Of a stretch of DNA of 64,000 nucleotides, positions 1 to 64,000 are shown piece by piece. Every line of letters starts with the position of its first letter. The stretch's first letter is position 1. The notes below the pieces were generated by a model. It made no database searches and had not been told where the DNA came from. It saw only the letters and a list, made by a program, of their open reading frames with translations. Position numbers and translations under genes: made by a program. Origin of the DNA: an uncultured Bacteroides sp. (GTDB lineage: Bacteria > Bacteroidota > Bacteroidia > Bacteroidales > GCA-2748055); the NCBI GenBank assembly GCA_964458155.1, contig CAYWGP010000118.1, positions 9,810-73,809 on the forward strand. Direction: 5' to 3'.

Positions 1-667
1 TCCAAATTCTTGCGTATTACCCGTTGAAACCAAACTGCCATGGGAACGTCTTGCAGCTTTGCCGGAAATGCTACAGACCACACACGGATCATTACACGAG
101 GGCTTAGAGATAGACCGGGCGGAATCCATCCTGATAAGGGGTGGTACGTCTTCCATTGGAATGGCTGCTCTGGCTCTGGCAAAAACCGCTGGCATGCACG
201 TTGGCACTACAACTCGAAATCCATCGAAGGTGAGCTTTCTCAAAGAAGCAGGTGCTGACGAGGTTTTGATTGATAATGGCGAGATTCATAAGCAGGTTAT
301 AGAGAATAAATTCGGACTTTATGATCGGGTTCTAGAACTTATCGGAACGACCACCTTGCTCGATTCGCTTCGTTGTGTTGGAAAGGGGGGTATTGTTTGT
401 ATGACCGGTATTCTAGGCGGAAAATGGACCTTGGACGACTTCCATCCGATGGGAGATATTCCGACAGCCGTTAAGTTAACCTCCTATAGTGGAGAAGCGT
501 CGAACCTAAGTATTGATCAGTTTCAGGAGTATCTTCGACTAATTGAGGAAGGGAAACTGGTTGTTGAAACCGGGCAGGTCTTTGAATTTGAAGAATTGAT
601 CCAGGCGCACAAATTAATGGATGAAAATCAAGCTGGTGGCAAAATAGTTGTCCTTGGTAAACAATGA
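1..667 (+). CDS. MDR-superfamily NAD(P)H:quinone oxidoreductase / Zn-type alcohol dehydrogenase, C-terminal ~220 aa (5' end outside window)
   Basis: The frame is open from base 2 (PNSCVLPVETKLPWERLAALPEML...), so the Met at 59 is internal. Rossmann-like 'ILIRGGTSSIGMAALALAK' and C-terminal 'AHKLMDENQAGGKIVV' match quinone-reductase-like MDR proteins. Confidence 0.8.
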   Translation, partial: PNSCVLPVETKLPWERLAALPEMLQTTHGSLHEGLEIDRAESILIRGGTSSIGMAALALAKTAGMHVGTTTRNPSKVSFLKEAGADEVLIDNGEIHKQVIENKFGLYDRVLELIGTTTLLDSLRCVGKGGIVCMTGILGGKWTLDDFHPMGDIPTAVKLTSYSGEASNLSIDQFQEYLRLIEEGKLVVETGQVFEFEELIQAHKLMDENQAGGKIVVLGKQ

Positions 668-719
668 GAACAACAATAGTAACCAACTAAATGCTATTAA
701 TCATTAATATAATGGAAAT

Positions 720-1130
720 ATGAAAGTAGAATTCGAAGTTTCTGATATCCTCTCAGCCACTCCAGAACAGATCTACGCTGCCTGGCTGGATTCCGGTGAG
801 CATTCTGAGATGACTGGCAGCCCTGCAAGGATTTCTTCCATAGTTGGAGGCAAATTTGATGCATGGGATGGATATATCAGTGGCACAAATCTGGAGTTGC
901 AGCCATCGAGCCGGATCCTCCAACTTTGGCGCACAAGCGAGTTTGAGGATTCTGACGAAGATTCTCTATTAGAAATTCTATTGGAAACGGTAGAGAACGG
1001 AACCATCATTAAAATCCAACATAGCCAACTTCCGGAGCATGGAATGCAATATCAGCAAGGTTGGAGGGATTCGTACTTCACCCCTATGAAAGCTTACTTT
1101 GAGACAAAATCAAAGGCGGGAGACGTTTAA
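720..1130 (+). CDS. SRPBCC / AHSA1-like (Activator of Hsp90 ATPase homolog 1-like) small protein
   Basis: 136 aa. 'TPEQIYAAWLDSGEHSEMTG' and 'GGKFDAWDGYISGTNLEL' match the typical AHSA1/SRPBCC pattern. Confidence 0.75.
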   Translation: MKVEFEVSDILSATPEQIYAAWLDSGEHSEMTGSPARISSIVGGKFDAWDGYISGTNLELQPSSRILQLWRTSEFEDSDEDSLLEILLETVENGTIIKIQHSQLPEHGMQYQQGWRDSYFTPMKAYFETKSKAGDV

Positions 1131-1173
1131 CAAGACACAAAAGCCAAGCGAAACACGTGTCACGTCCTTCGCT

Positions 1174-1224
1174 GAAAAGGCAAAGCCCGCGTCAGGTATA
1201 GCGGCTTAGTTCCACCTTTATATG
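1174..1224 (+). repeat. 3'-flank intergenic repeat, copy A
   Basis: gaaaaggcaaagcccgcgtcaggtatagcggcttagttccacctttatatg. It aligns with copies at 2713, 5003 and others. Potential stem AAGCC(C)GC / GCGGCTT. Confidence 0.8.
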
Positions 1225-1285
1225 TATTATATTTAATGGGCATTTGCGATGGAGCCTAAAATGGTTGTAACTAACAATAAGGTAT

Positions 1286-2161
1286 ATGATCCTGCATACA
1301 AAATTGCTGCATTTCTTTTTAAAAATATTTTATGCAAAAAAGATTGCGACAAGAAGTCTTCTAAAACCATCAAGGTCAAAAACATTCAAAATGCCTGTAA
1401 GCTTAAGAAAAGGATTGTTAAGCGATCAATTTTTAGTTAAAAATCGAAACGTAGTAACATTTGATCCCCGGAAACCATCGCTAAATAAGCATTTATTTTT
1501 TCTTCACGGGGGTGCATATGCAGCAGAAGCGAGACCGAGTCACTGGAGGGTGATAGAGCAATTGATAAAAAAAACATTTTTTAAGTTGAGTTTTATTGAT
1601 TATCCACTTGCCCCGGAGTATACTTACAAAGAATCACATGAAATGGTTTTCCAGGCATACACTAAATTGCTTGAAAAATATCCAAATGACGATTTCTATT
1701 TTGTAGGAGATTCAGCAGGTGGAGGATTTTGTTTGTCTTTCGCTCAATCTCTTCGCAATGTTCACTTCAAAAAAATGCCTGAAAAAATAGTCCTTCTTTC
1801 TCCATGGGTAGATATCTCAATGAGCAATCCTGAGATTAAGGAATTGGAAAAGAAGGATTTGCTTCTCAATCCAAAACAATTATTAATCTGTTCACAGAAT
1901 TTTGCAGGAGGTTTAGATTTAAAGAATCCAATAGTATCTCCGCTATATGGAGATATGGACGAACTAAACAGTATTGGTGTATTTGTAGGTACACACGAAA
2001 TTCTCCTCCCTGATTGCAGAATACTCAAAAGAAAGATTGAAAAATCCAACACTGGGATTTTCTATAAAGAGTATGAAGCCATGCAACATGATTGGATGAT
2101 ATTTCCAATAAAAGAACGCGAGATATTGTTGAATGATGTCGTTGAATTTGTAATGAATTAG
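1286..2161 (+). CDS. alpha/beta-hydrolase fold-3 esterase/lipase (HSL-type)
   Basis: Oxyanion motif 'HGGAY', nucleophile elbow 'GDSAGG', and a C-terminal His in 'AMQHDW'. The start is uncertain; an alternative ATG lies at 1391. Confidence 0.8.
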   Translation: MILHTKLLHFFLKIFYAKKIATRSLLKPSRSKTFKMPVSLRKGLLSDQFLVKNRNVVTFDPRKPSLNKHLFFLHGGAYAAEARPSHWRVIEQLIKKTFFKLSFIDYPLAPEYTYKESHEMVFQAYTKLLEKYPNDDFYFVGDSAGGGFCLSFAQSLRNVHFKKMPEKIVLLSPWVDISMSNPEIKELEKKDLLLNPKQLLICSQNFAGGLDLKNPIVSPLYGDMDELNSIGVFVGTHEILLPDCRILKRKIEKSNTGIFYKEYEAMQHDWMIFPIKEREILLNDVVEFVMN

Positions 2162-2170
2162 TTGATAGTC

Positions 2171-2227
2171 CAAAGCCAAAAACCTGACAAGATCTAATAT
2201 CTGCGCTTAGGTCTTTTGCCGTATTTG
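2171..2227 (+). repeat. 3'-flank intergenic repeat, copy B (degenerate)
   Basis: caaagcc...ctgcgcttaggtcttttgccgtatttg resembles caaagccc...gcggcttagttccacctttatatg of copy A. Confidence 0.45.
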
Positions 2228-2255
2228 AATTTAATAAAAGCATAAAAAAAATCAC

Positions 2256-2711
2256 ATGAAAAAGAAATGGTTTGAGGGATCTTGTATAATCGGATGCCGT
2301 TTTCAAAGTTTGGAACACTCAATCGAGGATCATGGTAAATTCTATGAAGGTGTTGTAAGTTGCATGTCAGGTATTTCAAGCGTTGAACTCCTTGAACAAG
2401 GATCGGATTATTTGATCATCGAGACCAACGAAGGCATAATGAAGAGAACAAATCTCAAGAAAAGTATCAAGCAGGATATTGTTGTGGTAGAGTATGATGA
2501 AGAATATAAGGCTGGGAAAATGGTCACAACTCACTCGCATTTCTTAGATGAATTCACATCAAACGAGGATGGAATAAAACTTATGACCACAATAAGTGAT
2601 GTGAGAGCATCTGGAGTGTTGGGCTTAATATACAGATTGTTTGGCAGTTCGAATATTGGGAAGGCTGTATTGAATTCTCATAAGACATATTTGGAAGCGC
2701 TGGAAGACTAA
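2256..2711 (+). CDS. hypothetical protein (possibly SRPBCC/CoxG-like fold)
   Basis: 151-aa ORF with coding-like composition. Resemblance to small SRPBCC proteins is loose, and no catalytic motif was recognised. Confidence 0.4.
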   Translation: MKKKWFEGSCIIGCRFQSLEHSIEDHGKFYEGVVSCMSGISSVELLEQGSDYLIIETNEGIMKRTNLKKSIKQDIVVVEYDEEYKAGKMVTTHSHFLDEFTSNEDGIKLMTTISDVRASGVLGLIYRLFGSSNIGKAVLNSHKTYLEALED

Positions 2712-2712
2712 T

Positions 2713-2764
2713 GGAAAGGCAAAGCCCGCGCCAGGCCAAGGCGGCTTGGTTCCCCCGTTCTATG
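2713..2764 (+). repeat. 3'-flank intergenic repeat, copy C
   Basis: ggaaaggcaaagcccgcgccaggccaaggcggcttggttcccccgttctatg starts 1 nt after the stop codon. It shares an identical 21-mer cccgcgccaggccaaggcggc with copy F. Confidence 0.85.
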
Positions 2765-2874
2765 CTAATGAATAACTTATTGCAACACCAGGAGGTAAGT
2801 TTATTTATAAGTTGGCAGCAATAAAAAGACATATTTGATTTTTTCTGCCTGCGTATTATCAAAACTATTAAACA

Positions 2875-3825
2875 ATGGGGAGATTTATCAAAAAAGTAAC
2901 ACATCCTCCAAGACTCACCTTCCTGAGAATATTCAGAGCAATGTGGAGGCAAAAATCCAAGAATCCAAAATGTCCTGATCAACCAAGATTGGATGGGAAA
3001 TTGGCACTTGTGACCGGTGGCAATCATGGAATAGGTTTCGAAACCACCCAAGGACTGGCCGAAAGGGGTGCTGAAGTGATTATTCTTGCCAGAAATGAAG
3101 CCAAATCCAGAAAGGCAATGGAGAAAACCCAGGAGGAGATACGTAATAAAGTCCATTTTATTCTCATGGATCTTGGCGACATTGAAAGTATTTTAACTGC
3201 TGCGAAGGAAATTGCTCAGGTATTTCCTGAACGAAAAATTGATCTTGTGGTGGCAAATGCAGGAATATCACCGAGTGGATATTCAACATCAGTGCAAGGC
3301 TATGAAATAGCCTTTGCCGTTAATGTTTTAGGACATCATGTACTTTTTAAGGCTTGTCTTGATCAATTGCTGCTAAAGGATAATGCACAAATAATATCGC
3401 TGGCTGGAGATATATATATCCTGGGAAAGAAAAGCAGACCAGATTACTTTTCCAAAGAAGATAGTGTTACAAATTCATACTGCCAGAGCAAACTCGGATG
3501 CATGTGGTGGGCATTTAAATTATCTGAAAAGTATCCAAAGTTTTCAATCAATATAGTGCATCCTGGTGTAGTAGCAACCGGGTTAGGTGGCGAAACCACT
3601 GGAGCTTTCAGGCAATTGTTAAGAAAAAATCTAATGTTATCTCCAGGAGAAGGTGCTCAAACTACCCTAATTTGTGCCACACAGCCAGATGTAGTTAATG
3701 GAGCTTATTATCACAATACCATGGGCCAGATTATTCTACCCATTGATGATCCCGCAGTAAATTCTGAAAATGCTGAAGAATTCTGGAATATACTGGAAGA
3801 CATTGCTTCGAAATATATGGCATAG
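2875..3825 (+). CDS. short-chain dehydrogenase/reductase (SDR) family oxidoreductase
   Basis: 'ALVTGGNHGIGFE' (TGxxxGIG), 'ANAG', and catalytic YxxxK as 'YCQSK'. Confidence 0.85.
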   Translation: MGRFIKKVTHPPRLTFLRIFRAMWRQKSKNPKCPDQPRLDGKLALVTGGNHGIGFETTQGLAERGAEVIILARNEAKSRKAMEKTQEEIRNKVHFILMDLGDIESILTAAKEIAQVFPERKIDLVVANAGISPSGYSTSVQGYEIAFAVNVLGHHVLFKACLDQLLLKDNAQIISLAGDIYILGKKSRPDYFSKEDSVTNSYCQSKLGCMWWAFKLSEKYPKFSINIVHPGVVATGLGGETTGAFRQLLRKNLMLSPGEGAQTTLICATQPDVVNGAYYHNTMGQIILPIDDPAVNSENAEEFWNILEDIASKYMA

Positions 3826-3862
3826 AACAAATCACTAAAACAGACACCAGGGTCCCCTGAAT

Positions 3863-3908
3863 GCAAAGGAGGTGGGGTGGTGGGCGCCACTTGGTTCAAG
3901 GGTTATAT
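3863..3908 (+). repeat. 3'-flank intergenic repeat, copy E (degenerate)
   Basis: gcaaaggaggtggggtggtgggcgccacttggttcaagggttatatg. The 3' half aligns with ggcggcttggttcccccgttctatg. Confidence 0.4.
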
Positions 3909-3969
3909 GAAGGGGAGGAAAGATCACTCGATAAATATGTAAATAGTACGCTATAATAAAGTTGAAACG

Positions 3970-4965
3970 ATGAAGCCCTTCTGTTTACTCCTGGTATTGT
4001 TTCTTTCCTGTCAGCGCGGGACTCCTGATAATTCAGCATTAATGACAAACGATGAAGTATTTCAGTATGCTCATCAATTTGTTCGATGGTTTTATAATGA
4101 TCAGCTAGATTCTCTTAGCCAGCATATAAATAATAAAAACTTCACCCTGGATGATCTAAAGAGATTCAAAGTCCAAGCCGAGGATCAACTCGGGAAGGAG
4201 GAAGAGTTACTTTTTGATAGAAATTTCATATATGTAAAGGACGGCAAAACTAATTATGAGAACATTAGAGATTGCAGGTTTTCTAGATCAGCACGTCCAG
4301 TTCGTATTCTTTTCGGATTCGATAATCAGCAGACTATCTACAAGTTTGAAGTAAGCATACTTCCCAGGGAGGCACACACCACACACATTAATTATCAAAC
4401 AAAAACGAAACTCAAATTACCCTTTGAAGGTGAATGGTATGTCGCTTCAGGAGGAAGGACAGTTTTGCACAACGGGCATGCGATTTCTGCAAACCAAAGA
4501 TTTGCATACGACTTTTTGATTAAGAAAGAAGGATATACCTTTAGGAATGAAGGCAAATACAATAAGGACTATTTTTGTTTTGAAAAAAATGTAGTTGCTC
4601 CCGGCAAGGGAAGGGTCTTTAAAGTGATTAACCATATAGAAGAAAACGAGGTAGGTAAGATGGGAGAGGGAGATGGTAATACGGTCGTTATCGATCATGG
4701 CAATGGAGAATACTCTGTAATAGCTCATTTCAAAAAGGGTTCGATAGTGGTTGAAGTTGGGGATGAAGTGAATAGTGGACAGTTTTTAGGCCTATGTGGC
4801 AATAGTGGCCGGTCATTTCAGCCCCATATTCACTACCATTTACAAACAATGCCAGAGAATGGCCCGGGAGAAGGACTACCACTCCAATTTGCATCTTATA
4901 AATTAGATAGTATAAGCCATGAGAATAGCGAGCCAACCTGGGGCCAACGAATCAGAAATCAGTAG
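3970..4965 (+). CDS. M23 (LytM-type) family metallopeptidase, secreted/lipoprotein
   Basis: Signal with 'LFLSCQ'. 'VIDHGNGEYSVIAHF' and 'GNSGRSFQPHIHYH' (HxH) are M23 metal-ligand motifs. Confidence 0.8.
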   Translation: MKPFCLLLVLFLSCQRGTPDNSALMTNDEVFQYAHQFVRWFYNDQLDSLSQHINNKNFTLDDLKRFKVQAEDQLGKEEELLFDRNFIYVKDGKTNYENIRDCRFSRSARPVRILFGFDNQQTIYKFEVSILPREAHTTHINYQTKTKLKLPFEGEWYVASGGRTVLHNGHAISANQRFAYDFLIKKEGYTFRNEGKYNKDYFCFEKNVVAPGKGRVFKVINHIEENEVGKMGEGDGNTVVIDHGNGEYSVIAHFKKGSIVVEVGDEVNSGQFLGLCGNSGRSFQPHIHYHLQTMPENGPGEGLPLQFASYKLDSISHENSEPTWGQRIRNQ

Positions 4966-5002
4966 TTTGAAAAGATGTCGCTGCGATGCCGGGTCGTATG
5001 CA

Positions 5003-5054
5003 GGACAGGTAAATCCCGCGCCAGGCCAAGGCGGCATAGTTACACCGTTCCGCG
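5003..5054 (+). repeat. 3'-flank intergenic repeat, copy F
   Basis: ggacaggtaaatcccgcgccaggccaaggcggcatagttacaccgttccgcg. Confidence 0.8.
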
Positions 5055-5089
5055 ATCAATACTAAGGGTTTATTAAAACAGAGAAAAGG

Positions 5090-6628
5090 ATGAATCTAAC
5101 AATCAATTTAATAATTACCTGTTTGAGTATATCGCTTATTTCATGCACAAGCAATCAAGCAAAGGATGTCGCAGAAAAACCTAATATAATTTTCATCATG
5201 TCGGATGACCACGCTTATCAGGCGATAAGTGCCTACAATTCAGGTTTAGTCAAAACACCAAATATAGATAAGATTGCAGATCAGGGTATTAAGTTTAATA
5301 ATGCCTTTGTTACTAATTCGATCTGTGCCCCAAGTCGAGCAGTGATTCTAAGCGGGAAATTCTCACATTTGAATGGCGTTCCGGGCAACGGTCAGGTGTT
5401 TGATGGAAATCAGCAAACATTCCCGAAAATCCTGCAACAAAATGGTTATCAAACAGCAATGATTGGCAAGTGGCATTTAAAAAGCCATCCAACAGGATTC
5501 GATTACTGGAACGTATTACCCGGTCAGGGTGACTATTACAATCCTGATTTCATCAAGCAGGGAAAGGATACTACTTATAATGGATACGTAACTGATATTA
5601 TCACAGAGCTTTCTATTGACTGGTTAAAAAGAAGGGATAAGAACGAACCATTTTGTTTACTGATGCACCATAAGGCGCCACATCGAAGTTGGATGCCGGC
5701 CTTAAAGAACCTGGAATTATTTGATGATGCATATTTTCCACTGCCCGAAAATTTTTATGACGAATATGAAGGTAAAGAAGCCCTAAAAGTGCAAATGCTA
5801 ACAGTAAAAGATCACATGGATGTACGCATGGATTTCAAGATTCCGTGTGATACTTGCGATACAGTTTCGGTTAACTCCTGGGCACCAGGTGAGTATTGGA
5901 GGAGACTTGATCGTTTGTCACCTGATGAACGGCAAAAATGGGATGAGGCCTACAAAAAGGAAGAAAAGGAGTTTTATGAAGTAAAAGATGAGGAACCGGA
6001 ATACGACCTTTGGAAATTCAGGCGATATATGGAGGATTATCTGCGCTGTATTGTTTCGGTGGATGAAAGCGTTGGACAGGTCCTTGAATATCTTAAGGAA
6101 AACGGACTGGAAGAAAATACCATTATCGTTTATACTTCTGATCAAGGATTTTTTCTAGGTGAGCATGGATTGTTCGACAAACGATTTATGTATGAAGAAG
6201 CGATGAGATCTCCGCTGATGATTCGGTATCCAAAAGAGATAATGGGTAATTTACAGACCGGGCTGCTGACTCAGAATCTGGATATTGCTCCCACAATTCT
6301 TGATGTGGCCGGAATTTCTATTCCAGATGATATGCAGGGAATATCATTGCGTGATATTTGGCTAAACAGTGATACTCCATGGAGAGATGCAATCTACTAT
6401 CATTACTACGAGAAAGGATTTGGAGCTACCCCTCATTATGGAGTCCGTACGGATCGCTACAAGTTAATTCACTTTTACGATGTAGTTGATTCATGGGAAT
6501 TTTATGATCTTGAAACAGATCCAAATGAAATGAAAAATTTATACAATGATCCCGGGTATGAACAACAAATTAAAGAGTTAAGCGACAAATTGGTTGAACT
6601 GCAAGATTTATATATGGATACAATCTGA
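5090..6628 (+). CDS. Cys-type sulfatase (S1 family), lipoprotein signal
   Basis: 'LISCTS' lipobox, 'IIFIMSDDH', formylglycine motif 'CAPSRAVILSG', 'GKWHL'. Confidence 0.9.
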   Translation: MNLTINLIITCLSISLISCTSNQAKDVAEKPNIIFIMSDDHAYQAISAYNSGLVKTPNIDKIADQGIKFNNAFVTNSICAPSRAVILSGKFSHLNGVPGNGQVFDGNQQTFPKILQQNGYQTAMIGKWHLKSHPTGFDYWNVLPGQGDYYNPDFIKQGKDTTYNGYVTDIITELSIDWLKRRDKNEPFCLLMHHKAPHRSWMPALKNLELFDDAYFPLPENFYDEYEGKEALKVQMLTVKDHMDVRMDFKIPCDTCDTVSVNSWAPGEYWRRLDRLSPDERQKWDEAYKKEEKEFYEVKDEEPEYDLWKFRRYMEDYLRCIVSVDESVGQVLEYLKENGLEENTIIVYTSDQGFFLGEHGLFDKRFMYEEAMRSPLMIRYPKEIMGNLQTGLLTQNLDIAPTILDVAGISIPDDMQGISLRDIWLNSDTPWRDAIYYHYYEKGFGATPHYGVRTDRYKLIHFYDVVDSWEFYDLETDPNEMKNLYNDPGYEQQIKELSDKLVELQDLYMDTI

Positions 6629-6669
6629 TAATTTTGAATAGATTCAAATCAAAAACAAATCACCTTAGT

Positions 6670-7218
6670 ATGAAAAAAACTATCATTTTATTATTAATCA
6701 TTTCTGCTTGTAATTCAACTGAGCAGCAAGTCAAAGATGTGGTACCCCTTTTTTCTTATGATGTCGAAGAAAGAATAAGAGAGCTGGGAATAGAATTAGG
6801 AGAACCTTACAAACCTGTTGCCAACTATGTGAGCTCTGTTAGAAGTGGGAATTTAGTATTTATGTCTGGTGCTGGCCCACAAATGTCTGACGGGGAATAC
6901 CTTACAGGTAAGGTAGGGAGTGATCTAACTTTAGAAGAGGGCTATGAGGCAGCCAGGTTAACCGGTATTGTGCTGTTATCAGCCTTAAAGGATCAGGTTG
7001 GAGATCTAAATAAAGTAGAAAGGATAATTAAAGTAAAAGGCATGGTAAACGCAGATCCCTCTTTCACACAGCATCCTGCTGTAATAAATGGAATCTCAGA
7101 CTTGATGGTTGAAATATTTGGTGAAAGAGGAAAGCATGCACGTGCCGCTGTAGGTATGGGATCGCTTCCAATGAATATTGCGTGTGAAATTGAAATGATA
7201 GTACAAGTTAGCGAATGA
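6670..7218 (+). CDS. RidA/YjgF/TdcF-family protein with N-terminal lipoprotein signal
   Basis: ATG at 6670 gives 'MKKTIILLLIISACNS'. The body ('GNLVFMSGAGP', 'ARAAVGMGSLPMNIACEIEMIV') matches the RidA-like fold. Confidence 0.75.
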   Translation: MKKTIILLLIISACNSTEQQVKDVVPLFSYDVEERIRELGIELGEPYKPVANYVSSVRSGNLVFMSGAGPQMSDGEYLTGKVGSDLTLEEGYEAARLTGIVLLSALKDQVGDLNKVERIIKVKGMVNADPSFTQHPAVINGISDLMVEIFGERGKHARAAVGMGSLPMNIACEIEMIVQVSE

Positions 7219-7233
7219 TTATTCTCTACAATG

Positions 7234-7262
7234 CTACGGCGGTTTAGTTCCGCAGTTCAACA
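7234..7262 (+). repeat. 3'-flank intergenic repeat, copy G (3' half only)
   Basis: ctacggcggtttagttccgcagttcaaca aligns with gcggcttagttccacctttatatg. Confidence 0.5.
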
Positions 7263-7277
7263 TTAACAAAGAAGAAG

Positions 7278-8606
7278 GTGCCAGATAGACGACATTTGCT
7301 AGTTTCAATTTGTGCCGCTGCCCTGGTGGCTGGCATAGCCTTGCTTCTTTTCAGGGCTGGTCAGGAAAGAAAGCCAAATATTATTATCATCCTTGCTGAT
7401 GATTACGGATATGGAGATGCTGGGTGCTACGGAAGCAAGCGATTCCTTACGCCCCACATTGATGCCCTGGCAGCCGGAGGGCTGCGTTTTACGGATTTCC
7501 ATTCCAATGGAGCGGTCTGTAGTCCGACGCGGGCAGCATTGCTGACCGGCCGGTATCAACAGCGTACGGGTATCACCGGTGTGGTCACAGCCGCAGGTCA
7601 CCGTCACACCGGGCTGGATATAGGAGAGACCACCTTTGCCGATATTTTGAAAACCGCCGGCTATACTACAGCCCTGTTTGGGAAGTGGCATCTCGGCTAC
7701 CTTCCGGATTATAATCCCATTCACCAGGGTTTCGATGAGTTTGTAGGATACGTGAGCGGTAATATAGACTACCATGCTCATCTCGATCAAACAGGCATGG
7801 AGGATTGGTGGAAACAGGACGAATTGAATCCGGAGTGCGGATATACGACAGATCTTATTACAGACCATGGAGTTGACTTTATCCGGCGCCACAGTGAGCA
7901 TCCCTTTCTGTTGTATATTGCTCATGAAGCACCACACTATCCTTACCAGGGCCGCAATGATCCACCGCGCTATACCCGGGATGATGGCAGGACCGAGGAT
8001 CCGGTCACACTGGAGGTTTATAAAGAAATGATTGAGGTAATGGATGAAAATGTGGGTCGGATCCATCAAGCTCTTATAGATGCAGAGCTGATCGATAACA
8101 CACTCATCTTTTTTTTCTCGGACAATGGACCCTCAGCACCCGGATCGGCCGGATCACTACGGGGGCAGAAAGGGCAGATTTGGGAAGGCGGACATCGGGT
8201 TCCGGCAATTGCCTACTGGCCAGGGAAGATTGAGGCAGGACGAGTGTCGGATCTGACTGCTATGGGCGCTGATTTACTGCCAACCATGGCGGCTATTAGC
8301 GGCGCAGTGTTAGCCAGAAGCCTCAGGTTGGATGGTATTAATCTCCTGCCACACCTGATCGAAAACAAGCAGCCAGCACCCAGGCCTCTTTTCTGGGCAT
8401 ATAAAAATCAATTGGCCATCAGGCAGAGTGATTTCAAATTGATTACCGATATTTCCTTTTCCGATACTTTATTGTATAATTTGAAAATTGACCCCGGAGA
8501 AAAGAATAATATAGCGGCACAACATCCGGATTTGGTTCAGGAACTTTTAAGATTACTGATAGCCTGGCAAACAGATGTGACAAAAGATGTAAAGAAACGA
8601 ACATGA
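7278..8606 (+). CDS. arylsulfatase (Cys-type, S1 family)
   Basis: 'IIIILADDYGYGD', FGly motif 'CSPTRAALLTGR', 'GKWHLG'. GTG start per the track. 4-nt overlap (ATGA) with the next gene. Confidence 0.9.
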   Translation: MPDRRHLLVSICAAALVAGIALLLFRAGQERKPNIIIILADDYGYGDAGCYGSKRFLTPHIDALAAGGLRFTDFHSNGAVCSPTRAALLTGRYQQRTGITGVVTAAGHRHTGLDIGETTFADILKTAGYTTALFGKWHLGYLPDYNPIHQGFDEFVGYVSGNIDYHAHLDQTGMEDWWKQDELNPECGYTTDLITDHGVDFIRRHSEHPFLLYIAHEAPHYPYQGRNDPPRYTRDDGRTEDPVTLEVYKEMIEVMDENVGRIHQALIDAELIDNTLIFFFSDNGPSAPGSAGSLRGQKGQIWEGGHRVPAIAYWPGKIEAGRVSDLTAMGADLLPTMAAISGAVLARSLRLDGINLLPHLIENKQPAPRPLFWAYKNQLAIRQSDFKLITDISFSDTLLYNLKIDPGEKNNIAAQHPDLVQELLRLLIAWQTDVTKDVKKRT

Positions 8607-10552
8607 AAAAACTATTTATAGGCATTGTCTTTACTATTGCTGCGATCAGCATTTATGCTCAGGAATACTACCTGTCATCACCAGACGGATTCCTGAGGGC
8701 AAAAATCTCAATCCATTCTGATGCCAGTGTGGAACTTTCAAAACGGAATGAGCTTATATTGAATCTGGATGAAATTGATTTGCTGGCAGCTGATGATCGA
8801 TTGGAAGGAATGAAAATAAAGAAGTCCACCACTCAGTCTGTAAGTAAAACTGTTATTCCTGTAATCAGAGAAAAGAGTGCCAGTTATATTGAAAATTATA
8901 ACGAGCTGTCCATTGATTTTAAATCGAATAAAGGACTTACTTTCAGACTTTATAATGAAGGTTTAGCCTACCGGTTCACGACCTCGGCAAAAGACAGCAT
9001 GACCATTAATAATGAAAGCCTGAGCATCCAACTCCTTGAAAATGATTCAACACGCTATCAGTCATCAACATCATTCAATTCATCCTACGAAACGCCATAT
9101 GAGCATGATCGCATTGGCGACATGACCCCGGGCAAGCAATGTAATTTGCCTTTACTTGCAGAAAAGTATAATGGCCCTTTGCTTATGATTACCGAGTCTG
9201 ATCTTTACGATTATCCGGGATTGTGGCTGGGGAACAGGGGAAGTGCCGTTTTAGAAGGAATGCACCCTCCTTATCCAAAAACATATAATTATTCAGGTAA
9301 TATATACGGGCATGGTCAAATTCTGGAAACCTATGACTTCATTGCCAGGGTGAAGGGTGCTAGAACCTATCCATGGAGGATTTTTGCAGTTGCGGACAAT
9401 GAGGAAGAACTGGTACAGAATGATATGGTTTACCTTCTGGCAAGCCCAAGTGAGTTGGACGATGTATCGTGGATCAAGCCGGGTGTGGTGATGTTTGACT
9501 GGTGGGCTAAAAAATACATATATGGAGTAGACTTCAAATCGGGTATAAACACCGAAACGGCCAAGTACTTCATTGATTTTTGTGCAGCCCAGGGCTTCAG
9601 GTATTTTTTGTTTGATGATGGCTGGTGTCCCAAGGATGACCTGTTGTCGGTAAATCCTGAACTGGATATGGAAGCAGTTACTTCATATGCAGCTGAGAAG
9701 AATGTGGATATCATGCTCTGGGTCATATGGCATGCACTTGAGAGGCAATGGGATGAAGCCTTTGACCAGTTTGAAAAGTGGGGCATCAAAGGCATCAAGA
9801 TGGATTTCATGAACAGGGATGATCAGAAGATGGTCCGGTTTTATGAATCTGTTGTCGATAAGGCAGCCGAAAAAAAAATGGTGGTGAATTTTCATGGTGC
9901 CTACAAGCCCTGTGGCCTGAGAAAGAAATACCCCAACTTACTTACAAGGGAGGCACTTATTGAGTTTGAATACAACGGATGGACCGATTACGTAACACCT
10001 GAGCACCATAATCTACTTCCATACATTCGCATGTTTACAGGTCCGATGGATTACATTCCTGGTACTACAAGAAACTCAACCAAAACCAGCTTTCGAAAAT
10101 CAGGCAACTATCCTATGGGACAGGGAACAAGAGCTCATGCAATGGCTTTGTTTGTCATTCTAAATAGCCCAATGACTATGCTTCCAGACTCACCTTCTGA
10201 TTATTACCGGGAGCAAGAGTGTACCGATTTTCTTGCCGGTATCCCTCTTGAGTGGGATGAAACAAGGCTGTTGAAAGGGAGTATCGGAAAATACACTATC
10301 CTGGGGAGACGGGCTGGTGATGAATGGTATGTGGGTGCAATTACAGACTGGGATACCAGGACATTTAAATTGAATTCACATTTTCTTAAGGGGGGTAAGT
10401 ACCAGGTAGAAATCATTAGTGATGGAATTAATGCCGATACCCGGGCCGAAGATTATATACGATCTACTTTGTATATTCAAAAAGGTGATGATATTGAAAT
10501 AGCTATGGTTTCCGGTGGCGGATGGTTAGCAAGGTTCACTCCTGTGGAATAA
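8603..10552 (+). CDS. glycoside hydrolase family 97 (alpha-glucosidase/alpha-galactosidase type)
   Basis: 649 aa with a signal peptide. 'LLMITESDLYDYPGLWL' and 'WGIKGIKMDFMNRDDQKMV' resemble the GH97 N-terminal and catalytic regions. The size is typical. Confidence 0.75.
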   Translation: MKKLFIGIVFTIAAISIYAQEYYLSSPDGFLRAKISIHSDASVELSKRNELILNLDEIDLLAADDRLEGMKIKKSTTQSVSKTVIPVIREKSASYIENYNELSIDFKSNKGLTFRLYNEGLAYRFTTSAKDSMTINNESLSIQLLENDSTRYQSSTSFNSSYETPYEHDRIGDMTPGKQCNLPLLAEKYNGPLLMITESDLYDYPGLWLGNRGSAVLEGMHPPYPKTYNYSGNIYGHGQILETYDFIARVKGARTYPWRIFAVADNEEELVQNDMVYLLASPSELDDVSWIKPGVVMFDWWAKKYIYGVDFKSGINTETAKYFIDFCAAQGFRYFLFDDGWCPKDDLLSVNPELDMEAVTSYAAEKNVDIMLWVIWHALERQWDEAFDQFEKWGIKGIKMDFMNRDDQKMVRFYESVVDKAAEKKMVVNFHGAYKPCGLRKKYPNLLTREALIEFEYNGWTDYVTPEHHNLLPYIRMFTGPMDYIPGTTRNSTKTSFRKSGNYPMGQGTRAHAMALFVILNSPMTMLPDSPSDYYREQECTDFLAGIPLEWDETRLLKGSIGKYTILGRRAGDEWYVGAITDWDTRTFKLNSHFLKGGKYQVEIISDGINADTRAEDYIRSTLYIQKGDDIEIAMVSGGGWLARFTPVE

Positions 10553-10591
10553 GAGAAAAGAGTGTCAATAAGGTATTAAATTTGCTCAGCT

Positions 10592-11134
10592 ATGATTAAA
10601 CAACCTGTTCTGGAAACCAGGCGACTTTTGCTTCGCCCTCTCGGCTTAGCTCATAAGGTGGAAATTCAGAAATCTGCTGGTGAACGCGAAATCGCCGATA
10701 CCATGATTTCTCTGCCACATCCCTATCCTGATGGAGAAGCTGAGCGCTACATCTCTCGAAAGCTGAATGAACGAGAAGCTGGTAGCTCTGTTACCTACAT
10801 CATCGAGAAGAAGGAGGGGAAAGTGTTTTGTGGTTTAATTGAGTTACGCGATCTGGATTATGAGCATTCCCTGGGGGAGCTGAGTTTCTGGCTGGCCAGG
10901 GAGGCATGGGGACAGGGATATATGAGTGAAGCTGTGCAAATGATTGTGCAGTATGCATTTGAGGAGCTTAAGCTGAATCGTCTCTATGCTTATCACATGT
11001 TGCGGAACCCGGCTACTGGAAGGGTCCTTGAGAAGAATGGCTTCAGGCAGGAAGGTCTGTTACGTCAGAGAGTGCAGAAGTGGGATAAATATGAGGATGT
11101 TACTCTTATGGCCATTCTGAGACAGGATGTATAA
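10592..11134 (+). CDS. GNAT family N-acetyltransferase (RimJ/RimL-like)
   Basis: 'LETRRLLLRPL' N-terminus, 'WGQGYMSEAV', 'NPATGRVLEKNGFRQEG'. Confidence 0.85.
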   Translation: MIKQPVLETRRLLLRPLGLAHKVEIQKSAGEREIADTMISLPHPYPDGEAERYISRKLNEREAGSSVTYIIEKKEGKVFCGLIELRDLDYEHSLGELSFWLAREAWGQGYMSEAVQMIVQYAFEELKLNRLYAYHMLRNPATGRVLEKNGFRQEGLLRQRVQKWDKYEDVTLMAILRQDV

Positions 11135-11175
11135 ATCGCCTGGATCCGGAGCAAGTATTGAAAAAGGTGCAGCTT

Positions 11176-12117
11176 ATGAAGAAAGAGAAGAGTCATTCCC
11201 CTGAGAAGAGCGACTCCAGCTGGACAGTAAGCCGGCGAGTCTTCCTGAAGCGTTCAGGGATGCTAATTGTGGGGCTTTCTTCCGGAATTCCCTTTGCTCA
11301 CGCCGGCAATACCGGCAGCAAAGCGAAATTGTCTTTCGGCATTGTAACAGATGCACATTATGCTGACACAGATCCGAATGGCTCACGCTACTACAGGGAA
11401 TCATTATCCAAGATGAGTGAGTGTGTCACTCTTATGAATGATAAGAAGGTCGATTTCCTTGTGGAACTCGGAGACTTAAAGGACCAGGATAATCCCGCCA
11501 GTGAGGAGAAGACACTGGAATATTTAAGTACCATTGAAAAGGAATTCGGACAATTTGAAGGTCCCCGATATCATGTCATCGGTAATCACGACCTTGACAG
11601 CATATCAAAGGAGCAGTTTCTGGCCCGGGTAAATAATACGGGTATTGCCAAAGGCTCCAACTATTATTCATTTGACTCGAAAGGATTCCATCTTGTCGTG
11701 CTTGATGCCAATTACAATGCCGATGAATCCGATTATGATCATGGTAATTTCAACTGGACAGACAGCAATATTCCCCTGAAGCAACTTAACTGGCTCAGGG
11801 AGGATCTGGCGTCATCTTCCAAACCTGTAATCGCATTTATTCACCAGCAGCTCGATTCAGAAGGCCCCACAGGAGTAAAGAAGAATGCGGCGGAGGTGAG
11901 GCAGGTCTTACAGGAAAACAATAGAACTCTTGCTGTTTTCCAGGGGCATCACCACCCGGGTCACTATAGCTTCATCGAAGGAATACATTACTACACCTTG
12001 AAGGCCATGGTAGAAGGGGCCGGAGAGATGAATAATTCATACGCGATAGTTGAGGTGCATACCGATAATAGCATCGTTATTACAGGCTATCGTAATGCAG
12101 TAAGTAAAACATACTAG
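11176..12117 (+). CDS. TAT-exported metallophosphoesterase
   Basis: Twin-arginine-like 'SRRVFLKRSGMLIV'. 'DAHY', 'GDLKD' and 'GNHD' calcineurin-like motifs. The track start 11158 is a TTG; the first ATG is at 11176. Confidence 0.8.
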   Translation: MKKEKSHSPEKSDSSWTVSRRVFLKRSGMLIVGLSSGIPFAHAGNTGSKAKLSFGIVTDAHYADTDPNGSRYYRESLSKMSECVTLMNDKKVDFLVELGDLKDQDNPASEEKTLEYLSTIEKEFGQFEGPRYHVIGNHDLDSISKEQFLARVNNTGIAKGSNYYSFDSKGFHLVVLDANYNADESDYDHGNFNWTDSNIPLKQLNWLREDLASSSKPVIAFIHQQLDSEGPTGVKKNAAEVRQVLQENNRTLAVFQGHHHPGHYSFIEGIHYYTLKAMVEGAGEMNNSYAIVEVHTDNSIVITGYRNAVSKTY

Positions 12118-12151
12118 TTTCGTAAAGCATTCATTCTAAAGAGATAATTGA

Positions 12152-12580
12152 ATGGACCATTTTCGTGTTAGGATATCGGAGATTGCGCCATGCGGTATGA
12201 ACTGCCGGCTTTGCATTGGATATGTCAGAGCTAAAAATAAGTGCGATGGCTGCCAGACGCCCGACACAAAATGCAGCAGATCCTGTACTTTACGTTTCTG
12301 CACCGAACGTGCCGGTAAATTCTGTGATCATTCCTGCTCGTCATTTCCCTGTAAGCGACTGAAGAACCTGGATAAGCGATATCGTGAGAAATATGGCATG
12401 AGCATGATAGAGAATCTGACAGAGATTGAAGAAACAGGCATCCGGCAATTTATCAGGAATGAGAATAGCCGCAGGGCCTGCCCTGTTTGTGGTCATCTTA
12501 TTTGTGTCCACAGACCCGCATGTTTAAACTGCGGGACAACTAGAAATGCAAAAAATATAAATGCTTTACGAAGAAACTAG
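12152..12580 (+). CDS. Cys-rich protein, DUF3795-like
   Basis: 'CGMNCRLCIGY', 'CDGC' and several further CxxC pairs. The stop overlaps the convergent gene's stop in CTAG. Confidence 0.5.
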   Translation: MDHFRVRISEIAPCGMNCRLCIGYVRAKNKCDGCQTPDTKCSRSCTLRFCTERAGKFCDHSCSSFPCKRLKNLDKRYREKYGMSMIENLTEIEETGIRQFIRNENSRRACPVCGHLICVHRPACLNCGTTRNAKNINALRRN

Positions 12581-13824
12581 GAGTTTCGCAGGGAATAGAC
12601 CATAAGAACATCTCCGTGCCTCAGGAACATTTTTCCATCAAAGATATAGGGATGGGACCAGTGCGGACCACTACCTTTTTCCACTTCGAATGAACTGATA
12701 ACCTCAAAGCCGGATGGATCGGGCTTAACAAGGCCCACATTCCCTCTTTTCTCCACATATACGTATAGCAGGCCATCAGCATACACCATTTCCCCTTTGG
12801 AGTTCCATTTCTCATCGTACATCACTTCACCCGTATTCCAGTCCAGGCAGGCCCAGGCCCCGTTTCCGTTGTTTATCCAGTATGATCCGTAGAGGTAGCC
12901 GTCCAATTCGATAAGCCCATGATGGTGGTTGTCCATTAGCTCATTGGTATAAACCTCTTCTATGGATGTAAGATCGTCACTGACTTTAATCATTTTTGCC
13001 GGATAGTTGTATCCGATGGACAAAAAGATCATGTTGCCTTTTACGACCGGGCTGTTGGCCCAGATCATTCCCTTTGGCTGCCATTTCCATATGGAGGAGT
13101 CAAAATATTTGTAAGAGCTAAGTAAAGCTCCATTCTCCGGATCTACAATGTACAGGTTGCTGGCAGAAGCTCCTAATATATACTCTTTGCCATTGAAGGT
13201 ACTCAGGATTGGCGATACATAAGAACGCTGTCCGCTGGTACCTGGCGATTTCCAGATTTCTGCTCCGGTCATTTTATCAAAGGCCACAAAGGTAGCCTGG
13301 GCACTGGCAGGGGAACAGATGACCTTGTTGTCCACGATTAGCGGTGATTCGGACACACCCCAGTTATGCCAATCGGCCTGATAATCTTTGTCCACAGCAA
13401 CCTTCCAGTTAATCTCCCCTGTCCCGGCATTCAGACATACCAGTTCTCCGACTCCGCTGATAATGTATATACGGTCCTCTTCAATGGTGGGGGTGCTCCG
13501 GGTATTGGGATAGGACTGATCCCAGGCCTGGCCATAGGCAACCTGCCAGAGTTTTTTACCCTCAAAGTCGATGCATGTTAAATGGTCCAGAGTTTCAATC
13601 CTCCCGGAGGCATAGATGTATTTTCCGTTAGTGATGACAGAAGAATACCCGTCTCCAATGCCTTTATACTCCAGCAACAATTCCGGACCGCCTTCCGGCC
13701 ACTCTTTAAGCAGATTGCTTTCAGGAAACTTCCCATCCCTGTTGGGTCCCCGAAATTGATAGATCTGTGCACTTGTTTCTGAGACAAGTACTGCACACAA
13801 TATAATAAGGCAAAGTTTTTTCAT
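12577..13824 (-). CDS. PQQ-like beta-propeller repeat protein (BamB-like fold), secreted
   Basis: The internal start 'MKKLCLIILCAVLVSETSAQ' at 13824 gives a signal peptide. Repeated 'G...W' blade motifs (INWKV, EIWKS, KLWQV). Confidence 0.75.
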   Translation of the reverse strand: MKKLCLIILCAVLVSETSAQIYQFRGPNRDGKFPESNLLKEWPEGGPELLLEYKGIGDGYSSVITNGKYIYASGRIETLDHLTCIDFEGKKLWQVAYGQAWDQSYPNTRSTPTIEEDRIYIISGVGELVCLNAGTGEINWKVAVDKDYQADWHNWGVSESPLIVDNKVICSPASAQATFVAFDKMTGAEIWKSPGTSGQRSYVSPILSTFNGKEYILGASASNLYIVDPENGALLSSYKYFDSSIWKWQPKGMIWANSPVVKGNMIFLSIGYNYPAKMIKVSDDLTSIEEVYTNELMDNHHHGLIELDGYLYGSYWINNGNGAWACLDWNTGEVMYDEKWNSKGEMVYADGLLYVYVEKRGNVGLVKPDPSGFEVISSFEVEKGSGPHWSHPYIFDGKMFLRHGDVLMVYSLRNS

Positions 13825-13896
13825 GGATTTCCTATTTTTGAAATACAAACATAAGAATTCCTGCTGAAAGGCATAAATTTTCAAACAGTGAAAGAA

Positions 13897-14307
13897 ATGC
13901 AAAAAACCATCCAAATATCCACCAATTCCCACAATGGCCTCCACGACATCACCCGTCAGGTAGAGGCCATCGTCACTGAATCAGGCGTACAGGCCGGCCT
14001 GGTAAATGTCTACGTACAGGGTGCCACGGCCGGGATTATGATCCAGGAAAACTGGGACCAGTCGGTGCAAAACGATGTGGTCACATTATTCAATAAACTG
14101 GTGCCGGCAGGAATCTGGGAGCACGATGCCCAGGACAGCAACGGAGACTCTCATCTAAAAGCCGGGATCGTTGGGCCACAGGAAACCATTCCTATCGTTA
14201 ACGGGAAGATGGGTCTTTCCACCTGGCAGAATATTTTTCTCTGTGAATTTGACGGGCCCCGAAATACCAGGAGCATATTAGTGACAGTACTCGGCAACGA
14301 AGGCTGA
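13897..14307 (+). CDS. YjbQ/UPF0047 family (secondary thiamine-phosphate synthase-like)
   Basis: 'HNGLHDITRQV', 'TAGIMIQENWD', 'GDSHLKA', 'LSTWQNIFLCEFDGPR' are characteristic of UPF0047. Confidence 0.85.
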   Translation: MQKTIQISTNSHNGLHDITRQVEAIVTESGVQAGLVNVYVQGATAGIMIQENWDQSVQNDVVTLFNKLVPAGIWEHDAQDSNGDSHLKAGIVGPQETIPIVNGKMGLSTWQNIFLCEFDGPRNTRSILVTVLGNEG

Positions 14308-14312
14308 GCATA

Positions 14313-16193
14313 TTACCTGTCGATCACCGGGAGCCTGATCTGTGAGGGATATTCAGAAGAGTGGTGTATCCTGTTGGTGGCAACCACTCCCTCTGATTCA
14401 TCGTAATTCCTTCCCCCTGTATTCAGATTTCGCTCAAAACGCGGAAAATTACTGCTGCTGACTTCGATACGAATCCTGTGTCCCTCCTGGAAATAGTTGC
14501 TGGTGGACATGGGGCTCATTTCGATTTTATAGACCTGTCCGTCCTCCATAAATACCTCCTTGTCAAATCCTTCCCTGAAACGGGCGCGAAATATAGTCTC
14601 ATCCAGGTTATAGGCACGTCCGTCGGGATACACATCAATCAGTTTAATGGTAAAATCAGTATCCTTTGCATCCGATGAAACATAGAGGGTAGCCTCGATA
14701 AAACCACTGACTTCCATACCTTTTTTAAGTTGTTCAGAAGTAAAAACAAGAATATCCTCCCGCTCTTCATTCTTCCGCTGATCAAAGGAACCGGGTTTAA
14801 TGGCCCCGCCTGTGCAACAGACATTGCCTCCCCAGGAAGGAACCGGATCGGCGGGATCGTATATGAAAACATCAGGAACAGCTTTTTTTAATGGTTTGCT
14901 GACCAGGGCCCCGTCCCCATGCAGGGTATTGGCATTGCCTTTACTGGAGAGGTAAAATGTTTGCATTTCCATCCCTTCAGGGGGCCAGCTTTCTGCGGTT
15001 TGCCATTTATTCAGTCCCATGGTATAATACCGGACCCTGGGAAGATCTTCGAGGAATTCCGGATCCTTGCCCAATAGCCAGTAATCCATCCATCCATTCG
15101 TAATCCGGTCATAGTCCAGGCGCGCATCACCCAATTCGCGTTCTCCAACGATAGTATTTTCTGAGGCCCTGGAATACCCGCAATGACCGGTTGGTGCAAT
15201 GATCAGGTACTGGTTTTCCCGTACCACCGGATCCGAAGCATTCTTCCTGACATGATTGAAAAGTTCCAGGTTCGGACTGATGGATACATCATACCAGGTA
15301 CAGATCCACAGACTGGGTACACCGAAATCCATATCATCATGATATAATCCACCCTGGTGCCATTCCGGATCGTTGGGTTGGCGTTCGATCATTCTTTCAT
15401 AGGCACCGATGGGACCATCCACATTACGGAGGATATCTTTTACCGGCAAATGCCAGAATGCCTCTTTCCACTCTACCCTGGGACGCTCAGGCGCCAGGTC
15501 AAAGGATCTGGATACCCTGATCAGCTCTTCCTGAGTGGCATCATCAGGGAAGGTCGGCCTGATACGGTCGTTTTGCACTCCGTACAACCAGGAGGTAAAC
15601 AACATTTGCTGAGCTCCTCCCCTGTACCAGTTTCCCTGTTCATAAAACCTGCCCACACGTCCAACCCCGGCCCCATAACCTGCAGGGATCATCGCTGCAT
15701 GGGCCGGATGATCCAGGGCAGCCACAGCCATCTGCCATTCTGCTGTGGATGAGCAGCCTGTGGTTACAATTTTCCCGCTGCACCATGGCTGACTCTCCAG
15801 CCAGCTGAAGGCATCATAGCCATCGCTAAGTGGAACACCCAGTATATCCCATTCGCCCTGGGAGAAATATCGGCCTCGCTCATTCTGGATCACGTAAGCA
15901 TAACCTCTTTTAACAGCATTTAATGCTCCCCGATAGGCGCGGGTTCGTAATTTACCATCGCGCCAGGAATTAAAATTGTAAGGTGTTTTCACAAAAATCA
16001 CGGGTACAGGCTGATCAGTTTTGGGACGGAAGATGTCCGTTGCAAGTTTGATCCCGTCGCGCATGGGCATCATGACTTTCTGATCAATGATGGCGATTTC
16101 TTCCAGTTGGTCCAGGATGTCATCCTGGGATGCCGCCTTGAAAACGAAAACACCCGGCAGGAGGAGAATGAGTAGAAGCTTGTAATGTTTCAT
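14313..16193 (-). CDS. CocE/NonD family hydrolase (S15 X-Pro dipeptidyl-peptidase-like), secreted
   Basis: The start at '[14 protein letters not shown]' is a signal peptide. '[14 protein letters not shown]', the nucleophile region 'GCSSTAEWQ', and a C-terminal beta-sandwich with '[23 protein letters not shown]'. Confidence 0.85.
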
Positions 16194-16278
16194 GTCTGGA
16201 GCAATTTTGCAATTGGATAAAGATATCAAAAAGAGCTATGCATATAAGTTATATATTGGGCATAGAAAAAATAAAACC

Positions 16279-17589
16279 ATGACCAATACCTTCATTACAA
16301 TACTGATAATCCTTGCAAGTGGCTATGTCTCTCCTTCCATGGAAAAGCCCGGCCTTGTTCCAATAGGGAAGGCCTGGGCGAAAAACTCGGTAAATGCCAA
16401 CATATTAAGGCATAACTCTGTAGTGAGTCATGGAAGCTATCAATATGTAGCCTACTATGATGCTGAGGCACATGTCACCCTGGCCAAAAGAGCGCTGGGG
16501 TCAGAAGACTGGGAGATAAAAAGAACCCGATACAAAGGCAATGTAAAGGATGCCCATAATTCCATCAGCATTATGGTCGATGGAGAGGGCTACCTGCATA
16601 TGTCCTGGGATCATCATGGGAATCCCCTTCGTTATTGCAAAAGCACTGCTCCCGGTTCACTTGAATTGACCGGGAAGATGCCCATGACCGGTATGAAGGA
16701 AAAAAACCTGACCTATCCGGAATTCTACCGATTGCCCGATGGAGATCTACTTTTCCTTTACCGGGACGGAGCATCGGGCCGTGGCAATCTCATGATGAAT
16801 TACTACGATGTAAAGACGAAGAAGTGGACCCAACGGCAGGATGCTTTTATCCATGGTGAAGACGAACGAAATGCATACTGGCAGATGTGTACTGATATTC
16901 ATGGGACCATACATATTTCATGGGTATGGCGGGAGACTGGAGATGTGGCCACCAATCATGATATGTGTTATGCCAAATCTGAAGACGGAGGAAAGACCTG
17001 GTTAAAATCCAATGGAGAGCCATACCAGCTTCCTATCACAGCATCCAATGCAGAATATGCCGCTCATATCCCTCAGGCACACGAACTGATCAATACCACC
17101 GGCATGTGTGCAGACGGAAAAGGACGACCCTATATTGTGACTTACTGGAGACCGGAAGGAACTGAGGTTCCCCAGTATCACCTGATTTATCACGATGGAT
17201 CCTCCTGGCAAATCTCTCAGATCACTGATCGTAAGACGCCTTTTACGCTTAGCGGGGGAGGTACCAAGAGAATACCCATCAGCCGTCCACGGATTGTTGC
17301 TGACTCAGATGGCGCAGGCGACAGGGCATATATGATGTTTCGCGACAGCGAACGGGGCAACCGTGTATCTGTAGCCATATGTGAAGATCTCAGCCGGCCG
17401 GACTGGCAGATCGTGGACCTGACAGACTTCGCTGTTGGCATGTGGGAACCCAGCTATGACACGGAATTATGGAATAGGTCCAAAATGCTGCATATTTACG
17501 TTCAGGAGGTCGGGCAGGGAGACGGGGAGACTACCGAAGCACTTCCACCTTCACAGGTATATATTTTAGAGTGGGAATGCACAGAATAG
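16279..17589 (+). CDS. BNR_4-like beta-propeller protein (function unknown)
   Basis: Start at 'MTNTFITILIILASG'. 'DAHNSISIMVDGEGYLHMSWDHHGNPLRY' and 'SEDGGKTW' (BNR/Asp-box) fit the BNR_4 family as I recall it. Confidence 0.6.
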   Translation: MTNTFITILIILASGYVSPSMEKPGLVPIGKAWAKNSVNANILRHNSVVSHGSYQYVAYYDAEAHVTLAKRALGSEDWEIKRTRYKGNVKDAHNSISIMVDGEGYLHMSWDHHGNPLRYCKSTAPGSLELTGKMPMTGMKEKNLTYPEFYRLPDGDLLFLYRDGASGRGNLMMNYYDVKTKKWTQRQDAFIHGEDERNAYWQMCTDIHGTIHISWVWRETGDVATNHDMCYAKSEDGGKTWLKSNGEPYQLPITASNAEYAAHIPQAHELINTTGMCADGKGRPYIVTYWRPEGTEVPQYHLIYHDGSSWQISQITDRKTPFTLSGGGTKRIPISRPRIVADSDGAGDRAYMMFRDSERGNRVSVAICEDLSRPDWQIVDLTDFAVGMWEPSYDTELWNRSKMLHIYVQEVGQGDGETTEALPPSQVYILEWECTE

Positions 17590-17718
17590 TTCAATCTATT
17601 TCTGTACCTCTTAGCAGCATCATATTCCTGTAAGAAGCGGACATAAGATTGTATAAATCAGACATTAGCTCATAAACAGGGAAAAAAGGTGGTAACTTCT
17701 GTCTAAACCACTAATTGT

Positions 17719-18288
17719 ATGTTTATGAGATATTTTAGAATTGCTTTTGTTTTCGGCCTCGCGCTGATGATCTTTGCAGGTTGCTCCAAGGAGGAGATCC
17801 AGCCTGACTCTCTGAATGTTGATGATAGTGCTCTAAAAAGCAAAAGTGTTAAAAAGAAACCCGATAAACTTGTACCTCTAAAGGGTGTGTTTGAAGTCAA
17901 AGTAATTCAAGTAATTCAAGAGAAAGGGCCAAGAATTCAGATTGTTGCGGGTGAGGGAAACCTTAGCCATTTGGGAAGAACGGAAGTCTCGATGACACAA
18001 TACTGGAGAGGGCCAAATCCCAATTTGCCCGATGGTGCGATGCGTGGTGGCTCTGGTGATGGTGAAATCACTTTTGTTGCTGCCAATGGGGATATTTTAA
18101 AGGCTTCCTATTACGGGACAAGCATTCACTGGTCACTAACCAGTGTTGAAATCGATTTTGTGTGCACCATAGTGGGTGGTGAAGGTCGTTTTAAGGATGC
18201 GAAGGGCGACTTTTCATGGAAAGGGCAATACACCCCCTTGCCGGTGAATATTGGAAATGCAGATGTCGATGGTGGTATTAACTATTAG
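17719..18288 (+). CDS. hypothetical lipoprotein
   Basis: Signal plus lipobox 'MIFAGCSKE'. No recognisable domain. Confidence 0.5.
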   Translation: MFMRYFRIAFVFGLALMIFAGCSKEEIQPDSLNVDDSALKSKSVKKKPDKLVPLKGVFEVKVIQVIQEKGPRIQIVAGEGNLSHLGRTEVSMTQYWRGPNPNLPDGAMRGGSGDGEITFVAANGDILKASYYGTSIHWSLTSVEIDFVCTIVGGEGRFKDAKGDFSWKGQYTPLPVNIGNADVDGGINY

Positions 18289-18309
18289 GCAGTCTTCTAT
18301 TTGAGTATG

Positions 18310-18333
18310 AAAACCCTTCAACTCAAGGGTTTT
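18310..18333. terminator. bidirectional hairpin between convergent genes
   Basis: aaaaccctt-caactc-aagggtttt: a perfect 9-bp stem with a 6-nt loop, then T-rich sequence. It overlaps the last codons of the AraC gene. Confidence 0.6.
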
Positions 18334-19162
18334 TCTTGGTAATCACTAGATCAGTGAAATATTTAAGTGCATTGTGCTCTTTGCTTTTTAGAAACTTGTT
18401 GGGGGTTATCCCAACCAGTTCCTTGAAGCGATGATCAAAATGTGACTGGTCATAAAAATTGGCACTGTAGGATATTTCTTTGATGGAGGAAAATCCTTTC
18501 TGGTTCATCAGGTAAATCGCATAGTGCAATTGCTGGAGCTTGGCATATAGCTTGGGGGCTACCCCTACCATTTTTTGAAATTGCCGGTTGAATTGTCTTT
18601 CGCTTTTATTTACGGTCCTGGCAATATCTTTGACCTGGATATTGCCATGATTCTTATCCATGATGCCAATTCCTTCTTCTATGTAGTTGCTGAATGGCAA
18701 TGCCCAGAAAGACATCTCAAGCAAATGATCCTGAAGTATGTCGATCTGCCTGTCTGGATTGTCAGTTGCAAGTAACTGTCCTGTAAGGCTCTCAACCGCA
18801 TTAGAAGTTAAGAACTGAGATAAGTTAACAAGTTCGTTTAAGTGATTTGCCGGGGAATCATGGAAGAGATAATAGAAACCCGCAGGAGTGAATTCAATCA
18901 GGATTTGTTGAAGTTCACCATCATATTTAACGCAGATATTCTGCTCTGTTTTGGGCCCGGTAATCTGTAAGCGCTGGGCTGGTTTTACCTTTTTGGCATT
19001 AATGAAAGTGGGGATATCTTTATGATTGTAGGAAAGATAACTGCATCCACTCGGTATTAATCTGTGTTTGTGTTCAACCCTGCAATGACACTTAAAAACT
19101 GAAATCTTCCGGATATACCTGGTCAGTGAATTACGGACTTGTTTCTGCTCAATTCTGATCAT
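18323..19162 (-). CDS. AraC-family transcriptional regulator
   Basis: C-terminal HTH_18 region 'IARTVNKSERQFNRQFQKMVGVAPKLY' ... 'YDQSHFDHRFKELVGITP'. Confidence 0.85.
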   Translation of the reverse strand: MIRIEQKQVRNSLTRYIRKISVFKCHCRVEHKHRLIPSGCSYLSYNHKDIPTFINAKKVKPAQRLQITGPKTEQNICVKYDGELQQILIEFTPAGFYYLFHDSPANHLNELVNLSQFLTSNAVESLTGQLLATDNPDRQIDILQDHLLEMSFWALPFSNYIEEGIGIMDKNHGNIQVKDIARTVNKSERQFNRQFQKMVGVAPKLYAKLQQLHYAIYLMNQKGFSSIKEISYSANFYDQSHFDHRFKELVGITPNKFLKSKEHNALKYFTDLVITKKNP

Positions 19163-19289
19163 GCAGATGAAATTGCTGGGTGTGCATCGAAATGCCTCTA
19201 TTAAATTTCCGAAATATTATGTGAAAATGCAACATGAGTGATGGCGATCGAACCTTCCTGAGGGGAAAACTGTTCTATTTAAAACCCTT

Positions 19290-19727
19290 ATGATGAATCA
19301 CCAGCTTAGAGTAAAAAAGACCATTGAAATTACCGCATCCCTCATGGAGGTATGGGAAGCCCTGACCGACGGGGAAACAATTAAGAAGTACTTTTTCGGA
19401 ACCGAGGCCATCTCCGAGTGGGAGGAAGGCAGTTCGCTTATATTCAGAGGCGAATGGGAAGGGAAGAGCTATGAGGATAAGGGGACCATCCTGGAAGCCA
19501 TTCCCGGAGAAATGCTGAGCTATGACTACTGGAGCGGCTTTTCCGGCCTGGAGGATAAGCCGGAGAACTATTCAAAGGTAAGCTATACCATGGAGCAGAC
19601 AGTTGATGGGACCATCCTGGACCTGAAACAACAGGGATTTGCCAGTGAAGAGGCGCGGGACCATGCAGACGGGGGCTGGACCATGGTCCTTCAGAATCTG
19701 AAGGAGCTACTGGAAAGTCAGCAGTAA
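19290..19727 (+). CDS. SRPBCC / AHSA1-like protein
   Basis: 'VWEALTDGETIKKYFFGTEAISEWEEGSSLIFRGEWEGKSYEDKGTIL'. Divergent from the AraC gene. Confidence 0.75.
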   Translation: MMNHQLRVKKTIEITASLMEVWEALTDGETIKKYFFGTEAISEWEEGSSLIFRGEWEGKSYEDKGTILEAIPGEMLSYDYWSGFSGLEDKPENYSKVSYTMEQTVDGTILDLKQQGFASEEARDHADGGWTMVLQNLKELLESQQ

Positions 19728-19755
19728 GCTCCTGGAAGAAGACCTCATGTGCTGA

Positions 19756-20253
19756 TCAAAGCTGGGCAGTGATGTGGAGCTGATCGATCCCTGCGACCCC
19801 GGCCAGGTTTTCCAGCAGGTCACTTTCCATGCGACCGCGCACATGTACCAGGACATTTTCATCGCCACCGACCACAACAATCAGGTCCCTGAGTTTGCCG
19901 TTCTTTTCCCGGGCAGCAATCAGCACATCCTCGTCTTCTTCATGTACCTCCATTAAAAGCTGATAATGATCAGCGGAAAGATTAATTTCGTCGGTAAAGT
20001 TTACTCCCGGGTACAGGTCCTGTTCCTCAATGGTAAGCACAGTTACGGAACGTATTGATTTCAAAAGGGCCTTCTCTTCGCGGTCAAGGTCTGCAATAGC
20101 CCCGGCCAGCTTCATTACAAAACCAGGGATCTTCAGGGCCACCACGCCTTCTTCGCCTTTATATTGATAGTAGAGCCGGTCAAATCCTGCAGGTTGAGCA
20201 AAGAGGGTCAGTCCGAAAGAGACAATCAGCAGGGATAGTATCAGTTTTTTCAT
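19756..20253 (-). CDS. DUF4252-like secreted protein
   Basis: Signal peptide 'MKKLILSLLIVSFGLTLFAQ'. The layout ('EGVVALKIPGFVMKLAG', 'IRSVTVLTIE', 'LLMEVHEEDEDVLI') resembles DUF4252. Confidence 0.55.
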   Translation of the reverse strand: MKKLILSLLIVSFGLTLFAQPAGFDRLYYQYKGEEGVVALKIPGFVMKLAGAIADLDREEKALLKSIRSVTVLTIEEQDLYPGVNFTDEINLSADHYQLLMEVHEEDEDVLIAAREKNGKLRDLIVVVGGDENVLVHVRGRMESDLLENLAGVAGIDQLHITAQL

Positions 20254-20317
20254 GGTGTTCGTCTTTGGGTTTCTGTATGTAGGACGAACGAGCGGAGAAT
20301 GTGTTACAGGAAAGTGC

Positions 20318-21268
20318 TCAGGAATCCGGATTTTTTTGCATGGAGGCCATGGTGCCCATCAATTTCAGGTATCCGGCCCTTTCTACAGGCGATTGATGAA
20401 ACAGGGATGTATATGTTTCCCTGCTCATGTTTTGCCATTCCTCTCCGGACATTTCCATTAACTCCCTGCCCGGTTCAAAGGCAGGTTCCCGGTGAACCAG
20501 GACCTTTCTGTTCCAGGGGCAGACATCCTGACAGATATCACAGCCAAATACCCGTCCCGACAGCCTGCCTTCCAGCTCAGGGGAGATTTCCCCTTTGTTT
20601 TCAATGGTCTGGTAGGAGATGCATTGCTCCGAATCCAGGGTGCGATTATCCAGGATGGCCCCGGTGGGACAGGCTTCGATACAGCGGGTACAACTTCCGC
20701 AGAAATCACTCTCCGGGATATCATTATACGGCAGTTCCAGGTTCAGGATAATTTCCCCTATAAAGACAAAGGATCCTGCCCTTCGGGATATCAGCATGGA
20801 GTTTTTTCCAATCCAGCCCAGTCCGGCCTCCCTGGCCCAGGCGCGATCCAGTACCGGGGCCGAATCCACAAATACCCTGCCCTCTGCTTCCGGATGGATC
20901 GATTTGATAAAATCAAATAGCATGTGCATTTTGTCCTTCAGCACAAAGTGGTAGTCACGCCCGTAGGCATATTTTGAAAGAACGGGTGCCTCCGGATCTC
21001 CCTGGACCCTGTCGGTGTAGTAGTTATATAGCAGGGAGATAACTGTTCTGGCTCCTTCCACCAGCCTGGTGGGATCGCTTCGCTTCTCAAAGTGATTGGC
21101 CATATAAGCCATGCGGGCATGATGGCCCTTTTCCAGCCATTGGGTCAGCCTCCGGGAATCTTCGATCAGGGATACTGCCTTTGAAAAGCCGCATCCTGCA
21201 AATCCAAGTTCCAGGGCCTTTTTGTGTATGGCCTCCGACAACTCTTTTATGGAATGGTCTGTTTGCAC
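20318..21268 (-). CDS. queG: tRNA epoxyqueuosine(34) reductase
   Basis: Two ferredoxin-type clusters, 'CGSCTRCIEACPTGAI' and 'CDICQDVCPWN'. Overall QueG-like N-terminal region. Confidence 0.9.
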   Translation of the reverse strand: MQTDHSIKELSEAIHKKALELGFAGCGFSKAVSLIEDSRRLTQWLEKGHHARMAYMANHFEKRSDPTRLVEGARTVISLLYNYYTDRVQGDPEAPVLSKYAYGRDYHFVLKDKMHMLFDFIKSIHPEAEGRVFVDSAPVLDRAWAREAGLGWIGKNSMLISRRAGSFVFIGEIILNLELPYNDIPESDFCGSCTRCIEACPTGAILDNRTLDSEQCISYQTIENKGEISPELEGRLSGRVFGCDICQDVCPWNRKVLVHREPAFEPGRELMEMSGEEWQNMSRETYTSLFHQSPVERAGYLKLMGTMASMQKNPDS

Positions 21269-21288
21269 AATTAAGGGAGCTCCGCCTC

Positions 21289-21612
21289 TTACAACAGGCC
21301 CAGTTCCAGTTTGGCTTCTTCCGAGAGCATGCTTTTATCCCACTGGGGTTCAAAAACCAGGTTGATATTGGTCTTCTCCACCTCCTCCAGGGCGTTGACA
21401 GCATTTTCCACATCCATCATCAGCATATCCACCATGGGACAGTTGGGTGCGGTCAGGGTCATCTCTATATTTGCCTCTTTCTGATCGGTATAGTCAATTT
21501 CGTATATCAGTCCAAGGTCATATACATTTACAGGGATCTCCGGATCGTACACCGTTTTCAGTGCCTCCACGATCTTACCTTCTATCTCTAAAAAATCCAG
21601 TGGTTCACTCAT
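21289..21612 (-). CDS. DUF59 / SufT-like Fe-S cluster assembly protein
   Basis: 'VYDPEIPVNVYDLGLIY' and 'TLTAPNCPM' are typical of DUF59 (MIP18) proteins. It is the last gene of the suf cluster. Confidence 0.8.
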   Translation of the reverse strand: MSEPLDFLEIEGKIVEALKTVYDPEIPVNVYDLGLIYEIDYTDQKEANIEMTLTAPNCPMVDMLMMDVENAVNALEEVEKTNINLVFEPQWDKSMLSEEAKLELGLL

Positions 21613-21614
21613 GA

Positions 21615-22049
21615 TTACTTGTTTTGGATCTCTTTTGCCTGGTAGGCCATGGCATACAGTCGCATTTTCTTCACCATGGCCAGCAGTCCGTTGGAGCGCG
21701 TGGGGGAGAGGTTCTGCCTCAGCCCGATATCGTCAATAAAAAAGAGTTCGTTCTCAAGGATCTCGGCCGGCGTACGACCACTCATCAGCTTGACCAGGAG
21801 GGCCACTATGCCTTTGACGATAATGGCATCACTATCGGCATTGAATTCCAGTCTGCCATCCACCATATCGGCATGGAGCCAAACTTTCGACTGGCAACCA
21901 TTGATCAGGAACTCGTTGCTTCGGTATTTGGGATCGATGGCGGGAAGGTCGTTCCCCAGTTCGATCAGGTAGTTATACCTGTCCAGCCAGTCCTCAAACA
22001 CCGAAAACTCATCCACAATGTTCTGTTGTATTTCATTGTATTCATTCAT
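21615..22049 (-). CDS. sufE: SufE-family sulfur acceptor
   Basis: 'INGCQSKVWL' active-site Cys loop. ~140 aa. Located directly downstream of sufS. Confidence 0.85.
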   Translation of the reverse strand: MNEYNEIQQNIVDEFSVFEDWLDRYNYLIELGNDLPAIDPKYRSNEFLINGCQSKVWLHADMVDGRLEFNADSDAIIVKGIVALLVKLMSGRTPAEILENELFFIDDIGLRQNLSPTRSNGLLAMVKKMRLYAMAYQAKEIQNK

Positions 22050-22059
22050 AGCATTCTTC

Positions 22060-23286
22060 TTATGAAAGCATCATTATAGTCCTCCGGATCCCTTCGGCAA
22101 GAGAATCTACTTCCTCCCTGGTATTATAGAACACCAGAGAGGCCCTGATGGTTCCGTCAATTCCAAAATGATCCATAACAGGCTGTGTGCAATGGGTACC
22201 GGTGCGCACTGCAATTCCCATCTTATCCAGGATCATGGCCGCATCGTAGGGATGAATCCCATCCAGCAGGAAGGAGAAGACCGAAATCCGCCTGGCAGCG
22301 TTTCCGTAAAGCTTCAATTTGTCGATTTCTCCCAGTTTTTCAAGGGTATAGGATGTAAGTTCTTTTTCATAAGTGCCAATAGTCTCAATTCCGATGGATT
22401 GCTGGTATTCAAGCGCTGCCCCCAGGCCAATGGCCCCAATATAGTTCATGGTCCCGGCTTCAAATTTAAAGGGCAGGGTATTGTAGGTGGTACGGTCAAA
22501 GCTCACCTGGTCCACCATATCCCCGCCACCCTGGTAGGGAGGCAGGTCCTCCAGCAGGTCCTCTTTTCCGTAAATTACACCTGATCCGGTGGGGCCGAAA
22601 ATCTTATGGGACGAGAAGACGTAAAAATCACAGTCCAGCTCCCTCACGTCCACCTCCCCGTGTTGGACCATCTGCGCCCCATCCAGCAGTACCGGGATTC
22701 CCCTGGCATGCGCTTTCCGGATCACCTCTTTGACAGGGTTAATGGTTCCCAGGGTGTTGGAGGCATGGGTCAGTGCAACGATTCTTGTTTTCTCGCCAAG
22801 CAGGTCATCCAGTTTCTCCATGTCCAGCTCTCCATTATCCAGAAAAGGGATCACCTTAAGCTGCGCTTCCTTTCGCTGGCAAAGCATCTGCCAGGGTACA
22901 ATATTGGAGTGGTGCTCCATTTCTGAAATCAGGACCTCGTCCCCGGCATCCACATATTTTTCTCCAAAGGAAAAGGCCACCGTATTAATGGAACCTGTAG
23001 CTCCGCTGGTAAAGATGATCTCGTTGCCGGACTCAGCATTCAGAAAGGCGCGAACCGTCTCCCTGGCCGCTTCATAAGATGAGGTCATCTGCTCACTCAG
23101 GAAGTGGATTCCCCGGTGAATGGAACTGTTCCGGGCCTCCTGCAGCTCCCTGATGGTGTCGATCACCACTCGGGGCTTTTGAGTGGTGGCCCCGTTATCG
23201 AGATATACCAGGGGTTTTCCGTAAACCTTCTGCTGCAGTATTGGAAAATCGCTCCTGATTTTTTTAATATCGAGGCCCATGGTCAT
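22060..23286 (-). CDS. sufS: cysteine desulfurase, SufS type
   Basis: 'YLDNGATTQKP', PLP-Lys motif 'FSSHKIFGPTGSGV', 'RTGTHCTQP' active-site Cys. Start chosen at 'MTMGLDIKK', just downstream of the sufD stop. Confidence 0.9.
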   Translation of the reverse strand: MTMGLDIKKIRSDFPILQQKVYGKPLVYLDNGATTQKPRVVIDTIRELQEARNSSIHRGIHFLSEQMTSSYEAARETVRAFLNAESGNEIIFTSGATGSINTVAFSFGEKYVDAGDEVLISEMEHHSNIVPWQMLCQRKEAQLKVIPFLDNGELDMEKLDDLLGEKTRIVALTHASNTLGTINPVKEVIRKAHARGIPVLLDGAQMVQHGEVDVRELDCDFYVFSSHKIFGPTGSGVIYGKEDLLEDLPPYQGGGDMVDQVSFDRTTYNTLPFKFEAGTMNYIGAIGLGAALEYQQSIGIETIGTYEKELTSYTLEKLGEIDKLKLYGNAARRISVFSFLLDGIHPYDAAMILDKMGIAVRTGTHCTQPVMDHFGIDGTIRASLVFYNTREEVDSLAEGIRRTIMMLS

Positions 23287-23291
23287 TTCTG

Positions 23292-24644
23292 TTAATCCTC
23301 GCAATGCATGGCACAGTTGTTACACCTTGAGAGTTCTCCCCGAAGCCTTTTGCCTACAAGATCAGTGATTCGCTCCTGCAGCGAAGTTTGTTTGATTTTT
23401 GAGATCACATCCCAGGTAAAGGCATCCATAAGCATCAGCCGGCTTTCATCTTTGGGAATGCCTCGTGATTGCAGATAAAAGAGGGCCTCTTCGTCCAACT
23501 GTCCAACCGTGGCTCCGTGACTGCATTTTACATCATCGGCATAAATCTCCAGTCGTGGTTTGGTATGCATCCTGGCCGTATCTGTAAGTAAAATGTTGTT
23601 ATTTGTCTGGAAGGCTTCGGTCTTCTGCGCATCTGGATGCACATGTATCTTCCCGTTGAAGGCACCTGTTGAGGAATCGTCCAGCACCCCTTTGTAATAC
23701 TGGTTGCTTGTACACTGTGGTTTACTGTGTTCAATAACCGTATAGCTGTCCACATGCTGCATCTTGTCTGTCAGGAAGAGTCCAAGTGCGCTGGTTTCAG
23801 CTCCCTCTCCCTCCATATTGATGCGAAGATTGTTTCTTACGATCCCCCCGTGCAGGGTAATGGTACCATGCTGACAACGGGAATCTCTTTCCTGATTGAT
23901 CCAGGTGTTGGTGACCTGACAGGAGTTGTTGTGTTCGTTTTGCAGTCTAAGAAGGTCCATGTCGGCATTCTCACCGGTATGGACTTCCGTAACCGAATTG
24001 GTGAGGAACATATGGGGACTCAGGGTATGGTCGCAGATAATCACCTGGGCTTCTGCATTACGCTCCAGCACAAAGAGGTTACGGTGTTGTACCATCTGGT
24101 TCTTGTCGGATAGCAGCAGATTGATGATCTGGATGGGACGCTCCAACCGGGCCCCTTCCGGGACATACAGAAATATTCCATCCTGTGAAAAGGCAGTGTT
24201 CAGGGCCACAAAGGGCTCATCATGGGTAGGGGCGTTTTTCCCAAGGTATTTCTCCACCAGGCCGGGATATTGAATCATGGCCTCTTTCAGGCTCCCGTAT
24301 ATGATGCCATTATCCAGGATTGTCAGGGGCTCCTCCCCGGGATGGTGGTAAAATCCATTTAAAATCGTGAGCACATTGGAATCCAGGAGCGGAACGTCGC
24401 AGCGAAAAATATCTGCTTCATCGAAAAGGATGGGTCTGGGTTTAAAATCCACTGCAAGTTCATCGTCAAATACGGGTTCCAGATGGGTATATTTATACCG
24501 TTCCTCCTTGCGCAGGGGGAAGCCTGCCTGCTGAAAGGATGCAAGGGCCGTATCGCGCAGCTCTTTCATGTAGGGCGAATCGTCCTTCCCGATCTTCTCC
24601 CTGTTTTCATGAAACAGCTCCAGGTATTTATTAAGCGTCTGCAT
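23292..24644 (-). CDS. sufD: Fe-S cluster assembly protein SufD
   Basis: C-terminal 'LEIYADDVKCSHGATVGQLDEEALFYLQSRGI'. 14-nt overlap with sufC. Confidence 0.9.
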   Translation of the reverse strand: MQTLNKYLELFHENREKIGKDDSPYMKELRDTALASFQQAGFPLRKEERYKYTHLEPVFDDELAVDFKPRPILFDEADIFRCDVPLLDSNVLTILNGFYHHPGEEPLTILDNGIIYGSLKEAMIQYPGLVEKYLGKNAPTHDEPFVALNTAFSQDGIFLYVPEGARLERPIQIINLLLSDKNQMVQHRNLFVLERNAEAQVIICDHTLSPHMFLTNSVTEVHTGENADMDLLRLQNEHNNSCQVTNTWINQERDSRCQHGTITLHGGIVRNNLRINMEGEGAETSALGLFLTDKMQHVDSYTVIEHSKPQCTSNQYYKGVLDDSSTGAFNGKIHVHPDAQKTEAFQTNNNILLTDTARMHTKPRLEIYADDVKCSHGATVGQLDEEALFYLQSRGIPKDESRLMLMDAFTWDVISKIKQTSLQERITDLVGKRLRGELSRCNNCAMHCED

Positions 24645-25389
24645 CTACCTCTTGTTTAATCCAGTCATATCCGTGCTCTTCCAGCTCTTTGGCCAGTGAT
24701 TTACCGCCCGATTTCACAATGCGTCCCTTGTAGAGGACATGCACCACATCGGGAACAATATAGTCAAGCAAACGCTGGTAGTGCGTAATCACAATGGTGG
24801 CATTTTCGGGCGAACGGAGATTATTTACACCCTTGGCAACAATTCGCAGGGCATCGATGTCCAGTCCCGAGTCGGTTTCATCCAGTATGGCCAGCCTGGG
24901 CTCCAGGAGAGCCATCTGGAAGACCTCATTTTTCTTTTTTTCGCCCCCCGAGAATCCTTCATTTACAGAACGGTTGGTCAGATCGGAATTGATCTCAACA
25001 ACATTTTTCTTTTCCCGCATCAGCTTCAGGAAATCCCCGGCAGGCATCGGCTCCAGGTTCCTGTATTTACGCTGGGCATTGATAGCCGTGCGCAGAAAAT
25101 TGACCATACTGACCCCGGGGATCTCTACAGGGTACTGGAAACCAAGAAAAATCCCTTCACGGGCCCTGTCCTCCGGACTTAACTCTGTCAGGTCCCTTCC
25201 TTCATACAGGATCTTCCCTTTGGTGATATTTAAATAATCCCTCCCTGCCAGTGCAGAAGCCAGGGTACTTTTACCGGAACCATTGGGTCCCATGATGGCA
25301 TGCACCTCTCCGGCCTTTACCGACAGGTTGATCCCCTTCAGGATCTCTTTATCTTCAATGCTGACTCGTAAGTCTTTTATATCTAGCAT
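24631..25389 (-). CDS. sufC: Fe-S cluster assembly ATPase SufC
   Basis: Walker A 'GPNGSGKST', signature 'FSGGEKKKNE', Walker B 'LAILDETDSGLD'. Start at 'MLDIKDL'. Confidence 0.95.
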   Translation of the reverse strand: MLDIKDLRVSIEDKEILKGINLSVKAGEVHAIMGPNGSGKSTLASALAGRDYLNITKGKILYEGRDLTELSPEDRAREGIFLGFQYPVEIPGVSMVNFLRTAINAQRKYRNLEPMPAGDFLKLMREKKNVVEINSDLTNRSVNEGFSGGEKKKNEVFQMALLEPRLAILDETDSGLDIDALRIVAKGVNNLRSPENATIVITHYQRLLDYIVPDVVHVLYKGRIVKSGGKSLAKELEEHGYDWIKQEVDADA

Positions 25390-25424
25390 GTTATATACTT
25401 TCTTCACATTAATAAGCATTATCC

Positions 25425-26870
25425 TTACCCCACACTCCCTTCCAGGGTGATGGCCAGTAATTTCTGGGCCTCCACCGCAAACTCCATGGGTAATTTATTC
25501 AGTACTTCTTTTGCATATCCGTTTACAATCAGGCTGATGGCATTTTCGGTATCAATGCCCCGCTGGTTGCAATAAAATATCTGATCCTCCCCGATTTTGG
25601 AGGTGGTTGCCTCATGTTCCACTACGGCGGTCCGGTTGTCCACTTCCAGGTAAGGGAAGGTATGTGCCCCGCAGGTATCCCCCAGCAGCAGGCTGTCGCA
25701 CTGGGAGTAATTCCGTGCATTATGGGCTCCTTTTAACACCTTTACCAGTCCGCGGTACGAGTTTTGACTTTTCCCGGCGCTGATCCCCTTTGAAATAATG
25801 GTGGAACGGGTGTTTTTCCCGATATGGATCATCTTGGTGCCTGTGTCTGCCTGCTGGTAGTTGTTGGTTACCGCCACAGAGTAAAACTCACCCACCGAGT
25901 TATTACCCCTGAGGATGCAGCTGGGATATTTCCAGGTTACCGCAGAACCGGTTTCCACCTGGGTCCAGGAGATCTTGGAGTTGTCGCCTTTACAGATCCC
26001 CCGCTTGGTCACAAAATTGTAAATGCCGCCTTTCCCCTCCTTATCGCCCGGGTACCAGTTCTGTACGGTTGAGTATTTAACTTCGGCATTTTCCATGGCC
26101 ACAATCTCCACGATGGCTGCATGCAGCTGGTTTTCATCTCGCATGGGAGCAGTACATCCTTCCAGATAGCTCACATAGGAGTCGTCTTCGGCAACGATCA
26201 GTGTGCGTTCGAACTGACCCGTATTGGCTGCATTGATCCGGAAGTAGGTGGATAATTCCATTGGACAGTGTACTCCCTTTGGGATGTAACAGAAGGATCC
26301 ATCGCTGAAGACAGCCGAGTTGAGGGCTGCAAAATAGTTATCGGTATAGGGAACCACCGATCCCATATATTTCTTAATCAGATCGGGGTGGTTCTTTACA
26401 GCTTCACTGAAGGAGCAGAAAATAATACCCTTGTCGGCCAGGGTATCCTGAAAGGTGGTTTTTACCGAGATGCTATCCATCACAGCATCCACGGCCACCC
26501 CGGCCAGCTGTTTCTGTTCTTCCAGGGGTATGCCCAGCCGGTTAAAAGTGTCCAGCAGTTCAGGATCCACCTCGTCCATGCTCTCATATTTGGCTCCCTG
26601 TTTGGGTGCTGCGTAGTATATAGTATCCTGGTAGTTAATCTCCGGGATCTTTAAATGTGCCCACTGGGGCATAAGCATGGTCTGCCAATGCCTGTAGGCC
26701 TTTAGCCTCGATTCGGTGAGCCATTCAGGCTCCTCCTTTTTGGTAGAGATTAAGCGGACCACATCCTCATTAAGACCCTTGGGAATGGTTTCGGTTTCTA
26801 TATCGGTTTGAAATCCATATTTGTAATCGCTACCCGTTACCTCATTTAATATCTTCTCCTGATCTGTCAC
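25425..26870 (-). CDS. sufB: Fe-S cluster assembly scaffold SufB
   Basis: '[18 protein letters not shown]', 'QCDSLLLGD', '[21 protein letters not shown]'. Confidence 0.95.
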
Positions 26871-26937
26871 TTTTCCTCTTTTTTTGGGTAATGATGGTTC
26901 TATCTAATTGTAAATAAGATTAATTTAAAATAGAGCC

Positions 26938-26945
26938 CAAATATA
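26938..26945 (-). promoter_or_regulatory. candidate -7 box (TAtaTTTG) for the suf operon
   Basis: The reverse complement of caaatata is TATATTTG, the Bacteroidota sigma-A type TAnnTTTG. It lies ~70 nt upstream of the sufB start. Confidence 0.35.
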
Positions 26946-26959
26946 CAAAAACTTGTTCT

Positions 26960-26967
26960 TACATTTG
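26960..26967 (+). promoter_or_regulatory. candidate -7 box (TAcaTTTG) for thiL
   Basis: tacatttg lies ~45 nt upstream of the thiL ATG, back-to-back with the suf box. Confidence 0.35.
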
Positions 26968-27012
26968 TATTACAACAGGGCAATTGATTTGTTCGGGAAA
27001 TAAATTCTTCTT

Positions 27013-28050
27013 ATGAGTGCAAAAAAGATCAGGACCATCGAGGAAATGGGGGAATTCGGACTCATCGATCACCTCACTTCAAATTTTAAAAACAAACAGG
27101 AAAGTACCCATGTGGGAGTGGGCGATGATGCCGCCGTGATCAATCATGGAAGCTATTTTCAGGTGATTACTACCGATATGCTGCTGGAAGGAGTCCATTT
27201 TGACCTGGTTTACACTCCTTTGAAGCACCTGGGATACAAGGCTGTTGTGCAGAATCTTTCAGATGTTTATGCCATGAATGCGGCTCCACGCCAGATCATG
27301 GTCTCTCTGGGGATTTCGGGAAAATTCTCTGTAGAAGCACTGGATGAGTTTTATTGGGGTGTTAGACATGCCTGCGAACAGTTTAATGTGGACCTGGTGG
27401 GGGGTGATACCTCCGGATCTATGACAGGACTGGTGATTTCGGTGACTGCCCTGGGAACCGTTCTGAAAGAAGAGTTGACCCTGAGAAGCACTGCTGAGAA
27501 TAACCAGTTGATTTGTGTTAGTGGAGACCTGGGGGCCGCTTATATGGGCTTAAAGATCCTGGAGCGAGAGAAGCAGCTGCATGCAGAGGATCCGGAATTT
27601 CAGCCCGACCTTTCTGGTTATGATTACATCCTGGAGCGCTACCTGAAGCCTCAACCACGGGTAGATGTATTACTGGCGCTGAAGGACTCTGGCATCGTTC
27701 CCGGCGCCATGATTGATATTTCTGACGGACTGGCATCAGAGCTGCTTCACCTCTGTAAGGCATCTGAGTGCGGATGCCAGGTCTATGATGAACGCATCCC
27801 CCTGGCCGATGAAACCAAAGAGGCAGCTGCAGAGTTTCAGATGGAACCCCTGGTGGCAGCCTTACATGGGGGAGAGGACTTCGAATTACTTTTTACGGTT
27901 CCGCTTTCTGCTTTCGATAAGGTCAGTGCCATAGAAGGAGTGAGTGTAATTGGAAATATCACCGATAAAAAGGATTCGGCCATGCTGGTGGGCAATGATG
28001 GGAATGCCATCCCTCTTCAGGCACAGGGATGGGGAACCGATGAAGAATAA
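27013..28050 (+). CDS. thiL: thiamine-monophosphate kinase
   Basis: 'VGDDAAV', 'TTDMLLEGVHF', 'GGDTS', and a PurM/AIR-synthase-like C-terminal domain. Confidence 0.9.
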   Translation: MSAKKIRTIEEMGEFGLIDHLTSNFKNKQESTHVGVGDDAAVINHGSYFQVITTDMLLEGVHFDLVYTPLKHLGYKAVVQNLSDVYAMNAAPRQIMVSLGISGKFSVEALDEFYWGVRHACEQFNVDLVGGDTSGSMTGLVISVTALGTVLKEELTLRSTAENNQLICVSGDLGAAYMGLKILEREKQLHAEDPEFQPDLSGYDYILERYLKPQPRVDVLLALKDSGIVPGAMIDISDGLASELLHLCKASECGCQVYDERIPLADETKEAAAEFQMEPLVAALHGGEDFELLFTVPLSAFDKVSAIEGVSVIGNITDKKDSAMLVGNDGNAIPLQAQGWGTDEE

Positions 28051-28186
28051 AAATCCTGAGATCTTATGATAAGCAATCGTTTTGACCTGGTATTGATTTT
28101 CGGGATCTTCCTGATAAGGGGGATACCTGCCCCGGCTCAGGAGTCCGGTTTTGAATGGCCGGAGTTGCTTGCCTAAAGCACTTTGC

Positions 28187-29758
28187 CTAGATACGCTTGA
28201 TCCTGCGTGCTTCCGGATCCCATTCGGTCCGGCAATTCTCCCGGTAACTTATGTCGGCCATGGCTATTACCACACCTTCCTCAAAAGCCATCTCGATATT
28301 GGCAGTGGGCGTACCGCCATTCCTGATACAGTCCAGCCATTCTTTCAGGTGCAGGTGGGTCACATCCCAGCTCTGTCCCCCGATACTGGTGGAGGTGAGT
28401 CCTCTGGTGGCATAGTACTGGGCTGTGGCCGAAGAGACCGCATCCACGACACTTGCCGAATTGGATCCCTGGAGCAATTCCATCATGGGTGTATCCGGTG
28501 AAACCAGTCCGCGTTCCAGCAGGTCGGCGAATTGTTTGGAACTTCCATCGGGAACTACTGAAAGAGTACCCCCCACGGTCATGGCTGCATCCTGACCATA
28601 GATGGTCCTTCCCCTGGCCCTGGATGAAGTCAGGTTGGCACTGTAGGTGAGGGTCAACTCTTCCTCCGGGTACTCGAAGATGGTATTCAGCACATCGGGC
28701 ATATCACCGAATTCCTTATAAGTGTACTGTCCACCAGATGAACAGGCTGTTTTGGGAATCCCCATGTGAAGCAGCTGGTTTACAGCATCGAATTCGTGGG
28801 AGAAGAGCTGGCCGAACAGAATGGTGTCATAATCAAAATAGCGGGCCCAGCTGTAGTAGCGCCTGATGCTGAATGGCACCTCCGGGGCCTTGCCCAGCCA
28901 CTGTTTCCAGTCGATGCTCTGAGCACTTCCCGGCTTGATATTGCCCTCGCTGTCCACATGGCGGATCCAGGCCCCGTTGGGGGAGTTCCGGTTGGTGGTC
29001 GTTTCCACATGAGAGATCTTGCCCAGCCATCTCCGGTTGAGAATCTCCCGGGCGACCTGGAAGGCTGCAGTCTGTGGATACTGGTGTCCCAGCTGGAAGA
29101 CCAGATCGCTGTTTTTTACAACCTCGTAGGTGGTATAGATTTCTTCCTCCCGGCGGATCAGGCTCTTTTCGCAGTACACATGTTTCCCTGCCTGTATGGC
29201 ATCAATGGTCATCTGTGCATGATGGTGATCAGGAGTGGCAATAATAATCGCGTCAATGTTGGGATCAGCGAGCATGTCATGGTAGTGCCTGAATCGCTTG
29301 ACGGGATGCCCGGAGGCAAACTTACCCCCGGTATGAATGTCATGGGCCGCTGTGGCCAGCCCCTGTTCGGCATGGAGGTCAAATACGTCGCAGATCCCGG
29401 TGATGGCCACGTTGAGGTTCCCCTCCTGAATCTGAGCGTCCAGGGATCCGTTTCCCACCGTCTGGTCGAATGCGGATTTTTCTATAAATCCCAGTGCACT
29501 GGCAAGCTGGATACCCCGTGATCCGGAGCCTGCAATCCCTAGCCGGATCAGATCACCCGCCTGGTGTCTTACTGGCCTTATGACATTTGAAAGGTCCTCC
29601 AGTCCCAGTTCGCGGATAAGCTCTTCCTGGACGTTGTGCTTATCGTCATAGCTGGTTTTCCTGAACACCTCTATCCCCAGCGCTCCCAGGATAGGGATGC
29701 CGGCCAGGGCCTTCAACATTTCTCTCCGGTGGAGGCCGGAATTATTTTCATTTTTCAT
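28187..29758 (-). CDS. TAT-exported Gfo/Idh/MocA family oxidoreductase
   Basis: The start 'MKNENNSGLHRREMLKALAGIPILGALG' is a twin-arginine signal. 'IRLGIAGSGSRG' Rossmann motif, 'VYCEKSL'. Confidence 0.85.
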   Translation of the reverse strand: MKNENNSGLHRREMLKALAGIPILGALGIEVFRKTSYDDKHNVQEELIRELGLEDLSNVIRPVRHQAGDLIRLGIAGSGSRGIQLASALGFIEKSAFDQTVGNGSLDAQIQEGNLNVAITGICDVFDLHAEQGLATAAHDIHTGGKFASGHPVKRFRHYHDMLADPNIDAIIIATPDHHHAQMTIDAIQAGKHVYCEKSLIRREEEIYTTYEVVKNSDLVFQLGHQYPQTAAFQVAREILNRRWLGKISHVETTTNRNSPNGAWIRHVDSEGNIKPGSAQSIDWKQWLGKAPEVPFSIRRYYSWARYFDYDTILFGQLFSHEFDAVNQLLHMGIPKTACSSGGQYTYKEFGDMPDVLNTIFEYPEEELTLTYSANLTSSRARGRTIYGQDAAMTVGGTLSVVPDGSSKQFADLLERGLVSPDTPMMELLQGSNSASVVDAVSSATAQYYATRGLTSTSIGGQSWDVTHLHLKEWLDCIRNGGTPTANIEMAFEEGVVIAMADISYRENCRTEWDPEARRIKRI

Positions 29759-30251
29759 GGGATGAGGCTTTAGTATTATATCGGGTTCGAAGCATATCCA
29801 GTCCAAAGCGCCTGGAAAGTGGAGTAACAGCCAGATAGAGCAAAGCCGCTGCTTCGATCAGGGTTTTATTAACCAGGAGATAGTTTCCCTCCACGGGTCC
29901 GCCCGGGTCCATCCCGATGAAAGGGGGATTGAAAAGGTAATAGCAAAGCAGCAGAAGGCATCCGGCCATGGAAGCCAGGCCTGTGAAAAGTCCCAGTACC
30001 AGGCCCAGGCCTATGAGAATCAGGCCCCAGGTATTGAGCACATCCACGGTGTTCAGAATACCCGGATTGGAGATGATCCAGTCGGCCATACCGGAGAAGA
30101 TACCCTGGGCATTGGCCAGGAAGGCCAGGGCCGACCATTCAGGGTGGATGAGTTTATAAAGACCTTCATAAAGGAGGTGCCATCCAATGAGAAAGCGAAT
30201 GGCAAGCAGCGCTCCCTGTTGCCATTTCATTTGCCTGGACTGGATTTCCAT
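29748..30251 (-). CDS. DoxX family membrane protein
   Basis: 'LLAIRFLIGWHLLYEGLYKL' and four predicted TM helices. The 3' end overlaps the start of the Gfo/Idh/MocA gene by 11 nt. Confidence 0.8.
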   Translation of the reverse strand: MEIQSRQMKWQQGALLAIRFLIGWHLLYEGLYKLIHPEWSALAFLANAQGIFSGMADWIISNPGILNTVDVLNTWGLILIGLGLVLGLFTGLASMAGCLLLLCYYLFNPPFIGMDPGGPVEGNYLLVNKTLIEAAALLYLAVTPLSRRFGLDMLRTRYNTKASSHEK

Positions 30252-30334
30252 GTGTTAGAAGCTGTTTAGGTGAAAAAAAACTACCCAAATCTAGCTATTC
30301 CCCCTGTAGAATCAAACAAAAACTTTTATCAGAT

Positions 30335-31126
30335 TTAATCACCTTTTCCGTCGAAATAGCCCCGGATAATGCCCCTTTTTGAGTCACGGATAAAAAGGAT
30401 GATTTCGTCCCGCTCCTTTGAAGCGGGCAGGTTGGCCTCCACAAATTCCAGGGCATCGGAGATATTCAGTCCGCGCTGGTAGATGATCCGGTAAACTTCC
30501 TGAATGGCATAAATTGTTTCATTGGCAAAGCCCCTGCGCCTCAGGCCAATGGAGTTTATCCCCGTAAATGAGATTGGCTCCCTTCCTGCCATGCCAAAGG
30601 GAGGTACATCCTTGCTTACCTTGCTGCCTCCCTGGATCATCACATGCGACCCGATGCGGACAAACTGGTGTACCAGGCTGCCCGGACTTATAATGGCCCA
30701 GTTATCCACTTCCACCTCTCCTGCCAGCCCTGCGTAGCTCCCCATGATAATCCTGTCCTGCAGGACACAGTCATGGGCAATATGCACATAGGACATGATC
30801 AGGCAGTCTTTTCCCACTACCGTGCGATCATTTGCCTTGGTCCCCTTGTTGATTGTAACATATTCACGGATGATGGTATTATCCCCAATCTCGACAGTGG
30901 TAACTTCGCCTTCAAATTTTAAATCCTGTGGATCTCCTGATATGACTGCACCCGGATAAATCTGAACATTTTTTCCGATCCTGGCTCCATTCATGATTAC
31001 AGCATTGGGTCCGATCCAGCTCCCCTCAGCGATTTCAACGTCTTCGTATACGGAGGCAAAGGCCTCGATTTTTACCCCTTTGGCTATTTTAGCACCGGGA
31101 TGAATATTGGCCTGTTTGCTAATCAT
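30335..31126 (-). CDS. lpxA: acyl-ACP--UDP-N-acetylglucosamine O-acyltransferase
   Basis: Left-handed beta-helix hexapeptide repeats, 'HIAHDC', and a C-terminal helical domain. Located in the lpx cluster. Confidence 0.9.
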   Translation of the reverse strand: MISKQANIHPGAKIAKGVKIEAFASVYEDVEIAEGSWIGPNAVIMNGARIGKNVQIYPGAVISGDPQDLKFEGEVTTVEIGDNTIIREYVTINKGTKANDRTVVGKDCLIMSYVHIAHDCVLQDRIIMGSYAGLAGEVEVDNWAIISPGSLVHQFVRIGSHVMIQGGSKVSKDVPPFGMAGREPISFTGINSIGLRRRGFANETIYAIQEVYRIIYQRGLNISDALEFVEANLPASKERDEIILFIRDSKRGIIRGYFDGKGD

Positions 31127-32522
31127 TGTCTTTGTTTTTTACGATCTGAGCCATCAGCTCACCTTCCATCACCAGCTGATTACCAACAAAGATCTCGGCG
31201 AATACTAAGGCAATACCACGCCTGATGGGCTCCAGCAAATCCACCTTAATGATCAGGGTATCGCCAGGTACCACCTTTCTTTTGAATTTTACCTTATCAA
31301 TTTTCAGAAAATAGCTGGAATAATTTTCCGGATCAGGCACCGTCGCCAGCACCAGGATTCCACCTACCTGGGCAGCGGCTTCAATCTGAAGCACTCCGGG
31401 CATTACAGGTTCATCAGGGAAATGCCCTGTAAAGAAAGGCTCATTTGTGGTCACATTCTTAATACCCACCACTGATTTTTCATCCATTAAAATCACCTTG
31501 TCTACCATCAGAAAGGGATAACGGTGGGGGAGTTTCTTTTTTACCTGATTAATGTCGATAAGGGGCTCAAGGTTGGGATTATAAACCGGGACCTGTTTCT
31601 GCAGGGCCTCCTTTTTCATTACCTGGCGAAGCGCCCTGGCAAATTCGTTGTTGCTTTGGTGACCGGGCCGGGTTGCAATAATTTTCGCCTTGAACCATCT
31701 TCCCACCAGCGCCAGGTCTCCTACCAGATCCAGCAGCTTGTGCCTGGCAGGTTCATTGGGGAAACGCAGATCCACATTGTTCAGGATTCCTTCTGGTTGA
31801 ACCCTGACATGTGGTTTGTTTAAGAGGTCGGCCAGACGGTCCAGCTCCTTTTGCTCCCACTTCCGGTCAACGATCACAATAGCATTGTCCAGATCCCCGC
31901 CCTTGATCAGGTTGTTCTTGACCAGGAATTCCAGTTCGTGAAGAAAGACAAAGGTGCGGCAGGGGGCAATTTCCTCCTTAAAATTTTGCATCTCCTCAAG
32001 GGAGGCATACTGATTGCCCAGCACAAATGAATTATAGTCAATCAGGACATTAAGGCTCTGAACCTTGTCAGGATACGCAATAATATGGATCCCCTTCTCC
32101 TCATCGTAGTACTCTACTTTTTCTTTAAGTATAAAGTATTTTCGGTCGGTGGCCTGGTCCACGGCTCCTGCCTTCTCAATGGCTTCAGCAAATTCCCTGG
32201 CACTGCCATCAAGGATGGGTGCTTCAGGACCATCTACTTCCACCAGTACATTGTCAATGCCCATTCCCACAAAGGAGGCCAGTACATGTTCGATGGTAGA
32301 AACCCTGGCCCCGTTTTCTTCCAGAACCGTTCCCCTGGAAGTTTCAACCACATTTTCTGCAAGTGCATTAATCAGGGGTTGTCCGGGAAGATCGGTACGT
32401 TTAAAGATATATCCGTGGCTATCGGGTGCAGGATGAAAGGTCATATTAACTACCACACCGGTATGGAGACCTTTTCCATTGAAAGATATAGGTGCTTTAA
32501 GTGTTCTCTGTTTTTCCGCCAT
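31119..32522 (-). CDS. lpxC/fabZ: bifunctional UDP-3-O-acyl-GlcNAc deacetylase / 3-hydroxyacyl-ACP dehydratase
   Basis: N-terminal LpxC ('GKGLHTG', 'TIEHVLA', 'HKLLDLVGDLAL') fused to C-terminal FabZ ('LPHRYPFLMVDKV', 'FFTGHFPDEPVMPGVL'). Confidence 0.95.
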   Translation of the reverse strand: MAEKQRTLKAPISFNGKGLHTGVVVNMTFHPAPDSHGYIFKRTDLPGQPLINALAENVVETSRGTVLEENGARVSTIEHVLASFVGMGIDNVLVEVDGPEAPILDGSAREFAEAIEKAGAVDQATDRKYFILKEKVEYYDEEKGIHIIAYPDKVQSLNVLIDYNSFVLGNQYASLEEMQNFKEEIAPCRTFVFLHELEFLVKNNLIKGGDLDNAIVIVDRKWEQKELDRLADLLNKPHVRVQPEGILNNVDLRFPNEPARHKLLDLVGDLALVGRWFKAKIIATRPGHQSNNEFARALRQVMKKEALQKQVPVYNPNLEPLIDINQVKKKLPHRYPFLMVDKVILMDEKSVVGIKNVTTNEPFFTGHFPDEPVMPGVLQIEAAAQVGGILVLATVPDPENYSSYFLKIDKVKFKRKVVPGDTLIIKVDLLEPIRRGIALVFAEIFVGNQLVMEGELMAQIVKNKDND

Positions 32523-32567
32523 AAATCGAGGGCAAATATAGGAATTAAAGACGAATCGTCAGCAAGC

Positions 32568-33602
32568 TTATTGTGTGAGGTCTTTCACTTTGCGCTCCAG
32601 TTCGTTGATCTGTTCACGTATTTTCGGCAGGTTACGGAACAGCAGGTAGCTGCGCTGATAGGGTCCGAATTCAAAAGCCGGCGATCCCTGGATCACGATA
32701 CCCTCTTCCTTAATATCCTTGGTAATTCCCGATTGTGCAGCAATTTTAACACCGGGGGCAATTTTAATGTGTCCGATAAGTCCCACCTGTCCGCCGAACA
32801 TGCAGTTTTTCCCCACCTTGGTGGAGCCCGAGATCCCACTCTGGGCGGCAATAACAGTATTCTCATCTATTTCCACATTGTGGGCAATCATGACCAGGTT
32901 GTCCAGTTTCACCCCTTTCCGCAGAATGGTCGCACCCATGGTGGCACGATCGACCGTTGTGTTGGCCCCTATCTCCACATGGTCCTCAATAATAACCTTA
33001 CCCACCTGGGGAACCTTCTCATAATTGTTATCCTGGTTGGGAGCAAAACCAAATCCATCGGCACCAATAACGGCACCTGCATGGAGCACACAATAGGATC
33101 CAATCTCACAACCTTCATAGACCTTGACCCCGGGATGGAGGATGCTGCCTTCCCCGATCTTTACATTGTCGCCCACATAGACCTGGGGGTAGAGCTGGGC
33201 TCCATCGCCAATGGCGGCATTAGCTGAGATCACTGTAAATTCGCCCACGTAGAGATCTTTTCCCAGGCTTGCCTTTTCGGAAATGGCAGCCATTTTGCTG
33301 ATCCCGCTCTTCTTTGGTTTGCTCTGATCATAGAGTCTCAGGAGGGCCGCAAAGGATTCGTAGGCGTTTTCAACCCTGACCAGGGTGGCACTGATATCAT
33401 TTTGCGCCTGAAAATCAGCATTTACAATAACAATGGATGATTGAGTACTGTAGATGTATTTTTCATATTTCGGATTGGCCAGGAAGGAAAGGGTTCCGGG
33501 CCTGCCCTCCTCGATTTTGCTAATGTCGCTTACGGTAGCTTCGGGGTTACCTTCGACAGTTCCTTTTAAAAACTCAGCTATTAGGGTTGCAGTAAAATTC
33601 AT
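32568..33602 (-). CDS. lpxD: UDP-3-O-acylglucosamine N-acyltransferase
   Basis: N-terminal 'LSFLANPKY', hexapeptide repeats, 'MIAHNVEI'. Confidence 0.9.
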
Positions 33603-34853
33603 TCACTTAGATTTTAAATTCATTAAACGCGGGTAACAGAGGAAATATTTTCGAACAGTTTTTGAGAGTACCGAGATATTCAGAATATCGGATGCCTCTG
33701 CTATATCGCGGGTATTTCCATTTTTATCCATGATGCTAATTCGATCGTCCATATCACTGTAAGCAAAATTGCTGACGCTGTCCGATACCACAAGGTATCC
33801 TGCCTCCCGGGGTGTTATGGAGAGCTCCTCTGCCACCTGGTCCCGGATCCTGGCTAAGCGATCAGCAGGAAAGGCCTGAGTATCCAACTCAACCGATAAT
33901 AGTTTCCGGCTGACCAGTCCGTTCGCTAAAATAGACAAAATCTTATCCGAATTGTTGCACCAAACCTTGGCTGAAGCCAGAATATCATCGTCGTCCAGCA
34001 GGGCAAATTGTTCCAGGGAGACCTGATCATGTCCTTGAAGAAAGTAAGCCAGTGCCGGCGTAGCAAACAGCTCAGCACCCTCCGAAGTTAGAGCCTGAGC
34101 TCTTTTTAACATCATCACAAGCAGTTGTTCAGAGGCTACTACGGTGCGGTGCAGATAAACCTGCCAGTACATCAGCCTCCTGGCAATCAGAAATTTTTCA
34201 ATGGAATAAATTCCTTTTTCTTCAACCACCAGCTGGTCGTTCAGCACATTCAGCATTTTGATAATCCGGTCAGATCCAATGACCCCCTCGGTAACCCCTG
34301 TGAAGAAACTGTCGCGCTTCAGGTAATCGAGGCGGTCCATGTCGAGCTGACTGCTTACAAGCTGGTGCAGGAATTTCTTGGCGTAGCGGTTCCTGAAAAT
34401 TTCTATCGCCATGGATAGTTTTCCCCCGAACTCATCATTCAGCTTCTCCATCAACATCAGGCTTATGTCCTCATGCCTGGTATTTTTGATCAGGCTGTGC
34501 TCCAGGGAGTGGGAGAAAGGTCCATGTCCGATATCATGCAGGAGAATAGCAATTGTCACCGCTTCAGACTCTTCCTTGCTGATGTGGTGGCCCTTGGACC
34601 TGATCACTTCAATGGCAAGACCCATCAGGTGCATGGCTCCCACAGCATGCTGGAAACGGGTATGGTTGGCTCCCGGGTAGACTAAGTGGGTAAGCCCCAG
34701 CTGTCTTATTCTGCGCAGACGCTGGAAAAGAGGATGTTCAATCAGGTCGAATACCGTAGCGTATGGAATTTTAATAAATCCATAGACCGGATCGTTGATG
34801 ATTTTCAGTTTATTCGTGGAAGAATTGTTCCCCATATGGGTTAATTGTGGCAC
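33603..34853 (-). CDS. HD-domain phosphohydrolase (SAMHD1/dGTPase-like fold)
   Basis: 'INDPVYGFI', 'TRFQHAVGAMHL', 'LLHDIGHGPFSH', 'DMDRLDYLKRD'. The stop abuts the lpxD start. An alternative start lies at 34835. Confidence 0.8.
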   Translation of the reverse strand: MPQLTHMGNNSSTNKLKIINDPVYGFIKIPYATVFDLIEHPLFQRLRRIRQLGLTHLVYPGANHTRFQHAVGAMHLMGLAIEVIRSKGHHISKEESEAVTIAILLHDIGHGPFSHSLEHSLIKNTRHEDISLMLMEKLNDEFGGKLSMAIEIFRNRYAKKFLHQLVSSQLDMDRLDYLKRDSFFTGVTEGVIGSDRIIKMLNVLNDQLVVEEKGIYSIEKFLIARRLMYWQVYLHRTVVASEQLLVMMLKRAQALTSEGAELFATPALAYFLQGHDQVSLEQFALLDDDDILASAKVWCNNSDKILSILANGLVSRKLLSVELDTQAFPADRLARIRDQVAEELSITPREAGYLVVSDSVSNFAYSDMDDRISIMDKNGNTRDIAEASDILNISVLSKTVRKYFLCYPRLMNLKSK

Positions 34854-34910
34854 AAAATTATGCTTTTATTACCATAATCGGGTTTGTATCAGCGAAAAAA
34901 CTATCTGTTT

Positions 34911-34941
34911 TTTGCAAATTTCATGATTATTTGTACTTTTG
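34911..34941 (+). promoter_or_regulatory. candidate promoter of rimP-nusA-infB (-33 TTTG, -7 TActTTTG)
   Basis: tttg at 34911-34914 and tacttttg at 34934-34941, with 19-nt spacing. This matches the published Bacteroides TTTG/TAnnTTTG consensus. Confidence 0.45.
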
Positions 34942-34968
34942 CACCGTCGTTAGGAGAGATTTGTTCTG

Positions 34969-34991
34969 GGGGGCTTTTGTCCCCTATTTTA
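34969..34991 (+). terminator. terminator-like hairpin plus T-tract in the rimP leader (possible attenuator)
   Basis: gggggc-tttt-gtcccc (6 bp including one G-T) followed by tatttta. It lies between the candidate promoter and the rimP ATG at 35004. Confidence 0.35.
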
Positions 34992-35003
34992 TTACACAAA
35001 AAA

Positions 35004-35429
35004 ATGATTACGACTGAGAGTATTACAGAGCTGATTGAACAGCACATCGAGGGCAGCGATATTTTCCTTGTGGAAGTATTGGTGAAACCTGGAAATGCTA
35101 TTTTAATCCATGTGGACAGGCCCGCCGGGATTTCCATCGATGAATGTGTGAAAATCAGCCGCTTCTTAAATGAGTCGCTGGACCGCGATGTGGAAGACTA
35201 CTCCCTGGAGGTATCATCCCCGGGTTTGGGTGGCGCGTTCAAGGTAAAGCAACAATACGAGAAGAATCTGGGTCGTGACATCGAAGTTCTTTATACCGAT
35301 GGAATAAAGGTTAAGGGCAAACTGGAATCACTTACGGATAATGGAATCATTCTGAAGGTAAAAGGAGACGACGAAGAGATAGTTTTTGAAGAAATCAAAA
35401 CAGCAAAAGCATTAATATCATTTAATTGA
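35004..35429 (+). CDS. rimP: ribosome maturation factor RimP
   Basis: 'DIFLVEVLVKPGNAILIHVD', 'LEVSSPGL'. Position upstream of nusA. The first ~40 codons of the track ORF look non-coding. Confidence 0.85.
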   Translation: MITTESITELIEQHIEGSDIFLVEVLVKPGNAILIHVDRPAGISIDECVKISRFLNESLDRDVEDYSLEVSSPGLGGAFKVKQQYEKNLGRDIEVLYTDGIKVKGKLESLTDNGIILKVKGDDEEIVFEEIKTAKALISFN

Positions 35430-35444
35430 TTCAACAGCGTAGAA

Positions 35445-36680
35445 ATGGAAAATCTTAATTTGATAGAGACATTTTCCGAATTTAAGGAATTAAAGAACAT
35501 CGACCGTGTGACCATGATGAGCGTCCTTGAGGATGTATTCAGGGGTATGCTTCTGAAGAAATACGGAACCGATGAGAATTTTGATATCATTATCAATATT
35601 GACAAGGGTGACTTCGAGATCTGGAGGAATCGTGAGGTTGTTGAGGATGATCAGGTGGAAGAGCCAGCCCTGCAGATTACCCTGACCAAGGCCAAGGAGA
35701 TTGATGAAGACTATGAGGTAGGCGAAGAGGTAACCGACGAGGTAAAACTGGGTGACTTTGGTAGACGCGCCATCCTGGCCCTGCGCCAGAACCTCTCAGC
35801 CAGGATCATGGAGCTGGAGAAGAATCATCTTTACAACAAGTATAAGGACAGGATAGGGGATGTGGTTACCGGTGAGGTATACCAGGTATGGAAAAGAGAG
35901 ATCCTGATCCTCGATGATGAAGGCAATGAACTTATCCTGCCCAAGACCGAGCAGATCCCTTCCGACTATTTTCGGAAAGGGGATACCATTCGTGCGGTTG
36001 TGGTAAAGGTGGATATGCGCAATGCCAATCCCCTGATTATTCTGTCGCGGACTTCCCCGGTATTCCTGGAGCGCCTGTTTGAACTGGAGGTTCCTGAAAT
36101 TTTCGACGGACTTATCACCATCAAAAACATTGTCAGGGTTCCCGGTGAAAGAGCTAAAGTGGCCGTGGAGTCTTACGATGAACGGATTGATCCGGTTGGA
36201 GCCTGTGTGGGCATGAAAGGATCCCGCATCCATGGCATTGTGAGGGAATTGAAAAATGAGAATATCGATGTAATCAATTTTACAAGCAATATCCAGTTGT
36301 TTATTACAAGGGCATTGAGCCCTGCCAAGATCACATCCATTAAGCTGGATGATGAAGAGAAACGCGCAGAGGTGTATCTTCAGCCCAAGGAGGTCTCTCT
36401 GGCCATCGGCAAGGGTGGCTTGAATATCAAGCTGGCCAGTCAGCTCTCGGGTTATGAAATTGATGTATATCGTGAATCGGACGAGGACGATGAGGATGTG
36501 AACCTCGAAGAATTTGCTGATGAAATTGAAAGCTGGGTTCTGGATGAGTTAAAGGCAGTCGGATGTGATACTGCCAAATCGGTACTGAACCTCAGTGTGG
36601 AAGACCTGGTCAAAAGGACCGACCTGGAAGAGGAGACCATCAAGGACCTGGTCAATGTGCTTAAAGCAGAATTTGAATAG
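35445..36680 (+). CDS. nusA: transcription termination/antitermination factor NusA
   Basis: S1 domain 'GDVVTGEVYQV', KH domains 'DPVGACVGMKGSRI' and 'LAIGKGGLNIKLAS'. Confidence 0.95.
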   Translation: MENLNLIETFSEFKELKNIDRVTMMSVLEDVFRGMLLKKYGTDENFDIIINIDKGDFEIWRNREVVEDDQVEEPALQITLTKAKEIDEDYEVGEEVTDEVKLGDFGRRAILALRQNLSARIMELEKNHLYNKYKDRIGDVVTGEVYQVWKREILILDDEGNELILPKTEQIPSDYFRKGDTIRAVVVKVDMRNANPLIILSRTSPVFLERLFELEVPEIFDGLITIKNIVRVPGERAKVAVESYDERIDPVGACVGMKGSRIHGIVRELKNENIDVINFTSNIQLFITRALSPAKITSIKLDDEEKRAEVYLQPKEVSLAIGKGGLNIKLASQLSGYEIDVYRESDEDDEDVNLEEFADEIESWVLDELKAVGCDTAKSVLNLSVEDLVKRTDLEEETIKDLVNVLKAEFE

Positions 36681-36692
36681 AGAATAGATTAT

Positions 36693-39677
36693 ATGGCTGA
36701 AAGAAAGGCAACAAGACTAAGCAAGGCTGCCAGGGAGTTTAACGTGGGGATATCTACCATTGTTGAATTTCTTGGAAAGAAGGGACATGAGGTCGATTCC
36801 AATCCCAACAGTAAGTTGGATCCGGATTTGTACGAGCTCCTGCAGGAGGAGTACAGTACTGATTTGAATGTAAAGAAGGAAAGTGAAAAGCTCACCCTGA
36901 AAAACCTTAGAGAGAGACAGGAGTCGCTCTCACTGGATGATGTTCCTGAATCAGCCGAGCCAGAGGAGTCCGAGGAGTTAATTATTACCGATCATACTGC
37001 TTCCGCAGCTGCCACAGCACCATCACCGGTCGAAAAAGAGGTAAAGGTTTCCAAAGAAGAGCCAGAGCCTGTGGAGGAGAAGCCGAAAGTAAAAGCTGAA
37101 GCTGACAGCCCGAAGGCACCCAAAAAGGAGAAGGCACCAGAAAAGGAGAAGGCAGCTAAAAAGGAGAAGGCAGCTCCCCCGGCGGAGATCAGTGAAGAGA
37201 GCACGGAAGAAGGGACGAAAGAGCCCGTAGTGGCTGAAGGCGGACCCAGGGTCGTGGGGAAAATCGATCTGGACTCCATGAATCAGAAAACCCGTCCGAG
37301 CAAAAAATCCAAAGCCAGTGGTGAAAAGGCAGATAGCCCCGCGGCAAAAGCTGCACCAGAGGCGGAAGTTGTAAAGGAAGTTGTTGAAAAAGAAGAAAAA
37401 CCCCTGGCCGGAGAAACTCCCGAAAGCAAAATCGAAGAGCCGGAAACTGTAAAAGCTGAAAAGCCCGAGGAGACAAGCCCGGAAGTGGAGGAGGCAGTCG
37501 GTGAAAAGAAGGAGGAAGAATCGAACCTGATCCCCACCCGGGTGGAGAAATTAACAGGTCCTACCGTGGTTGGCAAGATTGAGCTGCCAAAGAAAAGAGA
37601 GCCCAAGAAAAAACCGGTGGCTTCCAGTAAGGATGATCAGAACCTGGACCAGAAGAAAAAACGGAAACGGATCAAGAAGGAGACCGGTCTGGTGGATATT
37701 GACAGGCAGAACAAAGCAGGTGCAGCAAGAGAAAAGGGAGGAAAGAAACGAAAGCGTGCCGCCAGGCCTGAGGTCAATGAAGAGGATGTTCAGAAGCAGA
37801 TCAAAGATACCCTGGCCAAACTGACCAGCAAAGGATCCAAATCAAGAACATCCAAATACAGGCGTGAAAAACGGGATGCCGTACAGGCCAAATTGCAGGA
37901 AGAAAGCGATTTACTTGAAGAGAGACTGAACGTTTTACAGGTAACCGAGTTTGTATCTGTGAACGAGCTGGCCAACATGATGAGCGTGTCCCCAACGGAA
38001 GTTATAAAGACCTGCATGAACCTGGGTCTCTTTGTATCCATAAACCAGCGTCTTGATGCGGAGACCATGTCTCTGGTTGCTGATGAATTTGATTTCAAAG
38101 TGGAGTTTGTCAGTGTGGATCTTGTTGCATCCATCCAGGAAGAAGAGGATGCCCCCGAAGATCTGGACTCAAGGTCTCCCATTGTGACTGTAATGGGACA
38201 TGTGGACCATGGAAAAACCAAATTGCTGGATGTGGTACGCGATGCCGATGTGGTAGCAGGGGAAGCGGGCGGAATTACCCAGCATATTGGTGCCTACAGT
38301 GTAAAACTGGAAGGTGGACGGAAAATCACCTTCCTGGATACTCCAGGTCACGAAGCCTTTACAGCCATGCGTGCAAGGGGTGCACAGATTACCGATGTGG
38401 CCATTATTGTGGTGGCAGCCGATGACGGGGTTAAACCCCAGACCGTGGAAGCCATTAACCATGCGGCGGCAGCAGGTGTTCCCATTGTATTTGCCATTAA
38501 TAAGATCGATCTGCAGACTGCCAATCCCGAAAAAATTAAGGATGAACTTGCCCAGATGAATTATATGGTTGAGGACTGGGGCGGTAAATACCAGAGCCAG
38601 GAGATCTCGGCCAAAGGAAATATCAACATTGAAGAGCTTCTTGAGAAAGTGCTTCTGGAAGCTGAGCTTCTCGATTTAAAGGCCAATCCCAAAAAGTCGG
38701 CCCGGGGTACTGTAATTGAATCAACCCTCGACCGGGGCAGGGGCAATGTTGCCACCATCCTTGTGGAGTCGGGAACACTCAGGATCGGAGATGTTTTGCT
38801 GGCGGGTCAGCATTACGGACATGTGAAAGCAATGTTTAACGAGCGTGGCAAGAAAATCAAGGAGGCCGGTCCTTCTACGCCAGCCCTGGTACTGGGACTG
38901 AATGGTGCTCCCCAGGCCGGAGAGAGTTTCAATGTGATGAACACCGATAAGGAGGCCAAGGAGATTGCCAACAAGCGTGAGCAATTGCAGCGTGAGCAGG
39001 AGCTAAGGACCACCAAGCATCTTACACTGGATGAAATCGGACGCCGGATTGCCCTTGGCAGCTTCCAGGAGCTGAATGTGATTGTAAAGGGTGATGTGGA
39101 CGGATCCATCGAGGCCCTGTCCGACTCACTTATCAAGCTGAGTACTGAGGAAATCCAGGTGAATATCAAACACAAGGCGGTTGGACAGATCTCTGAATCG
39201 GACATCCTGCTGGCTGCAGCATCCAATGCCATCGTGATCGGCTTCCAGGTCAGGCCATCGCTCAGTGCCAGAAAACTGGCAGAAAAAGAACAGATAGATA
39301 TTCGTCTCTATTCCATTATCTACGATGCCATTGAAGAGGTTAAGGCAGCCATGGAAGGTATGCTTTCTCCCGAAATTAAGGAAGATATCATCGGTACCCT
39401 GGAGATCCTGGAGACCTTCAAGATAACCAAAGTGGGAACCATTGCAGGATGTATTGTCAGGGAAGGTAAAATCAGGAGGACTTCAAAGGTTCGGCTTATC
39501 CGCGACGGTATTGTAATCTACAGTGGAGAACTGGGTTCCCTGAAGCGTTTTAAGGATGAAGCCAGGGAAGTTGTTTCGGGCCTTGAGTGCGGACTTAACA
39601 TCGAGAATTTCAATGATATCAAAGTAGGCGACATGGTTGAAGCCTATGAAGAGACCGAGATGAAGAAAACTCTCTAA
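36693..39677 (+). CDS. infB: translation initiation factor IF-2
   Basis: GTPase '[16 protein letters not shown]', 'DTPGHEAF', 'NKID'. Long K/E/A/P-rich N-terminal linker. Confidence 0.95.
37122..37175 (+). repeat. 3 x 18-nt in-frame tandem repeat inside the infB linker ([18 protein letters not shown])
   Basis: aaaaaggagaaggcacca / gaaaaggagaaggcagct / aaaaaggagaaggcagct. Confidence 0.8.
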
Positions 39678-39706
39678 CAGTCGCTGAAAACTCTCTAAGA
39701 ATCGCT
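39665..39706 (+). repeat. 2 x 21-nt tandem duplication spanning the infB stop codon
   Basis: gaaaactctctaacagtcgct / gaaaactctctaagaatcgct (19/21 identical). Both units carry an in-frame TAA. Confidence 0.85.
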
Positions 39707-39720
39707 TTCGATTTTATTTT
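39699..39720 (+). terminator. weak intrinsic terminator after infB
   Basis: (g)aatcg-cttt-cgatt followed by ttatttt. Confidence 0.3.
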
Positions 39721-39745
39721 ATATTAGCATACCAAAAGCAAGGGT

Positions 39746-40327
39746 ATGTATGAATATATCGAGGGAGAATTTGTTGAGAAGAGTCCCGCTCATCTGATTG
39801 TTCAGGCAGGCCACCTGGCCTACTACATTCACATTTCAGTATTTACCTACAGCCAGATCAGCAATCTGCAAAAAGGAAAGATCTACCTCCACTTTGTTGT
39901 CAGGGAAGATGCGCAGATTTTCTATGGTTTCGGCAGCCGGGAGGAGCGGGAAATCTTCAGAATGCTTATATCGGTTTCAGGGGTGGGTTCCAATACAGCC
40001 CGCCTGATCCTTTCTTCCCTTTCTCCTGAAGAAATAAGCCATGCCATTCTGGCCGGGAATGTCTCTATTCTACAGGGAATAAAGGGAATCGGGGCAAAAT
40101 CTGCACAGCGAATCATAGTCGACCTGAAGGATAAGGTCGGGGGAGGTGCTGGAATTGATGAATTATTCTTTTCAAAAGACAATACAAGTCGCGAAGAAGC
40201 GTTATCTGCTTTAGTAGCACTGGGTTTTCCAAAGAAAACCGTAGATAAGATTCTGACACGTATTTTAGCAGAGCAGCCCGAACTTTCAGTTGAGGAGGTA
40301 GTGAAGGCTGCCTTGAAGTTTATGTAG
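39746..40327 (+). CDS. ruvA: Holliday junction branch migration protein RuvA
   Basis: 'MYEYIEGEF', HhH motifs 'LISVSGVGSNTARLIL' and 'LQGIKGIGAKSAQRII'. Confidence 0.9.
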   Translation: MYEYIEGEFVEKSPAHLIVQAGHLAYYIHISVFTYSQISNLQKGKIYLHFVVREDAQIFYGFGSREEREIFRMLISVSGVGSNTARLILSSLSPEEISHAILAGNVSILQGIKGIGAKSAQRIIVDLKDKVGGGAGIDELFFSKDNTSREEALSALVALGFPKKTVDKILTRILAEQPELSVEEVVKAALKFM

Positions 40328-43300
40328 TGAACTGTCGGTTTAAGCACATATTCCTGATTGTCATTGGATTCTTGCTGGCTTTAGCAGCCAATGCCCAGGA
40401 TTCAACGCTGCATTATCCCTTCTCCGACCGGGGTTCATATCCCTTCTCATCGTCGGGACAAAGCTCCCCACTATATCTGAATAATCCTTCCAACATCCAT
40501 TCGAATGTAGTTTATGATCCCCTGACCCAGAAATACGTATTCACCGAGACTATCGGAAGCTGGAATTACAGGTACCCTACAACCATGACCATGGAGGAGT
40601 ACGGGACATTTGATATGCAGCAACAGGTGAGTGATTACTGGCGCATGAAAGCAAGCGGGTCCTCTCTGGAACAGCAACTCTCATTTATCCCGCCAATCCA
40701 GGTGGGGGGAGAGGCATTTGATAAAGTGTTCGGATCCAATATAATCAGCATAGTACCCACAGGATCTGCCGAATTGATCTTTGGGTTTAACCTGAGTAAA
40801 CAGGACAATCCCAATATCAGCGAGCAGCTCAGGTCTGTGCCCTCCTTTACTTTCGATGAAAAAATCATCATGAATGTGGCAGGTACCATAGGCACCAAGT
40901 TTGCCATGGATATCAGTTATAATACGGAAGCCACCTTTGATTTTGAGAACCAGACCAAGCTTGAGTATGCAGGGGATGAGGATGAGATAATCAAGAAGAT
41001 TGAGGCCGGGAATGTAAATTTCTCATTGCCGGGATCTCTGATCACAGGGAGCCAGAGTCTCTTTGGTTTAAAAGCGGACCTTCAATTTGGAAAACTAACC
41101 GTATCCACCGTATTTTCTCAGCAACGGGGCGAGTCGTCGGTAATCAATGTTGAGGGAGGTGCTCAGATGAATGAGTACTCAGTAACAGTGGACAACTATG
41201 ATGTGAACAAGCACTACTTTCTTTCGGATTACTTCCGGGAGACCTACAACCAGGCATTATCGCTTCTGCCGGTAGTAAACTCCGATGTGGCCATTACCCG
41301 CATAGAGGTATGGGTAACCAACAAGACTACAAATTTTGAAGAGTCCAGGAACATTGTGGCAGTTAATGACCTGGCTGAGCCCTATCCCATGTTTTTCGAT
41401 CGCGATCCTACTCAGACAGGAAACTACCCGAGGAATCCGCTGAACGATGCCTATGAAGAGCTCACCACCACCTATTCGGCCATCAGGGATATCAAAAATG
41501 CAACCACTGTGCTGGAGGGTGCAGGCCTGGTCCTGGGTACAGATTATGAAAAACTTGAAAATGCCAGACTGCTGTCGGCCCGGGAATATACCTTCCATGA
41601 AAAGCTGGGTTATATTTCTTTGAATACGGCCCTGAATACAGATGAGATTCTGGCTGTGGCCTATGAATATACCTACAGGGGGCAGACCTTCCGGGTGGGT
41701 GAATTATCTGAGTCCAGTGGGATCAGTGCTCCTTCCACCCTGATAATGAAACTGATCAAGCCATCGAATTTTACACCCAGAAGCTACACCTGGGACCTGA
41801 TGATGAAGAACGTCTATGCCCTGGGTGCCTATCAGGTGAGTCAGGAAGAATTTACCCTGGATATACTTTACCGCGATGATAAAACGGGGAATGCAGTCAA
41901 CTACCTGCCCGGAACCAGTCTGGATAAAACAATCCTGATCAGATTGTTGAATATGGATAAATTGGATTCGCAGCTTGATCCCTATCCTGATGGTGTTTTT
42001 GATTATTTGGAGAATCTCACTATCTACTCCTCCAACGGACGGGTGTTCTTCCCCCTGCTGGAACCATTCGGGGCTGACCTGACGAAGATTCTGAATGACA
42101 GTCTGGATGCCGATGAGGCAGCGGCAGCCATTGATAAGTTTGTTTACCAGGAGCTATATGACTCCACCAAGACCAAGGCGCAGCAGATTGCCGAAAAGAA
42201 CAAGTTCCTGATCCAGGGGGAATATTCCTCCTCAAGCAGCTCGGAGATTATGCTGAACGCCATGAATGTACCCCAGGGATCGGTAAAAGTTACAGCGGGC
42301 GGACGGGAGTTGATGGAGGGTACTGACTATACGGTCGATTACATGCTGGGCCGGGTTACTATCATTAACCAGGGAATTCTTGAATCTGGCACTCCCATCC
42401 GGATTTCACTGGAAAACCAGAGTCTGTTTAACTTCCAGACCAAGACGTTGATAGGAACCCATCTCGACTACAGGATCTCAGATAAATTCAACCTGGGGGC
42501 CACAGTCATGCACCTGACAGAAAGGCCCCTGACACAAAAGGTGAATGTTGGAGATGAGCCCATTTCCAATACCATCTGGGGACTTAACGGAAACTACAGT
42601 ACCGAGTCCCAGTGGATTACCAACCTGGTGGATAAGCTGCCTTTCCTGGAGACCAAGGCACCCTCCTCCTTTACCGTGGTTGGAGAGTTTGCACAATTGG
42701 TTCCCGGAACCTCCAAAGCCATTGGGAAAGAAGGGAATGCCTACATTGACGATTTTGAAGGCAGTGAAACATCCATGGATCTGAAACAGTTCTCCTCCTG
42801 GAAACTGGCTTCCACACCCCGGGGGTTTTTTCCGGAATCCGATTACAATAACAACAGGGCCTATGGGTACAATCGGGCACTGCTGTCGTGGTACCACATC
42901 GATCCTCTTTTTCTGAATCCGGATTCACGGACACCCGATTACATGAAGAATGATCCTGATTATATGTCCAGTGCTTACGTATATGAAGTATATGAACAGG
43001 ATATTTTTCCATTTAAGGAGAATCCAAATGGAATACCCACCCGCATATCTGTTTTGAACCTGTCATACTATCCGGAAGAACGGGGCCCATATAACTATGA
43101 TTATCAGAGAATCGGGCTTGATGGAAAACTGCTTGAACCCCAGGAAAGGTGGGGTGGAGTTATGCGTGAGATTTACTCCACAGATTTTGAACAGGCCAAT
43201 GTGGAGTTTATCGAGTTCTGGATGATGGACCCCTTTGTTGAAATGCCGGACCACAGTGGAGGAGAGCTTTATTTTAACCTGGGAAATATTTCCGAGGATG

Positions 43301-46300
43301 TTTTGAAGGACTCCAGGAAGGTGTTTGAAAACGGACTGCCAACTTCGGCGGAAGTTGAAAAAGTGGATACCACTGTCTGGGGTCGTATTCCGCTGACACA
43401 GTCACTGGTACAGGGTTTCAGTGCAGGAGACGATACCCGTAAATACCAGGATATTGGACTGGATGGTCTGTCGTCTATGTACTCTCTGGATGAGGAATCT
43501 TTCTTTTCCCAGGAACCGGATGATTATCTGCGCCAGATAGATGAGCTCTATAATGCCGGCTTGCTGAGTCAGGAAGCCAGGGATGCAATCTTTGACGACC
43601 CGTCATCGGATGATTATATGTACTACCGCAGCACTTTCTACGATGCTGCCCGGGAGGACATTATAGGCCGCTATAAGAAATACAATAACCATGAGGGGAA
43701 CTCACCCAGTGACGCCGATAACACGGAATCTTACCCCACCTCGGGCACCTCACTTCCCGACATTGAGGATATTAACCAGGATAATACCCTCAGTGAAGGA
43801 GAAAGCTACTATTCCTACCGGGTCGATATTAACAAAAATGACCTTGAGGTAGGACAGAACCATATTGTGGATAAGGTAGTAGATAAGGTCACCTATGAGA
43901 ATGGAGAAACTGCCGATGTAACCTGGTTTCAGTTCAGGATACCTATATTTGATTATGACGATATTGAAGGGGATATCTCCGATTTTAAAACTATCCGCTT
44001 CATGCGGATGTTTATGACGGGATTTGAGGATACCACCTTCCTTCGCTTCGCCAGGCTTGATCTGATTCGGGAAGAATGGAGACGATACCAATTCCCGCTG
44101 ATACAGGGAGGGGAAGACTGGACCGGGGTTGAGCCTCCCCTGGGAGCGCTGGCCATTTCTGCAGTAAATATTGAAGAGAATTCGGGCAAGGAACCAGTTA
44201 ACTATGTATTGCCTCCTGGATTTGACCGCCAGATTGATCCCATGCAGCCTCAGCTCAGGCAGCTCAATGAACAATCCATAGTCCTCCGGGTGGATGAGCT
44301 GGCAGATGGTGATGCCAGAGCCGCTTATAAAAATACCCAGATGGATATGCGTCAGTATAAAAAGCTCCGGATGGAGGCTCACGCCGAGGCCATAACAGGG
44401 GAGGTGCTTGAAAATGATGAACTGGTAGCCTTTATCAGGCTGGGAACCGATTATAAGGACAATTACTACGAGTACGAAGTTCCCCTGGAACTTACTCCTC
44501 CCGGGAGATATGATAATGATAGTGATAGTGACCGGGAGATTGTATGGCCCAGTAGCAACGAGTTTGAAGTGGTACTGGATGATTTCAAGGAATTGAAACA
44601 GGCCAGGAACAGTGCCATGAACGATCCGGAAAGTGATGTGGACATCTCTACAGTTTATTCAGAGATCGACGACAATGGGAACCGGGTCTCGGTAACCGGT
44701 AACCCGAATCTGAGCAGTGTTCGTACCATCATGATCGGGGTCCGCAACCCCAAAGCAGGAAATAATCCTTATGGACCGGATGACGCATTGCCCAAGTCGG
44801 GGGAGATCTGGTTGAACGAGTTGCGTCTGACCGATTTCAATGAGCATGGGGGATGGGCCGCCAACGGAAGGGCAACATTGAAACTGGCCGATTTCGGGAA
44901 TGTTACCTTTGCCGGAAATACCAGTCAGCCTGGCTTTGGAGCTATAGAACAGAAGATCCAGGAGAGGCAGTTGGAACAGATAATCCAGTACGATATCTCT
45001 TCGAACCTCCAGATGGGAAAATTCTTTAAGCAGGAAAGCGGTGTCAATATTCCTGTCTTTGTTTCTTACTCAAAAGCCATTGTTAATCCCGAGTACAATC
45101 CCCTTGATCCTGATGTTCCCCTGAATGAGGCCATTGACGAGGCAGAGACCGAAGCGGAACGCGACTCCATAATCCGTAATTCAAGGGATGTTGTGGAAAG
45201 GAAGGCATTTGCTGTAACAAATGTGAGGATGAACAAGGCAGGCAACAAGAAGCGCTTCTATAGCCTTTCCAACTGGTCCACTTCCTTCTCCATGAACGAG
45301 ATGAACAGCCGGAACCCCAATCTCAACTATTACAATACCAGTAAAGTCAGGGGGAACCTGAGCTATAACTTCAATACCAGGCCCAGAAACGTGCAGCCAT
45401 TTAAAACGGTCAAATGGATGAATTCGGAATGGCTGCGGCTTATTAAGGATTTCAATTTTAACTATACTCCATCCAGGGTCTCCTTCCGGACAGATATGGA
45501 TCGCTACTACCTGGAGAAGGAGGTAAGGAACGTCGATAATCCGAGCCTCTATGTGCAGCCTACCTTTAAAAAGGACTTTTACTGGAACCGTTTTTTCGAT
45601 TTGAAATTTGATCTTACCCGGAACCTTCGTTTTGATTTTTCTTCAACGAACAATGCAAGGATCGACGAGCCCGAGGGTCGCTATAAGTATGATTATCAGT
45701 GGGATGCTCTTCGGGACACCATTTTGAACCTGGGGCGTTCCACCAGCTATTTCCACCAGTTCAATCTTTCTTATACTGTTCCCATCAATAAAATCCCTCT
45801 GCTGGACTGGACATCCCTCAATGCCCGCTACGGAGGAACCTATGGATGGGATGTGGGTCCCATTATTCCTGATGATCCCGTATACGGACCCATCAATCTC
45901 GGGAACACAATTAAGAACTCCAATACCATCCAGCTGAACGGACAGCTGAATCTCCTGAACCTCTACAACAAAGTTCCCTACCTGAAGGATATCAATGCCA
46001 AATACCGAAATGCACAAACCAGGGCCAGGGAGTCCAAGTCCAGGATCAAGACCCGGGTTTATGATGATGATAATATCTATTTGCGGGAAGGAAGGGCCCG
46101 CTATGTGGTCCACAACCTGAAGACCGAAGACATCGTGGTTGAAGTATTCGATGAAAATATGCAGCCCGTGGAAGTGGAGATGGAGATTATCAGCAATACA
46201 CGGATCCGCATTACATCGGCAAAGGCTATCCGAAATGCTTCGGTAAGGGTAACAGGCACCATTGAAAAAGGGGAGAGTCCCCTGATTTTCATCGCCGAGG

Positions 46301-47697
46301 GTACTGTGAGAATACTTATGAGTATCCGAACCCTGAACCTGACCTATTCCACCAGTGGAGGAACCCTTCAGCCAGGATATGTATACGGGGTGGATCGCTT
46401 TGGGTTTGGCACCCATACAGTCAATGGATACATGGAACCCGGTTGGGGATTTATCGCAGGGTGGCAGGACCAGGATTATGCGCTGAACTCTTTTAACAGG
46501 GGGGCGCTTAGCACTGACCAGGTTCTCAATGAGCCCTATGCCATGAACCATACCGAGCGCTTTACCGGAAGGATGAGTATCGAACCATTTAATGGCCTGA
46601 AGATCGACCTGACATCCAACCGCATGTACTCTTATAACTATTCGGAATACTACACGGCCAATGCAGACGGTACTCTTCCTCCCGATTCTGCAAGAGGAAA
46701 ATATAATACCGGAAACTTCAGCATGTCGGTGATCACCCTTAAAACTGCTTTTGAGAAGATTGATGACAACGTAGAGTCATCGGAGTCTTTCTACCTGCTC
46801 CAGAACGATTACAGGCAGACCATATCCCAGCGCCTGGGCCAGGAGTATACCGAAAATACCGGGGTGGTGCTGCCTCCCGATACTGCCAACGCCGGTTATG
46901 TAAGCGGATATGGACCCACTTCTCAGGAAGTCCTTATCCCGGCCTTCCTGGCTGCCTACGGAGGAGGTTCACCTGACGATGTATCCATGAATGTAATCAA
47001 AACCATCTGGCAGATGATGCCCAACTGGCAGGTAAGATTCGACGGATTGGGGAAGATTGAAGCTTTGCAGAGGTATGTCAATTCCATTGTTATGAACCAC
47101 TCCTACCGCTCAACTTATAGTGTGGGATCCTTTATCAACAACCCCTTTTACAGGGTTGACACCATCAGCGGGGTGCCCATAGCTTATGATCTGCAGGGGA
47201 ACTTCATGGTGGATCAGAATGTCAATATAGTCAGTGTCAATGAAAATTTCAGTCCCTTCCTGGGTCTTAATATGGATTGGAAGAACAGTCTGACCACCCG
47301 TATTGAATACAAACGGGCCAGAACAGTGGCCATGAATATGAACAACACACAGGTAAATGAGATTAACAGCGAAGAGTATATTATCGGGGCAGGTTACCGC
47401 TTCAATGAAGTTCCCCTGGTTATCAACCAGAGAAACCTGTCAAGTGACCTGAATATCAGGCTTGACCTTTCCATGCGGAACAACCGGACCGTGATCCGGA
47501 AACTTGAAGGTCTCTCGGGAAGTGAGATCACAGCCGGTCAGACCATTTTCTCTTTGAAGGCATCCGCTGATTACATGTTAAGTGATAAGTTCATCCTACG
47601 GCTCTTCTACGACCAGAGGCTCACAACACCTTATATATCAAATTCATATCCAAACGCAAACTACAATGTGGGCTTCAGCATGACTTTCACATTGTAA
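40327..47697 (+). CDS. sprA: cell-surface protein SprA (type IX secretion system translocon; Sov homologue)
   Basis: 2456 aa. Signal peptide 'FLLALAANAQ'. Giant beta-barrel-type composition ending in the aromatic-rich 'YNVGFSMTFTL'. Size and Bacteroidota context fit SprA. GTG start overlaps the ruvA stop by 1 nt. Confidence 0.85.
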   Translation: MNCRFKHIFLIVIGFLLALAANAQDSTLHYPFSDRGSYPFSSSGQSSPLYLNNPSNIHSNVVYDPLTQKYVFTETIGSWNYRYPTTMTMEEYGTFDMQQQVSDYWRMKASGSSLEQQLSFIPPIQVGGEAFDKVFGSNIISIVPTGSAELIFGFNLSKQDNPNISEQLRSVPSFTFDEKIIMNVAGTIGTKFAMDISYNTEATFDFENQTKLEYAGDEDEIIKKIEAGNVNFSLPGSLITGSQSLFGLKADLQFGKLTVSTVFSQQRGESSVINVEGGAQMNEYSVTVDNYDVNKHYFLSDYFRETYNQALSLLPVVNSDVAITRIEVWVTNKTTNFEESRNIVAVNDLAEPYPMFFDRDPTQTGNYPRNPLNDAYEELTTTYSAIRDIKNATTVLEGAGLVLGTDYEKLENARLLSAREYTFHEKLGYISLNTALNTDEILAVAYEYTYRGQTFRVGELSESSGISAPSTLIMKLIKPSNFTPRSYTWDLMMKNVYALGAYQVSQEEFTLDILYRDDKTGNAVNYLPGTSLDKTILIRLLNMDKLDSQLDPYPDGVFDYLENLTIYSSNGRVFFPLLEPFGADLTKILNDSLDADEAAAAIDKFVYQELYDSTKTKAQQIAEKNKFLIQGEYSSSSSSEIMLNAMNVPQGSVKVTAGGRELMEGTDYTVDYMLGRVTIINQGILESGTPIRISLENQSLFNFQTKTLIGTHLDYRISDKFNLGATVMHLTERPLTQKVNVGDEPISNTIWGLNGNYSTESQWITNLVDKLPFLETKAPSSFTVVGEFAQLVPGTSKAIGKEGNAYIDDFEGSETSMDLKQFSSWKLASTPRGFFPESDYNNNRAYGYNRALLSWYHIDPLFLNPDSRTPDYMKNDPDYMSSAYVYEVYEQDIFPFKENPNGIPTRISVLNLSYYPEERGPYNYDYQRIGLDGKLLEPQERWGGVMREIYSTDFEQANVEFIEFWMMDPFVEMPDHSGGELYFNLGNISEDVLKDSRKVFENGLPTSAEVEKVDTTVWGRIPLTQSLVQGFSAGDDTRKYQDIGLDGLSSMYSLDEESFFSQEPDDYLRQIDELYNAGLLSQEARDAIFDDPSSDDYMYYRSTFYDAAREDIIGRYKKYNNHEGNSPSDADNTESYPTSGTSLPDIEDINQDNTLSEGESYYSYRVDINKNDLEVGQNHIVDKVVDKVTYENGETADVTWFQFRIPIFDYDDIEGDISDFKTIRFMRMFMTGFEDTTFLRFARLDLIREEWRRYQFPLIQGGEDWTGVEPPLGALAISAVNIEENSGKEPVNYVLPPGFDRQIDPMQPQLRQLNEQSIVLRVDELADGDARAAYKNTQMDMRQYKKLRMEAHAEAITGEVLENDELVAFIRLGTDYKDNYYEYEVPLELTPPGRYDNDSDSDREIVWPSSNEFEVVLDDFKELKQARNSAMNDPESDVDISTVYSEIDDNGNRVSVTGNPNLSSVRTIMIGVRNPKAGNNPYGPDDALPKSGEIWLNELRLTDFNEHGGWAANGRATLKLADFGNVTFAGNTSQPGFGAIEQKIQERQLEQIIQYDISSNLQMGKFFKQESGVNIPVFVSYSKAIVNPEYNPLDPDVPLNEAIDEAETEAERDSIIRNSRDVVERKAFAVTNVRMNKAGNKKRFYSLSNWSTSFSMNEMNSRNPNLNYYNTSKVRGNLSYNFNTRPRNVQPFKTVKWMNSEWLRLIKDFNFNYTPSRVSFRTDMDRYYLEKEVRNVDNPSLYVQPTFKKDFYWNRFFDLKFDLTRNLRFDFSSTNNARIDEPEGRYKYDYQWDALRDTILNLGRSTSYFHQFNLSYTVPINKIPLLDWTSLNARYGGTYGWDVGPIIPDDPVYGPINLGNTIKNSNTIQLNGQLNLLNLYNKVPYLKDINAKYRNAQTRARESKSRIKTRVYDDDNIYLREGRARYVVHNLKTEDIVVEVFDENMQPVEVEMEIISNTRIRITSAKAIRNASVRVTGTIEKGESPLIFIAEGTVRILMSIRTLNLTYSTSGGTLQPGYVYGVDRFGFGTHTVNGYMEPGWGFIAGWQDQDYALNSFNRGALSTDQVLNEPYAMNHTERFTGRMSIEPFNGLKIDLTSNRMYSYNYSEYYTANADGTLPPDSARGKYNTGNFSMSVITLKTAFEKIDDNVESSESFYLLQNDYRQTISQRLGQEYTENTGVVLPPDTANAGYVSGYGPTSQEVLIPAFLAAYGGGSPDDVSMNVIKTIWQMMPNWQVRFDGLGKIEALQRYVNSIVMNHSYRSTYSVGSFINNPFYRVDTISGVPIAYDLQGNFMVDQNVNIVSVNENFSPFLGLNMDWKNSLTTRIEYKRARTVAMNMNNTQVNEINSEEYIIGAGYRFNEVPLVINQRNLSSDLNIRLDLSMRNNRTVIRKLEGLSGSEITAGQTIFSLKASADYMLSDKFILRLFYDQRLTTPYISNSYPNANYNVGFSMTFTL

Positions 47698-47752
47698 TTT
47701 CAGCCGGATTATTTTATGATTTTAAGCAGCTGGAATTTCTTCAGGAAAGTAT

Positions 47753-47760
47753 TACATTTG
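47753..47760 (+). promoter_or_regulatory. candidate -7 box (TAcaTTTG) for gcvH
   Basis: tacatttg lies 86 nt upstream of the gcvH ATG. Confidence 0.35.
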
Positions 47761-47775
47761 AAGGAAGGTTAGTGG

Positions 47776-47838
47776 TTATTAGTTAATGGTTAATAACTGC
47801 TATAATCCAACCATTAAGCATTAACGATTAACTAATAA
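47776..47838 (+). promoter_or_regulatory. nested A/T-rich inverted repeats in the gcvH leader
   Basis: ttattagttaat (47776-47787) is the exact reverse complement of attaactaataa (47827-47838). ttaatggtt (47783-47791) is the exact reverse complement of aaccattaa (47809-47817). Confidence 0.6.
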
Positions 47839-47845
47839 TTATTTT

Positions 47846-48223
47846 ATGAACGTTCCCGCAGATCTAAAGTATACCGCCGAGCACGAATGGATTCGTGTGG
47901 AAGGTGACGAAATTGTGATTGGAGTGACCGATTTTGCCCAGGGCGAGCTGGGAGATGTGGTATTTATCGAAATAGAGACCGAGGGTGGGATCCTTTCAAA
48001 GGGAGAGACCTTTGGAACCATTGAAGCGGTGAAGACTGTATCGGATCTCTACATGCCCCTGGACGGTGAGGTGCTTGAAGCAAATCCTGCACTGGAGGAT
48101 GCTCCGGAACTGGTTAATTCTGAGCCTTTTGAAGGAGGATGGATGCTCCGGGTAAAAATGGCAGACCCATCTCAGCTGGACGATTTAATGTCGGCCGATG
48201 AATACGAGGCACTAATCGCTTAG
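47846..48223 (+). CDS. gcvH: glycine cleavage system protein H
   Basis: 'YTAEHEWI', lipoyl-lysine motif 'GTIEAVKTVSDLY', 'EGGWM'. Confidence 0.95.
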   Translation: MNVPADLKYTAEHEWIRVEGDEIVIGVTDFAQGELGDVVFIEIETEGGILSKGETFGTIEAVKTVSDLYMPLDGEVLEANPALEDAPELVNSEPFEGGWMLRVKMADPSQLDDLMSADEYEALIA

Positions 48224-48283
48224 GTTTAAGATCTGATTTTCGGCAGGGTTTTTGCATCTGTTCAGGTATCAGTTTACCTGGAA

Positions 48284-49021
48284 ATGAAAAAGTTTTATTT
48301 TCTGCCGGTACTTCTTTTACTCCTTTGCTCCTGTACAGCGCCCAGCGTTGTGACCAGGATAATCCCGGAAGCTCCCGAAGGTCATTTTGCCATGGGGCGG
48401 GAATACATTTCCCTGGAAAGTGGACCTATTGAAGTAGAACTGGGCTTTGACGGTATTCATGGGGCTAATCTGATCTTCGATTTTGTGGTACACAATTCCG
48501 GTGCCGATAGCCTGTCTGTTCTGCCGGACGATTTCTACTATTTAGTGCTTGATAGTGCCAATGCCGAGGCCGCCCTCTTTTCACCATGGATGGCTGTTCA
48601 TCCGGACACGGTCTTAATGAACTACGATCGCAGCCTGGAAGAAAAGAGAAAAGATAAGGGCATGAATACCTTTCTCGGTATTCTTCAGGCCAGCGTTAAT
48701 ATACTTTACTATGCCTCTGGTTTTACGGCTACTGAGAACCCGGCTTATATTGCCGATGCGGTATTCCAAACCGTGGGCACTGCCGATCAGTATGTAAGCC
48801 AGGATAAGATGATTAAATCAGAAATGGCAATGCTCAGTGAGGAGAAAGAGCTTGTAAAGAAGGAGATTTTCCGAACAAGGAAAGTTCCGCCCGGGGAGAT
48901 TAGCAGTGGCTATGTTTACTTCCCCAAACATGAAAACACAGCCTACTACATGTTCTGTTTTCCCATAGAGAATCAGCTTTTCCAGTTTGTATACAAGCAA
49001 CAAACGGAGCTTGTTTATTAA
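48284..49021 (+). CDS. hypothetical lipoprotein
   Basis: 'LLLLLCSCTAPS' lipobox. No recognised domain. Confidence 0.5.
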   Translation: MKKFYFLPVLLLLLCSCTAPSVVTRIIPEAPEGHFAMGREYISLESGPIEVELGFDGIHGANLIFDFVVHNSGADSLSVLPDDFYYLVLDSANAEAALFSPWMAVHPDTVLMNYDRSLEEKRKDKGMNTFLGILQASVNILYYASGFTATENPAYIADAVFQTVGTADQYVSQDKMIKSEMAMLSEEKELVKKEIFRTRKVPPGEISSGYVYFPKHENTAYYMFCFPIENQLFQFVYKQQTELVY

Positions 49022-50106
49022 TTTGCTGCCTCCAGATCCTCCGGCGATTCATCTTTCCCACCGTTTTTTGCATTTCCCGCAAGAAGTGGGTCAGCCGAAA
49101 TCTCTTTATATAACTGCCTGTTACGTGCCACATCAATAGCCAGGTAGATGGCATTTCTGAATGAAGTGGCAGATGCCATATTTTTGCCAGCCAGTTCATA
49201 GGCTGTTCCATGGGCCGGACTGGTCCGGACCACCGGCAGGCCGGCAGTAAAGTTAACTCCACTATCCATGCAAAGCGACTTAAAAGGGGCAAGTCCCTGA
49301 TCGTGATACATGGCCAGAACCGCATCATAACGGCTGAACTGACCTGCACCGAAAAAGCCATCGGCTGCATAGGGTCCCAAAGCTGAAATTCCCAGATTTT
49401 TTGCCTCCTGGATGGCCGGGCTGATCACTTTCTGCTCTTCGCCACCCAGCAGTCCGTTGTCGCCGGCATGGGGATTGAGTCCCAGGACAGCAATACGGGG
49501 ATTCCTGATCCCAAAGTCCACCAAGAGGGAGTTCGCAAGGATTTTCAGTTTTTCCACGACCAGCTCCCTGCTAATCATTGAGCTTAATTCCGCTATGGGG
49601 ACATGCCCGGCAACCAGTCCCACTTTTAACAGATCACTCACCATTAACATCATCACCTCATTGACCCCGAATCGGTCTTGAAGGTACTCCGTGTGTCCAC
49701 TGTAGTTGAATTCGGAGTGCTGGATATTCTGCTTGTTGACCGGTCCGGTAACCAGGGCATCAATTTTACCTTCCTGCAATGCATCAGTGGCCGCCTTCAG
49801 GGCCTTAAAGGAATCTATTCCTGCACTTTCAGTGGCTCTGCCAAGTTCCACACGGATGTTCTCATCCACACAGTTAATAATATAGCATTTATTTCCCCTG
49901 GCCTCGTTCGGCGAAGAAATCCCCGTGAGAGAGAGGTCCTCTATGCCAAGGGCTTTCCGGTGATAGGCTGCTACTTTGGGTGAACCATAGATAATGGGTG
50001 TGCAGATCTCAGTAATGCGACTGTCCATAAGGGTTTTAATAATCACCTCGTAACTGATACCGTTAATGTCACCGTGGGATATCCCAATTTTGAGTTTTTC
50101 TTTCAT
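49018..50106 (-). CDS. pdxA: 4-hydroxythreonine-4-phosphate dehydrogenase
   Basis: 'GDINGISYEV', 'GHTEYL', 'GLNPHAGDNGLLG', 'VRTSPAHGTA'. Confidence 0.9.
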   Translation of the reverse strand: MKEKLKIGISHGDINGISYEVIIKTLMDSRITEICTPIIYGSPKVAAYHRKALGIEDLSLTGISSPNEARGNKCYIINCVDENIRVELGRATESAGIDSFKALKAATDALQEGKIDALVTGPVNKQNIQHSEFNYSGHTEYLQDRFGVNEVMMLMVSDLLKVGLVAGHVPIAELSSMISRELVVEKLKILANSLLVDFGIRNPRIAVLGLNPHAGDNGLLGGEEQKVISPAIQEAKNLGISALGPYAADGFFGAGQFSRYDAVLAMYHDQGLAPFKSLCMDSGVNFTAGLPVVRTSPAHGTAYELAGKNMASATSFRNAIYLAIDVARNRQLYKEISADPLLAGNAKNGGKDESPEDLEAAN

Positions 50107-50121
50107 AAATTCCGGATCTTA

Positions 50122-51558
50122 TTACATGGAGCGGTCAAGAAAATAGTTGTAGAGGATCCTGACACCGACACCACTGCCCCCTTTTCCCCTGTAATTGAAA
50201 AGGGTCTTATTGAAGGAGGGTCCTGCAATATCCAGGTGTATATATGGATAGTCGGTAAAGTGTTCAAGGAACTTTCCAGCCGTGATTGCACCCCCATACT
50301 TACCCCCAATGTTTTTCAGGTCTGCAATTTCTGACTTCAGTTGTTCCTTATATTCATCCCAGAATGGAAATTCGGCCACCTTCTCTGAAGTATATTCCCC
50401 ACTTGCCTTTAAATTATCCATGACCTCACGGCTGGCATTTCCCATACCCACCATACCATACTTATCAATGGCCATGTGAGCAGAACCGGTCAGGGTAGAA
50501 AGCTCAATAACCAGTTCAGGATCATATTGTTTCGCATAACTGAGGGCATCGGCCAGGATCATGCGGCCTTCGGCATCGGTGTTCAGCACCTCAACCGTAG
50601 TGCCATCATACATGGTGATTACATCTCCAGGGACATAGGCATTACCATCCGGCCTGTTATCTGTTGCGGGAACAAGTCCGACCACCCAAAGTGGGAGTCG
50701 GTTATTTGCAAGGGCATAAAATGCACCCGCCACTGCTGCTGCTCCACCCATATCACATTTCATATAATCCATGGAGTCGTGTGTTGGTTTCAGGCTCAGT
50801 CCCCCGGTGTCGTAAACGACTCCTTTCCCCACCAGCACAATGGGGCGGTCATTCACGGCCTTGTCCGGTTTCCAGGTGAGGATGGAGAAGGTGGGGGGAT
50901 CTATGCTTCCCTTATTTACAGCAAGCAATCCACCCATTTTCAGAGATTCGATCTTCCTTTTATTAAACACCTCCACGGAAAATCCCGATGCTGAACCCAT
51001 AAGCTCAATTTCTGCTGCCAGCTGTCCGGCAGTCAGGAAAGAAAGCGGCTCATTCACCAGATCGCGGGTAAGGTAAACAGCCCGAACCAGATTCTCCAGT
51101 TTCTCCACATGATCTTCAGTGAGCCCTTCATCATGTAGGAGCAATTCAGTCAGGGAGTATGCCCTGACACTATCTTTTGAAAGGTATTTCAGGAATTGGT
51201 AATTGGTCAGGGCAAGGCCTTCAGCAAAGGCTATGCATTCTTCCTGGTCTACTCCTCCATTGATCACGGTGAGCGAACTTACATCATGGTCAACAAGTAA
51301 GCTGTGCAAATCAAAACCCGCTTTTCTGGCTATTTCCAGGCGATTTCCAGGGGATACATCCTCTTTGTCAAGGCTACAGAATATCAGCAGGTGGTCCAGG
51401 CGGTTCAACAGGGCCATATTTTTCTTCCCGGCAAGCCGTTTTCCTATATATTCCTGTTCCTGAGGATCCTGTATATATGCATTCAGTGCCTGACCTTTCC
51501 TGAGCAGCAGAATCCTGCTTCCCTGAATATATTTATCCTTGGATTTCTTAATCTTCAT
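50122..51558 (-). CDS. pepA: leucyl aminopeptidase (M17)
   Basis: 'VGKGVVYDTGGLSLKP', 'MKCDMGGAAAV', 'NTDAEGRMILADAL'. Start chosen at 'MKIKKSK' (51558), overlapping the upstream kinase gene by 11 nt. Confidence 0.9.
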   Translation of the reverse strand: MKIKKSKDKYIQGSRILLLRKGQALNAYIQDPQEQEYIGKRLAGKKNMALLNRLDHLLIFCSLDKEDVSPGNRLEIARKAGFDLHSLLVDHDVSSLTVINGGVDQEECIAFAEGLALTNYQFLKYLSKDSVRAYSLTELLLHDEGLTEDHVEKLENLVRAVYLTRDLVNEPLSFLTAGQLAAEIELMGSASGFSVEVFNKRKIESLKMGGLLAVNKGSIDPPTFSILTWKPDKAVNDRPIVLVGKGVVYDTGGLSLKPTHDSMDYMKCDMGGAAAVAGAFYALANNRLPLWVVGLVPATDNRPDGNAYVPGDVITMYDGTTVEVLNTDAEGRMILADALSYAKQYDPELVIELSTLTGSAHMAIDKYGMVGMGNASREVMDNLKASGEYTSEKVAEFPFWDEYKEQLKSEIADLKNIGGKYGGAITAGKFLEHFTDYPYIHLDIAGPSFNKTLFNYRGKGGSGVGVRILYNYFLDRSM

Positions 51559-53488
51559 CTCTTGCTTGTTTAGCCAATGGCAGAGTAAATGTAAAATTGG
51601 AACCCACATCTATCTCACTCTCAATTTCCAGTGTTCCATTGTTTTTGTCCAGCAGGTCCAGGACCAGCTGCAATCCGAGCCCGGTTCCAATTTCCTGATC
51701 GGTTCCGGCTGAGCTGCTCAGGTAACCATCTCTTCGGAACTGCTCCAGGTATTCAGGCTTCATACCCACGCCTGTATCCTTAACCGAGCAGTAAACTTTA
51801 TCCTTCTCCTTCCAGGCTCTTACATGAACCGATCCGTCTTTACGTGTGAATTTTATGGCATTGGCCACCATGTTTCTCAATACGATATTCACCAGAACAG
51901 GATCGGCATAGGCAGAGATTCCGGGTTCTACTTCGCTGGTAAATGAAAGTTCTTTTTGAGTGGCCATATGTTGAAAAAGGGAGTATACCTCTTTTACCAT
52001 CTCCTCTATCTTTATTGATACGGGAGTGAAGCTCAGGCGTTCTGATTCACTTTTTCCCCAGTAGAGCAGGTTGTCAAGGAGAGTAACAGCCGCCTGGGAA
52101 GATTCGCGAAGGGACTGGGTAACATGCTTCTTGGAAGCAAGTTGTGGTTTGTCAACCAGCAGATCGGAAAACTGAGCCACACTGGAAATAGGATTTTTCA
52201 AATCGTGAGCAATCACTGACAACACCCTGTTTTTAAACCTCAGGGAACTCTCCAGCATAAGCCTTTCTTTATCTTTCTGGACCCATTGCATGATAATCAT
52301 CACGGCCATGGCAAAAATAAAGAGCTGGAAGGAGAGTTGTGTCAGGTAGTTATCTGCAGGTGAGCTGGCAGAATTTGCCAGCATTATGTCATTAATAAGC
52401 GTAAAAATAAAAAACGAAAGCGACGCAAAAAAGATTGCATCAATAAGCCTTCTTTTCAGAGTTCCGAAAAAGCTGATAAGCAGATAGTGGGTCAGGAAGA
52501 GCACCAGGAGCGGTTGAAAAACAAGCATTTCATAGGTAAACAGGTGCACCGGCAGGATAAACAGGGAGACACTGGCCAGTGAAATTAAAATGGTATTTGC
52601 CTGAATGACCGGCTTCATATACTTACGGGGAAAAAGCTTATGGAGAAAGATCATCCCGAACAATTGTGCCAGGAAGGTACCCAGGTATTCCATCCTGATC
52701 TGCCAGGACCAGGGAGCAGCGACAAAAGCATTGGAGAAGTAAAGGCCCGTATTGACCGATCGCATGAGGATGCCCATGGTGGTCAGTGCAAACAACAACA
52801 TCAATATATCCTTCCTGGTAAAGGACCAGAAAATCAGGTAGAAAATCATGAAAAAGAAGAGAACCCCTATGGTGGAGTAATCATACATACGCCTCTGTTC
52901 TTTTCTGCCAAGTACCTTGCTGCTGCCTCCCATAATGAGCGATTGCCAGAATCCACCCCTGCGGTGATGAAAGTTTGAAACCTGGATAAGGATTTGCAGG
53001 GTATCGGTGTCCGGAATATAACAGAAACTGCTTGGCTCATACCATGGCTTTTCTTCTTCAGCAGTGGTTCCCACCTCCCCGTTCTCAGCTACAAGGCGAT
53101 TGTTGAGGTAGAACTTAAAGGCTACATCGAAGACTGGGATATCAAAGCAGATTGCGGAGTTATAATCCTCAGGGATGATGATCTTAAGGCTGTAGGTGCC
53201 ATATCCCCATCCTGGGAGAGACTGGCCATCTATCTTGTAATTCTGCCAGTAAGAAGGCACCGTAACGGGAATCCCCTCTGACCCAAGTTGCTTATAATTC
53301 TCAGGGGTAAGCAGTGTCTCCCAGTGGAAGATCCATTCTCCATCCAGATCGAAGATACTCTGATCGTCCAGTTCACATTCCCCGAGATCAAGAATCCCTT
53401 TTTCCGGCACAGGAATTCCCTGGTGAGCGGAGAGTGTTGTAAATCCGAAAGTTAGAAGCAGAGTCAGTATGAAATGGGTTTTTTTCAT
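51548..53488 (-). CDS. 7TMR-DISM sensor histidine kinase (no receiver domain)
   Basis: Signal peptide, then 7TMR-DISMED2-like 'LDLDGEWIFHWETLLTPE', 7 TM helices, HisKA 'SVIAHDLKNPIS', and HATPase 'DTGVGM', 'GTGLGL'. Confidence 0.85.
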   Translation of the reverse strand: MKKTHFILTLLLTFGFTTLSAHQGIPVPEKGILDLGECELDDQSIFDLDGEWIFHWETLLTPENYKQLGSEGIPVTVPSYWQNYKIDGQSLPGWGYGTYSLKIIIPEDYNSAICFDIPVFDVAFKFYLNNRLVAENGEVGTTAEEEKPWYEPSSFCYIPDTDTLQILIQVSNFHHRRGGFWQSLIMGGSSKVLGRKEQRRMYDYSTIGVLFFFMIFYLIFWSFTRKDILMLLFALTTMGILMRSVNTGLYFSNAFVAAPWSWQIRMEYLGTFLAQLFGMIFLHKLFPRKYMKPVIQANTILISLASVSLFILPVHLFTYEMLVFQPLLVLFLTHYLLISFFGTLKRRLIDAIFFASLSFFIFTLINDIMLANSASSPADNYLTQLSFQLFIFAMAVMIIMQWVQKDKERLMLESSLRFKNRVLSVIAHDLKNPISSVAQFSDLLVDKPQLASKKHVTQSLRESSQAAVTLLDNLLYWGKSESERLSFTPVSIKIEEMVKEVYSLFQHMATQKELSFTSEVEPGISAYADPVLVNIVLRNMVANAIKFTRKDGSVHVRAWKEKDKVYCSVKDTGVGMKPEYLEQFRRDGYLSSSAGTDQEIGTGLGLQLVLDLLDKNNGTLEIESEIDVGSNFTFTLPLAKQARDED

Positions 53489-53553
53489 AGTAAGCAAATG
53501 TAATAATAAATTGACTTTCACAGTGCATTGTTGTATTTTGCATGATGGGGATG

Positions 53554-53576
53554 GCATTCTTAATAGCATTCTTAAT
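53554..53576 (+). repeat. 2 x direct repeat gcattcttaat with 12-nt periodicity, upstream of the 53600 gene
   Basis: gcattcttaat at 53554-53564 and 53566-53576, ending 24 nt before the ATG at 53600. Confidence 0.7.
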
Positions 53577-53599
53577 TCGTTAACCAAACTAATTAAACC

Positions 53600-54118
53600 A
53601 TGAGATACACAATTCTATCTGCTCTCATTATAGCTGCATTCGCAGTTACTGGCTGTGAGAAGGCCATTGATTATGATAAGGAAAAAGCGGCCATTATAGC
53701 GGTCATGGAAGCAGAAACTCAAACTTATATTGACCGGGATTTTGAAGGCATGTATTTAACCCATGTGCAGGATAGCCTGAATATGAGGTTAACTGCGGGC
53801 GCCGACCAATATGTATTCGCGGTAGGTTGGGATGATGTTTCAAGACATATGACCGGAGATGAAACGGAAGACGATCTGGGCCCTGATCTTCACATTACAG
53901 TGGAGAAAAGTAATTACCGGATGAAGATCTACCCCGGCTCTGCCTTTGTGGTGTGCGATCAGAAGTGGATTACCCAGTATGATGAGGATGTGGTGGAGAT
54001 GAACAGTATCCAGGTACGCTTTCTGGAAAAAATCAGTGGAGAATGGAAGATATCCTTCGTATCATTCATCGGAACAGACGGTTACATGGAGTATGAAACC
54101 GAAGAATTGTTCGACTAA
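53600..54118 (+). CDS. lipoprotein with probable NTF2-like (SnoaL/DUF4440-type) fold
   Basis: Lipobox 'AVTGCEK'. 'AAIIAVMEAETQTYIDRDFEGM' and 'GEWKISFVSF' are typical of NTF2-like proteins. Confidence 0.45.
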   Translation: MRYTILSALIIAAFAVTGCEKAIDYDKEKAAIIAVMEAETQTYIDRDFEGMYLTHVQDSLNMRLTAGADQYVFAVGWDDVSRHMTGDETEDDLGPDLHITVEKSNYRMKIYPGSAFVVCDQKWITQYDEDVVEMNSIQVRFLEKISGEWKISFVSFIGTDGYMEYETEELFD

Positions 54119-54138
54119 AGCCAGCTAAACAGCAAGGA

Positions 54139-54528
54139 TTAATTCTTCCTGATGGCCACCTCTCTGGCTTCACTCTGCCACAATCCATGCTTTGTGCAAA
54201 CCGACATGGCCGAAAGGTTCATACTTACTGCTCCTGGCACAATGTAAAAATCTACCTCCACGTGTTCAGGTTTATTGCCGAGGCTTCCCGGGGCAAAATG
54301 GGCTTCGGCAATAAAAGTCTCCCTGTTCCAAAGCTGCACATAGTTTATAAAGTGATCGGGATCGTCGGGATGTGTATATTCGGTCCCCAGGCGGATTTTC
54401 ACCTTGAATTTCTGGCCTGCCGTGGCATAATTGTCACAAATAATCACCGGGGTATGACGATCAAAATAGTCTTTTCGTACCTCTTTTTCCTCCCTGGAAA
54501 TGTCGACCGGATTAAAAATACGGGGCAT
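54139..54528 (-). CDS. superoxide reductase-like (desulfoferrodoxin ferrous-iron-binding domain, neelaredoxin type)
   Basis: 'RHTPVI', 'HPDDPDHFINYVQLW', 'CTKHGLWQS' correspond to the His/Cys iron ligand set of SORs. Confidence 0.75.
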   Translation of the reverse strand: MPRIFNPVDISREEKEVRKDYFDRHTPVIICDNYATAGQKFKVKIRLGTEYTHPDDPDHFINYVQLWNRETFIAEAHFAPGSLGNKPEHVEVDFYIVPGAVSMNLSAMSVCTKHGLWQSEAREVAIRKN

Positions 54529-54632
54529 GTAGTAATAGTTTTTTCTGTTTCTAAGTCAAAGATAACAAAGTATGTAATGATCGGAAGTTTAGATTGACCC
54601 GCAGTGAATATTTTGCGAACTTACCCGTGGAT

Positions 54633-55598
54633 ATGTCTATGGAAGCAAATACAGCGTATTTTGCACTGGAGGTGAAGGACCTGGTACGAAGATACGGGGA
54701 CCTCACTGCAGTGGACCGGCTCTCATTGCAGGTTAAACGGGGAGAGGTGTTTGGACTTCTGGGTCCCAACGGGGCAGGTAAAACCACCTCCATCAGGATG
54801 ATGTGTGGCTTGCTGAAACCTGATTCAGGGGAGGTGTTCATAAAGGGACAAAAGCTAAGTCCGGGCGGCAGTGCCAATGCCAGATCCAAGGTAGGCATCT
54901 GTCCCCAGGAAAATATACTCTGGAATAAGCTCAGCTGTTTTGAGCAGCTGGTGTTCAGTGCCAGGATGTATAATATTCCCCGCAGCATTGCATGCACTCG
55001 TGCCGGCGAACTGTTGGAGAAAATGGGACTGGGCTCAAAGCGGAACAAACTGGCCGGTACACTTTCCGGGGGAATGAAGCGTCGGATGAATGTGATTATG
55101 GCCATAATGCACGACCCCGAAATCATGGTTTTTGATGAGCCTGAAGCTGGACTGGATCCACAGAGCCGGGTACTGGTGAGGGATTTCATCAGGGAGACAG
55201 CCCTTGATAAAACGGTGATCGTGACCACACACAATATGGATGAAGCGGACAGGATTGCTCACCGCGTGGCCATAATTGATTCGGGCAGACTGCTTCAGCT
55301 GGATACTCCTGAAAACCTGAAGAGGTCCGTTGGTAAGGGAGATGTGATGGAGCTGAAACTCACAGGCAGTAATCCTGTCAGTCTGGGCAGGGCAGCACAA
55401 GAGCTGAAGGCATTGGGTTTTACCCTGAGCATGGAGAAAGAGGAACTTGATATCAGGGCCATGCACCTGGTATCGAGGATCCATGAGATATACCAGGTGC
55501 TGGAGAAGGAGAAGATCAGCATCCAGGAAATGAAAGTGCGCGAAAACACCCTGGAAGATGTATTTATACATCTTACCGGCAAAAGCCTGAGAGGATGA
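54633..55598 (+). CDS. ABC transporter ATP-binding protein (ABC-2 type exporter)
   Basis: Walker A 'GPNGAGKTT', signature 'LSGGMKRR', Walker B 'IMVFDEPEAGLD'. First ATG at 54633. Confidence 0.9.
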   Translation: MSMEANTAYFALEVKDLVRRYGDLTAVDRLSLQVKRGEVFGLLGPNGAGKTTSIRMMCGLLKPDSGEVFIKGQKLSPGGSANARSKVGICPQENILWNKLSCFEQLVFSARMYNIPRSIACTRAGELLEKMGLGSKRNKLAGTLSGGMKRRMNVIMAIMHDPEIMVFDEPEAGLDPQSRVLVRDFIRETALDKTVIVTTHNMDEADRIAHRVAIIDSGRLLQLDTPENLKRSVGKGDVMELKLTGSNPVSLGRAAQELKALGFTLSMEKEELDIRAMHLVSRIHEIYQVLEKEKISIQEMKVRENTLEDVFIHLTGKSLRG

Positions 55599-56761
55599 GG
55601 TGGTATGATGTTTTTATCAAGGGAATCAGGGAGCAGGTCCGGGATTACTGGATCCTGATACTGACACTTCTGATGGCTCCTCTGTTTATTGCCATCTACT
55701 TCCTGATGGCAGAAACGGAAGACCCGGTGTACGATGTAATCCTGGTAAACCGGGACAGGGTAAGTGAATACAGGGGAGAGGACTTTAAGCTGGGAGATTC
55801 CATAAGCAACTATGCCAGATTATTATCCCTTGCACCTGGAATGGAGATGTTAAAAATCAACAGTCTTGAAAGCAGGGAAGAAGCTGTTGCCATGTTGCGC
55901 AATAAGAAAGCCGATGTGGTTGTGGTCCTGCCGGATAATCTCTCGGCCTCGATAGCTGCTTATAAGGATTCTCTGGATCTGACTTCACACATCGAACTGA
56001 TTGGAGATATTACTCAGATAGAGTATATCGTTGGGGCTGTATGGGCAGAGGAGCTGATTAACCGTTATATACAAGATTTAGCTGAGATCCGGATGCCGGT
56101 AAGCTGGTACGAAACCACCCTTGGATTCTCCGGGAGGCGCAGTTTCTTTGAATTGTATGTGCCCGGACTGCTCATCCTGTCCATCATTATGATCATTTTC
56201 TCTGCATCGGCGGCCATTGTTCGTGAACCGGAATCACGCACGCTGGAACGACTCAGGGTATCCAGGCTAACGGCCCTGGAGTTTCTTTCAGGAATATCCC
56301 TGGTTCAGATAACTGTGGCAATCCTCTCCCTGCTACTGGCCCTGTTGACTGCCATGGCACTGGGTTACACCCTGATCCCGGGAACATTCTGGTTTCTCCT
56401 GCTGATCTCCGTGCTTACGGCTTTATCCATGATTAGTTTCAGTTTGCTCGTGGCTGCCATGTGCCGTTCTGTGAAAGAGGTGGCCATCATTGGAACCTTC
56501 CCGCTGTTCCTGCTGATGTTCTTTACCGGTGCAGCCTTTCCAGTCAGCGGTGGAAAACTCTTTTCCATTGGCGGATACCAGGTGATGCTGAATGATTTAC
56601 TTTCACCCAAATTTGCCATTGAAGCCCTGAATAAGGTACTTGTCAGGGGACTGGAAGTGAAGGATGCCATTCCCGAAATGATCGCACTGGTGGTACTTAC
56701 CCTGGTATATTTCCTGACGGGAACCTGGGCGTTTAAGCGAAGGCATATGCGGGCACGATGA
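55595..56761 (+). CDS. ABC-2 family transporter permease
   Basis: N-terminal TM, a large loop, and 5 C-terminal TM helices. 4-nt overlap with the ATPase gene. Confidence 0.8.
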   Translation: MRWYDVFIKGIREQVRDYWILILTLLMAPLFIAIYFLMAETEDPVYDVILVNRDRVSEYRGEDFKLGDSISNYARLLSLAPGMEMLKINSLESREEAVAMLRNKKADVVVVLPDNLSASIAAYKDSLDLTSHIELIGDITQIEYIVGAVWAEELINRYIQDLAEIRMPVSWYETTLGFSGRRSFFELYVPGLLILSIIMIIFSASAAIVREPESRTLERLRVSRLTALEFLSGISLVQITVAILSLLLALLTAMALGYTLIPGTFWFLLLISVLTALSMISFSLLVAAMCRSVKEVAIIGTFPLFLLMFFTGAAFPVSGGKLFSIGGYQVMLNDLLSPKFAIEALNKVLVRGLEVKDAIPEMIALVVLTLVYFLTGTWAFKRRHMRAR

Positions 56762-56792
56762 CCATGTATTCTTTTTTTTGTAACTTCTTTCC

Positions 56793-58787
56793 GTGACTCT
56801 TTTAAAGCCATTAGGATCTCACTGGACCTGTTACCTGCTTATTTTCCTTGCGGCCACTGCCGCAAGCAATTCCAAGGCACAGGAACTTGCTCTCTTTCCC
56901 TTTCAGGAAAGTGTGCTGGCCATGGATATGGCTATACATCCCGACATGGCCAAGTCATTAAATTCCAATCCTTTACTTGATGCTTACGATGTAAAGTATT
57001 ATGGGCTGGATGTGGAAGCGGACAATAGCTCCGACAGGATTCAGGGTAGTACCACAATTCTGGTGGAGGTGATTAGCCCTGCCTTTGATCAGCTGGTATT
57101 TGAGCTCTATCACAGTCTGGATGTTGACAGTGTTCTTGTGGATGGAGGAGAGGAGAGTTTCAGCCATGAGGGGGATGAGCTTTACATAGACCTGGAAACC
57201 CCAAGGGTTCCGGGCACACTGCTTACAGCGCAGATTTTCTATGGTGGGCAGACAGGTGAGGGGATGGTAAACGAACTGGATGAGGAATGGGGAATCCCTG
57301 TCACCTTTACCAGTTCGGAACCCTTTTACTCCAAGGACTGGTTCCCCTGTAAGGAGAATCTGACCGACAAGGCCGACTCGGTCCATGTGTTTATTACTAC
57401 TGACTATGGGCTGACAGGAGTCTCCAACGGATTGCATTCCGGAACCACCTATTTTCTCGATGGGAAGGTCCGTTATGAATGGAAGTCCAACTATCCCATT
57501 GATTTTTACCTGATCTCCATTGCGGTGGCCGACTATATTGAATACAATATCGAGGCCCAGGTGGATGGGTATAACCAGCCTGTTTTCATTCAGAATTTTA
57601 TTTACGATGTTCCGGGTTGCCTGGATACCTACAGGGATCAGATCAATGTGACCATCCCAATCATGCAGGTCTTCAGTGAGTTCTTTGACCCCTACCCTTT
57701 CAGGGAGGAGAAGTACGGACACTACCTCTGGCCCAGGGGAGGAGGAATGGAGCATCAAACCATGACAGGCATGGGTAATTTCGAGTTCTACCTGGTGGCC
57801 CATGAGCTGGGGCATTCCTGGTTTGGAAACTATGTTACCTGTGCAAGCTGGCAGGACATCTGGATCAATGAAGGGTTTGCAACCTATGCAGGCTACCTGG
57901 CTACAGAGGTCCTGGCGCCGGAGTATGCCGGTGGTGAGCGGGAATATCGGTTCAACAGAGCCCTGCTGGAACCCGATGGCAGTGTTTATGTTCCTGAAGA
58001 AGATGTGGATGATGCCTCCCGTATTTTCAGTGGCAATCTCTCTTATAACAAGGGAATGGCGCTGCTCTATATGCTCCGTTTTGAACTGCAGGATGATGAT
58101 CTGTTCTATCTTACTCTGAGAAATTTCATTGATCGATATGCCAATGGTGTGGCCACGGGGCTGGACTTTAAAGAGGTGCTGGAAGAGACTTCTGTAAGGG
58201 ATTTTACGGATTTCTTCGACCAGTGGTATTTTGGGGCTGGCTATCCCATCTATAATATCGACTGGGAGCAGAATGGTGCTATTCTTACCCTTAGCACCAG
58301 CCAGTCCACTTCTTCAACCCGGACCCCCCTGTTTAAAATGTCCATGGAGTATAAAATTATTCATGCAGGGGGGGATACTACCGTGAGGGTATTTCAGGGA
58401 GCCAATGAAGAGAGCTATGATTTCCAGATCCCCTATACGGTTAATGAAATCATTATTGACCCCAATAATCATGTCCTGGATGGAGTGATGCAGGAAATAA
58501 AGGCTGTGGATGCCGGGATGGATTCACCCCTGTTTTCCCTGGCTCCCAATCCCTCTCAGGGCTCTTTTCATTTTAGCCTGAATGAGCAGGACGGTAATGA
58601 ATCAGCTGAGCAGGTGATGTTGCAGGTAATGGACCTTAGCGGGAGAATTGTTGTCAGTCGTCACTACGAGCCAGGTCTTCCGTTTATGGAGAATAGCGTA
58701 GAACTGGAGAAGCCGGTCCGGGGCATGTATCTTGTCCGGTTTTCCTACAGGGACAGGTTTGAGGTACATAAATTACTGGTGGAATGA
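56793..58787 (+). CDS. M1 family aminopeptidase with T9SS C-terminal sorting domain
   Basis: 'GGMEHQTM' (GxMEN-like), 'HELGHSWFGN' plus 'WINEGFATY' zinc motif. C-terminal ~80 aa, 'LAPNPSQGSF...GMYLVRFSY...HKLLVE', looks like a type A T9SS CTD. Confidence 0.85.
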   Translation: MTLLKPLGSHWTCYLLIFLAATAASNSKAQELALFPFQESVLAMDMAIHPDMAKSLNSNPLLDAYDVKYYGLDVEADNSSDRIQGSTTILVEVISPAFDQLVFELYHSLDVDSVLVDGGEESFSHEGDELYIDLETPRVPGTLLTAQIFYGGQTGEGMVNELDEEWGIPVTFTSSEPFYSKDWFPCKENLTDKADSVHVFITTDYGLTGVSNGLHSGTTYFLDGKVRYEWKSNYPIDFYLISIAVADYIEYNIEAQVDGYNQPVFIQNFIYDVPGCLDTYRDQINVTIPIMQVFSEFFDPYPFREEKYGHYLWPRGGGMEHQTMTGMGNFEFYLVAHELGHSWFGNYVTCASWQDIWINEGFATYAGYLATEVLAPEYAGGEREYRFNRALLEPDGSVYVPEEDVDDASRIFSGNLSYNKGMALLYMLRFELQDDDLFYLTLRNFIDRYANGVATGLDFKEVLEETSVRDFTDFFDQWYFGAGYPIYNIDWEQNGAILTLSTSQSTSSTRTPLFKMSMEYKIIHAGGDTTVRVFQGANEESYDFQIPYTVNEIIIDPNNHVLDGVMQEIKAVDAGMDSPLFSLAPNPSQGSFHFSLNEQDGNESAEQVMLQVMDLSGRIVVSRHYEPGLPFMENSVELEKPVRGMYLVRFSYRDRFEVHKLLVE

Positions 58788-59440
58788 GAAGGATACTGCC
58801 CTGCATAGCAATTATTATGATGGCAGGCTCTGCAGCCCTGTCCGGCCAGTTTCCGGCCAGTTTCGGGCTAAAGGCAGGTATCTCGGTGGCCAACCAGACC
58901 TACAAGATCACGCCCCTCGATTATACCATTGATACAGAACCGGTATTCGGGCCGGCTTTCTCACTGTTTGCAGAGGCTTTTAAGGCAAATCATTTCTCTT
59001 TCCAGCTGGATCTGAGCTATGCCCTCAAGGGGAGCAGTACAAGCACGGAATCGCTTACTGTCAATCACCTGGATAACGACATGATAGTTGTGACAGAAGG
59101 GGAGACTGCAACATCGACCTTTAACTATCTCTCCCTTACGCCCATGGCCAGGTACAGGCTTGGAAAGTCTTCACTGATTCCCTATTTTTTGCTGGGGCCA
59201 AGAATGGATATCCTTCTGAAATACAATTCTGATTCCGAGTATCCACTGGACAATCAGAACAACATAATCCTGGGGCTGACATTCGGAGCGGGACTGGAGT
59301 ACAGGCTGAATGCATTGGGATTGTTTGCCGAACTCCAGTATCAGGGCGATTTTTTCCCGGTGACCGGACAGGATCCCCTGCTGGTTAATAACCACATGAT
59401 ATCACTTACTCTGGGAATCAGGTGGCTTGCTTCCGACTGA
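58784..59440 (+). CDS. outer-membrane beta-barrel (porin-family, OMP_b-brl_2-like) protein
   Basis: Signal peptide and alternating beta-strand pattern, 'GLKAGISVANQ', 'FGAGLEY'. 4-nt overlap with the M1 peptidase gene. Confidence 0.65.
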   Translation: MRRILPCIAIIMMAGSAALSGQFPASFGLKAGISVANQTYKITPLDYTIDTEPVFGPAFSLFAEAFKANHFSFQLDLSYALKGSSTSTESLTVNHLDNDMIVVTEGETATSTFNYLSLTPMARYRLGKSSLIPYFLLGPRMDILLKYNSDSEYPLDNQNNIILGLTFGAGLEYRLNALGLFAELQYQGDFFPVTGQDPLLVNNHMISLTLGIRWLASD

Positions 59441-62400
59441 GCTTTCTCAGCCTCCTTGTCTCAGAGATATTAATCACTTTTCGCAGCAGATCCAAACGAA
59501 GGGTAATGTAGAGAAGAAAGGTTAAGATCCATACCACGGCCATATTGTACAACAGGGTGCCAATTTTAATATTAGCAATTTGCTTATTGGGTGCATAGAG
59601 GTGAGCCCGGCCAAACCTGGAAGTGGGTTTCATTAAGCCAGGATAATACTTTCTTATCAAACGGCCATTCTTTTCAACCACTTGTTGGCCCACATTCTGT
59701 TTCAGAACCAGATCTTCGAGACTCTCATTGTGATACTTGTTTCTGAAGGCAGTGTAAGCCTGCACTCCAAGCTCATCGAGTAAAGCTTTGTTAATGTCTT
59801 CTTTTACTTCCTGGGATCTTCCCACTATTCTACTGTAATACTTCTTTACACCCTTCAGGTAGTCTTTAATGGCGATGGAAGCTGAATCAATATTGGATAC
59901 CGCATTTCCCTGGCCAGGTTCATAGGGCGCCAGCTCGGGGGCCAGTTTTCCCATAGCTGCCAGCTGTTCATTTAAATTTTGCAGATCTGACTGAAGGGTT
60001 TCAGCATCAGCACCATCTTTGTATTTAAGTTCCAGTTCATCCAGATTGGTCAGAAGCTCCGTAACAAGAAAGCTGCTCAGGTAATTAGCCTCGCTGATCT
60101 TTTGCTCGATATCAAAAAATACTTTCTCGAACTTGTTATTCTTATACTGAACCACAGCCAGTGCTTCGTAGGACCACATGGAAGTCATCAGGTTGCCAAG
60201 CAGCGGAACATACTCCTCATGGGTAATTCTGTGGTGCAATTTATCATACTTCACCAGTACCCCGCAGAAGAGGATCTGGGGGATCAGGAGGAAGGGGACC
60301 AGAATATAGATGGTAATCACCGAGTTTAGTCCGGCCGATATATTCAAACCCAGGAGGTTTGCAAAACAGGAGGTGGTAAAAAGTACCAGCCAGTAAGGGA
60401 GCAGCATCCCTTTGATCTCAAAGATCAGATTCCCTATCAGCACGTAGGAGAGCGACTGGAAGGCCGAGATGGCGAACATGATCAGGATCTTGGAATGGAG
60501 ATAGCTCCCCCTGCTCAAATTCAGGAAAGATTCCCGTTGAATAATCTTCCGGTCCTTTATAATCTCCTCCGAACTGATGGTAAGACCAAGGAAGAGGAAA
60601 ACTATCACGCTCATCAGCAGATAGGCTGGCAGGTTCTCATTGTACCGGAATACATAGGCAACCGGATTTTCCTTGGTGCCGCTGAAATACTTGGTAAATA
60701 ACCCCATAATTACCGCCAGGATGGGAGCCTCCAGCAGGGTGATCAGGATATATTGTTTATTTGTAAGCTTGGTAAGCAGATCCCTGGTAAAAAAGATCCT
60801 GGTCTGTTTAAGGAGACCGGGAATGCTGTACTGGTTTTCGGGAAGTTTCTCTTTCACGGGAGGAGGTGGACTTGTAACCTTCCTGGTGCTCTCATAAAGA
60901 GTGGCCCACTCCTTGGCGCTCACTTTCCTGGTCTGGGAGAGTTTCCCGTGCTCATTCACAATCTTTGCTTCGATAATCTGCAGCACCTGGTCAGGATCCA
61001 CATTACCGCAACGGCTGCACTGATCTTCGTTGGCATTGGCGTGGTTGCTCTTTGTTTTAAAATAGACCACAGCCTCGGCAGGGTTGCCGCAGTAAATCTG
61101 GTATCCCCCCTTATCCAAAAAGATAATCCGGTCGAACATTTTGTAAAGGGTGGACGATGGCTGGTGGATGTTCACAATCACCAGCTTCCCTTTAAAAACC
61201 TGCTCCCTCAGGAGGTTCATAACCATTTCGGAGTCAACCGATGAGAGTCCCGAAGTGGGCTCATCCACAAACAGAACGGAGGGTTCCCTGATCAGTTCCA
61301 GCCCGATATTAACCCTTTTACGCTGACCTCCGCTGATCACCTTGTTAAGGGGTTTTCCTACCTTGAAATTTCTTATTTCAAAAAGATCCAGATCGTTCAG
61401 TACCTGGTCGACTACCTCATCGAGCTGCTCTTCTTCAAGGTTATCCAGGCAAAGCTTTGCGTTGTAATACAAATTTTCCCTGACAGTCAGGTCCTCCAGC
61501 AAAAGATCGTCCTGGGGAATAAAACCAATGACACCTTTTAATTCCATTCTCTCCTTCTCATCATAGAGATTGTAACCGTTGATCAGGATCTCCCCCCCCT
61601 TGGGCTTCAGGTTTCCGTTTAAGACATTCAGCAGGGTTGATTTGCCCACACCACTTCCTCCCATGATGCCAATGAGTCGCCCCGATTCTTCATGGAGGTT
61701 GAAGTTATGCAATCCATTGGTGCTGTTCTTGAAACGAAACTCCACATCTCTGGCTACAAAAGAGATTCGTGAACTGAAAGAGGCAACAGAGAAAACTCCT
61801 GCCACGTCAGTATAGTATATTGTGTTGATCTTCTGTCCCCTGACGGCAGAACCATGATCAAAGGTATAGGTGATCCCTGCAAGTATCAGTTGCCCGTTCA
61901 GGAACAGATCTTCTTTTCCCTGGTAACGAAGCACATAGGTATTAACGCTGCTAATATTCAGAAAGAAGATATTGCCCTCAAGGTGATGATTATGGATGTG
62001 ATGTACGCCTTCCACACCTGCTTCATGACCACTGTTGATAAGCAGGACAGATTCCTTTACAGGGATTTCTTTCAGAGGGTAGATCACAAAGCTCAGAATT
62101 TCCAGGTACTCCTCTTCGTCGATATTAAATGCCGTGGCCACCGTCTGAAGGAATTCCAGTTCTGTCTCCCGGATTTCGATCCCGTAAGCGATATATTCCA
62201 CCAGCTGTATGATCACATAGATCTTTTGCCGCTGCTCCAGTTCTTCATTGATCTGTTCGCAAATGGAAAGGATTCGTACAGCAGTCAGCGAGGTGCGCTT
62301 TCTGCGCTTTACGCTCTGCTTATCAATGGCGTCATGGTGATAATGTTGGAGATAGTTCTCGAAGATCGACATATACTTCTCTGTCAGCTCAATGTTCAAC

Positions 62401-62519
62401 TGCCTCGAAAGAAAGGCACGGATAATATCCCTTTCCTTCTCCGAAATCTCCTGAATCTCATCAATATCCACAATTAATGCAAAAAGCTGCATCATTGCTT
62501 TTAAAATGGCCTCACTCAT
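59418..62519 (-). CDS. 1033-aa ABCG-like ATPase-permease fusion with a ~270-aa N-terminal regulatory extension and a C-terminal coiled-coil insert
   Basis: Walker A 'GGSGVGKST', signature 'ISGGQRKRVNIG', Walker B 'LFVDEPTSGLS', 'NIHQPS' (ABCG-type H-loop region), and an ABC-2 membrane domain. The N-terminus has two helical TerB-like repeats plus a beta-rich segment. A ~230-aa coiled-coil region and a final TM helix follow. Confidence 0.8.
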   Translation of the reverse strand: MSEAILKAMMQLFALIVDIDEIQEISEKERDIIRAFLSRQLNIELTEKYMSIFENYLQHYHHDAIDKQSVKRRKRTSLTAVRILSICEQINEELEQRQKIYVIIQLVEYIAYGIEIRETELEFLQTVATAFNIDEEEYLEILSFVIYPLKEIPVKESVLLINSGHEAGVEGVHHIHNHHLEGNIFFLNISSVNTYVLRYQGKEDLFLNGQLILAGITYTFDHGSAVRGQKINTIYYTDVAGVFSVASFSSRISFVARDVEFRFKNSTNGLHNFNLHEESGRLIGIMGGSGVGKSTLLNVLNGNLKPKGGEILINGYNLYDEKERMELKGVIGFIPQDDLLLEDLTVRENLYYNAKLCLDNLEEEQLDEVVDQVLNDLDLFEIRNFKVGKPLNKVISGGQRKRVNIGLELIREPSVLFVDEPTSGLSSVDSEMVMNLLREQVFKGKLVIVNIHQPSSTLYKMFDRIIFLDKGGYQIYCGNPAEAVVYFKTKSNHANANEDQCSRCGNVDPDQVLQIIEAKIVNEHGKLSQTRKVSAKEWATLYESTRKVTSPPPPVKEKLPENQYSIPGLLKQTRIFFTRDLLTKLTNKQYILITLLEAPILAVIMGLFTKYFSGTKENPVAYVFRYNENLPAYLLMSVIVFLFLGLTISSEEIIKDRKIIQRESFLNLSRGSYLHSKILIMFAISAFQSLSYVLIGNLIFEIKGMLLPYWLVLFTTSCFANLLGLNISAGLNSVITIYILVPFLLIPQILFCGVLVKYDKLHHRITHEEYVPLLGNLMTSMWSYEALAVVQYKNNKFEKVFFDIEQKISEANYLSSFLVTELLTNLDELELKYKDGADAETLQSDLQNLNEQLAAMGKLAPELAPYEPGQGNAVSNIDSASIAIKDYLKGVKKYYSRIVGRSQEVKEDINKALLDELGVQAYTAFRNKYHNESLEDLVLKQNVGQQVVEKNGRLIRKYYPGLMKPTSRFGRAHLYAPNKQIANIKIGTLLYNMAVVWILTFLLYITLRLDLLRKVINISETRRLRKLSRKQAT

Positions 62520-62602
62520 ATGATGTTATGTCTATACGAATATATTCAATTTAAAGCGCTTACTCTCACATTGTGCTTTTTTTTTCTTATTTTGACTACC
62601 TG

Positions 62603-63115
62603 ATGGAGAATAAGAATGCCATTATCAACTTTGAGGGTTCCATCTCATTTGAGACCATGGAAAAGCTGCTGAACCAGTTAAAATCGGCCAGTCAGTTTAA
62701 TGCTCTCAGGAAAACTGTCAGAAAACGTGTTTATGGGACTGTTGTTGAGTCGATCGATAATATTTTTAAGTATGCCACTCCATTTCAAAACAAGGGCAAT
62801 CTGCAGAACAAGCCTCCGCAAATCATTGTTAAAGAGGTGAATGGGAGATTTGTTGTCAGCGCGGGAAATCTAATCCGGAGTGCTCAGGTAGAGGACCTGA
62901 AGTACAAGCTGGACATGATTAATATAATGGACGATGACGCATTGAAATCACTTTACGAGGAAGTTATCAATAAAGATGCAAAAGAGGAGGACCGGGGCGC
63001 GGGCCTTGGACTTATTACCATGGCCATGCGTACAGATGAAAATATACGTTATCAATTCGACCCAGCTGGTCCGGGGTACTCATATTTTACTATGCATATC
63101 ACTATAAAAGAATAA
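62603..63115 (+). CDS. SiaB-like protein kinase (GHKL/anti-sigma-kinase fold)
   Basis: 'IINFEGSISFETMEKLL' and the G-box-like 'DRGAGLGLITMA'. It lies immediately upstream of a DUF1987 gene, as in siaB-siaC. Confidence 0.6.
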   Translation: MENKNAIINFEGSISFETMEKLLNQLKSASQFNALRKTVRKRVYGTVVESIDNIFKYATPFQNKGNLQNKPPQIIVKEVNGRFVVSAGNLIRSAQVEDLKYKLDMINIMDDDALKSLYEEVINKDAKEEDRGAGLGLITMAMRTDENIRYQFDPAGPGYSYFTMHITIKE

Positions 63116-63118
63116 CCA

Positions 63119-63523
63119 ATGGAAAAGTTAATTATCGAAGCAACGGCAAACTCACCACGAATCGTTCTCGATCCGGAATCCAGAAATTTTGAATTCTCAG
63201 GTGAATCACGTCCGGAAAATGTTCGTAAGTTTTATCTGCCAGTACTGGAATGGCTGGAAGCTTATACAGATGAACAGGGAAAACTTCAGGATGATGAAAG
63301 GACCTTCGGTGTAATTTGTCAGTTTAATTTTGAGTACTTTAACTCAACCTCGGCCAAGTATATTCTGGATATTTTCAAATCACTGAATGCTATCAATGCT
63401 ATGGGTATAGGCCTTGAAATCAAGTGGCTCTATGAAGAAGATGATGAAGATATGCTTGAAGTAGGCCAGGAGATGTCGAGAATGTCAAAACTCTCGTTTG
63501 AATATATAAAAAGCGATGGCTGA
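63119..63523 (+). CDS. DUF1987 (SiaC-like) regulatory phosphoprotein
   Basis: 'TANSPRIVLDPESRNFEFSGESRPENVRKFYLPVLEWL' and 'FEYFNSTSAKYI' match the DUF1987 pattern, including the Ser/Thr cluster. Confidence 0.7.
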   Translation: MEKLIIEATANSPRIVLDPESRNFEFSGESRPENVRKFYLPVLEWLEAYTDEQGKLQDDERTFGVICQFNFEYFNSTSAKYILDIFKSLNAINAMGIGLEIKWLYEEDDEDMLEVGQEMSRMSKLSFEYIKSDG

Positions 63524-63534
63524 GCAAGGCATTG

Positions 63535-64000
63535 TTAAATTTTAATACCCATAACCAGGACATCATCAATCTGTTCAGCCTTCCCCTGCCAAAGGGATAA
63601 TTTCTCCATCAGGATAGCTTTCTGTTTCTCCATTGGTTGATCCTGAATCTCCAGTAACAGTTTCCTGAATTTTATGGCCCGGAAGGTTTTTCTTAGCGGA
63701 CCACCAAGTTGGTCCACGTATCCGTCTGAAAAGAGATAGATGCTATCACCCTTCTTCAGCTTGATGGTTTGCTTGTTAAATGGGACAGGGTCCTGTTCGT
63801 AGATGCCAATAGGCATTCTGTCGGGACGATAATGCTGAACTTCCCCATCCCTTACCAGGTACAGAGGACGGTTTGCACCGGCGTATTCCATGGAAAGCTT
63901 TTTCAGGTCGATGATACAGAGAGCAATCTCAATTCCATCCTGGGCCTCATCCCTGGATCCGGTCTGGTGCATGGAAGCAATTACCACTTCTCTCAATTGC
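63535..64000 (-). CDS. PP2C/SpoIIE-type serine/threonine phosphatase, C-terminal part (5' end outside window)
   Basis: 'QDGIEIALCIID', 'GANRPLYLVR', 'LFSDGYVDQLGG', 'DDVLVMGIKI'. The frame stays open to the window edge. Confidence 0.8.
   Translation of the reverse strand, partial: QLREVVIASMHQTGSRDEAQDGIEIALCIIDLKKLSMEYAGANRPLYLVRDGEVQHYRPDRMPIGIYEQDPVPFNKQTIKLKKGDSIYLFSDGYVDQLGGPLRKTFRAIKFRKLLLEIQDQPMEKQKAILMEKLSLWQGKAEQIDDVLVMGIKI

Follow-up and report, generated by a model that had tools for sequence, protein, structure and literature searches.

A probable chromosomal integron cassette array with decayed attC sites in an uncultured Bacteroides sp.

The attC sites of class 1 integrons (59-base elements, such as those of aadA1, aadA2, qacL and cmlA1) are located directly after the cassette gene and follow the order R''-spacer-L''-variable stem-L'-spacer-R', with conserved AAC and GTT triplets. 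The R boxes of an attC can pair, the imperfect L stem has extrahelical bases on the bottom strand, the central spacer between R and L boxes is unpaired, and the terminal structure varies in length. A complete integron has intI, encoding a tyrosine recombinase with an IntI-specific insertion, beside the array, along with attI and Pc. In sedentary chromosomal integrons the cassettes share one orientation, most hold a single gene and their functions are unrelated; their attCs are alike within a lineage, and they also include toxin-antitoxin cassettes. Clusters of attC sites without an integrase are reportedly distinguished as CALIN (Cury et al., 2016); the criterion used here was two or more attC sites within 4 kb of each other and no integrase close by. 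Both the sequence and the structure of attCs are conserved within a taxon and have been modelled for 11 taxa (Ghaly et al., 2021; PMC8352920), none of which covers Bacteroidota. For the Bacteroidetes, earlier reports were limited to In0, after which one complete integron was reported, that of Salinibacter ruber (IntegronFinder 2.0; PMC9024848).

The stretch analysed here, referred to as the window, comprises 64,000 nt from an uncultured Bacteroides sp., in which a co-oriented row of small genes, each followed by a repeat of ~50 nt, had been described at 720-7218. Gene calls and Pfam assignments confirmed the genes (Table 1), and the repeat corresponds to the 3' portion of an ordinary attC about 100 nt long, which in A and E begins inside or at the preceding stop codon. 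We consider it very likely that positions 1-7261 are the distal stretch of a chromosomal integron cassette array of the Bacteroidota, whose sites have since decayed. As in sedentary chromosomal integrons and CALIN, the array is chromosomal and co-oriented, with mostly single-gene units of unrelated function and attCs that resemble each other, although most of its sites are partial or mutated and the phylum of its host is one where integrons have been reported to be rare (PMC9024848). The repeat and the array are thus a genuine case of a known element class, with no novel site type.

Table 1. Genes and attC sites of the cassette array, in window coordinates.
Feature	Position	Strand	Basis
Zinc-type alcohol dehydrogenase/quinone oxidoreductase (ADH) gene, 3' part	1-667	+	Pfam ADH_zinc_N
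AHSA1/SRPBCC gene	720-1130	+	Pfam PF08327
attC A, full length	1124-1224	+	nhmmer E = 3e-21 (1125-1222); CM R1 69.3 bits, E = 2e-17
Esterase (Abhydrolase_3) cassette gene	1286-2161	+	Pfam
B, probable attC remnant	2171-2227	+	AAAGCC ... GCGCTTAGGTC ... CCGTAT; positional alignment
151-aa hypothetical cassette gene	2256-2711	+	Homology to cassette in CAVVVN010000003.1
attC C, 3' half only	2714-2764	+	nhmmer 2714-2763, E = 8e-10, profile positions 52-101
SDR (short-chain dehydrogenase) cassette gene	2875-3825	+	Pfam adh_short
attC E, full length	3821-3909	+	CM R1 26.3 bits, E = 7e-5
M23 peptidase cassette gene	3970-4965	+	Pfam PF01551
attC F, 3' 57 nt	4995-5054	+	nhmmer 4995-5051, E = 2e-10, profile positions 43-99
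Sulfatase gene	5090-6628	+	Pfam
Secreted YjgF/RidA-family gene	6634-7218	+	Pfam
attC G, last 30 nt only	7231-7261	+	nhmmer 7231-7260, E = 6.5e-4; 3' module E = 3e-3

Many Bacteroidota MAGs contain arrays of such elements of about 100 nt, all on the same strand, and the window sites belong to this highly conserved attC family. Its layout, R'' (xxxxAAC), AAATCACT, L'' AAAGCCGACCG, a variable middle, L' GGCGGCTTA, GTTCCACC and R' (GTTxxxx), is that of a canonical attC. The fetched loci contained 114 low-GC matches with this common layout, and an 8-kb block often had several of them, all on the same strand. The members measured 59, 89, 98, 102, 118, 132-135, 143-144 or ~150 nt with the boxes unchanged, the commonest form being that of ~102 nt. 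Of 56 pairs of consecutive elements, 28 had an R' in the first that was, at all five variable positions, the reverse complement of the R'' in the second, compared to 3.4 at random pairing; within a single element such complementarity was found in only 7 of 83. The bottom strand of the consensus was predicted to fold at -31.8 kcal/mol (z = -7.0) into an R stem, a 5/4-nt internal loop, an L stem with two single bulged T and a long terminal stem. Across 29 members, 87.7% of the cells were paired vs. 30-42% with the partners slid, the AAC/GTT pairs were intact in 27-28 and the helix of L box and terminal stem was 92.8% paired. For the family sites folded in situ, the median energy was -20.8 kcal/mol, with values between -30.6 and -12.8. 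The middle of the element, including the terminal stem, was unusually conserved in sequence across genomes. The family was not found described in the literature searched; like the taxon-specific families modelled previously (Ghaly et al., 2021), it is conserved within a taxon in sequence and structure.

Two types of models were employed on the window, an nhmmer profile made from 56 elements of other genomes with the window sequence excluded, also used as separate 5' and 3' modules, and a structure-aware covariance model (R1) built only from this Bacteroidota family. Five of the six proposed repeat copies scored above chance with the profile. Of the six attCs of the class 1 integron carried by pS53-2, R1 also found five, at the correct gene ends and strand (E = 2e-8 to 1e-5), corresponding to the sites of aadA2, aadA1, qacL and cmlA1 and of a HAD-family hydrolase cassette. 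On the basis of the family model and these cross-matches, the repeat is an attC. The class 1 sites have almost the same L box (bottom strand TAAGCCGCCG...CGGTCGGCTT), and in both cases its 3' arm carries single bulged bases; the second of these is T in the Bacteroidota family but G in the aadA-type sites of L112. Other differences are the length, commonly ~102 nt (others 59-150) in the Bacteroidota family vs. ~60-70 nt in these class 1 sites, the strong sequence conservation of the terminal stem, which class 1 attCs do not share, and the lack of any plasmid copy by blastn among 72,556 plasmids, again unlike class 1 attCs. The original prediction, in which the repeat was said to lack canonical attC cores and to be, if a recombination site, of an undescribed type, was drawn from the 3' half only. 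The full element has the AAC/GTT triplets, a bulged L box and a variable terminal stem, and the idea of an undescribed type of site does not survive the recognition of class 1 attCs by R1.

The location at gene 3' ends, the hairpin potential and the unusual conservation of the middle part across genomes would also fit a dispersed repeat of REP or MITE type, or a terminator or RNA-stability hairpin common to these genes, present there by chance. This explanation, already put forward as an alternative to a cassette array, is very improbable. As had been noticed by eye, the motif is confined to the array; exact-match, nhmmer profile and CM searches of the remaining ~57 kb yielded no further copy. 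Dispersion was the other point at issue, and in large MAG contigs the copies were clustered in arrays, not scattered as solitary loci; the 1.95-Mb contig CAVVVN010000003.1 holds 11 in 24 kb plus one elsewhere. Moreover, no T-run follows the hairpin, an Rfam search gave no match, and a repeat or terminator would leave unexplained the R'/R'' complementarity between neighbours, the integrases adjacent to related arrays and the cross-detection of class 1 attCs. An integron-type mobile cassette array is upheld instead by the complementarity at cassette boundaries, by integrases beside sister arrays and by the finding of one of the window genes as a cassette elsewhere.

With regard to the individual sites, A, C, E, F and G matched the family models, whereas B, the remaining one of the six copies claimed, did not. 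In A, R'' (GTTTAAC, 1125-1131) overlaps the TAA stop of the preceding gene and is followed by a spacer (1132-1139), L'' (1140-1150), L' (1201-1208), a second spacer (1209-1216) and R' (TTTATAT, 1217-1223); AAC is kept, but the conserved G of GTT has been replaced by T. Its L box is weakened and its predicted fold (-15.4 kcal/mol) is not that of an attC. Site E, of which only the 3' part had been delimited before, begins with R'' CATAGAAC at 3821-3828, which includes the TAG stop of the SDR gene, and its 5' part (3822-3845) was detected by the 5' module (E = 3.5e-4). Its spacer AAATCACT is exactly the family consensus and its R' is GTTATATG (3902-3909), but the L box and the middle are eroded, with loss of the L-box pairing (-7.5 kcal/mol, z = 0.2). 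Only E keeps both triplets among these five sites; C, F and G keep GTT only, miss the 5' arm and have a one-armed L box. Site C retains part of the variable stem, L', the spacer and R' GTTCTATG at 2757-2764, and alignment with the homologous cassette of CAVVVN010000003.1 showed that it is devoid of R'', L'' and ~85 nt of 3' UTR (-9.5 kcal/mol). In F (-10.5 kcal/mol), R' GTTCCGC starts at 5047, and by-eye comparison of 4950-4995 with the consensus suggested a much diverged 5' half that may begin near 4950 (AAATCAGT, 4958-4965) and in which AAC is gone. The 21-mer CCCGCGCCAGGCCAAGGCGGC pointed out as common to C and F does occur exactly twice, at 2725 and 5015, compared to 0.01 occurrences expected. 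Site G (-9.2 kcal/mol) contains L', the spacer and R' GTTCAAC (7255-7261) and marks the distal end of the array, where GC rises from 39.8% to the 47.4% of the rest of the window. Finally, B (-7.6 kcal/mol) could not be distinguished from chance by any profile or by the CM, so that its support is positional. In CAVVVN010000003.1 an intact attC stands before the homologous gene, and B can be aligned position-for-position with the 3' end CTTAGTTCCACCGTTATATG of that site. It is probably a badly eroded attC remnant that has almost disappeared.

The clearest unit is that of the SDR gene, which spans 2758-3902. As its edges, R' of C (G|TTCTATG) and R'' of E, are exact reverse complements, the SDR gene is a true cassette; this complementarity was seen for no other unit in the window. 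The 151-aa protein had no Pfam match but was 80% identical (tblastn) to the product of a single-gene cassette in the array of CAVVVN010000003.1, which has intact attCs on both flanks and neighbour genes unrelated to those of the window. The esterase gene has a GC content of 34.5% compared to 47.4% in the chromosome. The sulfatase and YjgF/RidA genes (GC 39% and 38.5%, vs. 49.3% in the next gene downstream) form the last unit (5090-7218, ~2.2 kb), possibly a two-gene cassette. At the other end, the array extends beyond the window: L105, 99% identical to positions 1-685, reaches 649 nt farther upstream and carries a family site, Z, at 205-303, between the end of a cysteine-synthase-like gene and the start of the ADH gene. 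The ADH gene belongs to a cassette, with its upstream attC, Z, immediately outside the window. Z has GAC and CTT where AAC and GTT are expected. A relative's ADH cassette (L106, 89% amino acid identity) is followed by different genes. No site was detected by the nhmmer profiles or the CM at 668-719, upstream of the AHSA1/SRPBCC gene, which either forms one cassette with the ADH gene or is a separate cassette whose upstream site was lost; because R'' of A and R' of Z agree at just 6 of 10 positions, this unit is not cleanly delimited.

A recombinase had been suggested as a further check. No IntI homologue was found by tblastn in the 64-kb window, where the array runs off the 5' end, but integron-integrase genes were located divergently upstream of four sister arrays. 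That of L053 (4415-5263, minus strand) scored 302 bits against TIGR02249 (cutoff 265), is 42.5% identical to IntI1 and lies upstream of the first attC in divergent orientation; homologues occupy the same position in CAVQMZ010000001.1, L006 and L086. Of the four genes, one has an internal deletion, one is frameshifted, possibly as a result of misassembly, and the other two are truncated at block edges. From the known mechanism of integrons, each unit would have entered as a promoterless circular cassette, with IntI acting on the attC hairpin formed by the folded bottom strand and joining it to attI or another attC, the crossover taking place between G and TT of R'. Such insertion would explain the single site per gene, the common orientation and the complementarity between the start of a cassette and the R'' at its own end. 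After entry, the sites would have decayed by mutation of the triplets (Z, A), loss of L-box pairing (E) and loss of the 5' arm (C, F, G).

The array looks fossilised, since every window site is without at least one essential feature and the predicted folding is poor. It could be argued that it is still active, its divergent sites being tolerated by a cognate Bacteroidota IntI encoded by an intact intI just upstream of the window. Recognition of attCs is mainly structural and tolerates sequence change, E has AAC, GTT, an exact spacer and an R'' perfectly matched to R' of C, A reaches 69 bits with the family model, and the array continues upstream. Nevertheless, we regard activity as unlikely: in A the G of GTT, where the crossover takes place, is gone, Z has neither triplet, no hairpin can form in C, F and G without the 5' arm, and the L box of E is unable to pair. 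Apart from that of A, the fold energies are outside the family range, with z-scores near zero or positive. In addition, five metagenome contigs, from several samples, carry the locus in near-identical form and with the same gene order. This fits a frozen array but does not directly show that the locus was once mobile. We infer from sequence and folding that the window sites would not be recombinogenic; the cassettes are most likely frozen in place, as fixed low-GC accessory genes beside the core chromosome.

Neither an integrase nor an attI was seen for this genome; the window begins inside the array, and the contigs overlapping its start are short. The locus may thus be either a complete integron or a CALIN. 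The two full-length CM matches, A and E, are 2.6 kb apart and, as in CALIN, no integrase is within reach on the visible side, this absence covering the downstream side only. A standard attC scan of the window would probably call only these two sites.

A seemingly new cassette-like repeat is thus resolved to a known mechanism, and the ~100-nt family consensus and model can be used to screen metagenome bins of Bacteroidota for integron arrays. More tentatively, and with low confidence, the data could reflect an undescribed Bacteroidota-wide attC family with a terminal stem of unusual length and sequence conservation, in at least three modular versions, domestication caught in progress, or both. 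If real, such a family would be a marker of a large integron pool in a phylum regarded as integron-poor, and its conserved terminal stem could have a second function, for example in host-factor binding or cassette expression. Under domestication, the genes may have been retained as their sites were lost through point mutation of the crossover triplets and 5'-arm deletion. On the favoured reading of a decayed array, the window illustrates how an array goes quiet, with mutated triplets, deleted 5' arms and a persisting low-GC cargo (esterase, SDR, M23 peptidase, sulfatase/RidA) beside the core chromosome. No resistance or virulence cargo was found among the cassettes, and no health relevance was seen. 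In one sister array, MNT/HepT toxin-antitoxin cassettes were present, as is the case for such cassettes in sedentary chromosomal integrons.

The repeat noticed by eye after the genes of the array proved to be real: the window repeat analysis grouped three copies (1174-1221, 2713-2760 and 5003-5050) into one direct-repeat family, and a 21-mer common to copies C and F occurred exactly twice versus 0.01 expected. Its restriction to this region, also claimed in the original prediction, held in a search with both motif halves, neither of which was found again in the remaining ~57 kb, and domain annotation bore out the run of co-oriented plus-strand genes of unrelated functions.

When a pattern scan (CCCGCGN{6,16}GCGGCWTRGTTMCNCC) was applied to one genome per GTDB species, 100 eight-kb blocks were obtained (L-numbers below denote blocks or contigs fetched from genomes and metagenomes). 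The low-GC matches came almost all from Bacteroidota MAGs, often with several on the same strand of a block and in adjacent blocks of one contig, and the 85 nt of their upstream flank revealed a conserved element of ~100 nt with the layout xxxxAAC / AAATCACT / AAAGCCGACCG / variable middle / GGCGGCTTA / GTTCCACC / GTTxxxx, which is the same R''-spacer-L''...L'-spacer-R' arrangement as in an integron attC site. The unit had been taken as ~50 nt long; that stretch corresponds to the distal middle plus L', spacer and R' of the longer element. High-GC matches (Amycolatopsis, Acidobacteriota and others) were put down to chance or to unrelated conserved sequence and filtered out on GC content. One conserved high-GC sequence, CCCGCGGCGCGCTGCGGCATGGTTCCTCC, also fits the scan pattern in about a dozen Amycolatopsis genomes (L005, L017, L042, L045, L056, L060, L072, L075, L076, L087 and L091); it is unrelated to attC, and its reverse strand resembles a ribosome-binding site plus start codon.

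Integron recombination takes place at G/TT, in such a way that the bases after the G of R' come from the next cassette and, belonging to it, should complement that cassette's own R''. Of the 56 consecutive site pairs of the family, 28 matched perfectly across the five variable positions and a further 11 matched at four of them, compared to 3.4 perfect matches expected from random pairing; within one element, R' and R'' matched perfectly in only 7 of 83. Element lengths ranged from 59 to about 150 nt with the same boxes throughout, and AAC/GTT was retained in 27-28 of 29 diverse members. The bottom strand of the consensus folded at -31.8 kcal/mol (z = -7.0) into R and L stems joined by an asymmetric internal loop, with two single bulged T on the 3' side of the L stem, and a terminal stem that is long and imperfect. 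In addition, 87.7% of cells were paired in the 29 diverse members versus 30-42% with partners slid.

Integrases were found next to sister arrays. The gene in L053 (4415-5263, minus strand) precedes the first site in divergent orientation, and its product reached 302 bits against TIGR02249 'integron integrase' (cutoff 265) and shared 42.5% identity with IntI1 across 99% of its length. Homologues at the same position were detected by tblastn in CAVQMZ010000001.1, L006 and L086, although none of the four genes is demonstrably intact (one internal deletion, one frameshift, two cut by block edges). Several of the sister loci stem from MAG assemblies that are fragmented or prone to errors. No IntI homologue was detected by tblastn within the 64-kb window. 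Judged by eye from their translations, the first cassettes after the frameshifted intI of CAVQMZ010000001.1 (L011 3214-3826) code for an MNT-like nucleotidyltransferase and a protein resembling HepT/DUF86, and would constitute a toxin-antitoxin pair; pairs of this kind are common in sedentary integrons.

A covariance model built from family members only (R1) was run with filters off on the class 1 integron pS53-2 (estX-HAD-family hydrolase-aadA2-cmlA1-aadA1-qacL), and, always on the correct strand and with E = 2e-8 to 1e-5, it found the attC sites after aadA2, aadA1, qacL, cmlA1 and the HAD-family hydrolase gene. The L boxes of the family and of class 1 integron attC are nearly the same. Therefore, from the cassette signature, the structure, the integrases and this cross-recognition, the family consists of canonical attC sites and is no new kind of site. 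The suggestion of an undescribed site type, made because the repeat seemed devoid of canonical attC cores, does not survive, as the full element has the attC order and R1 finds class 1 attCs. The other origins proposed, a REP-like element, a terminator or an RNA-stability element, as well as a MITE, are rejected: they explain neither the clustering nor the R'/R'' complementarity of neighbours, the adjacent integrases or the detection of class 1 attCs, and an Rfam scan of the whole window at the gathering threshold returned no family.

The sites of the window were assigned to this attC family with R1 and with an nhmmer profile of 56 family members that included no window sequence.

Genes and attC sites or remnants of the array, in window coordinates
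Feature	Position	Strand	Detection	Remarks
Zinc-type ADH fragment	59-667	+	Domain annotation	
AHSA1/SRPBCC gene	720-1130	+		
Site A	1124-1224		nhmmer E = 3e-21; R1 69 bits	Full length; R'' GTTTAAC overlaps stop
Abhydrolase_3 esterase	1286-2161	+		
Site B	2171-2227		Not detected by profile or R1	Remnant at most
151-aa protein	2256-2711	+		No Pfam match
Site C	2714-2763		nhmmer E = 8e-10	3' part only
SDR	2875-3825	+		
Site E	3821-3909		R1 26 bits, E = 7e-5	Full length; R'' CATAGAAC includes stop; spacer exactly as consensus
M23 peptidase	3970-4965	+		
Site F	4995-5051		nhmmer E = 2e-10	3' part only
Sulfatase	5090-6628	+		
YjgF/RidA	6634-7218	+		
Site G	7231-7260		nhmmer E = 6.5e-4	3' part only

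The R' of C, GTTCTATG (2757-2764), is the exact reverse complement of the R'' of E (3821-3828), and thus the SDR unit (2758-3902) bears the cassette signature. The 151-aa protein is 80% identical to that of a single-gene cassette in the array of CAVVVN010000003.1, an unrelated Bacteroidales MAG (locus within L029, 960001-968000), where the homologue sits between intact sites with matching R' and R'' (GTTATATG and CATATAAC) and has neighbours unrelated to those in the window. This comparison indicates that the protein is encoded by a conserved mobile cassette gene. In the same alignment, B falls at the expected 3' end of the upstream site, and the window proves to have lost about 140 nt after the stop of the 151-aa gene, a stretch that covers the 3' UTR together with the site's 5' arm. 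Within the second sulfatase gene, R1 gave a weak match (7842-7974, E = 0.14) that was treated as chance.

Each site at the locus is devoid of some essential attC feature. In Z, located just upstream of the window, GAC and CTT replace AAC and GTT; TTT replaces GTT in A; the L box of E is unable to pair; the 5' arm is missing from C, F and G, and B is nearly erased. Folded in situ, family members had energies between -30.6 and -12.8 kcal/mol (median -20.8), and the values for the window were -15.4 (A, not an attC fold), -10.5 (F), -9.5 (C), -9.2 (G), -7.6 (B) and -7.5 (E) kcal/mol, with z-scores near zero or positive. The 50-nt repeat with short flanks gave weak, non-significant structures, a misleading result given the greater length of the unit and the decay of the window copies. 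The same gene order was found in near-identical contigs from several metagenomes. Only A or E could still be active, which is unlikely, since A has lost the crossover G and E its L box. We read the array instead as fossilised, with sites that, judging from their sequences and predicted folds, are probably inactive; the usual IntI mechanism would have brought in the cassettes, with erosion of the sites following later.

The array continues upstream past the window start. A metagenome scan with the ADH fragment yielded L105, 99% identical to window 1-685 and 649 nt longer, in which Z (205-303, E = 1.4e-8) lies between the end of a cysteine-synthase-like gene and the start of the ADH. The scan also yielded L106, with a relative's ADH (89% aa identity), in which a site precedes the ADH and different genes follow it. 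A contig look-up with the AHSA1 protein returned only contigs of 1.4-2.6 kb. The gene before Z (L105 2-187) ends cysteine synthase (PALP)-like, and the only matches of a protein search with this fragment were short pieces produced by frameshifts, whose contexts were unrelated and contained neither attC nor IntI. Nearly all database matches to its 61-aa tail are 'cysteine synthase A' fragments of 56-107 aa; a small-protein family was discarded, as these were frameshift pieces of other assemblies in the two contexts inspected.

Downstream, the array ends at G, with a GC content of 39.8% in 1-7262 (34.5% in the esterase cassette) versus 47.4% in the rest, which is ordinary chromosomal DNA of Bacteroidota type that encodes SprA (type IX secretion system), IF-2, SufB and SufS. 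The GC step falls exactly at the last attC remnant (7262/7263). RidA (38.5% GC) abuts a sulfatase of 49.3% GC. Directly after the array (7278-10552) lie two overlapping genes of chromosomal GC, for a second sulfatase and a GH97 glycosidase, and the sulfatase cassette thus adjoins a chromosomal sulfatase/glycan-degradation locus. A short DNA repeat common to both sulfatases (5444-5476 and 7659-7691) reflects a conserved protein motif.

Bacteroidota are known to carry integrons, but reports describe these as rare; for IntegronFinder 2.0, only In0 earlier and then one complete integron, in Salinibacter ruber, are described (PMC9024848). Ghaly et al. include Bacteroidota among phyla with integrons (PMC9668308), and taxon-specific attC models cover 11 taxa, Bacteroidota not among them (PMC8352920). 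The mechanism is thus a known one; the case is of modest interest for its attC family in Bacteroidota and as an illustration of eroded attC sites. By blastn, the family consensus had no match among 72,556 plasmids, so no member of the family was seen on known mobile integrons at this sensitivity. Near-consensus sites were also present in bins labelled SAR324, Peregrinibacteria, Thermoplasmata archaeon and Calditrichia (L004, L058/L059, L061, L067). L058 is identical to part of a Bacteroidota bin (L093) that comes from the same study, which makes misbinning likely for some of them; others may reflect cross-phylum spread.

The terminal stem is built from a few conserved modules (e.g. L029, L032, L065, L011/L084 and L081), the commonest being ...GTGTCACGCCCTTTGCAGAAAAGGCAAAG..., the second ...GAGCTCATGAGTCACCGCAGGTGACGAATAACGGCAAAG... 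and the third ...GTGGCACGTACCTTGCAA...GGGTTGAATTCCAATGCAAAG..., and very short forms exist too, with R and L boxes common to all. Such conservation of sequence is unusual for this normally variable part of attC.

Follow-up and report, generated by a model that had tools for sequence, protein, structure and literature searches.

In Pseudomonas aeruginosa, the co-transcribed siaABCD genes (PMC8457831) encode a partner switch made of a PP2C phosphatase (SiaA), a kinase (SiaB), a phosphoprotein (SiaC), and a diguanylate cyclase (SiaD). The study of the SiaC–SiaD structure put forward that DUF1987 proteins act as modulators of neighbouring proteins (PMC8457831). STAS-type partner switches are built alike—in each, a small target-binding phosphoprotein is switched back and forth by a GHKL kinase and a PP2C phosphatase (PMC8457831)—and act on diguanylate cyclases (HsbA–HsbD, BgrV–BgrR) or on sigma factors (SpoIIAA/AB, RsbV/W), as summarised in PMC8457831. 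No description of a transporter as the output of a STAS-type partner switch was found in the literature searched. Two regulated ABC systems serve for comparison here: Rv1747 of M. tuberculosis is an FHA-bearing ABC exporter regulated by Ser/Thr phosphorylation (PMC3138270), and the small STAS-fold protein MlaB binds to MlaF, the ABC ATPase of the MlaFEDB transporter, and regulates it post-translationally (PMC7367683).

The locus described here lies at the end of a 64 kb window—the whole stretch of DNA analysed—and combines the three signalling parts of SiaABCD, as judged by profile models and structure alignment, with an ABCG-like exporter:

59418-62519, minus strand: ABC gene, 1033 aa, an ABCG-like half-transporter (open reading frame with ABC_tran and ABC2_membrane domains), the proposed output of the switch
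62520-62602, no strand: divergent intergenic region of 83 nt between the ABC gene and SiaB
62538-62547, inside this intergenic region: perfect palindrome GAATATATTC (sequence inspection)
62603-63115, plus strand: SiaB-family Ser/Thr protein kinase, 170 aa (NF038262, DUF6272, alignment with 6kko_A)
63119-63523, plus strand: SiaC/DUF1987 STAS-like phosphoprotein, 134 aa (PF09345, alignment with 6kko_C)
63535-64000, minus strand: PP2C/SpoIIE phosphatase in the SiaA role, last 154 residues (SpoIIE domain), truncated by the window end

A first-pass annotation, made from the sequence alone, had placed four genes here and named them SiaB, SiaC (DUF1987), a PP2C/SpoIIE phosphatase converging on them at 63535, and an ABCG-like protein. 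All four lie where it had put them, and the three signalling identities held, with 62603-63523 matching both the SiaB and the SiaC model above their cut-offs. In the profile search, SiaB reaches 128.4 bits with NCBIfam SiaB_fam_kinase (NF038262, cut-off 85) and 107.9 bits with Pfam DUF6272; it aligns with P. aeruginosa SiaB (6kko_A) at E=1.8e-10, whereby its N-box (DNIFKYA) and G-box (GAGLGL) line up. SiaC reaches 109.2 bits with Pfam SiaC PF09345 (cut-off 24.5) and aligns with P. aeruginosa SiaC (6kko_C) at E=3.8e-7, and the phosphatase fragment carries a SpoIIE domain (E=1.6e-15). All three proteins fall under the P. aeruginosa equivalog cut-offs and are therefore homologues rather than orthologues.

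The N-terminal region of the phosphatase beyond 64000, whose inspection the first-pass annotation had suggested, can be read from the near-identical contig L001. The complete protein has 735 aa and bears approximately six TM segments, a weak HAMP domain (385-428), a coiled coil, and a SpoIIE domain (536-734) with the motifs SGDYY, DCTGHG, SDG, and DDV. This membrane/HAMP-PP2C architecture is shared with SiaABCD (PMC8457831, PMC7647112). Past this gene, outside the window, follow an aldo/keto reductase, TPR proteins, and glycosidases. The locus differs from SiaABCD in its layout, since the ABC gene points away from SiaB and SiaC and the phosphatase gene towards them, and in the fourth gene—a GGDEF cyclase there, an ABCG-like exporter here. 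In none of its reading frames does the whole 64 kb window contain a GG[DE]EF motif. A GGDEF consensus probe, which recovers SiaD at E=3e-40, finds no match in the window even at E<=1, and nothing in the 2.64 Mb formed by the window and 184 related loci; neither a GGDEF nor another obvious effector gene was found beyond the window end. The lack of a GGDEF gene claimed by the first-pass annotation hence holds for the window, the adjoining sequence, and the 184 related loci. Both the identity of the parts and the absence of any GGDEF gene in the searched sequence are shown.

On the level of SiaC, the acceptor position is conserved with SiaABCD in the N-terminal part of helix alpha2. The first-pass annotation had described a phospho-threonine substrate with a Ser/Thr cluster, YFNSTSAKY, and the location of this cluster (residues 73-81) held. 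The residue did not: in the alignment, N67-T68-S69 of P. aeruginosa SiaC stand opposite N75-S76-T77, and since T68 pairs with S76, the predicted and likely acceptor is Ser76 (codon 63344-63346) and not a threonine. Across 71 related SiaC sequences, Ser76 is invariant within an equally invariant Y-F-N-S-x-S-x-K motif, whereas position 77 varies between T, S, G, A, and L. A serine acceptor is a feature of the clade of the window and sets it apart from SiaABCD.

The ABC protein runs from a regulatory N-terminus over the nucleotide-binding domain (NBD) and the membrane domain (TMD) to a C-terminal extension:

62082-62519, minus strand: TerB-like helical bundle, ABC residues 1-146 (AF2, Foldseek, Pfam TerB in relatives)
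61815-62078, minus strand: FHA-like beta-sandwich, ABC residues 148-235 (AF2 and PDB fold comparison)
61050-61751, minus strand: nucleotide-binding domain, ABC residues 257-490 (ABC_tran and catalytic motifs)
60234-60806, minus strand: ABC-2 type membrane domain, ABC residues 572-762 (ABC2_membrane, hydrophobic segments between 591 and 752)
59418-60212, minus strand: C-terminal extension, ABC residues 770-1033, with an additional TM helix at 989-1012 (hydropathy)

Its transporter core is given by ABC_tran (270-423, E=2.3e-30) and ABC2_membrane (572-762, E=4.6e-19), and the NBD motifs are intact (Walker A at 287, Q-loop at 334, ISGGQ at 395, Walker B VLFVDE at 415, H-loop at 451). The closest sequences with solved structures are CDR1, ABCG2, and ABCG5/8, and the top NCBIfam match, TIGR00955, stays under its cut-off at 246 bits. 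The C-terminal extension has no Pfam match; its length is kept across the family, whose full-length members span 990-1110 aa. The TerB-like bundle, absent from the first-pass description, is modelled by AF2 with helices from 3 to 146 (pLDDT 85.5) and finds 2h5n (PG1108) in Foldseek. Pfam TerB matches 11/13 family members (best E=1.6e-5), with the protein of the window at 18.9 bits, under the 24.4 cut-off. The FHA-like segment that the annotation had suspected at the N-terminus held on the fold level only. Modelled alone, it reaches a pLDDT of 90.1, and its top-50 PDB matches are all FHA domains (E 3e-3 to 7e-2, TM 0.45-0.52); however, Pfam FHA finds no match in the ABC N-terminus, and the GR, SxxH, and NG phosphopeptide-binding motifs are neither conserved nor recognisable in this domain.

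This layout resembles Rv1747/PknF in its NBD-TMD order, in a cytoplasmic N-terminal regulatory region of FHA type, and in the position of the exporter gene beside Ser/Thr phospho-signalling genes—which in the case of Rv1747 are the controlling ones (PMC3138270). Yet in Rv1747 two canonical FHA domains read pThr and a Hanks-type kinase phosphorylates the transporter's own linker, whereas here a single non-canonical FHA-like domain follows a TerB-like bundle, the kinase is the GHKL-type SiaB, and the substrate is a separate STAS-like protein.

To which extent the exporter and the switch belong together was assessed on two non-overlapping samples of the ABC family. SiaC lies beside the ABC gene in 70/70 judgeable GTDB species-representative loci and in 71/72 metagenome loci—the latter a branch only ~29% identical in the N-terminal region—and so in 141/142 judgeable loci when pooled, which correspond to 124 lineages at 90% identity and 33 at 70%. 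The first-pass annotation had proposed this co-occurrence as a check, and had named the lack of it, a nearby effector gene, or a failure to match the SiaB and DUF1987 models as refuting its reading; co-occurrence is near total, and none of the three was encountered. SiaC is the only component always kept in the judged loci, with SiaB or the PP2C gene sometimes missing (SiaB is absent beside SiaC in about eleven species). Neutral synteny, i.e., neighbours retained by common descent in one bacterial order without any functional tie, is a very unlikely explanation. Wherever a sampled locus carries a taxonomic label, the label is Bacteroidales or Bacteroidota, so that the phylogenetic span is perhaps confined to one order or phylum. 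On the contrary, from one clade to the next all flanking genes are exchanged, but ABC, SiaB/SiaC, and PP2C remain (in the first sample, these alone are common and all other neighbours are clade-specific), N-terminal identity between linked clades drops to about 28%, and identity clustering argues against the loci being assembly duplicates of few genomes. Also, orientation, order, fusion, and phosphatase type were reshuffled at least five times with the SiaC–ABC adjacency unbroken.

Five arrangements are found. In that of the window, SiaBC is divergent from ABC and the TM/HAMP phosphatase convergent; a second has a divergent SiaB-SiaC-RyR-PP2C, in which a SiaB–SiaC fusion is frequent; a third has SiaC and RyR-PP2C without SiaB; in a fourth, PP2C(GAF-PAS-PAS)-SiaB-SiaC-ABC lie on one strand (58/59 loci of one large branch); and in a fifth, SiaBC lies 3' of ABC and is convergent with it. 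The one-strand branch reproduces the A-B-C-output order of siaABCD with ABC in the place of SiaD, whereas the SiaB–SiaC fusions and SiaB-less variants depart from SiaABCD. A natural SiaC–ABC fusion was not found among 215 ABC family sequences. The linkage of SiaC to this ABC family is near-obligate across all five arrangements.

The phosphatases come with three sensor types (TM/HAMP, RyR, and GAF with two PAS), so that the input domains differ among loci and SiaC and ABC stay constant. This bears on the view that the ABC protein is an input, whose activity or substrate flux is sensed via the N-terminal module and passed to SiaB/SiaC/PP2C acting elsewhere, comparable to flux-sensing transporter-kinase pairs. 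The TerB-like/FHA-like module might indeed bind SiaB or the phosphatase instead of SiaC, lineages without an adjacent phosphatase or SiaB leave room for a regulatory function of ABC, and although only ABC was seen as output gene, others elsewhere in the genome are not excluded. We nevertheless regard this as unlikely: the phosphatases are already rich in sensors and are the usual input site of partner switches, the invariable ABC neighbour is SiaC, which is output-proximal in P. aeruginosa (PMC8457831), and a downstream target would be required that has not been seen.

Mere co-expression remains a possibility. ABC and SiaBC-PP2C might stay together because one set of conditions calls for both and they depend on a common promoter region or operon, while the target of SiaC would be a different, unlinked one, for instance a distant cyclase, some other enzyme, or a transcription factor. 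Linkage alone cannot separate co-regulation from physical interaction, and at most 20 kb per genome were inspected, so that a distant SiaC target cannot be excluded. The palindrome GAATATATTC is unchanged in 12/13 aligned related species while its adjacent bases vary, and could serve as an operator for a shared regulator, as far as can be inferred from sequence alone; the 83 nt of its region assume an ATG start of SiaB at 62603, with an alternative in-frame GTG at 62573. Six very divergent ABC relatives with the same N-terminal module (L015, L098, L178, L181, L182, and L183) function without neighbouring SiaBC—no SiaB, SiaC, or PP2C was found in the available DNA around them—and the module is therefore not dependent on SiaC everywhere. 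Against co-expression stands that the linkage persists in divergent, convergent, and co-directional layouts without common promoter logic, that no further gene family co-travels, and that ABC bears a dedicated cytoplasmic regulatory module. In the sole studied system, the SiaC target is the operon's fourth gene (PMC8457831), the position ABC holds in the one-strand branch.

Because the SiaC–ABC adjacency persists through arrangements, sensor types, fusions, and flanking turnover, the best explanation is that SiaC controls the exporter directly, and we lean toward a Sia-type partner switch with an ABC exporter instead of a diguanylate cyclase as output, although this is inferred and binding data are lacking. 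In this model, the membrane PP2C phosphatase as input and the SiaB kinase would together determine whether SiaC is phosphorylated at Ser76, and one form of SiaC would bind the N-terminal TerB-like and FHA-like module of ABC or the adjoining ATPase domain and so start or stop ATP hydrolysis and transport. Judged by the analogous SiaC–SiaD pair, the binding form would most likely be the unphosphorylated one. Classical FHA domains prefer pThr. A simple model in which the FHA-like domain reads phospho-SiaC is doubtful because of this preference, the serine acceptor, and the missing canonical motifs. SiaC is structurally STAS-related (PMC8457831, PMC7647112) and in this respect like MlaB, but MlaB is a constitutive subunit without a dedicated kinase/phosphatase pair, and the transporter classes differ; likewise, the STAS-type partner switches named above differ in ending at sigma factors or cyclases. 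Physical SiaC–ABC binding, the form of SiaC involved, and the sign of regulation are all inferences, and the transported substrate is unknown. The gating of the exporter by SiaC, as put forward in the first-pass annotation, is thus supported by linkage and itself remains an inference. If true, the exporter would be a previously undescribed output of the Sia switch; the gene pairing itself is seen in >100 related Bacteroidales lineages.

Four genes at the end of the window make up the module discussed here. All four lie where the first-pass annotation had placed them, as confirmed by the ORF list and the sequence, and its names for the three smaller ones—SiaB, SiaC, and PP2C—held at the family level in curated models, though not as Pseudomonas orthologues.

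The ABC gene and the switch genes in the window
59418-62519, minus strand: ABC gene, 1033 aa
62603-63115, plus strand: SiaB-family kinase, 170 aa (NCBIfam NF038262, Pfam DUF6272)
63119-63523, plus strand: SiaC/DUF1987 protein, 134 aa (Pfam PF09345)
From 63535 past the window end, convergent: SpoIIE/PP2C phosphatase, truncated in the window (SpoIIE model)

SiaB scores 128.4 bits with the NCBIfam SiaB-family kinase model NF038262 (cut-off 85) and 107.9 bits with Pfam DUF6272 (cut-off 26.6), while SiaC reaches 109.2 bits with Pfam PF09345 (cut-off 24.5). Both align to the solved SiaB–SiaC complex of P. aeruginosa, SiaB to 6kko_A (E=1.8e-10) and SiaC to 6kko_C (E=3.8e-7). None of the Pseudomonas-specific equivalog cut-offs is reached, neither for kinase_SiaB (75.1 vs 225) and phos_prot_SiaC (65.4 vs 150) nor for prot_phos_SiaA (78.9 vs 700, scored on the truncated protein)—hence, the three proteins are family homologues and not orthologues of SiaA, SiaB, and SiaC. 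The full phosphatase, found on a near-identical 3.5-kb metagenome contig (L001), is 735 aa long; its PP2C domain (SpoIIE at residues 536-734, E=9.3e-25) is preceded by roughly six TM segments, a HAMP region (weak match), and a coiled coil, a layout that is SiaA-like. Its PP2C metal-binding motifs are all present (SGDYY, DCTGHG, SDG, and DDV), and the N-box and G-box of the kinase are conserved in the alignment to 6kko_A. That SiaB phosphorylates SiaC and the PP2C dephosphorylates it is inferred from this motif conservation only.

A phospho-threonine acceptor in SiaC, as first proposed, could not be upheld. In the 6kko_C alignment, N67-T68-S69 of P. aeruginosa SiaC pairs with N75-S76-T77 of the window protein; T68 is thus aligned with S76, and the acceptor equivalent is Ser76 rather than a threonine. 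The Y-F-N-S-x-S-x-K motif around Ser76 shows no variation across 71 related SiaC sequences, whereas Thr77 does vary. Elsewhere in SiaC, window positions 63419-63465 (residues ~101-116, WLYEEDDEDMLE) are the sole match region of many distinct sediment metatranscriptome contigs. Matches confined to this short acidic motif suggest that the samples contain transcripts of numerous distinct DUF1987 homologues. Two sediment metatranscriptomes yielded only SiaB/SiaC fragments of 85-95% identity, from related organisms, and these fragments offered nothing usable on operon structure or regulation.

The ABC protein carries ABC_tran (residues 270-423) followed by ABC2_membrane (572-762) on a single polypeptide, and its ATPase motifs are intact—Walker A, Q-loop, ISGGQ signature, Walker B including the catalytic Glu, and H-loop. 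Its nearest solved sequences are the ABCG/PDR transporters CDR1, ABCG2, ABCG5/8, and ABCG1. It misses the TIGR00955 cut-off with 246.5 bits vs 736 and is, thus, ABCG-like and outside this curated subfamily. PADLOC gave only generic ATPase-level matches to the ABC domain, and a known anti-phage defence system was rejected as an identity. Past the membrane domain, a C-terminal extension of ~230 residues (770-1033, window 59418-60212) ends in an extra TM helix (989-1012); it is conserved, matches no Pfam family, and is unusual among ABCG-type half-transporters. The first 255 residues are predicted to form two domains (model pLDDT 85.5).

Predicted domains of the N-terminal module of the ABC protein
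Residues 3-146: TerB-like helical bundle (AF model; Pfam TerB in relatives; weak 2h5n match)
Residues 158-228: FHA-like beta domain (domain-only model and PDB fold matches)

For the helical bundle, Pfam TerB (PF05099) reaches 18.9 bits in the window protein, under the cut-off of 24.4, and is matched by 11/13 ABC family members (best E=1.6e-5); the structural match of the model to PG1108 (2h5n) is weak (E=0.05, TMt 0.55). The beta domain, in which the first-pass annotation had suspected an FHA-like segment, can be called so at the level of the fold only. Modelled alone, it reaches a pLDDT of 90.1, and its best 50 PDB matches are all FHA domains—at modest values (E 3e-3 to 7e-2, TM 0.45-0.52), which are consistent with the fold and not decisive. 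An FHA assignment at the sequence level was rejected, as Pfam FHA matches neither the window protein nor any of the 13 family members, even at E<=10. The family consensus, assessed without a residue-level structural alignment, contains none of the conserved Gly-Arg or Ser-x-x-His phosphopeptide-binding motifs; conserved in this region are only L-x-G, N193, Y-x-G, LNG, and GS-x-I-[RK]. An exhaustive profile search with the N-terminal region returned 1022 clusters at 50% identity, and full-length family members consistently measure 990-1110 aa, with this region at residues 1-254.

The linkage between the ABC gene and the switch genes was counted in two ABC-centred censuses, with the N-terminal region alignments trimmed to exclude the ATPase domain. 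Close relatives retain the gene order but also the rest of the region, and, hence, their gene order says little. The first census took the best 80 of 556 confirmed stretches in GTDB species-representative genomes (51-94% identity), of which 70 had the 1.1 kb or more of sequence ahead of the ABC start needed for a judgement. SiaC adjoins the ABC gene in all of these (70/70), and SiaB is present in 59/70. A clustering of all neighbouring ORFs found only the ABC gene (80/80 loci), SiaB/SiaC (75), and PP2C (64) to be common across the clades of this census. The second census, seeded with divergent family members (a six-sequence alignment), comprised 80 metagenome loci, whose N-termini are only ~29% identical to that of the window; SiaC and SiaB both occur in 71/72 loci with enough upstream sequence, and source names point to Bacteroidales, Tenuifilaceae, and Salinivirgaceae. 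The two censuses do not overlap and jointly cover 124 lineages at 90% identity and 33 at 70%. The SiaC–ABC linkage is near-obligate and survives rearrangement, as counted from the ABC side and not per SiaBC pair of Bacteroidota. Next to these counts, neutral synteny—a gene order kept without functional meaning—is very unlikely.

The co-occurrence is near total, yet not universal. Seven very divergent family members were inspected individually for the limits of the linkage. One of them, P0333 (locus L180), bears SiaB–SiaC; the other six—P0188 (L015), a close relative of P0259 (L098), P0321, P0314, P0311, and P0285—show no SiaB, SiaC, or PP2C in the inspected DNA, also when searched with our own HMMs. 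As these six bear the same N-terminal module and ABC core, the TerB/FHA-like module extends beyond the partnership with SiaC, which rules out SiaC as an obligatory subunit throughout the family. No substitute regulator was recognisable upstream of the SiaBC-less relatives. In one of them (L178, 5453-5884), the ABC gene is directly preceded, on the same strand, by a gene whose 143-aa product begins with a hydrophobic stretch resembling a signal peptide and matches no family.

Where the linkage exists, the genes are found in five arrangements.

Gene arrangements around the ABC gene (counts for the first four rest on loci where 3.3 kb or more precede the ABC start)
Window type: ABC and SiaB-SiaC divergent, with a convergent TM/HAMP phosphatase; 33 loci
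RyR type: SiaB-SiaC-(RyR)PP2C co-directional, divergent from ABC; 16 loci
SiaB-less type: SiaC-(RyR)PP2C, no SiaB within 10 kb; 10 loci, plus L014
Operon type: PP2C(GAF and two PAS)-SiaB-SiaC-ABC on one strand; 58/59 loci of the second census
Downstream type: ABC followed by SiaB-SiaC in convergent orientation; 1 locus (L180)

A few loci keep SiaBC without a phosphatase nearby, and SiaC is the only partner that is never lost from loci showing the linkage. At the T68-equivalent position, the operon and downstream types have Thr, the other three Ser. In the operon type, ~50-80 bp separate the end of SiaC from the ABC start, and the order is that of Pseudomonas siaA-siaB-siaC-siaD, which is co-transcribed (PMC8457831), with the ABC gene at the position of SiaD. 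Two rivals are best weighed at this point. The genes might merely be co-expressed, with the target of SiaC being a distant one; SiaC stays linked in divergent and convergent arrangements as well as on one strand, and we consider this reading unlikely. Likewise improbable is that the ABC protein serves as the input of the switch and not as its output: the phosphatases bear sensor regions of their own.

These sensor regions differ by arrangement: an RyR domain (L014, 7464-9320), TM segments followed by GAF and two PAS domains (L162, 6232-8853), or, as a third type, six TM segments and HAMP (L001, 809-3016). They offer a tidy example of sensor modules being exchanged while the output stays constant. 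About a dozen RyR-type species encode a SiaB–SiaC fusion of ~300 aa, a kinase joined to its own substrate (L068, L069, L070, L072, L074, L075, L079, L080, L081, L089, L090, and L097; also L017, 8911-9822); short-read assemblies are included, so this fusion is not a long-read frameshift artefact. SiaB is missing within 10 kb in L014, L073, L077, L078, L083, L084, L086, L087, L091, L093, L095, and L096. In these lineages, SiaC adjoins the ABC gene, an RyR-domain PP2C is there in all but L096, and the Ser at the acceptor position is still conserved, leaving the SiaC kinase unexplained.

The intergenic region between the ABC gene and SiaB holds a perfect 10-bp palindrome, GAATATATTC, at 62538-62547 within TTGAATATATTCG, ~20 nt upstream of the ABC start codon. 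It is unchanged in 12/13 aligned related species, down to ~72% identity of the ABC N-terminus, in contrast to the adjoining intergenic bases, and may serve as an operator or promoter element. The SiaB ATG, in turn, is closely preceded by a T9 run and TTATTTTG. At its other end, the ABC gene converges with an OMP beta-barrel gene (58784-59440, plus strand), the 3' ends overlapping by 23 nt (59418-59440). Further features of the window are a type IX secretion component, the SprA-like protein of 2456 aa encoded at 40327-47697 (plus strand; SprA_N, E=2.5e-202), and an M1 peptidase (56793-58787), which, given a weak match to the Por_Secre_tail sorting domain under the Pfam cut-off, may be T9SS cargo. 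At 51548-53587 (minus strand), a 7TMR-DISM histidine kinase has no response regulator next to it; L008 and L011, both close relatives, carry it in the same place. An ATPase and a permease (54594-56761, plus strand) form a separate ABC-2 system of two genes a few kb from the large ABC gene; conserved only in the window's own clade, it is not part of the module.

Partner switches of a PP2C phosphatase, a GHKL kinase, and a STAS-like phosphoprotein control sigma factors and, in Pseudomonas, a diguanylate cyclase. The first-pass annotation had noted no GGDEF gene, and for the neighbourhood this held. No GG[DE]EF motif occurs in any frame of the 64-kb window, and a GGDEF consensus probe gave zero matches even at E<=1 in the window and all 184 fetched loci (2.64 Mb); as a control, 57 solved GGDEF proteins were picked up by the probe, among them SiaD 7e6g (E=3.4e-40) and degenerate ones such as FimX. 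PF00990 was not found in the annotated neighbourhoods either. There is, thus, no diguanylate cyclase near the module, a statement that does not cover whole genomes. The gene after the phosphatase encodes an aldo/keto reductase, with TPR proteins and glycosidases further on in relatives with long contigs, and a GGDEF or other effector past the window was rejected on these neighbouring genes and the null probe.

The checks run support the first-pass proposal that (phospho-)SiaC gates the exporter, although three points had to be corrected: which residue is the acceptor, what kind of domain the FHA-like one is, and the universality of the linkage, which does not hold. In the mechanism we favour, whether SiaC is phosphorylated would be decided by the kinase and by the phosphatase with its clade-specific sensors; SiaC in one of its two states would bind the exporter, at the cytoplasmic N-terminal module or at the NBD, and this binding would gate ATPase activity and transport. 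Direct control of this kind is plausible in the light of two precedents: the STAS-fold protein MlaB regulates the ABC ATPase MlaF (PMC7367683), and Rv1747, an FHA-bearing exporter, is positively regulated by Ser/Thr phosphorylation (PMC3138270). The mechanism itself remains unproven; binding and gating are inferred, and the substrate is unknown. No natural SiaC–ABC fusion was found among 215 family sequences. In the SiaC–SiaD pair, unphosphorylated SiaC binds target helices and phosphorylation blocks this binding (PMC8457831); by analogy, the TerB-like helical bundle would be the likelier docking site and dephosphorylated SiaC the likelier ligand.

A bolder reading is that the FHA-like domain of the exporter reads phospho-SiaC—pSer76 here, pThr in the operon-type branch—which docks and gates the transporter. 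This reading loses weight because the acceptor position is Ser in the window's clade and canonical FHA motifs are missing, and we deem it unlikely. If true, the switch logic would be inverted vs Pseudomonas, with phosphorylated SiaC as the active ligand; it would be the first partner switch using phospho-dependent recruitment to a membrane transporter, and the domain would be a non-canonical FHA accepting phosphoserine.

In the full-text literature searched, we found no paper with both 'DUF1987' and 'ABC transporter', none with DUF6272 together with related topics, and no account of a partner switch whose output is a transporter; the authors of the SiaC–SiaD structure proposed only generally that DUF1987 proteins modulate adjacent proteins (PMC8457831). 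The parts of the module are known families. New is the wiring—a Sia-type switch feeding an ABCG-like exporter with a TerB/FHA-like regulatory head—with the control itself being inferred.

The comparative signal is unusually clean and points to an undescribed output class of a well-studied signalling device. If direct control of the exporter by SiaC is true, a transporter as direct output would add a new target class for partner switches, explain what the many DUF1987/DUF6272 pairs annotated in Bacteroidota concretely do, and stand beside Rv1747 as a second, mechanistically different ABC exporter under Ser/Thr phospho-control. The module is common: its SiaC-linked part spans at least 124 lineages at 90% identity, and it is found in abundant, mostly uncultured Bacteroidales of sediments and bioreactors, where varied phosphatase sensors feeding a constant output make it a clean system for studying input swaps in signalling cassettes.
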